In this document: piece by piece, positions 1-43,078 of the stretch
Position numbering within the stretch: the stretch's first letter is position 1
Layout of the letters: each line of letters starts with the position of its first letter
The notes under the pieces: model-generated
What the model saw: the letters and a program-made list of their open reading frames with translations, nothing else
The model's database searches: none
What the model was told of the DNA's origin: nothing
Made by a program: the position numbers and the translations under genes
NCBI GenBank assembly: GCA_022600535.1
Contig: JAHZKE010000079.1
Location: 1 to 43,078, forward strand
Length of the DNA: 43,078 bases
Direction of reading: 5' to 3'
DNA from: Pseudomonadota bacterium
GTDB taxonomy: Bacteria; Pseudomonadota; Gammaproteobacteria; Tethybacterales; Persebacteraceae

Positions 1-1209
1 ATAAAGTCGCTACTTGAGCAGTTCCCGGTCGTGGTGATATTGGGTGTGCGGCAGTGCGGTAAAAGCACTTTGGCTAAGGTCGGCACTGAGCAATGGCAAT
101 ATTTTGATATGGAAAAGCCGGCGGATTTTGATTTGATTAATAATGACCCTTGGTTGTTTTTTAAAGAAAATGATCAACATGTCATTATTGATGAGGCGCA
201 AAAATCCCCTGCGCTTTTTTCTGTGTTGCGTTCGGTAATTGATGAGCGCCGGCAACAAAATGGGCGTTTTATATTAACGGGTTCTTCAAGTTTTGAATTG
301 ATTAAAAATATTAGCGAATCGTTGGCAGGGCGTGTCGCTTTAGTAGAATTATCACCGTTCAAAATGAATGAGATTTCATCCCAACCCTTAAGTGATTTTT
401 ATTCCATTTTTGAAAATAAATTATCCATTGCCGATTTAGAGTTATTAAAAAATTTAACTCCGGCGATTGATTTTAAAACATTGAAACAAAATTTATTACG
501 AGGCGGCTATCCGCAACCCGCGTTAAGTGCATCGCCCCAATTTCAAATGAATTGGATGGAAAATTATTTTGATACTTATATCAATAGAGACATGCGCATC
601 TTGTTTCCTAAAATGAATTTAATTAATTATCGGCGATTAATTAAAATGCTCTCCTCCCTATCGGGAACAATTATTAATAAATCAGAAATCGGACGCTCCA
701 TAGATACATCAGAAAAGACGGTAAGAGATTATTTGCAAATCATCGCGGGCACTTTTTTTTGGCGCGAATTGCCGGCATTTAAAACATCTAAAATCAAAAC
801 CACAGTATCCACGCCTAAGGGGCATTATCGCGATTGCGGTTTATTGCTGTTTTTACAAAATATATTTAATGTAGAGGAATTGAATCTTTACCCCAAGCTC
901 GGCAATGTTTTTGAAGGTTTTATTGTTGAAGAGATTATAAGAGGGGTAGAAGCGGGCAATGCAGTCAATCTACAACCCTATCATTTTCGAACACGCAATG
1001 GGGGAGAAATTGACTTAATATTGGAAGGTTCATTTGGTTTATTGCCAATAGAGATTAAATACCAATCCCACACCAAATTAAAACAACTCAAAGCAATGAC
1101 AAACTTTATAGAATTACACGAAATTCCATACGGTATTGTCATTAATAATTGCGACAAACCCGCGATGATAACGGAGCGCATTATCCAAATTCCAGCGGGT
1201 TGTTTATAA
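1..1209 (+). CDS. AAA+ ATPase with DUF4143-like C-terminal region (COG1373 family); 5' end cut by the window edge
   Basis: Frame 1 is open from base 1 (IKSLLEQFPVVVILGVRQCGKSTL). A Walker A motif GxxxxGKS sits at the ORF-track start and a Walker B-like HVIIDEAQ follows. Size and layout are typical of COG1373 ATPases. The GTG at 31 is probably internal. Confidence 0.8.
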   Translation: MKSLLEQFPVVVILGVRQCGKSTLAKVGTEQWQYFDMEKPADFDLINNDPWLFFKENDQHVIIDEAQKSPALFSVLRSVIDERRQQNGRFILTGSSSFELIKNISESLAGRVALVELSPFKMNEISSQPLSDFYSIFENKLSIADLELLKNLTPAIDFKTLKQNLLRGGYPQPALSASPQFQMNWMENYFDTYINRDMRILFPKMNLINYRRLIKMLSSLSGTIINKSEIGRSIDTSEKTVRDYLQIIAGTFFWRELPAFKTSKIKTTVSTPKGHYRDCGLLLFLQNIFNVEELNLYPKLGNVFEGFIVEEIIRGVEAGNAVNLQPYHFRTRNGGEIDLILEGSFGLLPIEIKYQSHTKLKQLKAMTNFIELHEIPYGIVINNCDKPAMITERIIQIPAGCL

Positions 1210-1248
1210 TGAAACGATTACTCAAAAATTTAACTAAAATAATGCAAT

Positions 1249-3558
1249 ATGAACGAAGCCGATACCCGCGCCGAACAGATAGATAAACAACTGCAAGCTG
1301 CCGGCTGGCGCACCGAGGGCGATGTGCGTGTGCAACGCGAATATCGTATTAATGATGGTGAAATCGGCGTTGGCGGCAGGCGCACAGGGCAGATGATTGC
1401 CGACTATGTGTTAAGTTACAAAAACCGCAAGCTGGCAGTGATAGAAGCAAAGAAGGATGAAGTAGCGGTGAGTGCGGGCGTTGCCCAAGCAAAGTTATAC
1501 GCACAAAAGCTATGTTTGAAAACCAGTTTTTCCACCAACGGTAAAGAGATTTATCAAATCTGTCACAAGACGGGGGATGAAGGGTTGGTGGATTGTTTTC
1601 CTACACCAGAGGAGCTTTGGCGTAAAGATTTTGCCGAACCGAATGAATGGTTAGATAAATTTAACGCGGTGCCGTTTGAAAGTGGTACTAAAAAGCCGCG
1701 CTACTATCAAGAGTTAGCGGTAAATAACACCATGCAGGCAATTGCAAATAATCGGCAGCGCGTGCTGTTAACATTGGCAACGGGCACGGGTAAAACATTT
1801 ATCGCTTTTCAAATTGCTTGGAAGTTATTTAAAAGCCGCTGGACATTGCAAAAAGATAGCAAACGCCAACCGCGCATTTTGTTTCTTACCGATAGAAATA
1901 TATTGGCAAATCAAGCGTACTTAGATTTTTCTGCATTTAATGAGGATGCCTTAGTGCGTATCTACCCCGGAGAGATAAGAAAAAAAGGCGAAGTGCCGAA
2001 AAACGGCAGTGTGTTTTTTACTATCTTTCAAACTTTTATGAGTGGAGAAGAAGGCAAGCCTTATTTTGGTGATTATCAGCACGATTTTTTTGATTTGGTT
2101 ATTATTGACGAGTGTCACCGCGGCGGCGCAAATGATGAAAGCACTTGGCGGGGAATCCTTGAACACTTTGATAGTGCTGTGCATCTCGGCTTAACTGCCA
2201 CACCCAAGCGCGATGACAATGTTGATACTTACGATTATTTTGGCGAACCTGTTTATATTTATAGTTTGAAAGGAGGCATTGAAGACGGATTTTTAACACC
2301 GTTTAGAGTAAAGCGCATTCAAACTAACATTGATGATTACACGTATACAAAAGATGATGATGTATTAGAGGGTGAAGTGGAACTGGGGCGCGTTTATACA
2401 GAAGGCGAGTTTAATAAAAAAATTGTTATAGATGAGCGAGAGAGATTTCGTGTGCAAAAAATTCTGGAAGAGATATATTCAAATGACAAAACCATTGTTT
2501 TTTGTGCCAGTCAAGAACACGCGGCGATGATTCGCGATTTAATTAATCAAGAGGCAAAGGGCAAACCGAGTGATTATTGTGTGCGCGTGACTTCAGATGA
2601 TGGAGAGATTGGTAATGTTTATTTCAATCAATTTAAAGATAATGAAAAATTACTGCCAACTATTTTAACAACCAGTCAAAAACTAACAACAGGTGTGGAT
2701 GCGTGTAATCTGCGGAATGTTGTTTTAATGCGTACTATTAATAGTATGGTTGAATTCAAACAGATTATCGGGCGTGGTACGCGGTTGTTTGAGGGCAAAG
2801 ATTATTTCACTATTATTGATTTTGTCAATGCCTATCATTTGTTCAATGATCCAGAATGGGACGGAAAGGCGATAGAGGGAGAAGAAAATACGGGCGGTGA
2901 AAATAATGATAACCATGATGCTCACGAGCGCGGTGGAGAATACGGTGGTGAAGAGGAAAAGCAACCTAAAGAAAAAATCCGTATTAAATTAAGTGATAAT
3001 AAAATTCGTGAGTTACAGAGTATGACATCTACTTATTTTTATGTAGATGGAAAGTCAATTAGTGCTGAAGAATATTTAGAAAAAGTATTTAATACGTTGC
3101 ATCTGCCCGAGTTATTTTTGAGCGAAGAGAGGTTGCGTAAAATTTGGGCAGATCCATCAACACGTAAAAAATTAATGCAAGATCTTGAGAGTGCGGGGTG
3201 TCATAAAGAGGATTTAATAAAATTACAACAACTGATTAATGCTGAAAATAGCGATTTATACGATGTATTACAATATATTGCCTACGCCAAAGCGCCGGTA
3301 TCGCGGGCGGCACGAGTAGAAACAAACAGAAAGCATATTTACACTTTACTAAATGAGGAGCAACGCGATTTTATAGATTATATTTTAAGTAATTATATTC
3401 AAGCAGGAGTTGACGAATTAGACCCTGCTAAAATCAGCAGTGCGGTAGTTGCCAAATACGGCAGCGTAGGCGATGCCGAACAAGTGTTAGGCGATTTAGG
3501 AATAATCCGCGAACTTTTTATTAAAATACAAGCACCTTTATACGAAGAAGTCGCCTGA
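1249..3558 (+). CDS. hsdR: Type I restriction enzyme R subunit (HsdR, EcoEI-like) - nuclease/helicase
   Basis: The N-terminus MNEADTRAEQIDKQLQAAGW plus D..VIEAKK gives an HsdR_N PD-(D/E)xK signature. Helicase motifs LATGTGKT, DECH, TATP and QIIGRGTR are present. The C-terminal tail is EcoEI_R_C-like (DVLQYIAY...). No hsdM or hsdS lies in the window. Confidence 0.85.
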   Translation: MNEADTRAEQIDKQLQAAGWRTEGDVRVQREYRINDGEIGVGGRRTGQMIADYVLSYKNRKLAVIEAKKDEVAVSAGVAQAKLYAQKLCLKTSFSTNGKEIYQICHKTGDEGLVDCFPTPEELWRKDFAEPNEWLDKFNAVPFESGTKKPRYYQELAVNNTMQAIANNRQRVLLTLATGTGKTFIAFQIAWKLFKSRWTLQKDSKRQPRILFLTDRNILANQAYLDFSAFNEDALVRIYPGEIRKKGEVPKNGSVFFTIFQTFMSGEEGKPYFGDYQHDFFDLVIIDECHRGGANDESTWRGILEHFDSAVHLGLTATPKRDDNVDTYDYFGEPVYIYSLKGGIEDGFLTPFRVKRIQTNIDDYTYTKDDDVLEGEVELGRVYTEGEFNKKIVIDERERFRVQKILEEIYSNDKTIVFCASQEHAAMIRDLINQEAKGKPSDYCVRVTSDDGEIGNVYFNQFKDNEKLLPTILTTSQKLTTGVDACNLRNVVLMRTINSMVEFKQIIGRGTRLFEGKDYFTIIDFVNAYHLFNDPEWDGKAIEGEENTGGENNDNHDAHERGGEYGGEEEKQPKEKIRIKLSDNKIRELQSMTSTYFYVDGKSISAEEYLEKVFNTLHLPELFLSEERLRKIWADPSTRKKLMQDLESAGCHKEDLIKLQQLINAENSDLYDVLQYIAYAKAPVSRAARVETNRKHIYTLLNEEQRDFIDYILSNYIQAGVDELDPAKISSAVVAKYGSVGDAEQVLGDLGIIRELFIKIQAPLYEEVA

Positions 3559-3578
3559 TAATTAACAGCAGTAGTAAG

Positions 3579-4292
3579 ATGTGTAATTCCAATAATTGTT
3601 TACAGAATAACAGAGAAAAAATAAAGAAAAATAGATTGCAATATCGTTTATCGTGTCTCTGTGGCATGGCTGTGATAGGTATCATTATTGCAATTTGCTT
3701 TTATAAATGGGGTGCTTGTGCTTTAGGATTGTCAACAGATGATTGGATTACCAAAAATCTAACTCTTTTAATTCTCTCTTTACCGGTGCTGGTGCTTTTG
3801 TGGTATTTTCGCACCCACGATGTAAAACAACAAATTGAAAAAGCACAAAGCAATATTAATATCAATCTACTAAATAACGGTATTAATTTGCTACTGGATG
3901 TCGAAAAAACAGGTGGGAATAAACGCGCCGCTGGACTGATACTACTCGCCCAGTTGCGACAACAAGATGAGCAATTACATCCTCAAATTGATGCTATTAC
4001 TCAAGGAGTTGCACTAGAAAAAGTTAAACTAAGAAGAGCTCAATTACAAGGTATTAATTTGCAAGATGCTATTTTGCAATGTGCTAATTTGCGAGTTGCT
4101 GATTTGCAAGGTGCTCAATTGCAAGATGCTGATTTATATGGTGCTGATTTATATGGTGCTAAATTGCAAGGTGCTAATTTGGAAAGTGCTGATTTGCGAA
4201 GTGCTAATTTGCAAGATGCGCTTTATAGTAACAATACAAAATTTTCCGCTGGTTTTGACCCTGAAACCGAAGGAATGCAAAAAGTAGATTAA
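3579..4292 (+). CDS. Membrane-anchored pentapeptide-repeat protein (2 predicted TM helices + ~13 A(D/N)LxG repeats)
   Basis: Two hydrophobic segments are present (MAVIGIIIAICFY..., LTLLILSLPVLVLLWYF). They are followed by AQLQGINLQDAILQCANLRVADLQGAQLQDADLYGADLYGAKLQGANLESADLRSANLQDA. The start codon is uncertain (M1 or M30). Confidence 0.85.
   Translation: MCNSNNCLQNNREKIKKNRLQYRLSCLCGMAVIGIIIAICFYKWGACALGLSTDDWITKNLTLLILSLPVLVLLWYFRTHDVKQQIEKAQSNININLLNNGINLLLDVEKTGGNKRAAGLILLAQLRQQDEQLHPQIDAITQGVALEKVKLRRAQLQGINLQDAILQCANLRVADLQGAQLQDADLYGADLYGAKLQGANLESADLRSANLQDALYSNNTKFSAGFDPETEGMQKVD
4038..4232 (+). repeat. Coding tandem repeat with 15-nt period (pentapeptide units), including a perfect 15-nt duplication at 4128-4157
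   Basis: Units of the form GCTAATTTGCAAGGT / GCTGATTTGCAAGGT recur about 13 times. GCTGATTTATATGGT occurs twice back to back. Confidence 0.9.
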
Positions 4293-4456
4293 TTTATTAT
4301 TTCCCTTTTAGCAAAGTCAGAGGAGGATATTTCGGCACATTTATTGCAACATATCACCAAAATGGTGGGAGAGTACATCTAAGCAAGACAAAGATATGAT
4401 TATTAAAATATTTTGTGATAACGTAAGAGCGTTGCTTAGTGAAAATAATATTACCC

Positions 4457-4888
4457 TCAAACCTCCATCGGCAAACTATTGAGATGAATCCGCAAATGGC
4501 GGAATTTATTGGGCGGTAATGAATCAGGCATAATCAATACATAATAGCGGCGCTGGTTGCCATTAATCACCATGGTAGAAAGCAATGGCGAAACAAAACA
4601 ATAGATAATACTGCCTAAGTCGGCATCGTTGCCGTTGCTATCTAAAACAATGACTTCTTGCTTTTTGCGTATCACCACCCCGCCCACTGCATTTTTCCCT
4701 TTTAGCAATGCTCGTTGTTGCAGCGCTCTGCCAAATACAAACAGCGTAACGAGTATTGCCGGTAGACCAAGCAGTAGCGGTATTGGTATAATAAGCAATG
4801 CGGCTATCGTCATCACCATTCCGGCGGTTATTAATAGTGCCGCCCACCGCGATGGCGTAAATTGAAAGCGCGTTTCCAATACAGACAT
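4457..4888 (-). CDS. ygfX: YgfX/CptA-family inner-membrane protein
   Basis: Two N-terminal TM helices are predicted. The N-terminus RFQFTPSRWAALLITAG resembles E. coli YgfX LRVSWRAQWLSLLIHG. The C-terminal YVLIMPDSLPPNKFRHLRIHL resembles LWLAADSMDEAEWRDLRRIL. The gene is adjacent to ygfZ. Confidence 0.65.
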   Translation of the reverse strand: MSVLETRFQFTPSRWAALLITAGMVMTIAALLIIPIPLLLGLPAILVTLFVFGRALQQRALLKGKNAVGGVVIRKKQEVIVLDSNGNDADLGSIIYCFVSPLLSTMVINGNQRRYYVLIMPDSLPPNKFRHLRIHLNSLPMEV

Positions 4889-4897
4889 AACTATATT

Positions 4898-5833
4898 ATG
4901 ACAACAAACAAACCATATCCATTAGCCGCTGTCGCATTTGATGGCGCCGATGCCGCGCATTTTTTACAGGGGCAACTCACGATTAATAGCGAAACCTTAG
5001 CCGCCAACACGTGGCGGCGCGCGGCGTATTGTTCGCGTCAGGGGCGTATGATTGCTTGCGGCTTGCTGTTGCGTTGGGCAGATGATGACGCCGGGCAACA
5101 TTTTTTATGGGTGATGCACGATGACATTGCCGCAACATTGGCGAGCCAACTGCAGCGTTTTGTTTTGCGTGCCAAGGTAAAAATCAGCCAACCTGCGCTT
5201 TATTTTAGTGCGGTCGTAGCAAAAGAGGCAAAAACACCCGCCCTGCCGCAAGGCAGCGGGGCGATTGATTTATATGAGGACACTGCTATCGCCCGCATCA
5301 ACGAAGGCGATGGCAGTGGTATTATCTTCAACCGTGCAGAGATGTCGCCGGAGGTTTGGCAAGCACAATGTACGCAGCGGCAAACAATAACAGCAGACGC
5401 GTGGCAACAAAATGAAGCCCAACGCGCAGTGCCTTGGGTCAATACGGCAACGCAGGATATGTTCATCCCGCAATTTTTAAATTTTGACTTATTAGGTGGT
5501 GTGGATTTTGAAAAAGGGTGTTTTGTCGGGCAGGAGGTGATTGCCCGCTTGCACCACTTAGGCAATGTAAAACGGCGCGGTATGGTGGTATCGGCAACAT
5601 CGGGGGGGTGTTTATCGCCGGCAACGGTGATTAAAACGGCAGAGGGCAAGACCGCGGGCGAGGTGGTCAACAGTGTCGCAACGCCACAGGGGTGTATCGC
5701 CTTTGCCGCGATTGTGAAAGAGCTGGCAGAACAAGAATTATGGGCAGAAGAACACGCGCTGCACATCACGCCGCCGCCGTATCCGATTATTGAAGCGGAG
5801 AAGTTCAAACGCCAAAAAACGCCTAATGTCTAA
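4898..5833 (+). CDS. ygfZ: Folate-binding Fe-S cluster repair / tRNA-modifying protein YgfZ
   Basis: The signature KGCFVGQEVIARLHHLGNVKRR matches the YgfZ K-G-C-[YF]-x-G-Q-E motif. The fold is GcvT-like and the length is about 311 aa. I prefer the ATG at 4898 over the ORF-track start at 4862, which would overlap ygfX. Confidence 0.85.
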   Translation: MTTNKPYPLAAVAFDGADAAHFLQGQLTINSETLAANTWRRAAYCSRQGRMIACGLLLRWADDDAGQHFLWVMHDDIAATLASQLQRFVLRAKVKISQPALYFSAVVAKEAKTPALPQGSGAIDLYEDTAIARINEGDGSGIIFNRAEMSPEVWQAQCTQRQTITADAWQQNEAQRAVPWVNTATQDMFIPQFLNFDLLGGVDFEKGCFVGQEVIARLHHLGNVKRRGMVVSATSGGCLSPATVIKTAEGKTAGEVVNSVATPQGCIAFAAIVKELAEQELWAEEHALHITPPPYPIIEAEKFKRQKTPNV

Positions 5834-5942
5834 TGCTTAATTTCCAATGCAATGCCCGATACGTAAGCAATAGAGGGGGGATAAATAAGAATAAGTAAAT
5901 GAAAAATAGTGCAACCCTGCGGCGTTTATGATAAAATGCGTG

Positions 5943-6019
<77 letters not shown>

Positions 6020-6057
6020 TTTTGAGCGAATTTTTTTTACGAATTTTTAATCTGATT

Positions 6058-6393
6058 ATGTCAAATACACATGTTACTATCGCCACTTCCGGTGGTCAAT
6101 ACCGCGTCAAAAGCGGTGATATTATTACGGTTAATCGTTTAACAGCGGAAATCGGCAGCGAGATTGTCTTAGACAATGTTTTGCTGGTAGAAAAAGAAGA
6201 CGGCAATGTCCTCACCGCAACGGCAAACGGTTCTGTCAGCGGGGCGCAAGTGACCGCATTGGTCAAAGACCACCCGCGCGGCAAAAAATTACGCGTCTAT
6301 AAAATGCGTCGGCGTAAAAAAAGCCGCCGCACACAAGGGCACAGACAAGATTTAACCCAATTAGTCGTTGGCGAAATCAAACTCAGCGCTTAA
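6058..6393 (+). CDS. rplU: 50S ribosomal protein L21
   Basis: The sequence has ...SGGQYRVKSGDIITVNRL... and a basic C-terminus. It lies directly upstream of rpmA. I prefer the ATG at 6058 to the ORF-track TTG at 6022. Confidence 0.9.
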   Translation: MSNTHVTIATSGGQYRVKSGDIITVNRLTAEIGSEIVLDNVLLVEKEDGNVLTATANGSVSGAQVTALVKDHPRGKKLRVYKMRRRKKSRRTQGHRQDLTQLVVGEIKLSA

Positions 6394-6429
6394 TTTAAGC
6401 AACAAATTTAACAACAGCGAGGCAAAAAA

Positions 6430-6693
6430 ATGGCACAGAAAAAAGCAGGTGGTTCTTCTAAGAACGGGCGCGATTCAAATCCTAAGTATCTCGGCGTCAA
6501 GCGCTTTGGTGGCGAAACCGTAACTGCGGGGAGCATTTTAGTGCGTCAACGCGGTACCAAGTTTCATCCGGGAGAAAATGTCGGCGTGGGGCGTGACCAC
6601 ACCTTATTTAGCAAAATTCCGGGTGTCGTTCGCTTCTCAAAACACGGGCGCATCCGTCGCTCTTATGTTGACATCATCGCGATTCAATCTTAA
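6430..6693 (+). CDS. rpmA: 50S ribosomal protein L27
   Basis: [29 protein letters not shown] is the canonical L27 N-terminus. Confidence 0.95.
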
Positions 6694-6796
6694 GCAAGCG
6701 CTGCTTCGGCAGGTCTCCCCTCAATTTGCTATAGTCGCTATAGCCGCCGCTCTATTTGCCGCGATCGGCAGTTATTCCAACGCATAGGGCGGCACC

Positions 6797-7834
6797 ATGG
6801 CTAAAACCGCCTTTATAGATGAAGTAGAAATTAACGTTGCCGGCGGCGATGGCGGCAATGGGATTGTCAGTTTTTTACGCGAACGCGCTCGCCCTTTTGG
6901 CGGACCAAACGGCGGTAATGGCGGGCGTGGCGGGCGCGTCGTGATGACCGCAACCACCGGGTTAAACACTTTATTAGAATTTCGTTTTAAGCGCAACATA
7001 CGAGCGGCAAACGGCAAGCGCGGCGGCAGTAGTTTGTGTCACGGCGCCCACGGCGAAGATGTTGTTTTACCGGTGCCGCTGGGCACACGGGTGGTAGATG
7101 CCGCCAGCGGTTACTTACATGCCGATTTGGTGGCAATCGGCGATTCGGTGGTGTTGGCAGATGGCGGGCGCGGTGGCTTTGGCAATGCGCATTATAAATC
7201 TTCCACCAATCGCACCCCGCGCACAGCAAGCAAGGGCGAAGAAGGCGTGCAGCGTTGTTTTCGTTTAGAGTTAAAAGTCGTTGCCGATGTCGGCTTATTG
7301 GGTTTGCCCAATGCGGGAAAATCCACTTTCTTACGCGCCATTTCTGCGGCACGTCCCAAAGTCGCGGCGTATCCGTTCACCACCTTAGCTCCTTCATTAG
7401 GGTGGGTAGAATTAGAATACGGCGGCGAAGCGTTAGTGGTTGCCGATATTCCCGGGATTATCCGCGGTGCCGCCGATGGTGCGGGTTTGGGCAACCGTTT
7501 TTTACGCCATTTGTCGCGCACGGCATTGTTGTGTCAGATTGTAGATGCAACATCAGAAACCGCTATAGAAGATTGTCGCGATATTGACAACGAACTGCGG
7601 CGGGCGGCAGAACACGATTTAGCAGATAAACCGCGCTGGTTGTTGTTGAACAAAATTGATTTATTAACCGAAGAGGAGCAGCAGGAAAAATTACAACAAA
7701 TGCAGCAGGAATTTCCATTTTTTGAGCGCGTGTTGGCGTTGTCCGCATTAGCCGGCAACGGCGTGCGTGATTGCGTCAAACTATTGCTGGCACGGCAACA
7801 GGCGCAGCAAGAACAACAGGTGGCAGTAGAATAA
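6797..7834 (+). CDS. obg: GTPase Obg/CgtA
   Basis: The N-terminal Obg fold is glycine-rich (AGGDGGNGIVSFLRE, GGPNGGNGGRGG). The G1 motif GLPNAGKST and NKID are present. The rplU-rpmA-obg synteny is conserved. Confidence 0.93.
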   Translation: MAKTAFIDEVEINVAGGDGGNGIVSFLRERARPFGGPNGGNGGRGGRVVMTATTGLNTLLEFRFKRNIRAANGKRGGSSLCHGAHGEDVVLPVPLGTRVVDAASGYLHADLVAIGDSVVLADGGRGGFGNAHYKSSTNRTPRTASKGEEGVQRCFRLELKVVADVGLLGLPNAGKSTFLRAISAARPKVAAYPFTTLAPSLGWVELEYGGEALVVADIPGIIRGAADGAGLGNRFLRHLSRTALLCQIVDATSETAIEDCRDIDNELRRAAEHDLADKPRWLLLNKIDLLTEEEQQEKLQQMQQEFPFFERVLALSALAGNGVRDCVKLLLARQQAQQEQQVAVE

Positions 7835-8958
7835 TGAGCGCAACACCCCGCCAACAAGTCGTTGCCGCTCGCCGTATTATTGTCAAAGTCGGCAGTAGTT
7901 TGCTCACTGCCGCTGGTAGCGGTTTGGATGTCGCCTATATTAACAATCTGTGCGAACAAATCGCCGCCGCCCGCAGCAATGGCTACGAAGTCGTGGTCGT
8001 GTCTTCCGGTGCAGTTGCCGCCGGCGTGCGTAAATTGGGCTGGCAGCAACGTCCGACTGCCCGCGTAGATATGCAAGTCGTCGCCGCGGTCGGACAAATG
8101 GGGTTAATCAACGCCTACGAAGACGCCTTTGCCCGCCATCATCTACACGCGGCGCAAGTCATGTTAACTGCCGAAGATATGGGACACCGCACCTTATACT
8201 TAAACGCCCGCGCCACCTTGCGCCAAATGTTGCAGTATTCGGTGATTCCCGTCATTAACGAAAACGATGTCATCGCCACCGATAGCGTTAGCTTTGGCGA
8301 TAACGACCGCTTAGCCGCACAAATTGCTAACTTAATAGAAGCTGATTTATTACTGATGCTCACCGAAGCCCCGGGCTTGTGCCGCGATGGCGAAAACATG
8401 TGCGATGTTGTGCAACAGGCAGCCGTTACCGATGAACACTTAGCAACCTACGCCCGCGCGGGCAACAGTGTTGGCTCCGGTGGCATTCGCAGTAAACTCG
8501 CCGCCGCCCGTGTTGCCGCCCGCAGCGGCGCGCATTCGCTGATTGCCGACGGACGCGACAAAAATTGCATTCAACGCGCATTAAGCGGCGATGCCGAATT
8601 TGGCACTTTATTAGTTGCCGACATTCCGCGTTTATCGGCGCGTAAACAATGGTTGGCAAGTGGTTTGAATGTCTGCGGCAATATGGTGTTAGACCAAGGC
8701 GCAGTAACTGCCGTAGTCGGTGGCAAGCGCAGTTTGTTATCGGCGGGAGTCACCGCAGTTTATGGCGATTTTGTCCGCGGCGATGCAGTCAAACTCAGCG
8801 ATGAAGCCGGCAACATCATCGGCTATGCTTTAGTCAATTACGATTCAATCGCCGCTCGCAATTTATGCGGCGTGCAAAGTAGCGCCATTGCCGATATATT
8901 GGGCTATCGCCATGAAGAAGAGATTGTGCATCGTGATAATATGACGATTTTACGATGA
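7834..8958 (+). CDS. proB: Glutamate 5-kinase (with C-terminal PUA domain)
   Basis: RIIVKVGSSLLT, VVVSSGAVAAG and NENDVIATD...FGDNDRLAA motifs are present. The start ATG overlaps the obg stop (TAATG). The ORF-track start at 7771 is an upstream in-frame artefact. Confidence 0.9.
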   Translation: MSATPRQQVVAARRIIVKVGSSLLTAAGSGLDVAYINNLCEQIAAARSNGYEVVVVSSGAVAAGVRKLGWQQRPTARVDMQVVAAVGQMGLINAYEDAFARHHLHAAQVMLTAEDMGHRTLYLNARATLRQMLQYSVIPVINENDVIATDSVSFGDNDRLAAQIANLIEADLLLMLTEAPGLCRDGENMCDVVQQAAVTDEHLATYARAGNSVGSGGIRSKLAAARVAARSGAHSLIADGRDKNCIQRALSGDAEFGTLLVADIPRLSARKQWLASGLNVCGNMVLDQGAVTAVVGGKRSLLSAGVTAVYGDFVRGDAVKLSDEAGNIIGYALVNYDSIAARNLCGVQSSAIADILGYRHEEEIVHRDNMTILR

Positions 8959-9926
8959 CGGCGATTAATTTTTCAGATTATTTAGTGCAATTTGACGGCG
9001 ACTTAAAACGCCTGCACGGTTTAATGCACAAACATTTAAGTGCCGATGTGACTCTGATTGCCGAAATGGAAGAGGAGCAATACCTCACCGGCGGCAAACG
9101 TTTGCGGGCAATTGTCGCCCTGCTTGCCGGGCGTTTGTGTGCAGTGCCGGCGGCGGCGGCAGACCAAACCGCCATTGCAATTGAATTTATCCACACCGCC
9201 ACTTTATTGCACGATGATGTTGTGGATGAAGCGCCGATGCGCCGACATTTACCTGCAGTCGCACGGGTGTATGGCAACGCCGCGGCGATATTAGCGGGGG
9301 ATTTTTTGTATTCGCGCGCATCACAGCTTTTAGCGCAAATGAATAATTTACTATTGTTGCAACGTGTTGCCGATGCAACCAATAAATTAGCAGAAGGCGA
9401 ATTACTGCAGTTAATCAACCGCGGCAAACCCGATATGGAGGAAAAAACCTACTACTCCATTATTCGCCGCAAAACGGCAAACTTATTTTCAGTGGCAGCA
9501 GCAGCAGCGGCAATTATAAGTGAGCGCGACGATGCCCCGTTATCGCGCTATGGTGAGAAATTAGGCATTGCTTTTCAGTTAGTGGATGATTGTCTGGATT
9601 ACGAAGGCGAAGGGGCGACTTTAGGCAAAAAAATCGGTGCAGATTTTAGCGAAGGCAAAGTAACCTTGCCGATTATCTTAATGTTAGCGCGCGTAGACGC
9701 CGCCAAACGCACGCAACTATTGCAAGAATGGCAGCAACAAGAAACAGCAGATAATTTTGCTCAGACCATTGCATTATTAAACGAAACCGGTGCATTAACC
9801 GCAGTCAGAGAGATCGCGCAACAAAACGTGCAAGAAGCAATAGTCGCATTAGATTGTTATCCCGACAGCGAAACAAAAGCAACACTAATCGCCTTAGCAA
9901 AAAGTTCAATCAACCGCCAAAATTAA
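8955..9926 (+). CDS. ispB: Octaprenyl-diphosphate synthase (trans-polyprenyl diphosphate synthase)
   Basis: The first aspartate-rich motif is LLHDDVVDE and the second is DDCLDY. The length is 323 aa. The start overlaps the proB stop (ATGA). Confidence 0.88.
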   Translation: MTAINFSDYLVQFDGDLKRLHGLMHKHLSADVTLIAEMEEEQYLTGGKRLRAIVALLAGRLCAVPAAAADQTAIAIEFIHTATLLHDDVVDEAPMRRHLPAVARVYGNAAAILAGDFLYSRASQLLAQMNNLLLLQRVADATNKLAEGELLQLINRGKPDMEEKTYYSIIRRKTANLFSVAAAAAAIISERDDAPLSRYGEKLGIAFQLVDDCLDYEGEGATLGKKIGADFSEGKVTLPIILMLARVDAAKRTQLLQEWQQQETADNFAQTIALLNETGALTAVREIAQQNVQEAIVALDCYPDSETKATLIALAKSSINRQN

Positions 9927-9940
9927 ATTCCACACCAAAA

Positions 9941-10002
9941 CAGCTCGCGACGCTCGTAGAATTAAATTAAGCCCTGTGGCAGGGTAAAAGTTAAGCAGTC
10001 AG
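9941..10002 (+). repeat. Dispersed intergenic repeat, copy A (core CGCTCGTAGAATTAAA + GGCAGGGTAAAAG)
   Basis: It aligns by eye with copies at 20285, 28014 and 40506. It contains the small hairpin CCCTG-TGG-CAGGG. Confidence 0.55.
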
Positions 10003-10066
10003 TTAGAATATCCGATAATTTTTGTATTACAATAAACAAATAATTACTGCCTTGGAGAAAAATAAT

Positions 10067-11131
10067 ATGCCGCTTTCGCTCTCTGCTTCCCAACTTGCTG
10101 ATTTTAATCGTGATGGTTTTTTAATCATTCCCGCGGTATTAACACAGCAGGATTTATCCGAAATTCGCAGTGCGATGGCGGCGCGTGTGGTAGATTTGTT
10201 ACAACGGTATCAGCGTTTAGGGCGGGGGAAGGGTAGTGTTGGCACCGACACCGCTGCCGATTTTTCCACTAACATCACCCACCTGCTACAAATTGCACCG
10301 GAGGCGTATCAACATATTGATATTTCCTTGCCGATGTTGCACGATTTAGCGGCGTGTCTGCCCGATTGGCAGGCGTTATTTGGTGATGCATGGCGCGATG
10401 AAGCGGGGATTTATGCCGATGCTTCTATTTTTTCTTTAGTAAGCCATCCGAATATTATTGCCATCGCCCAACAAATATTGGGGGAGGAAGTCATGGCGAG
10501 CCCGGTGCAACATGTGCGGATTAAACCACCGCAAAATTTACTCACCGGCAGTGCCGCGATTGATGCGAATACAGCGCGTACCCTGTGGCACCAAGATGAA
10601 GCCGTTGTTACCGAAGAGGCGCGCGGGGTGGATATTTTAACGGTGTGGGTGGCAATTAGCGATGCCACGTTGGAAAATGGCTGTATGCAGGCAGTCGCAG
10701 GTTCGCATACGGCGGCAGATGTTGCCGATATTGCCGACTTTGGTTTAGCCAGACATTGCCCAGGGAAGGGAGATTTAGTCGGTGAAATTTATATTCCCGA
10801 AGAAACCGTAGCCGCACTGCCGCGCACGCCGTTGTTGGCAAATGCCGGGGATGTCGTGCTGTTACACAAACGCACCCTACACGGTGCAGGTGCGAATGAA
10901 TCAAACGGCGTGCGTTGGAGTTTTGACATGCGTTACCAAGCGCTTGGCACCCCCAGCGGGCGCGAGCACTTCCCGCCTGCCATCGTTGCCAGCCACAACG
11001 CCGCGGAAATTGTGCAACATGCACAACAGTATCGCCAGCGTTGGCTACAGGCGCGCGATGCGATATTAGACGGCAGTGTAACGGCGGAATTTAATAGCCG
11101 GTGGAATAAATACGCGCCGATTTGTGCATAA
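10067..11131 (+). CDS. Fe(II)/2-oxoglutarate dioxygenase, phytanoyl-CoA dioxygenase (PhyH) family
   Basis: The N-terminus LADFNRDGFLIIPAVL is PhyH-like. A WHQDE (HxD) motif, a distal His in LHKRTLHGAG and an Arg in RWSFDMRY are present. The ATG at 10067 follows a GGAGA SD; the ORF-track start at 10022 is unlikely. Confidence 0.75.
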   Translation: MPLSLSASQLADFNRDGFLIIPAVLTQQDLSEIRSAMAARVVDLLQRYQRLGRGKGSVGTDTAADFSTNITHLLQIAPEAYQHIDISLPMLHDLAACLPDWQALFGDAWRDEAGIYADASIFSLVSHPNIIAIAQQILGEEVMASPVQHVRIKPPQNLLTGSAAIDANTARTLWHQDEAVVTEEARGVDILTVWVAISDATLENGCMQAVAGSHTAADVADIADFGLARHCPGKGDLVGEIYIPEETVAALPRTPLLANAGDVVLLHKRTLHGAGANESNGVRWSFDMRYQALGTPSGREHFPPAIVASHNAAEIVQHAQQYRQRWLQARDAILDGSVTAEFNSRWNKYAPICA

Positions 11132-11164
11132 TAGAGGTAATTTAACTTTTTAAGGGCATTGATT

Positions 11165-11740
11165 ATGACAGCAACGACTGTTTCTTTTACACAAATGCAA
11201 CACGGGAGCAAAGAAGATTATTTGCTGTTGCAACAATTAGAAGACGAATATTGTAAAGGGTTATCCGACCGTCTGTTGGCGGCGTTACGGGCATTGGAGC
11301 ATACGCTCTCCGGTTATCAGGTTTCGCGTCTGGAGCATTCGTTGCAGTCGGCAACGCGGGCACACGTTGCCGGCGAGAGTGAAGAATTGATTGTTGCCGC
11401 TTTGTTACACGATATCGGCGACGAACTGGCACCGCACTCGCACAGCGAATTAGCCGCTGCCGTGTTGCGTCCCTATGTGAGCGAAAAAACCTATTGGTTG
11501 ATTAAATATCACGGTGTTTTTCAAATGTATTATTACGCCCATCATGTCGGTGGCGATCGCAATGCCCGCGATCGTTTTCGCGGGCACCCGTGGTTTGATG
11601 ATGCTGTGCGCTTTTGCGAGGAATACGATCAAAATTGTTTTGACCCGACCTATGTTTCCAAACCGTTAGAATTTTTTGAACCCATGTTACGCACTGTGTT
11701 TTCCCGTACGCCATTTTCATTGGGGCAGTTAGTTGAATAA
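11165..11740 (+). CDS. HD-domain protein with PhnZ/MIOX-like six-ligand pattern (putative diiron oxygenase)
   Basis: The ordered ligand pattern is RLEHSLQ ... LLHDIGD ... HSHSELAAAVL ... IKYHG ... EEYDQNCFD (H, HD, H, H, D). The length of about 190 aa is similar to PhnZ-type proteins. Confidence 0.65.
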   Translation: MTATTVSFTQMQHGSKEDYLLLQQLEDEYCKGLSDRLLAALRALEHTLSGYQVSRLEHSLQSATRAHVAGESEELIVAALLHDIGDELAPHSHSELAAAVLRPYVSEKTYWLIKYHGVFQMYYYAHHVGGDRNARDRFRGHPWFDDAVRFCEEYDQNCFDPTYVSKPLEFFEPMLRTVFSRTPFSLGQLVE

Positions 11741-12263
11741 TCCACTAGTGCAAACACTCACTCCGCGCCCGCTGACAGCAGAATTTTTTGCCCCTTTCGG
11801 GCAGGTGATTGAAATACCAGCAGCAGATGCCGTCTATCAGACGATTAATTGCAGTACCTGTCGCCGTTATGATGCATTGGCAGAAGTGGATGTGAGTGGC
11901 ACGGCTGGGATTAGTATTTTTTCTGCAGTGGCGCGCGAGTTTCCTTTTCAAATTAATTTATTAGAGCGCCACCCCTTAGGGTCGCAAGCATTTATGCCAT
12001 TGGGCGAGGCAAATTTCATCATCGCCGTTGCCCCCGACGGTCACGATAATGCACCTGATTGGAATAATATACAAGTATTTAAAGCAGTTAGCGGTCAGGG
12101 CGTGAATTTTTACCGTAATGTATGGCACCATCCTTTACTGGCGATTGGCAACAAAGGGGATTTTTTGGTCGTTGACCGTTTAGGCGGCGAGGACAGCGTG
12201 GGGAATGAAAATTTAATAGAAATAAATGCACCAACAGACAGCATGTTACAAATTGTTTTGTAA
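11733..12263 (+). CDS. Ureidoglycolate lyase (AllA) family protein
   Basis: TLTPRPLTAEFFAPFGQVIE resembles the E. coli AllA N-terminus LPLSQEAFSAYGDVIE. NFYRNVWHHPLLAI is also present. The start may be the TTG at 11733 (8-nt overlap with the HD gene) or the GTG at 11748. Confidence 0.7.
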   Translation: MNNPLVQTLTPRPLTAEFFAPFGQVIEIPAADAVYQTINCSTCRRYDALAEVDVSGTAGISIFSAVAREFPFQINLLERHPLGSQAFMPLGEANFIIAVAPDGHDNAPDWNNIQVFKAVSGQGVNFYRNVWHHPLLAIGNKGDFLVVDRLGGEDSVGNENLIEINAPTDSMLQIVL

Positions 12264-12347
12264 CCGTTATAAACATCAATCAATTGCTTTTATATTTAAA
12301 TAATTTATATATTGTGTTCACTTACACAAATCAAACTATGTTGAATT

Positions 12348-14981
12348 ATGAAAAAATATTTTTTAATTCTGCAACTTAATTGGCTATTAATTGGTGCAGT
12401 AATGCTGATTATTTTGACGGGTTGCGGCGGTGGCGGTGGTGGTGCGGCGGTGCGACTGACCCCAGAAATTACGCCACCCATAAATTTCATCTCTGACTTG
12501 CCGGATGAATTTCTTACCTCTACATTTGATTTTGCGAATGTCAATACCGTATCGTTGAACTCAACGACTTATCAAAACGAAGCACAATGGGGGATTAAAA
12601 ATTCTAAGGCAAACTTAGCACATTGGACTTATAGTGGTGAAGGTGTTGATGAAGCATTGGGCAGTAGCGGTTACATTCGCGGCCATGGCGTAACGGTCGC
12701 TATTGTAGATCACGGTGTTGATTTAGATCATGAAGATTTAGTGGACAATATCGTTGTTGCTCCGGGCTTTATGTTTGCCTCTTATAATAGTTTAGATCAT
12801 GGCACACATGTCGCTGGTATTGTAGGGGCGATGTTAAATAATAAAGGAGTTGTCGGTGTTGCTCCTGAGGCGAAGTTGCTCCCAATTAATTATTTGGATG
12901 GTGGCATTAATTTGGAGGATAGTTATGCTTATGCTGCGGCGAATCACGCTTTTGTGGCAAATAATAGTTGGTCATTTTCGCAAACTTTTGTCAAGATTAG
13001 CGTTGCTGCAGATGAATGGCAAGGAAATAATGGAGCGTTGGGTGCTGATTTTTATTGGATGACGATGCCATACCGTTATTATTTTCACGGGAGTGGGAGT
13101 GAATTAGATTTTATATCTATTATTAATGGGAGTGAGCAACCTATATTGGACCCGCTGGAAAAAGCCGTATTAGACGATGAAATGTTACTCATATTTTCTA
13201 CTGGAAATACGGGTTGGAATGGATCTACAGGTAAAGTGAGTTACTGTAGTGATGCAACTTTTTCGGCACTCGCCAATAAGAAAGATTGCATTCGTAATGT
13301 TGTCATTGAGCTAGATAATACGGACATTAATGATTTAACATTGTACGGAGGGTATGCTACTGCACAGCTGACTTTCGCCATGGGTGGTTCTCAGGTGTTT
13401 GACGATCAAGGAGAAAATTTGGTTGATTTTCTTAATGATTTGCCAGTTTCAAACCCATCGCTTACGATTGGTTGGCTTAATGTAGCGGCAATAGATAGTA
13501 ATAATAATTTAGCCTCCTTTAGTAATGGTTGCGGTGCGACCAAGCATGTTTGTTTGGTCGCTCCGGGGGTGGATGTTACTTCCACTATTTTAGATGACCA
13601 GACCGGTTCTAGGAGTGGCACTTCTATGGCGGCGCCGCATGTGACTGGGGCGGCGGCATTACTCAAAGGGGCTTTTCCTAATTTGACGGCGGGAGATGTT
13701 GCTAATATAATATTACAAAGCGCTGACGGAATGGGTGATTGTGCGGGGGAAATAAGTAAAGCAGTTTCTTGTACAGATGATGCCTATGGTCACGGTGCCC
13801 TCAATGTGTCGGCAGCATTTACGCCAGTCTCATTTATTCAGATCGCAAATAATGTAGGGGGCAATTTTAGAATTGAAAATTCACACATTAATTTGTCGCC
13901 AGCGTTTGCGGGAGGGTCGTGGCGTGAGGAAACGCTCCGTATTGGTGGTTTAGATCATTACGGGAGAGCATTTTATACACGAATGGATTTGGCTGATGGG
14001 ATTTGGGTAACAAAACCAGTGCCGACTGATGAGGACGGCTTAGATAATGGGATTCATGCCGCCTACGCTGCCCCGACCGCACAGCAACAAAAGCATATCG
14101 GTTTTAGTGCGGAGGAACAATTACTGGCATACGATTGGCAAGCGTCGGCAAGCAGTACGCAAGCACTGAATTATGCGATGCAATTTCGTGCGGGTTATGC
14201 TTCTCGTAGTGCCTTGTGGCAAGGAAAAAAAAGCGATATTACTTGGCGCTATCGTGTGGGAAGTCGCGATTGGCAACCAACAGCAACCAAGGAATATTGG
14301 CAGGCAGCATTTGATAATGGTGCAGTGCATCAAATACAATGGCAGCAAAATACGCCAACAAATAGTAACACGCCGCAATTTGGTGCATTGTATGGCACTG
14401 GTGATGGTGTAGTGCAAGCAGGCGCGCGCCTCGCTTGGCAACAAGCGGATTGGCAACTGCAATTAGAAAGCGGCGTACTGCACGAAGAACAGGCGATGTT
14501 AGGGGCAAACTTTAGCGGCGGTTTTGTGGTGGAAAATACGCGCAATATTTATCAACGGATTGCCGGAAGTTATCAAATAGAGAAAGTACAATTATTTGCC
14601 GATTATGTCTATAACAATAGTCAGGCACAGACAGGTGGAATCATCAGTGCTTTGTCGGCGCGTTCGGATGAGTGGGCTTTAGGGGCAAATTACGGAAACT
14701 GGCAATTTGCACTATCGCAACCATTAGCGATTAAAAATGGTCGTATGGATTTATCGTATATTTCGGGTTATGATGATGACGGAGATTATGCGTTGAGCGA
14801 AACAAATTTAGATTTATCGGCGCGTAATCGTTTAAGTCAATTATCATTGTTATATAGCGATAATACCACCTACGACCAAACCAGTTTTGCCGTGGGCGTT
14901 GATTATTTACATAATGCCCCAGCGCGTAATTATCAGGGCGATATTTTAATGTTATCCGCCGCATGGCGCTACGTTTTTTGA
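12348..14981 (+). CDS. Subtilisin-like S8 serine protease, lipoprotein signal, C-terminal autotransporter-like beta-barrel
   Basis: A lipobox LTGC is followed by a Gly run. The catalytic motifs are VAIVDHGVD (Asp), HGTHVAG (His), NNSWS (oxyanion Asn) and GTSMAAPHVTGAAALL (Ser). The C-terminal ~280 aa are rich in alternating aromatic residues and end in ...AAWRYVF. Confidence 0.8.
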   Translation: MKKYFLILQLNWLLIGAVMLIILTGCGGGGGGAAVRLTPEITPPINFISDLPDEFLTSTFDFANVNTVSLNSTTYQNEAQWGIKNSKANLAHWTYSGEGVDEALGSSGYIRGHGVTVAIVDHGVDLDHEDLVDNIVVAPGFMFASYNSLDHGTHVAGIVGAMLNNKGVVGVAPEAKLLPINYLDGGINLEDSYAYAAANHAFVANNSWSFSQTFVKISVAADEWQGNNGALGADFYWMTMPYRYYFHGSGSELDFISIINGSEQPILDPLEKAVLDDEMLLIFSTGNTGWNGSTGKVSYCSDATFSALANKKDCIRNVVIELDNTDINDLTLYGGYATAQLTFAMGGSQVFDDQGENLVDFLNDLPVSNPSLTIGWLNVAAIDSNNNLASFSNGCGATKHVCLVAPGVDVTSTILDDQTGSRSGTSMAAPHVTGAAALLKGAFPNLTAGDVANIILQSADGMGDCAGEISKAVSCTDDAYGHGALNVSAAFTPVSFIQIANNVGGNFRIENSHINLSPAFAGGSWREETLRIGGLDHYGRAFYTRMDLADGIWVTKPVPTDEDGLDNGIHAAYAAPTAQQQKHIGFSAEEQLLAYDWQASASSTQALNYAMQFRAGYASRSALWQGKKSDITWRYRVGSRDWQPTATKEYWQAAFDNGAVHQIQWQQNTPTNSNTPQFGALYGTGDGVVQAGARLAWQQADWQLQLESGVLHEEQAMLGANFSGGFVVENTRNIYQRIAGSYQIEKVQLFADYVYNNSQAQTGGIISALSARSDEWALGANYGNWQFALSQPLAIKNGRMDLSYISGYDDDGDYALSETNLDLSARNRLSQLSLLYSDNTTYDQTSFAVGVDYLHNAPARNYQGDILMLSAAWRYVF

Positions 14982-15232
14982 TGTCTTTTGATGAAAACAA
15001 TCTTTTTTGTCGCCGCCATTGATCGTATCAAATTCAGCGATTGAACCAAATTCAGTCGTTTTGTACAATAGCAATAATTTTTATGCTAAAATAAAAATTG
15101 ACTTGGGGAGTGAATTACTTGCACAGTGCCCCCACAGAAAACCATCAAAAAAATATTGCGGTGGTATCTGCGGCATCGCGTTACATTTTTTAAGTTGTAT
15201 TATTTATTTTTTTAAAATACTTAGGAGACATA

Positions 15233-16567
15233 ATGAAAAAACAACAATATACCCGTAGAGAACTATTAAAAGGCGGCGGCGCAATGGCAGGTGCACTTGC
15301 CATGCCTTCTTTCTTTGTTCGTGATGCTTGGGCAGCGGAATTTCGCAATAACCCGACAAAATCAGGAAAGGTTGTTTTTGGTTTCAATGTGCCGCAAACC
15401 GGTGCCTATGCCGATGAAGGCGCCGATGAATTACGCGCCTATAAATTAGCCATTAAACATATCAATGGCGAAGGCGATGGCGGTATGATCAATACCATGA
15501 AGCCGTTGTCCCTCAAAGGCAATGGTGTCAATGGGCAAAAAGTATCTTTTGTTACCGGCGATACCCAAACCAAAGCCGATGCCGCACGTGCCTCTGCCAA
15601 GCGCATGATTGAAAAAGATGGCGTGATTATGTTTAGCGGCGGTTCTTCTTCCGGGGTTGCGATTGCTGTGCAATCGTTGGCGCAAGAAATGGGTGTTGTC
15701 TTTATGTGCGGGTTAACGCACTCTAACGATACCACCGGTAAAGACAAACGTCGTTACGGTTTTCGTCACTTCTTCAACACCCACATGTCGGGTGCTGCAT
15801 TAGGTCCTGTACTTGAGCAAATGGGTAACGATCGTCGTGCTTATCACTTAACCGCCGATTACACTTGGGGTTGGTCGCAAGAAGGTTCCATCAAAGATGT
15901 ATCCGAAGGGCTTGGTTGGGATACCGTTTCCGCCGTGCGCACGCCGTTAGGGGCGGGTGACTTCTCGCAATACATTACGCCGGTGCTCGATTCGGGTGCG
16001 GATGTTTTGATTTTGAATCATTACGGTAAAGATATGGTGAACTCCTTAACGCAGGCAGTGCAATTTGGGTTGCGCGATAAGCAAGTCAATGGTCGTCCGT
16101 TTGAAATTGTCGTGCCGTTGTATTCGCGTTTGATGGCACAAGGTGCAGGTAAAAACATCAAAGGCATTTATGGCACAACGAACTGGAACTGGTCTTTGAA
16201 AGACGAAGGGTCGCAAGCATTTGTTAAATCCTTTGGTCAAGAATACGGCTTCCCGCCATCACAAGCAGCGCATACTTGCTATGTGCAAGCCGTGTTGTAT
16301 GCGAATGCCTGTCAGGAAGTCGGCACTTTCTATCCGCCGGAAGTCATTAAACAGTTAGAAGGGTTTAAGTTTGACGGCATGGGGAATGGTCCTACCGAAT
16401 ACCGTGCCGATGATCATCAATGCTTTAAAGATGTGTTGGTGGTGCGCGGTAATGAAAATCCGACCAGTCAATTTGACTTATTGGAAGTGGTGGAAGTTGT
16501 CCCGCGGAAGCAGGTGGAATATAAAGCTTCTATCTTTGGCGGCGAGTTAGGTCCTTACGAAGTTTAA
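15233..16567 (+). CDS. ABC transporter substrate-binding protein, Liv/amide-type (type 1 PBP) with twin-arginine signal
   Basis: The signal is TRRELLKGGGAMAGALAMPSFFVRDAWA. The mature part is LivK-family-like. The gene heads a 5-gene ABC operon. Confidence 0.8.
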   Translation: MKKQQYTRRELLKGGGAMAGALAMPSFFVRDAWAAEFRNNPTKSGKVVFGFNVPQTGAYADEGADELRAYKLAIKHINGEGDGGMINTMKPLSLKGNGVNGQKVSFVTGDTQTKADAARASAKRMIEKDGVIMFSGGSSSGVAIAVQSLAQEMGVVFMCGLTHSNDTTGKDKRRYGFRHFFNTHMSGAALGPVLEQMGNDRRAYHLTADYTWGWSQEGSIKDVSEGLGWDTVSAVRTPLGAGDFSQYITPVLDSGADVLILNHYGKDMVNSLTQAVQFGLRDKQVNGRPFEIVVPLYSRLMAQGAGKNIKGIYGTTNWNWSLKDEGSQAFVKSFGQEYGFPPSQAAHTCYVQAVLYANACQEVGTFYPPEVIKQLEGFKFDGMGNGPTEYRADDHQCFKDVLVVRGNENPTSQFDLLEVVEVVPRKQVEYKASIFGGELGPYEV

Positions 16568-16600
16568 TAAAAACGCATTATTAAACGAAAATAACTGTTG

Positions 16601-16623
16601 CCCCGCCGACACTGTCGGTGGGG
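16601..16623 (+). terminator. Intra-operon hairpin (possible attenuator) between the SBP gene and the permease genes
   Basis: CCCCGCCGAC-ACT-GTCGGTGGGG forms a 10-bp stem with one G-U pair. Only a weak T tract follows (TGCGGTTTATTATT). Confidence 0.4.
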
Positions 16624-16653
16624 TGCGGTTTATTATTGGAGGATAAGAAAAAA

Positions 16654-17670
16654 ATGGATGCGTTCATTTTACAATTACTGAATGGTTTAGACAAAGGCGG
16701 TGCTTATGCACTGATTGCATTGGGGCTGACACTGGTTTTCGGCACATTGGGCGTTGTTAATTTTGCCCACGGTGCTTTATTTATGTTGGGTGCCTTTTGT
16801 GCCGTAACCTTGCAAAAAATATTAACGCTTTCGCAAAAGGTAAAAGACGAAAGCATTACTTTTTTTGATGCCTATAAAGAACAACCCTATTTAGAAATAT
16901 GGTTTGGCGAAACAGGCACGACAATTATTGAGTGGTCTGTTCCCCTATCGTTGTTACTGGCGGTGCCGGTAATGCTAACTATCGGCTTGGCGATGGAACG
17001 CGGGTTGATTCAATTTTTCTATAAAAGAACACATGCACAGCAAATATTAGTCACCTTCGGGTTAGCGATTGTCGTGCAGGAAATTATTAAATCTTTTTAC
17101 GGAGCAAACCCGATTCCTATGCCGGCACCGCCGTTGCTGTCAGGCACGGCACCGATTGGAGAATTTTTGGGCATCGGCGATGTCGTTGCTTATCCGTGGT
17201 GGCGGCTCATCTATTTATTGTTTTCGTTTCTCATCATTGGCGCGGTATTTTTATTTTTAAAATATACCACCTACGGCATGGTGGTGCGTGCCGGTATGCA
17301 AGATAGAGCAACGGTAGAATTATTAGGGATTAATGTAGAGCGGCGCTTTACGATTGTCTTTGGCATTGCGGCGGTGGTTGCCGGATTGGCAGGGGTGATG
17401 TACACCCCGATTGTCCCCCCCGACTATCACATGGGGATGGACTTTTTAGTGCTGTCATTTGTTGTTGTTGTGGTCGGCGGTATGGGTTCGTTGCCCGGGG
17501 CGGTATTGGCAGGTTTTATGTTGGGGATTTTACAATCATTCGCTTCTACCAACGAAGTGAAAAATATATTCCCCGGGATTGATCAAATTATTATTTATTT
17601 AGTCGCGATGATTGTCTTACTTACGCGCCCGCGTGGCTTGTTGGGTAAAAAAGGAATGATGGAAAGTTAA
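16654..17670 (+). CDS. Branched-chain-amino-acid-type ABC permease (LivH-like)
   Basis: The N-terminus [30 protein letters not shown] is the canonical LivH-family N-terminus. The protein is polytopic. The ATG at 16654 follows a GGAGGA SD. Confidence 0.88.
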
Positions 17671-17671
17671 T

Positions 17672-18799
17672 ATGTTGCTGTCTTCTCGTTCTGAATTACG
17701 CACCTTGCTGATATTTGCCGCAGTCGTATTGATGATGCCGATATGGCTGCTTCCCTTAGGGGCGGCGTATCCCGATTTGTTGCAAAAATTTGCCATCTTT
17801 GGCATATTTGTTATTGGCTATAATCTTTTTTTCGGGTTAACCGGCTATTTATCCTTCGGACACGCAACCTTTTTAGGCGTTGGCTCTTATGCCGCGGTGT
17901 GGTGCTTTAAGTTACTCACCGTCAACGTGTTGCCGGCAATTGTGTTTGGTATATTAGTATCTGGATTTTTTGCTGCCGTTATCGGCTTTATCTGCTTACG
18001 CCGTTCGGGGATTTACTTTTCCATCCTCACGTTAGCACTGGCGCAAATGTGCTACAGCTTAGCGTATTCGGTGCTCACCCCCATTACCAATGGCGAGACC
18101 AGCTTACAGATGGAAGCACACGATGCACGCCTATTAGACAGTTGGATTGCACCGCATGTGGGCGACGGCTTACCGATTACGCATTTATTCGGTATTCCGA
18201 TGAGTGGCTATCCCGGGTTTTATTTTTGTGCGGTAATACTCATTATTAGTTTTTGGTTTTCTATTCGTATTTTTAATTCGCCCTTTGGTTTGCAGTTACG
18301 CGCGATTAAATCTAATCAGGAACGGATGCAATATAGCGGCTATAACACGCGCATTTATTTATTTTCCGCCTTTTTAATTTCCGGAATGTATGCGGGGCTT
18401 GCCGGTTCTTTAATGGCGGCAATTGACCCGTTAGCAGGGGCGGAGCGGATGCAGTGGACGGCATCGGGCGAAGTCGTGCTAATGACCATTTTAGGCGGTG
18501 TCGGTACGCTAATCGGTCCGATGTTGGGTGTGGGGGTGATTAAATATTTTGAAAATATTTTTTCTTCTTACAATCACGATGCCTTGCTTGAGAGTTTTTC
18601 ATTTTTACCGCAACCGTTGGCAGAAGCATTAACTTTTGTCGTCTCTCCTTTTGTCGGTGAAGGGTGGCACTTAACATTGGGGATATTATTTATGTTGGTG
18701 GTGATATTCTTACCGGGGGGAATTATGGAAGGAGTGGATCGTATTCGCGCACGTTTTTCTCGCCACAAGCAACCTCAGCAAACTGAGCAAACAACATGA
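17672..18799 (+). CDS. Branched-chain-amino-acid-type ABC permease (LivM-like)
   Basis: The motif [20 protein letters not shown] is LivM-family. The protein is polytopic and the start is 1 nt after the previous stop. Confidence 0.88.
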
Positions 18800-19569
18800 G
18801 CGACTCGGCGAGCATAATTTTTAATATTGATAACGTTAATAAAACCTTTGGCGGTTTACAGGCGTTATCTAATGTTAACTTGGCAGTGGAAGAAGGGCAA
18901 ACACGGGCAATTATTGGTCCCAACGGTGCCGGCAAATCCACACTTTTAAATGTCTGCGTCGGGCGCATTGCCCCGGATACCGGCGTGGTGCGTTTTCGCG
19001 GGCAATCCCTCACCGGACGCACGCCGCACGATATTAACCAACTGGGGGTGGCGCGGGTATTTCAAACACCGGAGATTTTCCCCGATTTGTCGTTGTTGCA
19101 AAACGTGATGATTTCGGCATTTTCCAAACGAGACGGAGCGTTTCGTTTTAGTCCGCTAAAAGCATTAAAAGCAGAACGCCAGTTGTACGAAGAATCCATG
19201 CACTATTTAGAGGATTTAGACATTGCGGAACACGCCGAACAATTAGCCGCCAATTTATCGCGCGGCGATAAGCGGCGTTTAGAATTGGCAATGTGTTTAG
19301 TGCAACATCCGCGTTTGTTATTATTAGACGAACCCACTGCCGGTATGTCGCGGCACGACACCAACCGCACCATTGAAATTTTGAAAAAAATTAAAGAACG
19401 CGGCATGACCAAAATTATTATTGAACACGACATGCACGTTGTTTTTAGTTTAGCCGACCGTATTTCCGTGCTGGCGCAAGGCGCGATTATTGCCGAAGGA
19501 TTGCCGGAAGAAGTACGCAATAACGAGAAAGTTCAAGAAGCCTATTTGGGGGGAGGGCAGCATGACTGA
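18796..19569 (+). CDS. ABC transporter ATP-binding protein (LivG-like)
   Basis: Walker [10 protein letters not shown], signature [10 protein letters not shown] and Walker B LLLLDEP are present. The start overlaps the previous gene by 4 nt. Confidence 0.9.
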
Positions 19570-20284
19570 GCAACAACGCACTTCATTCTTTTCTTGCACC
19601 GATTTACACTCTTATTACGGCGAGAGTTTTGTCGTGCAAAATGTCAGCTTCAGCATAGAAAAAGGTGAAATTATTGCTTTATTGGGCAGAAACGGCGCCG
19701 GAAAAACTTCAACCTTGCGTTCTATTGCGCGTATGGAAGCCCCCGAATTACGTCAGGGCGAAATTTGGTTAGACGGACAACCGTTACACGAAATGGCGGC
19801 ATGGCAAGCAGCGCGTTGCGGTATTGGTTTAGTGCCGGAAGACCGCCGCATCATTGCCGGCTTAACGGTAGAAGAAAATTTACAATTAGCACAAATTGCC
19901 CCGCCAAAAGGTTGGGAGTTGGAGCGCGTCTACGAACATTTTCCCCGTTTGGCAGAACGCCGCAAACAAGACGGAAACACCTTATCCGGCGGCGAACAGC
20001 AAATGTTGGCAATTGCCAGAATTTTATCGCGCGACATTAAATTATTGCTGTTAGACGAACCATACGAAGGGTTAGCGCCGGTGATTGTGCAGGAAATTGA
20101 ACGTATATTGAACGGCATTAAAGAAATTGGCATTACCACAATATTAGTAGAACAAAACGCAGTGGCTGCCTTAAATTTAGCCAGCCGCGCCATCATTTTA
20201 GATTCCGGCGAAATAGTATTCACCGGTGCAGCACAAACCGTATTAGAAGACGAAAAAATCCGCCAAGAATACTTAGCGATTTAA
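19562..20284 (+). CDS. ABC transporter ATP-binding protein (LivF-like)
   Basis: Walker A GRNGAGKTS, signature LSGGEQQMLAI and Walker B LLLLDEP are present. The ATG at 19562 overlaps the livG-like stop by 8 nt. The ORF-track start at 19490 is upstream in-frame read-through. Confidence 0.9.
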   Translation: MTEQQRTSFFSCTDLHSYYGESFVVQNVSFSIEKGEIIALLGRNGAGKTSTLRSIARMEAPELRQGEIWLDGQPLHEMAAWQAARCGIGLVPEDRRIIAGLTVEENLQLAQIAPPKGWELERVYEHFPRLAERRKQDGNTLSGGEQQMLAIARILSRDIKLLLLDEPYEGLAPVIVQEIERILNGIKEIGITTILVEQNAVAALNLASRAIILDSGEIVFTGAAQTVLEDEKIRQEYLAI

Positions 20285-20345
20285 CAGCGCACTTCGCGCA
20301 TAGAATTAAAGGAAGCTCGGCACAGGTAAAAGCTCAGCCAGCAAC
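20285..20345 (+). repeat. Dispersed intergenic repeat, copy B (core CGCGCATAGAATTAAA + GGCACAGGTAAAAG)
   Basis: It aligns over about 45-60 nt with copy A by eye. Confidence 0.55.
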
Positions 20346-20483
20346 AGATTTTAAGTTTAGTGCAGGGGCTCTTTAGATTAAAAAATATACATCAGAGAAG
20401 GAATATTTGGTAGTTGAATGTATAATTCATAAGATTATTTATGATTAAGATATTGCGTTATAAAATGCTACAATAGAAACAGC

Positions 20484-22151
20484 ATGATAGAGAAAATTTT
20501 GATTCCAGATATTGGAGATTTTGATGCTGTAGAAGTGATTGAAGTTTTGGTGGCAGTTGGTGATACTGTGAGCAAAGAACAATCAATTCTTGTTTTAGAA
20601 TCAGACAAAGCGACATTGGATGTGCCTGCCCCGGTTGCGGGGGTGGTGCAAAAAATTGTCGTTGCTGCCGGCGATAAAGTGAAACAAGGCAGCCATATTG
20701 TTGATATTGAAGTTGCAGCCGCAGCAGAACAAGCACCAGAATCGTCGGAATCGTCGGCGCCACCAGTTGCAGAACCGGTAGTAGAACCTGCCGCTACTAC
20801 TACCACCAGCGAACCCGCCGCACCCGCAGATGAGACTCCCCCTGCTGCCGCTAACCCTGCCGGCAATGGCAGTAGTGAAGAAATTAGAGTGCCGAATATC
20901 GGCGATTTTCAAGAGGTGGAAGTCATTGAACTATTGGTCAATGTGGGCGATGAAGTAACAGCGGAACAATCCTTGTTGACATTAGAATCCGATAAAGCGA
21001 CCTTAGATGTGCCGACTCCGCTCTCTGGACGCATTGAACAAATATTGGTCAGTGCTGGCGATAAAGTCAGTGAAGGGTCTTTAATTGCAATGATTGCGAC
21101 AACAGCAAGTGCCTCGTCACCAGCGCCAGCGCCAGTAACAGCACCAGTCACAGCGGCACCACCAACAACGCCTACAGCAGAAAAAACCGCACCACCGGCG
21201 AGCGTGCAAAAACAACCGCCATTAGCGCCTGTCGTGGCGACAAAGTCAGCAAAACCACACGCCGGTCCGGCAGTGCGACATTTTGCCCGTGAATTAGGGG
21301 TAGATTTATCGGTGGTGCAGGGGAGCGGGCGCAAGGGGCGTATTCTCAAAGAAGATGTGACCCAATATGTTAAAGCGGCAATGAGTCAGCCACAGGAGAG
21401 TGGTTTTTCCTCTTTTCTGGCAGTGCCGGAGGTTGATTTTCGTCAATTTGGCGAAGTGGAAATCACCCCCTTATCGCGCATTAATAAATTATCAGCGGCA
21501 ACCTTACATCGTAATTGGGTGGCAGCACCGCATGTAACGCAGTTTGCCGAAGCGGATATTACCGACATGGAAGATTTTCGCAAATCCCTCGCCGAAGAAG
21601 CCAAACGCAGCGATTATAAAATGACGCCGCTGGTCTTTTTGATTAAGGCGGCTGTGGCGGCGTTGCGGCAATTCGGCAAATTTAACGCTTCTTTGATGGT
21701 GGACGGCGAAAATTTGGCAGTTAAAAAATATTACCATATCGGCGTGGCGGTGGATACTCCCGGCGGTTTAGTGGTGCCGGTGGTGCGCGATGCCGATAAA
21801 AAAGGGTTGGCAGATATCGCCCGCGAACTTGCCGATTTGAGCGCCCGCGCCCGCGCCGGCAAACTCAAAAGAGAAGACATGCAAGGCGGGTGCTTTACTA
21901 TCTCGTCACTTGGCGGGATTGGCGGCACGGCATTTACCCCAATATTAAATCTACCCGAGGTTGCTATTTTGGGCGTTTCGCGCTCCGAAATAAAACCGCA
22001 TTGGGATGCCGAAAATAATCAATTTGTGCCGCGTCTTAAATTACCCTTAGCGCTCTCCTACGATCATCGCGTGGTGGACGGTGCCGATGGCGCGCGTTTT
22101 ATTACTTACTATACCGAGTTATTAGGCGACATCCGCCGCTTGACGTTGTAA
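20484..22151 (+). CDS. aceF: Dihydrolipoamide acetyltransferase (E2 of a 2-oxoacid dehydrogenase complex, PDH-type) with two lipoyl domains
   Basis: Two lipoyl motifs are present (LESDKATLDVPAP and LESDKATLDVPTP). Ala/Pro-rich linkers, a subunit-binding domain (AGPAVRHFARELGVDLSVVQGSGRKGRI) and the catalytic motif LSYDHRVVDGADGARF are also present. Confidence 0.9.
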   Translation: MIEKILIPDIGDFDAVEVIEVLVAVGDTVSKEQSILVLESDKATLDVPAPVAGVVQKIVVAAGDKVKQGSHIVDIEVAAAAEQAPESSESSAPPVAEPVVEPAATTTTSEPAAPADETPPAAANPAGNGSSEEIRVPNIGDFQEVEVIELLVNVGDEVTAEQSLLTLESDKATLDVPTPLSGRIEQILVSAGDKVSEGSLIAMIATTASASSPAPAPVTAPVTAAPPTTPTAEKTAPPASVQKQPPLAPVVATKSAKPHAGPAVRHFARELGVDLSVVQGSGRKGRILKEDVTQYVKAAMSQPQESGFSSFLAVPEVDFRQFGEVEITPLSRINKLSAATLHRNWVAAPHVTQFAEADITDMEDFRKSLAEEAKRSDYKMTPLVFLIKAAVAALRQFGKFNASLMVDGENLAVKKYYHIGVAVDTPGGLVVPVVRDADKKGLADIARELADLSARARAGKLKREDMQGGCFTISSLGGIGGTAFTPILNLPEVAILGVSRSEIKPHWDAENNQFVPRLKLPLALSYDHRVVDGADGARFITYYTELLGDIRRLTL

Positions 22152-22163
22152 TTCTTGTTCTCT

Positions 22164-23453
22164 TTATAAGGTTATCGTAACTTGCAACCCATGCGGTTGC
22201 CGATTCGTAGCCGTAATGCGCCCGCCGTGTGCTTTGACAATGGCAGCAACAATCGCCAACCCCAAACCAAACCCGCCGGTGTTGCGGGTGCGCGATTCAT
22301 CGGCGCGAAAAAAGGGCTCAAATAAATGCGGTAAATCTTTTTCGGCAACGCCTTGTCCATCATCGCTAATGTGAATATTAACTGCGCTGCCACTTTGTTG
22401 CAGATTAATATCAACGTGCTCGGCGTATTTAAGCGCATTGTCTAATAAGTTATTAATTGCCCTGCCGAATAATACCGGGTCTATGGTTAATGGTGCGGTG
22501 TTGGTCGTCGCACATACATGGTTGCGGATGCGTGTTTGTTCGTGGGGCGGACGCGCCTGTATTAGTTCTTGCAAAAATTGCGCGGCGGCGACTGATTGTT
22601 TATTCGCGCCCGAGTGCGCCGATTGCAAACGTGCATTTTGCAAAAGATCACTGGTGAGTGTTTCTAATTCTTTTAAATCCTTATCAATCGCCGCTTTTGC
22701 GCGCGGGTGGTCAACCATTTCTGCCGCCAATTTTAGGCGCGCAATCGGCGAGCGTAATTCATGCGAGGCGGCGATTAAAAAATTTTCCCGCGTGGTCAGC
22801 AGTTGTTGTAGACGTTCCTGCATGGTGTTAAATCCACGCGCTAATAAACCAATTTCATCGTCGCGGTTGCTGTGGTAAGGGCGCCATTCGCCGTCACCAA
22901 TCGCTTCCATATTGCGCCGCAGTATTGCTAAGGGGGCGAGTTGCCGCCGGATAATATAATAAACACTGCCCCAAATTAATAAAAAAGTTGTCAATGTGTA
23001 GAGCAGCAACGGCAGGGGAAGCGCAGAATGACGGTCGTGTTCTAATGAAATCATAATTTGCTGTTTTTTATGCGCGTAAAATAAATATAAATCGCCATCG
23101 GCTTGCATCAGCTTAAAATGGCGCGGTAGCCGTTTGGTGCGCAGGCGGAACTTGCGCTTGGGCGGGCGCAGTTGATTAAATTCCGGCATATCGTCATCGG
23201 TCACATGGCTAAAGTGCGGGTCGCGATAGCGGATGTCAATTTCTAATTCTTCGTCAAGGCGGTTTAAATTTTCTACCGTCGGTTCGCTTAATATGCTGTT
23301 GATGACTAAACGATTAACATTGCCGAAGCGTTGGGTGATTTTTTCGTGGGTCTCTTCTAATAAAAGATGTGCTGCGACAAAAAATACCATGCAAGTAACA
23401 ATAGCAGCCGCCAGTGCCAGTATGGTGAGTTTTATAAATAGCGAAAAGCGCAT
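22164..23453 (-). CDS. Sensor histidine kinase (2 TM, periplasmic domain, HAMP, HisKA, HATPase_c), CpxA-like
   Basis: The H-box is ASHELRSPIARL, the N-box is LLDNALKY and the G-boxes are DDGQGV and GGFGLGLAIV. The start overlaps the regulator stop (TAATG). Confidence 0.88.
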   Translation of the reverse strand: MRFSLFIKLTILALAAAIVTCMVFFVAAHLLLEETHEKITQRFGNVNRLVINSILSEPTVENLNRLDEELEIDIRYRDPHFSHVTDDDMPEFNQLRPPKRKFRLRTKRLPRHFKLMQADGDLYLFYAHKKQQIMISLEHDRHSALPLPLLLYTLTTFLLIWGSVYYIIRRQLAPLAILRRNMEAIGDGEWRPYHSNRDDEIGLLARGFNTMQERLQQLLTTRENFLIAASHELRSPIARLKLAAEMVDHPRAKAAIDKDLKELETLTSDLLQNARLQSAHSGANKQSVAAAQFLQELIQARPPHEQTRIRNHVCATTNTAPLTIDPVLFGRAINNLLDNALKYAEHVDINLQQSGSAVNIHISDDGQGVAEKDLPHLFEPFFRADESRTRNTGGFGLGLAIVAAIVKAHGGRITATNRQPHGLQVTITL

Positions 23454-24175
23454 TACGTTATTGCGGGGGCGGTATGATCACTAGCGGCAGCAATAAACGC
23501 ATAACCCGTATTGCGTACGGTTTTAATAAAACACGGTTTTTGTGCATTGTCGCCTAATTTTTGTCGCACGCGGCTGATCGTAATATCTAACGAACGATCG
23601 GCAAAATCAAATTCTAAACCATGCAGGCGGGCGCTGAGTTCATCGCGCGAAACGACTGCCGGACGTGCTTCTATCAGCACGGCTAAGGCGCGAAATTCAC
23701 CGCTGGTTAAAAACACCTCCTGCCAGCAATTGTCGTTATAAATTTTCACTTGCTGTGTGGCGAACGAAAAACGCAAGCCGGCAAAGTTTAAGGTCGCGTT
23801 ACTACTTGCCAATGTCGGACGGCGACACAAGGCGGTTAGGCGGGCGGCAAGTTCGCGCGGTTCAAAAGGTTTAGCAAGATAATCGTCGGCGCCGGTTTCT
23901 AAGCCGACAACACGGTCGGTCACTTCGCCGCGGGCGGATAACATCAGCAGCGGTAATTTACTGCCGCTACTGCGAATCTGGCGCACCAATTCAAACCCAT
24001 CCATTTCCGGCATCATGACATCAATAATGGCGGCGGCAAAATGTTGCTCGGCTATTTTTTTCAATGCTTGTGATGGACGATGGACGGCAACAATTTCAAA
24101 GTCAAAGCGTTGCAAATAGTCGCAGGTTAATTCGCATAGGGCAGGGTCATCTACCATGATAATTTTTTTAGCCAT
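23453..24175 (-). CDS. OmpR/PhoB-family response regulator, CpxR-like
   Basis: The receiver domain has IIMVDD, IIDVMMPEMDG and KPF. The C-terminal domain is a winged helix (ITISRVRQKL...VRNTGYAF). Confidence 0.9.
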   Translation of the reverse strand: MAKKIIMVDDPALCELTCDYLQRFDFEIVAVHRPSQALKKIAEQHFAAAIIDVMMPEMDGFELVRQIRSSGSKLPLLMLSARGEVTDRVVGLETGADDYLAKPFEPRELAARLTALCRRPTLASSNATLNFAGLRFSFATQQVKIYNDNCWQEVFLTSGEFRALAVLIEARPAVVSRDELSARLHGLEFDFADRSLDITISRVRQKLGDNAQKPCFIKTVRNTGYAFIAAASDHTAPAIT

Positions 24176-24254
24176 TATTGCGAATCATACAATGTTTAAC
24201 GAACAAATGTAACAGAAGGCGGGGTGTCAGCACATATTCGGCAAAGCCGCTATT

Positions 24255-24281
24255 AAATTCCCCTCCAGCGGAGGGGAATTT
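24255..24281 (-). other. Perfect 12-bp inverted repeat between the cpxP-like gene and the response-regulator gene
   Basis: AAATTCCCCTCC-AGC-GGAGGGGAATTT. No clean U tract follows on the minus strand, so this may be a processing or attenuation hairpin rather than a strong terminator. Confidence 0.4.
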
Positions 24282-24296
24282 TAACGGCAGGATTGA

Positions 24297-24833
24297 TTAG
24301 TAATGATTGGAGTGACGTTTATGTTTGCCATATCTCCCGCCTTGTAACAACATGTGCTCTACTCTTTGGGCGGCAATGCTACGTTGCTCTGGGGTCAGTA
24401 CCGCATGTACCTGCGCCATTGTCTCCGCCACTAAGGCGATATGCGTTTCCCGCATTTCGGCTTTGTGTTGTTCGTGGTCGCCATGTTTTTCTCGCAACAC
24501 GCGCTCAATTTCTTCAACACTCAATGTGCTCTTTTTCCATAATTGTTGGATGTCGCCATGTTTGGATTTGAGTTGTTGCTGCCGTTTTTCTATACTCTTG
24601 GCTAAAATAGCGGCGATTTTATCTTCTTGCGCATTGCTCAAATCTAAAACATCTTCTAAACGGTCGGCTATTTTTTCTGCCATCTGCATGGCACTTTTGT
24701 GTCCTTTGCCGTGGTGGTCATCGTGGTCGCCGTAGCCATAGCCACTGGCAAAAGCATTGCCGCTAATCAGTAAGGCGGCGCTTGTTGCAACAGCAAGTAG
24801 TAAGCGGGGGAGGTTGTTTTTTTGAGTTTGCAT
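24297..24833 (-). CDS. Periplasmic CpxP/Spy/ZraP-family protein (LTxxQ motifs, His-rich stretch)
   Basis: The signal peptide is MQTQKNNLPRLLLAVATSAALLISGNAFA. A His-rich stretch GDHDDHHGKGH follows. LSNAQEDKI and LTPEQRSIAAQR are LTxxQ-type motifs. I prefer the ATG at 24833 over the ORF-track start at 24941. Confidence 0.7.
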   Translation of the reverse strand: MQTQKNNLPRLLLAVATSAALLISGNAFASGYGYGDHDDHHGKGHKSAMQMAEKIADRLEDVLDLSNAQEDKIAAILAKSIEKRQQQLKSKHGDIQQLWKKSTLSVEEIERVLREKHGDHEQHKAEMRETHIALVAETMAQVHAVLTPEQRSIAAQRVEHMLLQGGRYGKHKRHSNHY

Positions 24834-24924
24834 GAGTATGCTCCTGGTAAAGATAAATGTGCGATGCACAGGGTGAATTGTATAGACGCCAACCGCTAAA
24901 AGCGTTGCTGTTGTGATGCAATTT

Positions 24925-24939
24925 GTAACAAAATGTAAC
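24925..24939. promoter_or_regulatory. Direct repeat GTAAC-N5-GTAAC (CpxR-box-like) upstream of the cpxP-like operon
   Basis: tGTAACaaaatGTAACa has a 10-bp period. It lies about 92-106 nt upstream of the 24833 start codon. The E. coli CpxR consensus is GTAAA-N5-GTAAA. Confidence 0.35.
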
Positions 24940-25082
24940 AAAGAAACCTGCCGTGTAGATTGCCCGGGGGGAAGGGATTAATGTTTTTGTTGTATTTAAT
25001 TGAAAATATTCACCAAATTTAAAAAAATAATTGTAAATTAATTCAATTTTTATTTAAAAGTAGTACAATAAGTATAGTTTCA

Positions 25083-26612
25083 TTGCTTCATGAGAGTAAC
25101 CCATTGAAAAAATCACACAAAACAAAAGATAAATTGATTGCCGCAACAATAGAAAGCGTCTATCAACACGGATATAACGACACCACGGTTGCTAAAATCA
25201 GCGATTTAGCGGATACTTCGTTAGGGACCTTACATCATTATTTTTCCAGTAAGGAAGATTTATTAGAACAAACAATGCGCTCGTTATTGCGTTCAATGCA
25301 CGAACGATTGAGTAACAGCACCATTGCGACTAGCAGCCCGCGCGGTAAATTATGGGCAGTGATTGAAGCCGTATTAGGCGACGAACAAGCAGAAGATAAA
25401 ACAACGGCGGTGTGGTTTGCGTTTTGGTTGCAAGCTGAGCATGACGAAGATTTGCGCCGCTTGCGCGATTTATACAACCGCCGTTTGCAATCCAATGTCA
25501 GTAGTTATTTGCGGCAGATTTTACAAGAAATCGGCGCTAGCAATGTAGAAGATCGCGTGCGTGGCGGTACGATGATGTTAATTTCATTCATGCACGGCGT
25601 TTGGGTCAGCTATGCATTGCGCGAAGAACTCGCACAAGATTTAGCGAGTGCGCGCTTGCTGGTGTGGGAGTGTTTGGAAATGTTTTTATCGCGCGCGCGC
25701 GAATCATTGACCGCAGAAGAAGCGACCATTGCCACTTCCGCCGGCTTATTGAGCGATGTGAGTATTGAAATTATCGGTGCCGACATGAAAAAATTGCCGC
25801 AATGGCGCGAATACGCAGAAAACGAAACACCGATTTACATCCCCCATTTTCGTAATGCGGCACAGTTGTCGGATAAGGTGCGTATGGCAGCGCAATTAAT
25901 TGACCAACAATTAAAACCCGTGGTACACATTGCCGCGCGTAATGTGCAAGATGTTGCCGAGTTAGAGCGCACAGTTGCCGGCATGACCGGTGTGGGGGTG
26001 GAAGAATTTTTGCTATTGGGCGGCGGTGAACCAAAACCCGTTGGTGAATTTGAAAATGTCATGCAGATATTGTCTTCCGGCGTATTAGAGCGGCATGGTG
26101 TTAAACGGGTCGGTTTTGCCGGTCATCCGGAAGCACATCCAGACCAGCCGCGTGATGTCATGCGGCGCGCATTGACTGAAAAAATCGTCACCGCCAAAGC
26201 GTTAAATATGGAGTGCAGTATCGTTACGCAATTTTGCTTTGCCGTCCGCCCGTTTTTTGACTTTTTGGATTGGACCAAAGAACAACAATTTGATGTGCCG
26301 GTGCGCTTAGGGATTGCCGGCAGGGTTAATGCGGCAAAGTTGATTAAATTCGCCGCCGCTTGCGGCATTGGGCGTTCTCTGACCTTTGTCAAACGTCAAT
26401 TTAAAAAAACCATGCCATTGGTTAATTACTCTCCCGAAGGATTGTTGGCAGAATTATCTGCCGGAATCGCCGTGCGTGAGTATCCTTTTCCAGTTAATGT
26501 TCACTTTTATCCCTTTGGGACGGTAACGGAAACATTAACTTTAGTATCTGTTGCTGTCATGGGTTCAGACAGTCCAGCTACTTCACTTATCACCGAACCC
26601 AATCGCCATTAA
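25083..26612 (+). CDS. In-frame fusion: BetI-like TetR-family regulator (aa ~1-205) + divergent methylenetetrahydrofolate reductase-like domain (aa ~225-509)
   Basis: The N-terminus has a TetR HTH (TTVAKISDLADTSLGTLHHYFSSKEDLL) and a BetI-like core (AVWFAFWLQAEHDEDLRRLRDLYNRRLQSN). The C-terminal half aligns by eye to the MetF strands. Pairs, with this protein first: VSIEII/VSFEFF, VVHIAAR/APHLTC, FLLLGGG/IVALRGD, VGFAGHPEAHP/VAAYPEVHP, IVTQFCF/AITQFFF and VHFYPFG/FHFYTLN. The start is a TTG (25083 or 25104); no ATG is available. Confidence 0.7.
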   Translation: MLHESNPLKKSHKTKDKLIAATIESVYQHGYNDTTVAKISDLADTSLGTLHHYFSSKEDLLEQTMRSLLRSMHERLSNSTIATSSPRGKLWAVIEAVLGDEQAEDKTTAVWFAFWLQAEHDEDLRRLRDLYNRRLQSNVSSYLRQILQEIGASNVEDRVRGGTMMLISFMHGVWVSYALREELAQDLASARLLVWECLEMFLSRARESLTAEEATIATSAGLLSDVSIEIIGADMKKLPQWREYAENETPIYIPHFRNAAQLSDKVRMAAQLIDQQLKPVVHIAARNVQDVAELERTVAGMTGVGVEEFLLLGGGEPKPVGEFENVMQILSSGVLERHGVKRVGFAGHPEAHPDQPRDVMRRALTEKIVTAKALNMECSIVTQFCFAVRPFFDFLDWTKEQQFDVPVRLGIAGRVNAAKLIKFAAACGIGRSLTFVKRQFKKTMPLVNYSPEGLLAELSAGIAVREYPFPVNVHFYPFGTVTETLTLVSVAVMGSDSPATSLITEPNRH

Positions 26613-26623
26613 GGAGAAAAAAA

Positions 26624-27958
26624 ATGTCTATAAAAAATTTAAATGATGCTGGTGCCACTTGGCCCACGGATCAATCTGCGTTAAAAAAACGCCGCGTGCC
26701 GATTCAGTTACGGCAAAGTGGTGATTCACGCGTAGAACCGGGGGACGAAGGGTTAGTTGCCGAAGGGTCACGTATCCTCATTGACCAGCGTATCCGCAAG
26801 GGTCCTTACTGGCATTTGTCGCAGGCAGCGGGGTGTTGGTGTCATTCGGTCTATAACCGTATTTATCATCCGCGTGCCTACATTAAGCCCGAAGATGGCG
26901 GTTTGATGGAAGAATACAAATACTTAACCGAGCACGTTACCATGTGGAACGTTGCGGTAGAACGCCAAATCCAAGTCAAAGGTCCCGATGCAGAGAAATT
27001 TGTTGACCAAGTCATTACCCGTCGTGCCAGCTCTTGCGCCGTCATGAAAGCGCGTTATGTCATTTTGTGCAACCAATACGGCGGTATCTTAAACGATCCT
27101 GTTTTGTTGCGTCCCGCAGAAGACGAATTTTGGTTCTCGCTCTCCGATTCTGATTTAGAGCTTTGGTTACAAGGCGTGAACGCATTCAGTCAATACGATG
27201 TGGAAATTCACGAAATTGATGTTGCCCCAGTGCAAATTCAAGGACCGAAATCGGTACAGTTGATGCGGAAAATTTTCGGCGCCGCCATTGATGAAGTGCC
27301 TTACTACGGTTTGATGAAAGGTGTTATCGGTGGGCGTGATGTTATTATCTCGCGTTCGGGTTTCTCTGCCGAAGCCGGTTATGAAATTTATCTCTACAAC
27401 GCACACGAGTGTGCCGAAGATATGTGGAATGCCGTATTGGAAGCAGGTAAAGAATTTAATTTACGTGTTATCGCACCGGGACATCATCGCCGCATTGAAG
27501 CGGGTATTTTGTCATGGGGACAAGATATGGATCAGGAAGTCAATCCGTTTGAAGTTGGCTTGGGCTGGCAGGTTGATTTCTCCAAAGATTCCTTTATCGG
27601 TAAAGAAGCGTTAGAAAAAATCCAAAAAGAAGGGGTGAGCCATAAACTATGCGGTGTGCGCATGGGCGGCAAGCCGATTACTTGGTATCCTTCTGACTAC
27701 TACCATGTGTTTGATCAAGAGGGCAAGCAATTATTGGGATATTTGACATCGGCTTGGTTTTCGCCAACGCAAGATTCTAATATCGCTTTTGCGTTTGTTC
27801 CGACCGCATCTACAACATTAGGCACCAAGCTGAAAGTTGCGATGCCAGAGGTCTATGGTGGCGGATTGGTTGACGCGGAAGTCGTACAAACCCCGTTTAA
27901 AAAACCGCACGATGCGGGTACGGGCTTGTCCACAACTGGTAAAAAATTAGAGTCCTAA
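26624..27958 (+). CDS. Aminomethyltransferase (GcvT)-family THF-dependent demethylase, DmdA-like
   Basis: HVTMWNVAVERQIQVKGPDAEKF, GGILNDPVLLRPAEDEFWFSLSDSDL, DVEIHEIDVAPVQIQGPKS, IISRSGFSAEAGYEIY and RRIEAGILSWGQDM are present. Block order and spacing resemble my recollection of DmdA-type demethylases. The gene starts 11 nt after the fusion gene. Confidence 0.72.
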   Translation: MSIKNLNDAGATWPTDQSALKKRRVPIQLRQSGDSRVEPGDEGLVAEGSRILIDQRIRKGPYWHLSQAAGCWCHSVYNRIYHPRAYIKPEDGGLMEEYKYLTEHVTMWNVAVERQIQVKGPDAEKFVDQVITRRASSCAVMKARYVILCNQYGGILNDPVLLRPAEDEFWFSLSDSDLELWLQGVNAFSQYDVEIHEIDVAPVQIQGPKSVQLMRKIFGAAIDEVPYYGLMKGVIGGRDVIISRSGFSAEAGYEIYLYNAHECAEDMWNAVLEAGKEFNLRVIAPGHHRRIEAGILSWGQDMDQEVNPFEVGLGWQVDFSKDSFIGKEALEKIQKEGVSHKLCGVRMGGKPITWYPSDYYHVFDQEGKQLLGYLTSAWFSPTQDSNIAFAFVPTASTTLGTKLKVAMPEVYGGGLVDAEVVQTPFKKPHDAGTGLSTTGKKLES

Positions 27959-27980
27959 ACCACTTTAGTTTTTATCTAAA

Positions 27981-28010
27981 AAGACACCGCTTCGGCGGTG
28001 TCTTTTTTTA
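27981..28010. terminator. Rho-independent terminator, apparently bidirectional, between convergent genes
   Basis: AAGACACCGC-TTCG-GCGGTGTCTT forms a 10-bp stem with a tetraloop. It is flanked by an A run upstream and TTTTTTT downstream. Confidence 0.8.
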
Positions 28011-28013
28011 ATA

Positions 28014-28083
28014 GCGCGGCTTTCCCCGCGCGTAGAGTTAAAAACAAGTCGCTCACTGAGCCCGGCACCTGCTTTTGCAGGTT
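28014..28083 (+). repeat. Dispersed intergenic repeat, copy C (GCGCGG-hairpin + CGCGTAGAGTTAAAA + GGCACCTGCTTTTGCAGGT)
   Basis: It shares the core and the GGCAC block with copies A, B and D. It contains hairpins GCGCGG/CCGCGC and ACCTGC-TTTT-GCAGGT. Confidence 0.5.
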
Positions 28084-28084
28084 A

Positions 28085-29665
28085 TTATTGCACGTCAATT
28101 AATTCGGGGGGTAAGTGCTTTTTGGCGTACTTTAAATGGAGTTTATTTTCCTTGAAGAAATCAAATAACGTATCGTCTATTTCTTGTTCTTCTGCCATAT
28201 TTTCCATAATAGACATGACGCGTGACAGTGTCATTTTAACATTGCGGTACGGGCGATCGGGCGCACTTAATCCTTCAAAGCGGTCTGCTAATCCCAACAC
28301 CCGCGCGGGTAAATCCATATCATCGCCGGTGAGTTTATTGGGATAACCGGATCCATTCAAAGTTTCGTGGTGCGCGCCGGCGATTTCAACCACTCGCTTT
28401 AAATTGGACGGCCAAGGAATAGAAGACAGGAGGCGAATCGAAATACTCACATGATCCTCCATAATTTTACGTTCTTCAGGGTTGAGCGTGCCGCGTTTAA
28501 TTTTTAAATTATTAAGCTCTTCGCTATCAATCACTTGCTGGGTTATTAATTTTTCGTTGTTCGTATTCGGGGATTCAATCATGCGTTCGGCAATCGTTTC
28601 TAAGCGTTTGGTCACTTCTTCATCAATAAAGACATTGCCAGCGTTGACTTCCCCTAAAAATTGGTAGTCCTCACTGTACTTTTTTTCTGTTGATGAGATT
28701 AAATGTTCTAACCCTTCTTCGCGCAACTTCTGTTCCGTCTGTTGTAGTTGGCGGGCAAGTTCCCATGCACGCATACGTTCATAGAGCAAAGAAATTTTAT
28801 CATTTACAGTATGTAGCTTGGTTCTTTTATCTAAAATGTGTAACGGAGTGATGATTTTTCCAATATCATGTAATAAAGCGGCAATGCGTAACTCTCGCCG
28901 TTGTTCAGTCGTGAGGGAAAAATCTTTATATATTGGATGTTTTTTTGTTTTTTCTAATTCTTCAACAATCATCATGGTTATCTCGACTACCCGTTGACAG
29001 TGTCCTGCCGTATGCGGGGATTTTTCATCAATTGCCACGCCAATCATTTGGATAATTGCCGACATTAATTCCTGTGTCTCGTTGACCAATAAGGCATTGC
29101 TTAGCATCGTGCCGATTTGTCCAGCAATGGCATCAACAAACGTTTGCATATAATCGGAAAAAACATCTTTGTCGCAATTGATGAGCTGTAACACGCCGAT
29201 TACTTTATTGTTGTGCCCGACCAAGGGCAGGATGAGTAAATTGTGGGTTTCGTAGTTGTTGTTTTTGTCAAATTGACGCGTATTATTGAAATTAAATTCG
29301 GTATCGTCATCAAGTGAATTAATTAATATTTTGCGATTTTGCAGATAACTGCACACGGAGACGGTACGCAAGTTGGGTTCGCCATCAATGCGGGTAGGAA
29401 CTTCAATAAAACCATCGATCTTAAGCGCATCAAAGGTATCAACGACTTTGCTAATCCCCAGTGTCTTATTGCCAATGACGACAACTTTTAAGGTCTCGCT
29501 GGCGTGGTCGTAAATATATAACGAACCGCCATCCGCGCTGGTGATGTCGCGGACCGAATCTAATAATTCAGTGAATATTTGGGAAAATCCCTTCCCACTA
29601 GAAAAAATATGCCCGGTATTAATGAGCATTGCTAACATTTTATCGGCAGATACTTTTTGCGTCAT
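28085..29665 (-). CDS. GAF-domain HD-GYP protein (putative c-di-GMP phosphodiesterase)
   Basis: The N-terminal GAF-like region has ADGGSLYIYD...LKVVV. HD motifs are HTAGHCQRV and LLHDIGKI. The C-terminal motif is GAHHETLNGSGYP. About 110 aa of coiled-coil-like sequence are inserted between the HD and GYP parts. Confidence 0.82.
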   Translation of the reverse strand: MTQKVSADKMLAMLINTGHIFSSGKGFSQIFTELLDSVRDITSADGGSLYIYDHASETLKVVVIGNKTLGISKVVDTFDALKIDGFIEVPTRIDGEPNLRTVSVCSYLQNRKILINSLDDDTEFNFNNTRQFDKNNNYETHNLLILPLVGHNNKVIGVLQLINCDKDVFSDYMQTFVDAIAGQIGTMLSNALLVNETQELMSAIIQMIGVAIDEKSPHTAGHCQRVVEITMMIVEELEKTKKHPIYKDFSLTTEQRRELRIAALLHDIGKIITPLHILDKRTKLHTVNDKISLLYERMRAWELARQLQQTEQKLREEGLEHLISSTEKKYSEDYQFLGEVNAGNVFIDEEVTKRLETIAERMIESPNTNNEKLITQQVIDSEELNNLKIKRGTLNPEERKIMEDHVSISIRLLSSIPWPSNLKRVVEIAGAHHETLNGSGYPNKLTGDDMDLPARVLGLADRFEGLSAPDRPYRNVKMTLSRVMSIMENMAEEQEIDDTLFDFFKENKLHLKYAKKHLPPELIDVQ

Positions 29666-29704
29666 GTTTTTAAGAGATGCGAAAGAAGACGAATGACAGA
29701 AAAT

Positions 29705-30082
29705 TTAGCGAGGTTTAACGCTTTTTTTAGCTCCTAATTTTTCTAAGATACGAGCGGATTTACCGCTACGCTCGCGTAAATAATATAGTTTAGAACGTCG
29801 TACATCGCCATTGCGTACCACTTGCACGCTTTCAATCAAAGGCGAATGGAGTTGAAAAGTGCGTTCAATATTTTCACCCGAAGAGGTACGACGCACGATG
29901 AAAGAAGCGTTGATACCGCTTTTGCGCCGTGCAATGACCATTCCTTCAAACGCTTGTACACGACGATTGTTGCCGTCAACAACGTAATTTTTAACAATGA
30001 CCTTATCGCCAGCAGCGAAAGGCGGGATTTTTTTGTCAAGCCGTGTAACTTCTTCTTGTTCCAGTGTTTGTATAATGTTCAT
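29705..30082 (-). CDS. rplS: 50S ribosomal protein L19
   Basis: [11 protein letters not shown]..., [32 protein letters not shown] and FIVRR...[13 protein letters not shown] are canonical L19 sequence. Confidence 0.95.
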
Positions 30083-30230
30083 CGCAGAAACCCTTGGTGG
30101 GAAAATAATTGAATCTTCCTCCGCATTGCGAATGGGAAGTAGAAAACAACGTATATTTTAGCAAAAATAATGCAAATATTTTCATCTCTGGCTTCTTTAA
30201 TTTTTTTAATTTTGGTTATAATGGCGAGGT

Positions 30231-31499
30231 ATGCGATTATTTTTCTTGTGGGCAGCGTTTATCGTCGGGGCGTGGGGTGTGCCCTTCGTAAATGCAGCAG
30301 AACCAATGGATGCTATTATTGCGATTGTCGGCGATGTGCCGATCACACAGACGCAAGTGGAGCGCGAAAGCAAACGTTTGGAGAATTTAAATGAAGGAAT
30401 AACAGCGCGTGAAGCGCGGCAGGAGGCGCTTGATGAATTAATTGATCGCAGCGTACAAAAACAACTGGCGCAGCGGCTGGGAATCCACATTTCCGATGCT
30501 TTGCTGGCGGCACGGATTGAAGAATTACAACAAGAATTGGGCTTTAGCAATGAGGCGGAACTCGGCCGTATTGCCGCCGACGAATTTTTAATGTCGTATC
30601 CGATGTTTCGCGAACGGGTGCGCGATGATATGCTGATACAGGCATTATTTTTTCGCGAAGTGTTTTCCCGCACACAGGTCTATAAAGATGAGGTTAATCA
30701 ATTTCTTAAATTTGAAACAGCGATCGGTAATTTACGCGAATATCATTTGCGTCATATTTTAATTAGTGTTGCCGATGACGGTACAGATATTGATGAAAAA
30801 CAGGATTTAGCCCTTTCATTACAGGCGCGTGCCGCGACGGGAGAAGATTTTGCCCAGTTGGCACGCGAGTATTCCGACGGCGATGCAGCCAGCAGCGGTG
30901 GTAATTTAGGGTTTAAAAAAGAAGAGGAATTGCCCGAGGCGTTTGTCGTTGAATTGCAAAACATCAATGAAGGAGAAATCAGCGAGGTCATCAATACTTC
31001 GCGCGGTTTTCATTTTCTCAAATTGGAAGCGACGCGCGGGGGGAATATTCGCGAAGCCATCACCCGCTTACGGATTAGTCACGTATTTTTACCGTTAACG
31101 GAAGAAGCAGAAGCCCGTGAGTTGTGGAATACCATTAAAAATGAAGAGGACTTTATTGCCGCGGTGGGGCAGCATTCAGTAGATGAAAAAAGTATTGATA
31201 AAGGCGGTGATATTGGTTGGTTTGATGAGCAGGATATTCCGGTGTATTTTGCCGATACCGTCAAACAGATGAAAGTCGGAGATATTAGCCCGCCGGTGAA
31301 ATCACCTTTTGGTTGGCATTTGTTGCATCTACGTGACAGCAAAAAAGAAGCCCTAAATATTCAAGGGTTGCGTGAACAGGCGCGGCGCGTATTGCGCGAG
31401 CGACGGGCATTGGCGCAGCGGGATGTTTGGATCCGGCGTTTGCGTGCGGACACCTATGTGCGTATTTTAGATCCGACATTTGAATACACCATTCGCTAA
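30231..31499 (+). CDS. surA: Periplasmic chaperone / peptidyl-prolyl isomerase SurA
   Basis: A signal peptide is followed by an N-terminal SurA chaperone domain (DAIIAIVGDVPITQTQV). Two parvulin-like domains are present (HILI..., GGNLGF..., GGDIGWF..., FGWHLL). The gene lies upstream of pdxA. Confidence 0.88.
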   Translation: MRLFFLWAAFIVGAWGVPFVNAAEPMDAIIAIVGDVPITQTQVERESKRLENLNEGITAREARQEALDELIDRSVQKQLAQRLGIHISDALLAARIEELQQELGFSNEAELGRIAADEFLMSYPMFRERVRDDMLIQALFFREVFSRTQVYKDEVNQFLKFETAIGNLREYHLRHILISVADDGTDIDEKQDLALSLQARAATGEDFAQLAREYSDGDAASSGGNLGFKKEEELPEAFVVELQNINEGEISEVINTSRGFHFLKLEATRGGNIREAITRLRISHVFLPLTEEAEARELWNTIKNEEDFIAAVGQHSVDEKSIDKGGDIGWFDEQDIPVYFADTVKQMKVGDISPPVKSPFGWHLLHLRDSKKEALNIQGLREQARRVLRERRALAQRDVWIRRLRADTYVRILDPTFEYTIR

Positions 31500-31531
31500 T
31501 TGTTGGCGGTAAGACGCCGAATAAAGCCATT

Positions 31532-32515
31532 ATGAAGCCATTAATCATTACGATGGGAGAGCCAGCCGGTATTGGGGCGGAACTCTGCTTGCACTTGTTA
31601 GCAGACCCGGCATTGCCGCCATTGGTGGTATTGGGGGATCGTACTATTTTGGCACAGCGGGCGCAACAATTTGGTTTGCCCTTTACCGCCACCGATTACG
31701 TCGCCAATGCGCCGGCACCGGTAACCCGTGCCGTGTGGCACGTGCCAGCACCGGTGGCAGTTGTTGCCGGCAAACCGCAGGTGGAAAATGCCGAATATAT
31801 ATTACAACAATTACAACTGGCGGCAGCGGGGTGTCAGCGGCAGGAATTTTCGGCGTTGGTGACCGCGCCGATTAGTAAAGAAACTATTTTAGCCGCCGGC
31901 ATTCCTTTTGTTGGACAAACCGAATACTTGGCGCAATGCGCCGGAGTGCAACGCACAGTGATGCTATTGGCAGCACCGGCGATGCGGGTTGCCTTAGCGA
32001 CAACACACTTGCCGTTGCGAGCGGTAGCGGAGGCGTTGAGCGAGGAATCGTTATTAGCCGTATTGACGATACTCAACAGCGAATTGCGTCGCTGTTTTAA
32101 TTTATCCGCGCCGCCGCGCATTAAGGTGTGCGGCTTAAACCCACATGCAGGTGAGGGAGGATATTTAGGCGATGAAGAACAGCGAATTATTGCCCCCGCA
32201 ATTAAACAAGCGCAACAGCAAGGAATGCACGTAGAAGGACCGTATCCAGCAGATACCTTGTTCGCGACAACACGCTTGGCGCAGGCAGATTGCATTTTGG
32301 CGATGTATCACGACCAAGGGCTACCGGCGATTAAATTATTAGATTTTGAAAACACCATCAATATCACCTTGGGCTTGCCATTTATCCGCACCTCGCCCGA
32401 TCACGGCGTTGCCTTAGACATTGCCGCCGCCGGTGGTGCCAACCCGCAAAGTATGTTCACCGCCGTACATTTTGCCGCAATGCACCAGTCGCCGTGCAAT
32501 CCTCATCACGATTAA
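31532..32515 (+). CDS. pdxA: 4-hydroxythreonine-4-phosphate dehydrogenase
   Basis: MKPLIITMGEPAGIGAEL, GLNPHAGEGGYLG, MYHDQGL and IRTSPDHG are present. The surA-pdxA synteny is conserved. Confidence 0.92.
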   Translation: MKPLIITMGEPAGIGAELCLHLLADPALPPLVVLGDRTILAQRAQQFGLPFTATDYVANAPAPVTRAVWHVPAPVAVVAGKPQVENAEYILQQLQLAAAGCQRQEFSALVTAPISKETILAAGIPFVGQTEYLAQCAGVQRTVMLLAAPAMRVALATTHLPLRAVAEALSEESLLAVLTILNSELRRCFNLSAPPRIKVCGLNPHAGEGGYLGDEEQRIIAPAIKQAQQQGMHVEGPYPADTLFATTRLAQADCILAMYHDQGLPAIKLLDFENTINITLGLPFIRTSPDHGVALDIAAAGGANPQSMFTAVHFAAMHQSPCNPHHD

Positions 32516-32637
32516 ATCGCTCTGCCGTAGCGAATCACAGTTAATTTAAAAATTCTTTATGTTTTATAGTAGAAAACAAGTTAAAATAATTGTTTTTACG
32601 CTAAACAGCTACAATTTATTACACCGAGGAAAAGAAA

Positions 32638-32955
32638 ATGGAAATGTTTATTAATATCGCACACGCACAAACAGGTGATTCAGCGGAAGGGGGGATTTTT
32701 TTTCAAGTCCTGCCCTTACTCGTTTTAGTCATTATTTTTTACTTTTTGCTGATTCGTCCGCAACAAAAGCGCAACAAGGAGCACCGCGCCATGATGGCAG
32801 CAATCGCGGTGGGGGATGAAGTCGCGACTAGCTCCGGCATTATGGGAGTGGTGTTGGAAGTGCAGGAACATACTGTTTTGCTCAACTTAGGCGACACCAA
32901 AGTGCGCTTTCAAAAACAATTTGTTCAATCTATTTTGCCTAAAGGTACACTGTAA
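32638..32955 (+). CDS. yajC: Preprotein translocase subunit YajC
   Basis: A single TM helix is followed by FYFLLIRPQQKRNKEH and GDEVATSSGIMGVV. The gene lies directly upstream of secDF. Confidence 0.92.
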   Translation: MEMFINIAHAQTGDSAEGGIFFQVLPLLVLVIIFYFLLIRPQQKRNKEHRAMMAAIAVGDEVATSSGIMGVVLEVQEHTVLLNLGDTKVRFQKQFVQSILPKGTL

Positions 32956-32964
32956 GAGGTTTGA

Positions 32965-35706
32965 ATGGAACGTTACCCGTTATGGAAGCACGCAATCGTT
33001 GCGGCATTGGTTTTAACCGCGGTTTTATACGCGCTACCGACTGCTTACTCTAAATCGCCGACCATTCAAGTCCGTGCCGTCAGTAGCGGGGCAGACGGCG
33101 ATATTCTCAACGAAAGCAAAAACGCATTAGATGCCGCGGAGATTCCCTTTCGCCGGTTAAGCACTCAGGGCGATACCATGGTGGCAGTATTCAAAGATGC
33201 CGAGTCGCAAATTGCCGCCCGCGCCACACTGGGAGAAGCATTGGGCGATGACTACGTTGTCGCTTTGAATAGCGTCAGTAACGCGCCGTCTTGGCTCACC
33301 TCCCTTGGAGCCAACCCAATTGCATTGGGGTTAGATTTACGCGGCGGGGTTTATTTTCTGTTGCAGGTCAATTTATCCTACGCGGAAAATCGCCGCTTAA
33401 AAGGGTTGGTGGACGAAATGAAAACCGAATTGCGTCGCTTAGGGGCGACTGATATTCGCTTAGAAGAAGGCAGTATTGCCCTTTCTGCCTCCAGCATTGA
33501 AGTCGCAGAACGCTTGTTAGCATACATAGAAAACGAGCACGAAGATATTGACACCCCGACCGATGCCGCCTTGGACATGCAATTAGAACTCACTTCGGAG
33601 AGTAAAAGCCGCATTACCGATTTAACCATGGAACAAAACTTGCAAACCTTACGCAATCGGGTGGATGAGTTAGGAGTGGCGGAACCGGTCATTACCCGTC
33701 AAGGCGTTGACCGTATAGTCGTGCAACTGCCCGGGGTGCAAGATACCGCGCAAGCAAAAGGCGTATTAGGGCGCACTGCCGCCTTGGAATTACGCAGCGT
33801 GAACGAAGCAAAAACACAGTCGCAGTCGTTATTGCGGCGGGCAATTAAAGGCAGAGCCCCCGCGGGGACAGAACTCTTTTACGACCGCAATGGCACGCCC
33901 TTGTTATTAGACGACACCGTCGTGATTGAAGGCGACAACATTGCCGATGCGCGCCCGGGGTACGATAACCGCAATCAACCCGCAGTACATGTATCGTTAG
34001 ACGGTAGCGGTGCCAATAACATGAAACGCCACACCCGCCCGCGAGTCGGTCAACGGTTGGCAATTTTATTATCTGACAACAACAAAGCCGAGGTGATTAG
34101 CGCACCGGTCATTAACGAAGAATTATTTGCCAACTTTATGATTAGCGGGGCGATGAACTCCAGCGAAGCAGCAGAATTGGCGTTATTACTCCGTGCCGGC
34201 GCCTTGGCAGCCCCCTTAGAAATTATAGAAGAACGTACTGTCGGCCCCTCCTTAGGCGCCGATAACATTGCCAGCGGGTTGAGTTCGGTTGCCGGTGGTT
34301 TTATTGCCATCGCCTTGTTTATTGTTTTATATTACGCCGTTTTTGGCGCCATTTCAGTCGCGGCATTGCTCATCAACGTTATTCTGTTAACCGCATTGTT
34401 AGGAATCGTCGGGGCAACACTCACCTTGCCCGGTCTTGCCGGTTTTGCCCTTACACTCGGCATGGCAATTGACGCCAACGTTCTCATTAACGAACGCATC
34501 CGCGAAGAATACGACGGAGGGAAAACGCCACTGGCGTCTATTAACGCCGGCTATGGGCGTGCCTTCACCACCATTTTAGATGCGAATATCACCACATTAA
34601 TTGCCGGAATTGCCCTATTCGCCTTTGGTTCGGGACCCGTCCGCGGTTTTGCCGTGGTACTGTGTTTTGGTTTGCTGACCTCTATGTTTTCGGCAGTGCA
34701 GGCATCGCGCTCATTGGTTAACCTTGCGTATGAACGTGGCAATAAACCGCGTCGCTTGTTGCTTGGCTTACGTGCCTTGAACTTAAAGCGTGTCTTGCAG
34801 TTAATGAAATGGCGGCGGGTAACCGGCGTACTATCGGCAGTATTTTTAGTGATATGTATTGGTTCCTTAGCAGTACGCGGGCTCAACTTAGGCGTTGATT
34901 TTACCGGCGGCACCATCTTAGAAGTCGGTTTTCAATCGGCACCCAATTCGCAACAAGTCCGCGCTGCTGTTGCCGAAGTCGGCTTAGAAAACGCCCCAAT
35001 TCAAATCAGTGATGACGGTTTGGTATTAGTCAAAGCGCCGCCCTCGGCAGATGGGGTGAATTTAAGCTCTAAACTACTCGTCGCGATGAAACAAATTGAC
35101 CCCGCCGCTGACATGCGGCGAATAGAATACGTCGGTCCGCAAATTGGCGATGAATTATTTATCGCCGGTGCCCTTGCCTTGCTCTGCGTGATGTTGGGCA
35201 TTATGTTGTATTTGTCCTTTCGCTTTAAGTGGCACATGGCAATCGGGGCAATTATTGCCAATATACATGATGTCGTGTTCATACTCGGGTTGTTTTCTCT
35301 TTTTCAGTGGGAGTTTAGCTTACCCGTATTAGCCGCGATATTAGCGATATTAGGGTATTCGGTTAACGAATCTGTCGTTATCTTTGACCGCGTGCGCGAG
35401 AACTTTCGCGGACAGCGGCGAGCAGAAGGCAATGCCGTCCATACCTTAGATACCGCCATTACGCAAACATGGGCACGTACCATTATCACGCACGGTTCTA
35501 CGCAGTTGGCAGTTTTGGCAATGTTATTTTTTGGCGGTGATGCCCTGTATTTATTTGCCTTAGCGCTGACCATTGGTATCTTTTCCAGTATTTATTCTTC
35601 AGTATTAGTCGCCGGTCCGGTGGCATTGGCATTAGGATTAAATCGCGATGACTTTATCGAGGAAGCCGATGCAAAAATAGAAAATGAAACCGGAGCGGTT
35701 GTTTAA
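32965..35706 (+). CDS. secDF: Fused protein-export membrane protein SecDF
   Basis: A single 913-aa ORF is present. The SecD part includes LGLDLRGGVYFLLQV, the P1 head and six TM helices (ALTLGMAIDANVLINERIREE). It runs without a stop into a SecF part (LNLGVDFTGGTILEV ... GYSVNESVVIFDRVREN). Confidence 0.9.
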   Translation: MERYPLWKHAIVAALVLTAVLYALPTAYSKSPTIQVRAVSSGADGDILNESKNALDAAEIPFRRLSTQGDTMVAVFKDAESQIAARATLGEALGDDYVVALNSVSNAPSWLTSLGANPIALGLDLRGGVYFLLQVNLSYAENRRLKGLVDEMKTELRRLGATDIRLEEGSIALSASSIEVAERLLAYIENEHEDIDTPTDAALDMQLELTSESKSRITDLTMEQNLQTLRNRVDELGVAEPVITRQGVDRIVVQLPGVQDTAQAKGVLGRTAALELRSVNEAKTQSQSLLRRAIKGRAPAGTELFYDRNGTPLLLDDTVVIEGDNIADARPGYDNRNQPAVHVSLDGSGANNMKRHTRPRVGQRLAILLSDNNKAEVISAPVINEELFANFMISGAMNSSEAAELALLLRAGALAAPLEIIEERTVGPSLGADNIASGLSSVAGGFIAIALFIVLYYAVFGAISVAALLINVILLTALLGIVGATLTLPGLAGFALTLGMAIDANVLINERIREEYDGGKTPLASINAGYGRAFTTILDANITTLIAGIALFAFGSGPVRGFAVVLCFGLLTSMFSAVQASRSLVNLAYERGNKPRRLLLGLRALNLKRVLQLMKWRRVTGVLSAVFLVICIGSLAVRGLNLGVDFTGGTILEVGFQSAPNSQQVRAAVAEVGLENAPIQISDDGLVLVKAPPSADGVNLSSKLLVAMKQIDPAADMRRIEYVGPQIGDELFIAGALALLCVMLGIMLYLSFRFKWHMAIGAIIANIHDVVFILGLFSLFQWEFSLPVLAAILAILGYSVNESVVIFDRVRENFRGQRRAEGNAVHTLDTAITQTWARTIITHGSTQLAVLAMLFFGGDALYLFALALTIGIFSSIYSSVLVAGPVALALGLNRDDFIEEADAKIENETGAVV

Positions 35707-35729
35707 GCGAAAGACAATAGCGATTGACC

Positions 35730-35909
35730 ATGCAAAACAAAGAAATCAAAAAACTTGCCGAACAAGTAGAAAAATTATGTGCGCGTTGTGAATATTTACA
35801 TAGCGAAAATAACACCCTGCGGCGTGAAAATCAGCAATTACGCAACCGTAGCGACAAAGCCAAACAGGAATTGAAAAAACTGTTAGTCGCACTACCGGAG
35901 TATGAATAA
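35730..35909 (+). CDS. Small coiled-coil protein upstream of zapA (ZapB-like / TIGR02449-type)
   Basis: The ~59-aa heptad-rich sequence is IKKLAEQVEKLCARCEYLHSENNTLRRENQQLRNRSDKAKQELKKLL. Its stop overlaps the zapA start (TAATG). I prefer the ATG at 35730 to the TTG at 35724. Confidence 0.6.
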   Translation: MQNKEIKKLAEQVEKLCARCEYLHSENNTLRRENQQLRNRSDKAKQELKKLLVALPEYE

Positions 35910-36223
35910 TGAAAAAACTCATCGTACAAATTCATCAACAACGCTTTGAATTGGAAAGCAATGGCAGCGAAAAAGATGCACTGATATTAGCGACTGCACA
36001 AGAACTTGCCAATAAAATTGAAATATTAAAACGACAGCATGGCTTCCCCGATAGTGTGCGCGCCACCGCATTAGCCGCCCTGCTTATTGCATTAGAAGCA
36101 AAAAACAGTGATAATGCAGTTATCCTCGGAAAAGAGGATAAAGAAATTACAGTACTGAACGAGAAAATTGAAAAAACATTAACTCGTACTGCCGGTTCTC
36201 CCGCGAAGGCGTTTACGCAATAG
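35909..36223 (+). CDS. zapA: Cell division protein ZapA
   Basis: The sequence is 104 aa with IVQIHQQRFELESNGSEKDALILATAQELANKIEILK. It follows the pattern of E. coli ZapA ([35 protein letters not shown]). The probable 6S RNA follows. Confidence 0.8.
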   Translation: MKKLIVQIHQQRFELESNGSEKDALILATAQELANKIEILKRQHGFPDSVRATALAALLIALEAKNSDNAVILGKEDKEITVLNEKIEKTLTRTAGSPAKAFTQ

Positions 36224-36376
36224 CATGAACCAATGAAAGGAATCAGGTTGCTGATTGTAATGCTTTTGTGTCGCTTCTCACGTGGAAAGCGCCTGCGGCA
36301 TTCTGAAGCGACCGCCGTTGACAATAGGGTTCAACGTCTATTCCTAACGTCTTCGCGGACTTTTTTTGGGAGAACA
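36194..36376 (+). ncRNA. ssrS: Probable 6S RNA (ends approximate)
   Basis: The position is the conserved one, immediately 3' of zapA. The ~183 nt fold by hand into a long interrupted hairpin. An outer stem pairs 36195-36200 with 36370-36375. A 13-bp stem pairs 36201-36213 (CCGCGAAGGCGTT) with 36346-36358 (AACGTCTTCGCGG, one G-U). Inner helices are GGAAT/ATTCC, GTTG/CAAC and CGCTTC/GAAGCG. A GTTGA...TCAAC hairpin on the 3' side resembles the E. coli 6S GGGUUCAAG region. Confidence 0.6.
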
Positions 36377-36567
36377 AGCGCGATAGTTGCGCTGGATTGA
36401 TTTAATGCCTAAAATAGAAATACACGAAACAGCAACATCCGGACGTAATATTTATTTACATGAAAAAAGTTGTGATTACATGCAACATCATCGAGAAAAT
36501 ATATTCAAAAAATAAAGAAATTGGTGCGGTTTGCTAAAATAACCCTTTTACTGCCGAGCATAAACAG

Positions 36568-37644
36568 ATGACATTCCCCGATATTGATGATATTCGCATT
36601 TTAGAAATGCGCGATTTATTGCCGCCGTGCGATTTGCAAACGGCGTTGCCGGTAGAGGTGGCGACTGCCGAACATATTGTCGCATCGCGTAAGGCAGTGG
36701 AAAATATTCTTTATGGTGGCGATGATCGTTTGTTGGTTGTTGTCGGTCCGTGTTCGGTGCACGACCCCAAAGCCGCGCTGGAATATGCCGATTTACTGGC
36801 AGCGGCGGCAGAAAAATATAAAAAACGATTGTTGATTATTATGCGCGTGTATTTTGAAAAACCGCGCACAACGATTGGTTGGAAAGGGTTGATTAATGAC
36901 CCAAACTTAGATGGCAGTTATGCCATTAACGACGGTCTGCATTTGGCGCGTCAGTTGTTGTTGGATTTAAACAAAAAAGGGTTGCCGTGTGCCACCGAGT
37001 TTTTAGATATTATTTCACCGCAATATGTTGCCGATTTGGTTTCGTGGGGCGCGATTGGTGCGCGCACCACCGAAAGTCAAGTGCACCGCGAGTTAGCTTC
37101 CGGTTTATCGTGTCCGATTGGATTTAAAAACGGCACCGACGGCAACATTAAAATTGCTGCCGATGCGATTCGTTCTTCCAGTCAAAAGCACCGCTTTTTA
37201 GCGGTCAATAAAGAAGGACGGGTGGCGATTTCTGCGACCCGCGGCAATAAGGCATGTCATATTATTTTACGCGGCGGTAATAATATGCCGAATTACGATG
37301 CTGATTCAGTAGAAGCAGCAATGCAGATATTAGCGCAAGCGGGGTTGCCGACACGGGTGATGGTAGATTGCTCACACGCCAATAGCAATAAAGATTATCG
37401 CCAACAGCCGCGGGTGGCGGCAGAGGTTGCCGCCCAGATTGCCGGCGGCGATATGCGCCTTATCGGCGTGATGTTGGAGAGTAATTTGGTAGAAGGCAAT
37501 CAGGAAATTTCTCAAGATAAGGAACTGGTCTACGGGCAAAGTGTTACCGATTCGTGTATTAATTGGGAACAAACCGATAGCACTTTAGCGGTGCTTGCCG
37601 ATGCGGTTGCCTGCCGCCAGCGATATTTGCGTTGTCAGGAGTAA
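36568..37644 (+). CDS. aroG: 3-deoxy-7-phosphoheptulonate (DAHP) synthase, class I
   Basis: RLLVVVGPCSVHD, MRVYFEKPRTTIGWKGLINDP, GARTTESQVHRELASGLS, PIGFKNGTDG and VDCSHANS are present. The feedback specificity (Phe, Tyr or Trp isozyme) cannot be told from sequence by eye. Confidence 0.9.
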   Translation: MTFPDIDDIRILEMRDLLPPCDLQTALPVEVATAEHIVASRKAVENILYGGDDRLLVVVGPCSVHDPKAALEYADLLAAAAEKYKKRLLIIMRVYFEKPRTTIGWKGLINDPNLDGSYAINDGLHLARQLLLDLNKKGLPCATEFLDIISPQYVADLVSWGAIGARTTESQVHRELASGLSCPIGFKNGTDGNIKIAADAIRSSSQKHRFLAVNKEGRVAISATRGNKACHIILRGGNNMPNYDADSVEAAMQILAQAGLPTRVMVDCSHANSNKDYRQQPRVAAEVAAQIAGGDMRLIGVMLESNLVEGNQEISQDKELVYGQSVTDSCINWEQTDSTLAVLADAVACRQRYLRCQE

Positions 37645-38594
37645 CACCCCACCCCTCCCCACCGCTTGCGGCGGCACGGCGTTTTTGTACCGCGCCGATG
37701 ATGAGTTATTCGCACAAGCACGCTCGGCGTTTGTGGCGTTTGTTGTGTCCGCCGGCATTAATTTATACCGAAATGTTAGCGGCAGAAGCACTGCTCTACG
37801 GCGAGCGGCGCTATTTATTAGACCACGCGCCATTACCCGCGCCCTTGGCATTGCAGTTGGGCGGCAGCGTGCCCGACACCATGGCACAGGCGGCAGTGAT
37901 TGGCGAAGAGGCAGGGTATCAGGAAGTTAATATTAATTGCGGTTGCCCGAGTGCGCGGGTTAAAAAAGGGGCGTTTGGGGCTTGCCTGATGCAAACGCCG
38001 GAACGTGTTGCCGAGATGGTCGCGGCAATGAAAAATGCAGTGAAGATTCCAATCACGGTTAAATGCCGTATTGCCGTAGATGAGATGGACGCCGAAAGTG
38101 GACTCACCGATTTTACTGCCGCGGTTGTTGCCGCTGGTTGCGATGGTTTGATTGTCCATGCGCGGCGGGCGTGGTTGCAGGGGTTGAACCCCGCACAAAA
38201 CCGCACCATTCCACCGTTGGACTACGCCCGCGTGGAACGATTGAAACAGGAATTTCCCGCCCTGCCGATTATATTAAATGGCGGCTTGGAAACCTTAGAA
38301 CAAGCATCCGCAGCACTTGTGGGGGTTGATGGGGTAATGTTAGGGCGTGCGGTGTGTCGCCGTCCTTATTTGTTGGCAGAAGCAGCGCAGCAATTTTATG
38401 GTATCGCGCTGCCGGAAAAGCGGCAGATACTGGAACAAATGCAAGCGTATATTGCGACATTGGCAGAAAGAGAAAAACGCTGGGCGTTATCGGCATTGTC
38501 GGGGCTTTATCACGGCGAAGCAAATTGCAAAATGTACCGACAAGCATTAATGACAGGGGAGATAAAAATCCCCATCGCAGTGCTTGCGGGTTGA
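37632..38594 (+). CDS. dusA: tRNA-dihydrouridine(20/20a) synthase DusA
   Basis: RFCTAPMMSYSHKHARRLWRLL...IYTEM matches E. coli DusA [22 protein letters not shown]...LYTEM. NINCGCPS, ITVKCRI and HARRAWLQGLNPAQNRTIPPLDY are present. The only upstream start is the TTG at 37632, which overlaps the aroG end by 13 nt. Confidence 0.85.
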   Translation: MSGVTPHPSPPLAAARRFCTAPMMSYSHKHARRLWRLLCPPALIYTEMLAAEALLYGERRYLLDHAPLPAPLALQLGGSVPDTMAQAAVIGEEAGYQEVNINCGCPSARVKKGAFGACLMQTPERVAEMVAAMKNAVKIPITVKCRIAVDEMDAESGLTDFTAAVVAAGCDGLIVHARRAWLQGLNPAQNRTIPPLDYARVERLKQEFPALPIILNGGLETLEQASAALVGVDGVMLGRAVCRRPYLLAEAAQQFYGIALPEKRQILEQMQAYIATLAEREKRWALSALSGLYHGEANCKMYRQALMTGEIKIPIAVLAG

Positions 38595-38617
38595 ACACTT
38601 AGGAGTCAGACACGAGG

Positions 38618-39481
38618 ATGTTGCAACGTTTATCTGCTTATGGACGCTTAGCGCGTTTTAATAACCCTGCCGGCACCTTGCTGTTACTGTGGCCGACGCT
38701 ATGGGGGTTGTGGGCGGCAGCGCAGGGCTTTCCCGGGTGGTATTGGTTGGCAGTGTTTGTCGGCGGTGTTATCGTCATGCGCGCATTTGGGTGTGTGGTC
38801 AACGACATGTTTGACCGCGATTTAGACCGCGTTGTTGCCCGCACTAAAAACCGTCCGTTAGCTGCCGGTGCGGTATCATTTGCCGAAGCAGGCGCAGTGG
38901 CATTGTTTTTTTTGTTGCTGGCATTGGCGTTGTGGTGGTTGCTACCGCCACTGGCACGTTGGGGAAGTATAGCCGCATTGGCAATTGCCGTACTCTACCC
39001 GTTGAGTAAGCGTTACCTGCCGCTACCGCAGGCAGTATTGGGGCTCGCGTTTAGCAGTGGTTTGTTGATTGCCGACATGACACTACGCAATGCACCGCCG
39101 TCACTAACCGCATGGCTACTTTTTGGCGGCAATTTTCTCTGGATTATTGCCTATGACACCATTTATGCAATGGCAGACAAAGCGGATGATTTAGCGCATG
39201 GCGGAGTCGGCAGTGCGGCATTGTTGTTTGGACGGCACGATGTTGCCATCGTCAGTATCTTGTATTCGCTTTGTTTGTTGTGGTTATCGGCAAGCGGTTT
39301 GATTATTGGCTACGGTGCTTCCTATCAAGTCGCCCTGATTGCGGCGGCGGTTTGTGTGATTCGTTTTTGGCAAAAATACAAAACACGTCATCCGCAAGCG
39401 TGTATGGCGGCATTTCGTGCTAATCAGTGGTTTGGTTTGTTTGTTTTTGTCGGCATTGCGGCTGCCGAATATCCGACTTGA
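38618..39481 (+). CDS. ubiA: 4-hydroxybenzoate polyprenyltransferase
   Basis: NDMFDRDLDRVVARTKNRPLAAG is the first Asp-rich motif and YAMADKADD the second. The protein is polytopic and its C-terminus aligns with the end of E. coli UbiA. Confidence 0.9.
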   Translation: MLQRLSAYGRLARFNNPAGTLLLLWPTLWGLWAAAQGFPGWYWLAVFVGGVIVMRAFGCVVNDMFDRDLDRVVARTKNRPLAAGAVSFAEAGAVALFFLLLALALWWLLPPLARWGSIAALAIAVLYPLSKRYLPLPQAVLGLAFSSGLLIADMTLRNAPPSLTAWLLFGGNFLWIIAYDTIYAMADKADDLAHGGVGSAALLFGRHDVAIVSILYSLCLLWLSASGLIIGYGASYQVALIAAAVCVIRFWQKYKTRHPQACMAAFRANQWFGLFVFVGIAAAEYPT

Positions 39482-40263
39482 AAAATTTGCTGGTCGGCTA
39501 AACGCAAGGCGGTGAGTTTGCCATCCCACAAACAGCCGCTATCAATGTTATACATATTCTGATGTTGTATCCCCGCCAACGCCGACCAATGCCCGCAAAC
39601 AATTGGCACCGCGGCACTTTTGCGCTGCGGCGCTTCAAACCAAGGCAGGTAACCGGCAGGAATATCCGCCCGCGTGCCGCTAAATTTTAAATACAATTCG
39701 CCGACGGGCGAGCAGATGCGTAAGCGAGTGAGTGCATTAATAATAATGCGCCAGCGTTCGCCCCCCGTAAGTGTTTCTTGCCACTGATTCGGAGTATTGC
39801 CATACATTTGCGTGGCAAAAGTATGCCATTTCTCGCCGCTAATCACTTGCTGCACTTCCTTTGCTAAGCGCAATATTTGCGGCGTATCCCATAGGGGCAA
39901 AACGCCAGCGTGTAGTAATAGCCAACCGTGTTGATAATGGGCGAGGGGCTGCCGGCGCAACCATTCACACAGTTGCATACCGTCATCGGCATTGAGAATA
40001 TCGCCAATTGTATCTTTGTCTTGCAGGGGCACCGCACCCGCGGCAACGGCTAACAAATGTAAATCGTGATTCCCTAAAACAGTAGTGAGACAGTGGCGAT
40101 TATCATAGACCCAACGCAATACCGCCAGTGACTCCTCGCCACGATTGACGAGGTCGCCAACTAACCACAGTTGATCCTGTTGCGGATTAAATTGAATTTC
40201 TTCGAGTAAGCGGCGAAATGCCGCATAACAGCCGTGAATATCGCCAATCGCATAAACCGCCAT
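39424..40263 (-). CDS. apaH: Bis(5'-nucleosyl)-tetraphosphatase, symmetrical (ApaH)
   Basis: MAVYAIGDIHGCYAAFRRLL, WLVGDLVNRG, GNHDLHLL and GHWSAL are present. These are calcineurin-like phosphoesterase motifs in the ApaH order, and the length is about 279 aa. Confidence 0.92.
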   Translation of the reverse strand: MAVYAIGDIHGCYAAFRRLLEEIQFNPQQDQLWLVGDLVNRGEESLAVLRWVYDNRHCLTTVLGNHDLHLLAVAAGAVPLQDKDTIGDILNADDGMQLCEWLRRQPLAHYQHGWLLLHAGVLPLWDTPQILRLAKEVQQVISGEKWHTFATQMYGNTPNQWQETLTGGERWRIIINALTRLRICSPVGELYLKFSGTRADIPAGYLPWFEAPQRKSAAVPIVCGHWSALAGIQHQNMYNIDSGCLWDGKLTALRLADQQIFQVGYSAAAMPTKTNKPNH

Positions 40264-40296
40264 GATTGGCGCCGAGTGTCGTTTATTGCCGTTTGC

Positions 40297-40485
40297 TTAC
40301 TGGCGCGGGTAAATTTTTCCCGGTGGCGTTAAGTTTTGTTCAATTACCTCTGGCGCTAAATTAGGTTCGGAATAAACCGAACTGTGCACATACAGAGCGA
40401 TAAAGACAATAATAAACACCAACGCAAAGAAAACCAACGCGGAAGTATAAGCAGTTTGTAAATAAGGGTGTGTTTTTCCAGCCAT
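40297..40485 (-). CDS. Hypothetical small single-pass membrane protein (62 aa)
   Basis: One strongly hydrophobic helix is present (SALVFFALVFIIVFIALYV). The gene is 33 nt upstream of apaH on the same strand. I recognise no family. Confidence 0.4.
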   Translation of the reverse strand: MAGKTHPYLQTAYTSALVFFALVFIIVFIALYVHSSVYSEPNLAPEVIEQNLTPPGKIYPRQ

Positions 40486-40505
40486 AGCGATATTTTAACA
40501 TGTTT

Positions 40506-40596
40506 TAGCGAATAGCGACTGTGCTCGTAGAATTAAAAGTAGGAAAATCGCTGATGCAGTGCGTAACAACGCCACAAACAGGCAGGGACAGGCAAC
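40506..40596 (+). repeat. Dispersed intergenic repeat, copy D (core GTGCTCGTAGAATTAAAAG + GGCAGGGACAGGC)
   Basis: It shares the core and the GGCAG block with copies A-C. It is longer because of internal insertions. Confidence 0.5.
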
Positions 40597-40668
40597 AGCT
40601 CGCCCCTTGGTAAATATTAAGGAAAATACGCACAAGCGATACAAAAATACAGATACTTTGTATTTAAT

Positions 40669-40698
40669 TTGCCAAATAATAGTAATTTACTTTATACT
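40669..40698 (+). promoter_or_regulatory. Candidate sigma70 promoter of the atp operon
   Basis: TTGCCA (40669-40674), an 18-nt spacer and TATACT (40693-40698) lie about 50 nt upstream of the atpI start. The match is by eye only. Confidence 0.3.
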
Positions 40699-40747
40699 AT
40701 TGCTTTATTGTTGTTAGCAAAGAATAACAACGAGAAAATTACTTTAT

Positions 40748-41089
40748 ATGCATAAATATACCGTTATTTCTATTGCTTTTGTTGTGCTGGTGCTGGTTTG
40801 CCCTCTGGCGGTATCATTGTCCTTATCGGCGGCGTTTTTGGCAGTGGTTTTTCCACAATCTATTGCGTTTAAACTCTTTCTCAAACAACGGGCACAGCAG
40901 GTCAATCCGCTCTCCCTTTGGGTTATCAAATTCTCTTTAACGATTTTACTGTTAGCGGTCGCTTTGCGTGTTTTACATGAAAATGCATTACTGGCGGCTC
41001 CTTATTTTATTTCGGGCGTGGTCGCTGCAGTATTCTTAAACATTATCTGGTCGACACGTGTTGCTCACCAGTATAGTCAGGGGGAATAA
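40748..41089 (+). CDS. atpI: ATP synthase protein I (AtpI)
   Basis: This is a small four-segment hydrophobic protein directly upstream of atpB. The call rests mainly on position and topology. Confidence 0.7.
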   Translation: MHKYTVISIAFVVLVLVCPLAVSLSLSAAFLAVVFPQSIAFKLFLKQRAQQVNPLSLWVIKFSLTILLLAVALRVLHENALLAAPYFISGVVAAVFLNIIWSTRVAHQYSQGE

Positions 41090-41908
41090 ATGGCGGGACA
41101 AATTACTCCATGGCCCGATACTGTTTCTGGTTATATCAGCGGGCATCTAACGCGCTATACCGTAGGTGATGAGGTAGACGGATCATTTACTTGGGCGCTT
41201 CATCTGGATACCTTGTTGGTTTCGTGGGCGTTGGCAGCACTCGGTTTTTATACCTTGATTAAAATTAGCATGCGGGCGCAATCTAAAAATCCATCTAAAT
41301 TACAAGTCGCTTGCGAGTTACTGCTGACTTTTTTTGATAAACAAGTGCGTGATTTATTTCCTAATGCACCGCCCATAGTGGGGCCATTGGCAATTACCAT
41401 TTTTGTTTGGGTGGTGCTGATGAATTCTATGGATGTATTGCCAGTGGATTCGATTACGACAACGGGGTATTTGGCAACGGGTTCGGTGCCGCATTTTAAA
41501 TTACTCAGCACTGCCGATTTAAGTTTAACTTTGGCATTGGCGCTCTCCGTTTTTGCGATGACTTTTTATTACAATATTAAGGTCAAAGGGATTGGCGGCT
41601 TTTTGCATGAGGTCGCAACTGCTCCTTTTGGTGCCAAGATGGCACCGGTCAATATATTATTGCGCTGTGTTGAGGAAATCGCTAAACCGTTGTCGTTGTC
41701 TATGCGTTTGTTCGGCAATCTGTTTGCTGCGGAAATAATTTTCCTGCTTATTGCCAGTTTATCTTTTGCCGGCGGTGCTGCATTTCTTGGTCAATGGGTG
41801 TTCGGCGCTCCTTGGGCAATTTATCATATTTTAGTCGTGCCGCTACAGGCATACATTTTTTCTGTTCTTGCGGTTGTGTATTTAGCCATGGCGCACGAAA
41901 CACATTAA
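41090..41908 (+). CDS. atpB: F0F1 ATP synthase subunit a
   Basis: LSLSMRLFGNLFAAEII contains the conserved Arg and the protein is polytopic. The start abuts the atpI stop. Confidence 0.93.
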   Translation: MAGQITPWPDTVSGYISGHLTRYTVGDEVDGSFTWALHLDTLLVSWALAALGFYTLIKISMRAQSKNPSKLQVACELLLTFFDKQVRDLFPNAPPIVGPLAITIFVWVVLMNSMDVLPVDSITTTGYLATGSVPHFKLLSTADLSLTLALALSVFAMTFYYNIKVKGIGGFLHEVATAPFGAKMAPVNILLRCVEEIAKPLSLSMRLFGNLFAAEIIFLLIASLSFAGGAAFLGQWVFGAPWAIYHILVVPLQAYIFSVLAVVYLAMAHETH

Positions 41909-41936
41909 CTTTGCACTCATTATTAGGAGACCTCCC

Positions 41937-42236
41937 ATGAAAGAACGTATCAAATTACTCACTATCTTAGCATTATCGCTTTTTGCATTCCCGGCTTTTG
42001 CCGCCGAAGGCAACGAGCTTATCGGCTACGGGCTGGCAGCGATTGGTGCCGGCCTTGCCGGTTTGGGCGCTGCAGTCGGTGTTGGTATTTTGGCAGGAAG
42101 ATTGTTAGAAGCCATTTCTCGTCAGCCGGAATTAGAAAGCAAATTAATGGGACGTTTCTTTTTGACCGTCGGGTTGACTGATGCCGTTCCGATTATCGCC
42201 ATCGCAATGGCTATGATCGTCCTGTTCGTCCTTTAA
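41937..42236 (+). CDS. atpE: F0F1 ATP synthase subunit c, with ~23-aa signal-peptide-like N-terminal extension
   Basis: The core [35 protein letters not shown]...[17 protein letters not shown] matches E. coli c (GLVDAIPMIA, carboxylate Asp). The only in-frame start is the ATG at 41937, behind an AGGAG SD. Confidence 0.92.
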
Positions 42237-42241
42237 TTCCC

Positions 42242-42790
42242 ATGAAACGCTTATATTGGCTATTGGCAGTTGTATTGCTGCTTCCCGCCTCTGCAATGGC
42301 AGCGGAGGGCGGGTTGAAATTGCTGAGTTTCACGACGCTGATTGGCGAGATCATCACCTTTGCTATTTTGGTGTGGGTGGTGATGAAATATGTCTGGCCG
42401 CCGCTGATGAATGCAATTGAAAATCGGCAAAAAGAAATTGCCGATGGGCTTGCTGCCGCCGAACGCGGACACCAAGAACTTGCCGATGCAGATCAAACTA
42501 AAGCAACTATCCTCAGCGAAGCGCGGAGTAAAGGTAGCGATATGGTTGCCGATAGCAAACAGCGCGGTGATGCAATTATTGATGCAGCAAGGCAAGAGGC
42601 GGAAAATGAAAAAGCCCGCATTATTGAACAGGGACAGCGTGATTTAGACGCCGAACGTGTTGCGATGCATCGTGCAATGGAAGAAAAATTGGGCAGTTTG
42701 ATTATTAGCGGTGCAGAACAAATTTTGCGGCGCGAGGTCGATACAAAAACGCATCAAGATATTATTGATTCCATGAAAAAGGCGGTCTAA
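42242..42790 (+). CDS. atpF: F0F1 ATP synthase subunit b (start ambiguous: ATG 42242, ATG 42296 or TTG 42314)
   Basis: [33 protein letters not shown] is almost identical in pattern to E. coli b ([33 protein letters not shown]). Confidence 0.92.
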
Positions 42791-42793
42791 AGA

Positions 42794-43078
42794 ATGGATG
42801 CCGTTGCTATCGCTCGTCCTTACGCTGCTGCTGCTTTTGCGTATGCACAAGAGAAAAATGCCATTGAAAATTGGCAACAGGCGATTGCCAATATGGCGCA
42901 AGCAGTAGCAGCAGTGCGACAGCTTGTTGCCGAAGGAGCATTAATTACTGAAACGCAGGCGGCAGAAATTGCACAAAGCGCGGCAGAATCCGGCGGCGGT
43001 GCAAGCGATGAACAAAAAAGATTTATATCTCTTTTGTTAGAAAACGGTAGAGTATTCGCGCTGCCAGAAATTGCCGAA
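42794..43078 (+). CDS. atpH: F0F1 ATP synthase subunit delta, 3' end cut by the window edge
   Basis: My own translation from the ATG at 42794 gives MDAVAIARPYAAAAFAYAQEKNAIENWQQ...LLENGRVFALPEIAE. This matches the E. coli delta pattern (VARPYAKAAFDFA...MAENGRLNALPDV). The ORF is open to the end of the window and absent from the ORF track. Confidence 0.88.
   Translation, partial: MDAVAIARPYAAAAFAYAQEKNAIENWQQAIANMAQAVAAVRQLVAEGALITETQAAEIAQSAAESGGGASDEQKRFISLLLENGRVFALPEIAE

What the first reader, a model, noticed from the sequence alone, without database searches (positions are those of the whole stretch)
25083..26612. Complete BetI-like TetR repressor fused in frame to a divergent MetF-like methylene-THF reductase
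The 509-aa ORF contains a full-length TetR-family protein in its first ~205 aa. This part has both the HTH and a BetI-like ligand-binding core. A ~20-aa linker (SLTAEEATIATSAGLLSD) follows, then a domain that aligns strand by strand with MetF (see the feature evidence). TetR proteins are normally stand-alone one-component regulators of about 200 aa. I know of no described TetR::MTHFR fusion.

The layout recalls trigger enzymes such as PutA and BirA, where a DNA-binding domain is fused to an enzyme of the regulated pathway. The next gene, 11 nt downstream, is a THF-dependent demethylase that would generate 5-methyl-THF, the MetF substrate in the oxidative direction. The MetF-like domain is divergent: GGGE replaces the RGD block that carries a folate-contacting Asp in E. 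coli MetF. It could therefore be a folate- or flavin-sensing module rather than an active enzyme. The AT-rich upstream region holds inverted repeats that could be operators (AATTG-N10-CAATT at 25029-25048, and ATTGAA...TTCAAT).
Basis: partly seen in the sequence, partly recalled or inferred. Interest (0 to 1): 0.72.

Follow-up and report, generated by a model that had tools for sequence, protein, structure and literature searches.

The report
BetI repressor fused to methyl-THF oxidase
A single conserved gene in sponge- and sea-slug-associated bacteria joins a betaine/choline-type DNA-binding repressor to a folate-recycling enzyme, directly upstream of the demethylase that would feed that enzyme; this gene layout appears undescribed and could link gene control to one-carbon metabolism.

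Summary
ORF 25083-26612 encodes one polypeptide. It has a full BetI-type TetR repressor (aa 1-203), a 23-aa connector and an MTHFR TIM barrel (aa 227-494).

It is not an assembly artefact. About 55 protein clusters (44-74% identity) carry the same gap-free junction, including nine species-representative genomes. All named genomes among them belong to Ca. Tethybacterales (sponge and nudibranch symbionts). Among 1.84 billion cluster representatives the architecture occurs only in this family.

The C-terminal half is more specific than "divergent MetF". It is closest to the type-4 (S6MTHFR) enzymes, which oxidise CH3-THF and pair with THF-dependent demethylases (PDB 7XG9: E 8.5e-39, TM 0.91).
- Conserved in 32/32 members: the equivalents of Ec Glu28, His88, Lys172, Gln183 and Phe223.
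- Changed: Asp120 is Gly, with an acid one residue later in 30/32.
- Lost: the Leu-Pro NADH-blocking motif.

A DmdA-like GcvT-family gene follows in every locus where the downstream sequence is held (13 of 13 complete, plus one truncated by a contig end).

Best reading: a self-regulating two-gene operon for demethylating a betaine-type osmolyte, in which the repressor and the CH3-THF oxidase are one protein. Cross-talk between the halves (a trigger enzyme) is possible but untested. The proposed operators are only weakly supported.

The parts
24942..25082 (+). AT-rich upstream spacer holding the presumed promoter and candidate BetI-type operator half-sites: ATTGAA 24999-25004, TTCAAT 25042-25047, AATTG-N10-CAATT 25029-25048, and a possible -10 TACAAT at about 25056-25061.
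   Evidence: The sequence is. Inverted repeats are only 71-90% complementary. The promoter scan is at chance level. BetI-like half-sites are enriched upstream in the window's subclade, 9 against 3.2+-1.7, P~0.002, in a post hoc test. The E. coli BetI box used for comparison is.
25083..26612 (+). Fusion gene, 509 aa (alternative TTG start at 25104 gives 502 aa): BetI-type TetR repressor, connector, type-4-like MTHFR.
   Evidence: A conserved full-length family is shown.
25134..25271 (+). TetR_N helix-turn-helix DNA-binding domain (aa 18-63).
   Evidence: Pfam PF00440, E 3e-12. Y27, G30, T35, I39, A43, F54 and K57 are invariant in 32 homologues.
25338..25646 (+). BetI-type ligand-binding and dimerisation core (TetR_C_6, aa 86-188). 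The helical TetR fold extends to aa 203 (nt 25691).
   Evidence: Pfam PF13977, E 2e-16. NCBIfam BetI PRK00767 scores 140 bits, above 118. The aromatic and signature residues W111, F114, W115, R134, L135, S137, N138, G172 and W174 are shared with E. coli BetI. The AF2 model has helices over residues 7-203.
25692..25760 (+). Connector (aa 204-226). It is 23 residues long in 24 of 32 family members. Its second half (ATSAGLLSD) corresponds to the N-terminal segment of S6MTHFR.
   Evidence: pLDDT is below 50 only for residues 211-217.
25761..26564 (+). MTHFR TIM-barrel domain (aa 227-494), S6MTHFR/type-4-like. Key positions: catalytic Glu229 (25767-25769), GGGE 313-316 (26019-26030), GHPEAHP 347-353, Lys367, Thr-Gln-Phe 382-384 (26226-26234), Phe423...Cys427, Tyr-Pro-Phe-Gly 476-479.
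26565..26609 (+). Poorly conserved, disordered C-terminal tail ending ...PNRH. Many homologues end N-[IV]-H.
26613..26623 (+). 11-nt spacer with a GGAG ribosome-binding site for the downstream gene, implying co-transcription.
   Evidence: Spacers are 11-72 nt with a GGAG-type element in the loci examined (in L068 the two genes overlap, so no spacer could be read).
26624..27958 (+). Partner gene: 444-aa GcvT-family, DmdA-like THF-dependent methyltransferase (public name 'aminomethyl transferase family protein').
   Evidence: Pfam GCV_T plus GCV_T_C. NCBIfam DmdA scores 293 bits, below its cut-off of 410. The best PDB match is P. ubique DmdA 3TFH, E 5e-61. It lies downstream of the fusion in every locus where downstream sequence is held: 13 of 13 complete, plus L067 truncated by a contig end, at 80-87% identity.
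28067..28082 (+). Weak terminator-like hairpin between the convergent partner gene and the HD-GYP gene. It is a possible end of the operon.
   Evidence: The number of such sites in the region equals the chance expectation, so this is tentative.

Best explanation
The gene encodes a bifunctional protein that heads a two-gene operon for THF-dependent demethylation of a betaine-type compound. The substrate is probably glycine betaine, or DMSP, taken from the animal host.

N-terminal half. It is a BetI-type TetR repressor. It is inferred to dimerise, bind an operator in the AT-rich spacer upstream of its own gene, and release DNA when a quaternary-amine or sulfonium ligand fills its aromatic pocket.

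C-terminal half. It is a type-4 (S6MTHFR-like) FAD enzyme. It oxidises the 5-methyl-THF made by the downstream DmdA-like methyltransferase back to 5,10-methylene-THF. This regenerates THF carriers and feeds C1 units into metabolism. Its electrons go to an acceptor other than NAD(P)+, possibly ETF/ETF-QO.

Shown:
- both folds and their signature residues;
- the conserved fusion and fixed-length connector;
- the invariant pairing with the demethylase gene;
- the restriction to Tethybacterales-type symbionts.

Inferred:
- DNA binding and the identity of the ligand;
- enzymatic activity and direction;
- the substrate of the partner enzyme;
- autoregulation.

Whether the two halves signal to each other is left open. 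The default is that they act side by side, with the fusion fixing a 1:1 stoichiometry.
For: The fusion is real and under selection.
- About 55 clusters at 44-74% identity share a gap-free junction.
- Nine GTDB species representatives carry it, on chromosomes of 1.7-2.05 Mb.
- Both halves are equally conserved: HTH 59%, TetR core 56%, MTHFR 57%. The connector is 23 aa in 24/32 members.

BetI identity.
- Pfam TetR_N and TetR_C_6 both match.
- NCBIfam BetI scores above its cut-off.
- Signature residues are shared with E. coli BetI.

Type-4 MTHFR identity.
- 7XG9 matches at E 8.5e-39, and the model superposes at TM 0.91, against about 0.67-0.75 for canonical MetF chains.
- The helix-alpha8 F..C motif and the loop beta8-alpha11 YPFG motif are present.
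- The equivalents of Ec E28, H88, G119, K172, Q183, F184 and F223 are conserved in 32/32 members.
- S6MTHFR is experimentally a CH3-THF oxidase that ignores NADH and couples to THF-dependent demethylases (PMC11868366).

Pathway logic.
- The DmdA-like partner lies downstream in every locus where the sequence is held, behind short spacers with GGAG-type ribosome-binding sites.
- In another lineage (L071) the orthologous partner (79% identity) is preceded by a stand-alone S6-like MTHFR and has a dimethylglycine-dehydrogenase-like gene nearby. In L072 it sits next to soxBDAG.
- In L004 the operon continues into betA, a choline dehydrogenase above its NCBIfam cut-off.
- ETF-beta and ETF-alpha genes are transcribed divergently from the fusion in L001 and L010; ETF-QO is also seen in L001.
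- Tethybacterales carry glycine-betaine/proline transporters (PMC8546597).

Operator hints.
- BetI-like half-sites are enriched upstream in the window's subclade.
- Good palindromes lie at -50 to -110 in other subclades.
Against: - There is no experimental evidence for any activity.
- The Asp120/Asp107 equivalent, important for folate binding and catalysis in E. coli MetF (my own knowledge of the mutagenesis literature), is Gly or Ser. The neighbouring acid is missing in 2/32 members.
- The type-4 Leu48-Pro49/Arg78 motif that blocks NADH is absent (PHFR and Asn instead). The acceptor specificity and reaction direction could therefore differ from S6MTHFR.
- Pfam MTHFR and NCBIfam MetF/DmdA models score below their curated cut-offs.
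- Operator evidence is marginal. Generic palindromes reach 9/15 loci in 16 of 300 shuffles, and the half-site test was post hoc.
- The window itself has no bet, ETF or transporter genes within 43 kb.
- The substrate of the partner enzyme is unknown.
Confidence: 0.6

Rival explanations
1. True trigger enzyme. The MTHFR half acts as catalyst and as sensor. Occupancy by CH3-THF, or reduction of its FAD, repositions the TIM barrels relative to the TetR dimer through the short fixed-length connector and alters operator binding. Operon expression would then follow C1 flux or redox state as well as, or instead of, a betaine-type ligand, as in PutA.
For: - The connector length is fixed at 23 aa in 24/32 members, and its sequence is conserved across 44-74% divergent proteins.
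- The fusion has been kept stable throughout the clade, and no verified two-gene orthologue was found.
- Both halves are under equal constraint.
- S6MTHFR undergoes an induced fit of helix alpha8 on CH3-THF binding (PMC11868366).
- A repressor made in enzyme-level amounts needs some way to be switched off.
Against: - There is no direct evidence of inter-domain contact. The AF2 pTM is only 0.60 and connector residues 211-217 are low-confidence.
- The BetI ligand pocket is intact, so a separate small-molecule switch already exists.
- Genome-reduced symbionts can fix fusions neutrally.
Confidence: 0.25
2. The MTHFR-like half is a non-catalytic folate- or flavin-binding sensor domain (a pseudoenzyme) that serves the repressor.
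For: - The Asp120/Asp107 equivalent is replaced by Gly, and the Leu-Pro motif is lost.
- Curated MTHFR models score below their cut-offs.
- There is precedent for enzyme folds recruited as sensors, for example MocR/GabR regulators (my own knowledge).
Against: - The equivalents of catalytic Glu28 and Gln183, and of His88, Lys172 and the YPE-HP block (assigned to the flavin site from my memory of the E. coli structure), are invariant in 32/32 members.
- An acid is retained at +1 in 30/32.
- The same Asp loss occurs in stand-alone relatives adjacent to CmuA-like methyltransferases, which need a working CH3-THF oxidase.
- The operon has no other MTHFR to recycle the demethylase product, whereas L071 pairs the orthologous demethylase with a stand-alone MTHFR.
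Confidence: 0.1
3. Assembly or sequencing artefact, or a recent pseudogene-type read-through of two adjacent genes (betI and metF).
For: One related contig (L005) shows the two halves in different frames.
Against: - The L005 split is a 1-nt deletion relative to the near-identical P0047. It lies on a 7.6x long-read contig whose gcvT-like gene also carries an indel.
- Fourteen other loci from independent assemblies, including closed chromosomes, have the continuous ORF with a conserved junction.
Confidence: 0.01

Closest known systems
S6MTHFR / type-4 MTHFR (Sphingobium lignivorans SYK-6 MetF; PDB 7XG9, 7XLF; Yu et al. 2025, PMC11868366)
   Same: - Same TIM-barrel fold (TM 0.91, rmsd 2.2 A, 29% identity).
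- Glu21 and Gln175 are conserved, as are the helix-alpha8 Phe...Cys and loop beta8-alpha11 Tyr-Pro-Phe-Gly motifs.
- The gene is adjacent to a THF-dependent, GcvT-fold methyltransferase.
   Different: - It is fused to a TetR repressor, whereas S6MTHFR is a stand-alone monomer.
- Asp107 is replaced by Gly, with Glu or Asp one residue later.
- The Leu48-Pro49/Arg78 NADH-blocking motif is replaced by Phe-Arg/Asn.
- The partner is DmdA-like rather than LigM, DesA, CmuAB or Dmt.
- Activity has not been tested.
BetI (E. coli b0313), the choline-responsive TetR-family repressor of betIBA/betT
   Same: - Same two-domain TetR architecture with the BetI-type C-terminal domain.
- 30% identity, with shared signature residues.
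- Scores above the NCBIfam PRK00767 cut-off.
- BetI-like ATTGA/TCAAT half-sites lie upstream in the window's subclade.
- In L004 it is linked to betA.
   Different: - It carries a 300-aa enzyme domain at its C-terminus.
- It scores below the stricter TIGR03384 cut-off.
- It is not next to betAB or betT in the window.
- It heads a catabolic demethylation operon rather than an osmoprotectant synthesis operon.
Trigger enzymes with an intrinsic DNA-binding domain (PutA, BirA, NadR). This comparison rests on my own knowledge.
   Same: One polypeptide combines a DNA-binding domain with an enzyme of the pathway it presumably regulates.
   Different: - The DNA-binding domain here is a complete ligand-binding TetR, not a small RHH or wHTH module, so it already has its own sensor pocket.
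- No evidence yet shows that catalysis controls DNA binding.
DmdA (DMSP demethylase; P. ubique, PDB 3TFH), for the partner gene
   Same: It is the best PDB and NCBIfam match. It has the GcvT fold and is expected to make CH3-THF.
   Different: - The score of 293 bits is below the DmdA equivalog cut-off of 410.
- It has an N-terminal extension of about 50-90 aa.
- Its genomic neighbours elsewhere (dimethylglycine dehydrogenase, soxBDAG, betA) point to glycine betaine at least as much as to DMSP.

Membership tests
TetR family, BetI subfamily | N-terminal TetR-type HTH (PF00440) | tested here: met
   aa 18-63 match at E 3e-12, 46.5 bits, above the gathering score of 24. The HTH residues are invariant in the family.
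TetR family, BetI subfamily | BetI-type C-terminal ligand-binding/dimerisation domain (PF13977) | tested here: met
   aa 86-188 match at E 2e-16, 60.9 bits, above 27. The model has helices over residues 7-203. Foldseek matches TetR structures at TM 0.76-0.86.
TetR family, BetI subfamily | Scores as BetI with curated equivalog models | tested here: inconclusive
   PRK00767 scores 140 bits, above its cut-off of 118. TIGR03384 scores 151 bits, below its cut-off of 201.
TetR family, BetI subfamily | Choline- or betaine-responsive repression of bet genes | not testable with these tools
   Only contextual hints are available: betA downstream in L004 and BetI-like half-sites upstream.
MTHFR superfamily (PF02219) | Sequence match to the MTHFR model at the curated threshold | tested here: not met
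   The single sequence scores 21.5 bits against a gathering score of 24, and TIGR00676 scores 39.5 against 293. A profile of the subfamily does hit canonical MTHFR structures at E 1e-10 to 1e-17, and 7XG9 at 1e-89.
MTHFR superfamily (PF02219) | (beta/alpha)8 barrel superposable on solved MTHFRs, with the catalytic Glu and Gln | tested here: met
   Foldseek gives 7XG9 TM 0.91 and E. coli, Thermus and Haemophilus MetF TM 0.65-0.75. The Ec Glu28 and Gln183 equivalents are conserved in 32/32 members.
Type-4 (S6MTHFR-type) MTHFR | Catalytic triad Glu21 / Asp107 / Gln175 | tested here: not met
   Glu and Gln are invariant. Asp107 is Gly (30/32) or Ser (2/32), with Glu or Asp at +1 in 30/32.
Type-4 (S6MTHFR-type) MTHFR | Loop beta2-alpha3 Leu48-Pro49 (with Arg78), which blocks NADH | tested here: not met
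   The fusion clade has P-H-F-R in place of T-F-L-P, and Asn in place of Arg78.
Type-4 (S6MTHFR-type) MTHFR | Helix alpha8 Phe215...Cys219 motif | tested here: met
   The fusion clade has F/Y at the first position and mostly C (otherwise S, once L) at the second. The window has F423...C427.
Type-4 (S6MTHFR-type) MTHFR | Loop beta8-alpha11 Pro268-Phe269 (Y-P-F-G) | tested here: met
   F-Y-P-F-G is present in nearly all members. The window has it at 475-479.
Type-4 (S6MTHFR-type) MTHFR | Genomic coupling to a THF-dependent demethylase | tested here: met
   A DmdA-like GcvT-family gene lies directly downstream in every locus where the sequence is held: 13 of 13 complete, plus one truncated by a contig end.
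Type-4 (S6MTHFR-type) MTHFR | FAD-dependent CH3-THF oxidation without NADH reactivity | not testable with these tools
   This needs enzymology.
Trigger enzymes (PutA/BirA/NadR type) | DNA-binding domain and pathway enzyme in one polypeptide | tested here: met
Trigger enzymes (PutA/BirA/NadR type) | DNA binding controlled by the enzyme's substrate or catalytic state | not testable with these tools
   The only indirect hint is the fixed connector length.
DmdA (partner gene 26624-27958) | Scores above the DmdA equivalog cut-off | tested here: not met
   PRK12486 scores 293 bits, below its cut-off of 410. DmdA is nevertheless the best PDB hit.

The most novel reading that the evidence does not exclude
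The protein would be a new kind of one-component regulator: a TetR repressor whose DNA binding is set jointly by a host-derived betaine-type osmolyte (in the BetI pocket) and by the folate or flavin state of its own covalently attached CH3-THF oxidase. That would make it the first TetR-family trigger enzyme, tying expression of a demethylation operon directly to cellular C1 and redox flux. As a corollary, its conserved partner would be a previously uncharacterised THF-dependent glycine-betaine (or related onium compound) methyltransferase that is widespread in marine bacteria, and ETF would be the long-sought physiological electron acceptor of type-4 MTHFRs.
Probability: 0.2. Interest if true: 0.8.

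Novelty: new variant of a known kind. Interest (0 to 1): 0.58.

Why it matters
- TetR regulators are among the most numerous bacterial one-component systems, and almost all are stand-alone proteins of about 200 aa (my own knowledge). A stably inherited TetR-enzyme fusion would be a natural experiment in coupling a metabolic enzyme to a repressor.
- It extends the type-4 MTHFR family, defined only in 2025, in three ways: a new partner (a DmdA-like methyltransferase), a new ecological setting (animal symbionts), and a variant active site that lacks the canonical Asp and the NADH-blocking Leu-Pro.
- The divergent ETF/ETF-QO genes in some loci suggest a testable candidate for the unknown electron acceptor of these enzymes.
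- The very conserved partner enzyme may be an unrecognised THF-dependent route for glycine-betaine or DMSP demethylation.
- If the two halves merely act side by side, the finding is a tidy Rosetta-stone confirmation that BetI-type regulation, demethylation and CH3-THF oxidation form one functional unit.

Tried and rejected
1. A 'split' orthologue (L005: a TetR gene overlapping an MTHFR gene by 4 nt) looked at first like the unfused ancestor. It was rejected. It differs from the near-identical P0047 by a 1-nt deletion, and the adjacent gcvT-like gene on the same 7.6x long-read contig also has an indel.

2. The closest stand-alone MTHFR-like protein (P0061/L065, 44% identity) has no TetR remnant or demethylase nearby. 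It says nothing about the origin of the fusion.

3. P0245 is a 199-aa stand-alone BetI-like TetR, 47-54% identical to the fusions' N-domains. Its genomic context could not be recovered; the metagenome scan gave only one weak hit.

4. MTHFR-like proteins with 60-110-aa extensions (P0249, P0283, P0295 and others) were checked as possible independent fusions. No extra Pfam domain was found.

5. Direct alignment of the upstream regions for phylogenetic footprinting failed because they are too diverged.

6. Operator and promoter tests gave weak results.
- A generic palindrome test was only marginal.
- TTGAA-N-TTCAA is not enriched in the window.
- Promoter and terminator scans are at chance level.

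7. An Rfam scan found no riboswitch (THF, SAM or glycine) near the operon, only a tRNA at 5943-6016.

8. An internal translation start producing a separate MTHFR was considered and rejected. No Met is conserved at the junction, and the first downstream Met (M235) lies after the catalytic Glu229.

9. Literature coverage was limited.
- the type-4 MTHFR paper (PMC11868366);
- three Tethybacterales or nudibranch papers (PMC10262491, PMC13393909, PMC8546597);
- the public database names.
Taylor et al. 2021 and the TetR-family review could not be retrieved.

Full report
**Observation**

Window 25083-26612 (+) is an uninterrupted 509-codon ORF that starts at TTG.
- A second in-frame TTG at 25104 gives the 502-aa product that public gene callers chose (P0001).
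- Pfam places a TetR_N helix-turn-helix at aa 18-63 and the BetI-type TetR_C_6 domain at aa 86-188. Both are well above threshold.
- Pfam also gives a sub-threshold MTHFR match at aa 265-429, 21.5 bits against a gathering score of 24.
- NCBIfam scores the N-terminal half as BetI: PRK00767 gives 140 bits against a cut-off of 118.
- The next ORF (26624-27958) starts 11 nt after the stop, behind a GGAG. It is a GcvT-family protein (GCV_T plus GCV_T_C). Its best curated match is DMSP demethylase DmdA, but below the cut-off (293 against 410 bits).

**Is the fusion real?**

Yes.
- A homology search returned about 55 clusters of 490-530-aa proteins, 44-74% identical to the query over more than 93% of its length. 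Several lie on contigs of 1.4-3.2 Mb.
- An alignment of 32 of them runs through the junction almost without gaps, and the junction itself is conserved: '...VWECLEMLLSRAREPL-x8-VATSAxLL...SxE'.
- The connector between the last TetR helix and the first barrel strand is exactly 23 residues in 24 of 32 proteins.
- The HTH, TetR core and MTHFR parts are about equally conserved, with 59%, 56% and 57% mean pairwise identity.
- A scan of one genome per GTDB species found the full-length fusion in nine species. These include Ca. Persebacter sydneyensis, Ca. Zeuxoniibacter abyssi and sea-cave 'Gammaproteobacteria' MAGs. All other hits were stand-alone MTHFR-like genes.
- P0017 comes from Ca. Doriopsillibacter californiensis, a Tethybacterales symbiont of a nudibranch.
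- An exhaustive HMM search of 1.84 billion cluster representatives found only two full-length representatives, P0020 and P0055. The architecture is therefore confined to this one narrow family.
- The one apparent two-gene version (L005) is a single-base deletion relative to the near-identical P0047. It lies on a 7.6x long-read contig whose neighbouring gene also carries an indel. I do not count it as a real split.

**What the C-terminal half is**

- phmmer against the PDB gives one strong hit, 7XG9/7XLF (E 8.5e-39). Canonical Thermus MetF scores only E 1e-4.
- 7XG9 is S6MTHFR of Sphingobium lignivorans SYK-6, the founding member of the 'type 4' MTHFRs (Yu et al. 2025, PMC11868366). It is a monomeric FAD enzyme that oxidises CH3-THF to CH2-THF and barely reacts with NADH. 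It is encoded next to THF-dependent demethylases (LigM, DesA, CmuAB, Dmt), and its physiological electron acceptor is unknown.
- An AF2 model built from the family alignment has mean pLDDT 84. It shows TetR helices over residues 7-203 and a barrel over 227-494, with only residues 211-217 of the connector below pLDDT 50.
- The model superposes on 7XG9 with TM 0.91 and rmsd 2.2 A, against TM 0.65-0.75 for E. coli, Thermus and Haemophilus MetF.
- A profile of the subfamily hits 7XG9 at E 1e-89 and canonical MTHFRs at 1e-10 to 1e-17.

**Active-site audit**

With E. coli MetF and S6MTHFR as references, all 32 fusion proteins keep the equivalents of:
- Ec Glu28 (window E229), His88 (H282), Gly119 and Lys172 (K367);
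- Gln183-Phe184 (Q383-F384);
- Phe223 (F or Y).

Two of the three type-4 signature motifs are also present: helix alpha8 Phe...Cys, and loop beta8-alpha11 Tyr-Pro-Phe-Gly.

Two features are not kept.
- Ec Asp120/S6 Asp107 is Gly (30/32) or Ser (2/32), followed by Glu or Asp in 30/32. The block reads 'LGGG[E/D]', whereas the closest orphan relative has 'LGGD'.
- The Leu48-Pro49/Arg78 motif, which sterically excludes NADH in S6MTHFR, is replaced by Phe-Arg/Asn.

Loss of the Asp is not unique to the fusion. It recurs in several stand-alone lineages, including ones next to CmuA-like corrinoid methyltransferases (L006, L054, L056, L058), where a working CH3-THF oxidase is expected.

I therefore read the domain as a probably active but divergent type-4-like enzyme. 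Its acceptor specificity may differ from that of S6MTHFR. By the published motif definition it is not a strict member of type 4.

**What the N-terminal half is**

It is a complete BetI-type TetR.
- It is 30% identical to E. coli BetI. It shares the HTH residues, the aromatic-rich 'VW(L/F)AFW' and 'HG(A/V)W' segments, and the 'RRLxSN' segment.
- It therefore has its own ligand pocket and does not need the MTHFR barrel as a sensor.
- A 199-aa stand-alone relative (P0245, 47-54% identical) ends exactly where the connector begins. I could not recover its context.

**Context and pathway**

- The fusion-then-partner pair is present in every locus where downstream sequence is held: 13 of 13 complete, plus L067 truncated by a contig end. 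Spacers are 11-72 nt with GGAG-type ribosome-binding sites in the loci examined; in L068 the two genes overlap.
- The partner is far more conserved than the fusion (80-87% against 46-73%).
- Everything else varies. The window has only housekeeping neighbours: a CpxP-like LTXXQ protein and a two-component system upstream, and an HD-GYP gene downstream.
- L004 continues into a bona fide betA.
- L001 and L010 have divergent ETF-beta/alpha genes, and L001 also has ETF-QO.
- Some loci carry aldehyde dehydrogenases.
- The partner family ('aminomethyl transferase family protein') extends at 70-79% identity into unrelated genomes, and at 65% into a eukaryote.
- In L071 the partner is preceded by a stand-alone S6-like MTHFR that keeps the Asp ('LGGDNDKP'). 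A dimethylglycine-dehydrogenase-like gene lies nearby and there is no TetR.
- In L072 it sits beside soxBDAG.
- In L069/L070 a BHMT-like S-methyltransferase is nearby.
- Tethybacterales are reported to carry glycine-betaine/proline transporters (PMC8546597).

A free-standing GcvT fold can only take a methyl group from an activated donor such as a sulfonium, a quaternary ammonium or an aryl methyl ether (this is inference from known chemistry). Together with the BetI-type regulator and these neighbours, that points to glycine betaine or DMSP as the substrate and CH3-THF as the product.

**Regulatory DNA**

Evidence here is weak.
- The window's spacer is AT-rich, and its inverted repeats are imperfect. 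Promoter-like hits are at chance level.
- Across 15 loci, GC-containing palindromes at -130 to -20 occur in 9 loci, against 5.4+-1.8 in shuffles; 16 of 300 shuffles reach 9. Examples are a perfect AACTAACTAGTTAGTT in L001 and TGGTA-N5-TACCA in L011 and L013.
- E. coli BetI's box (TTATTGATTGGACGTTCAATATAA) has ATTGA/TCAAT half-sites. Such half-sites are enriched upstream in the window's own subclade: 9 against 3.2+-1.7, P~0.002, in a post hoc test. In the window they lie 37 nt apart rather than forming a compact palindrome.
- No riboswitch is present.

**Mechanism**

Most likely (confidence about 0.6 for the overall picture), this is a self-regulated two-gene operon.
1. The BetI domain represses the operon until a betaine-type ligand arrives.
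2. The partner enzyme transfers a methyl group to THF.
3. The fused type-4-like MTHFR oxidises CH3-THF to CH2-THF and passes the electrons to a non-pyridine acceptor. ETF is a candidate, given its divergent position in two loci.

The fixed-length, conserved connector and the absence of any verified unfused orthologue leave room for real coupling between catalysis and DNA binding, that is, a trigger enzyme (about 0.25). A purely sensory pseudoenzyme (about 0.1) is disfavoured by the invariant catalytic and flavin-site residues. An artefact is essentially excluded.

**Comparison with what is known, and novelty**

- Each half belongs to a known family: BetI-type TetR, and the MTHFR superfamily closest to type 4.
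- The concept of an enzyme-regulator fusion is known from PutA, BirA and NadR (my own knowledge).
- The combination appears undescribed. NCBI names the protein 'transcriptional regulator BetI' and JGI names it 'methylenetetrahydrofolate reductase (NADPH)'.
- The type-4 MTHFR paper does not mention fusions, TetR or DmdA.
- The Tethybacterales and nudibranch papers I could read do not mention the locus.
- My literature coverage was limited by repeated time-outs of the search tool.
- I classify the finding as a new variant of a known kind, of moderate to good interest. It becomes high interest if inter-domain signalling, the ETF link or a new betaine demethylase is demonstrated.

Noticed in passing
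window 26624-27958; L069-L072: The DmdA-like partner ('aminomethyl transferase family protein') is unusually conserved. It is 80-87% identical within the symbiont clade, 70-79% in unrelated genomes of 1.6-9 Mb, and 65% in a eukaryotic (eukprot) entry. It scores below the DmdA cut-off. Elsewhere it sits beside dimethylglycine-dehydrogenase-like, soxBDAG, BHMT-like and betA genes. It may be an uncharacterised THF-dependent glycine-betaine or onium-compound methyltransferase.
   Followed up: partly
L001 4504-7816 and L010 4001-5685: ETF-beta and ETF-alpha genes (plus ETF-QO in L001) are transcribed divergently from the fusion gene. In L001 the shared spacer holds a perfect 16-bp palindrome, AACTAACTAGTTAGTT. 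ETF is a candidate for the unknown electron acceptor of type-4 MTHFRs.
   Followed up: partly
window 26565-26609; alignment A1 C-termini: The C-terminal tails are otherwise unconserved (14% identity), yet about half of the family ends in ...N-[IV]-H or P-x-H followed by TAA (window: PNRH-TAA-GGAG). No explanation was found. It could reflect a protein-level signal or a constraint from the adjacent ribosome-binding site.
   Followed up: partly
L005 7900-8100 and 9230-9330: This contig (7.6x long-read assembly, rich in ankyrin-repeat genes) has 1-nt indels in both the fusion gene and the gcvT-like gene. The indels produce a spurious 'TetR + MTHFR' gene pair in public gene calls (P0060).
   Followed up: yes
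P0245 (no locus recovered): This is a 199-aa stand-alone BetI-like TetR, 47-54% identical to the fusions' N-domains, ending exactly at the start of the connector. It may be an unfused relative from a sister lineage.
   Followed up: partly
L006, L024, L032/L034/L052, L043, L054/L056/L058: The catalytic Asp (Ec Asp120 / S6 Asp107) has been lost independently in several stand-alone S6MTHFR-like lineages: Methylobacter/Methylomonas 'AGGN', Xanthobacter/Ancylobacter 'AGSQ' next to CmuA-like genes, and 'GGGV' next to a CmuA-like gene. The residue may be dispensable in this branch of the family.
   Followed up: partly
window 22164-24941 and 28085-32515; L066: Gene order around the pair is syntenic with L066: histidine kinase, OmpR-type regulator and LTXXQ/CpxP-like protein upstream on the minus strand; GAF-HD-GYP, ribosomal protein L19, SurA and PdxA downstream. 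L066 has an extra HNH/ScoMcrA-like gene inserted just upstream of the fusion.
   Followed up: no
window 24915-24937: A direct repeat, TGTAACAAAATGTAACAA, lies within the first codons of the longest (TTG-start, 24941) reading of the divergent LTXXQ ORF, about 150 nt upstream of the fusion gene. Its function is unknown.
   Followed up: no
window 31-4292 and 5943-6016: The left end of the window carries an AAA_14/DUF4143 ATPase, a type I/III restriction-enzyme helicase subunit (ResIII plus EcoEI_R_C) and a pentapeptide-repeat protein, followed by a tRNA gene. This may be a small defence or mobile island.
   Followed up: no
window 10022-11131; L072 9423-10376: A PhyH-family dioxygenase is encoded in the window, 15 kb from the operon. 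Another PhyH gene lies immediately downstream of the orthologous GcvT-like gene in L072. A possible link to quaternary-amine catabolism was not examined.
   Followed up: no
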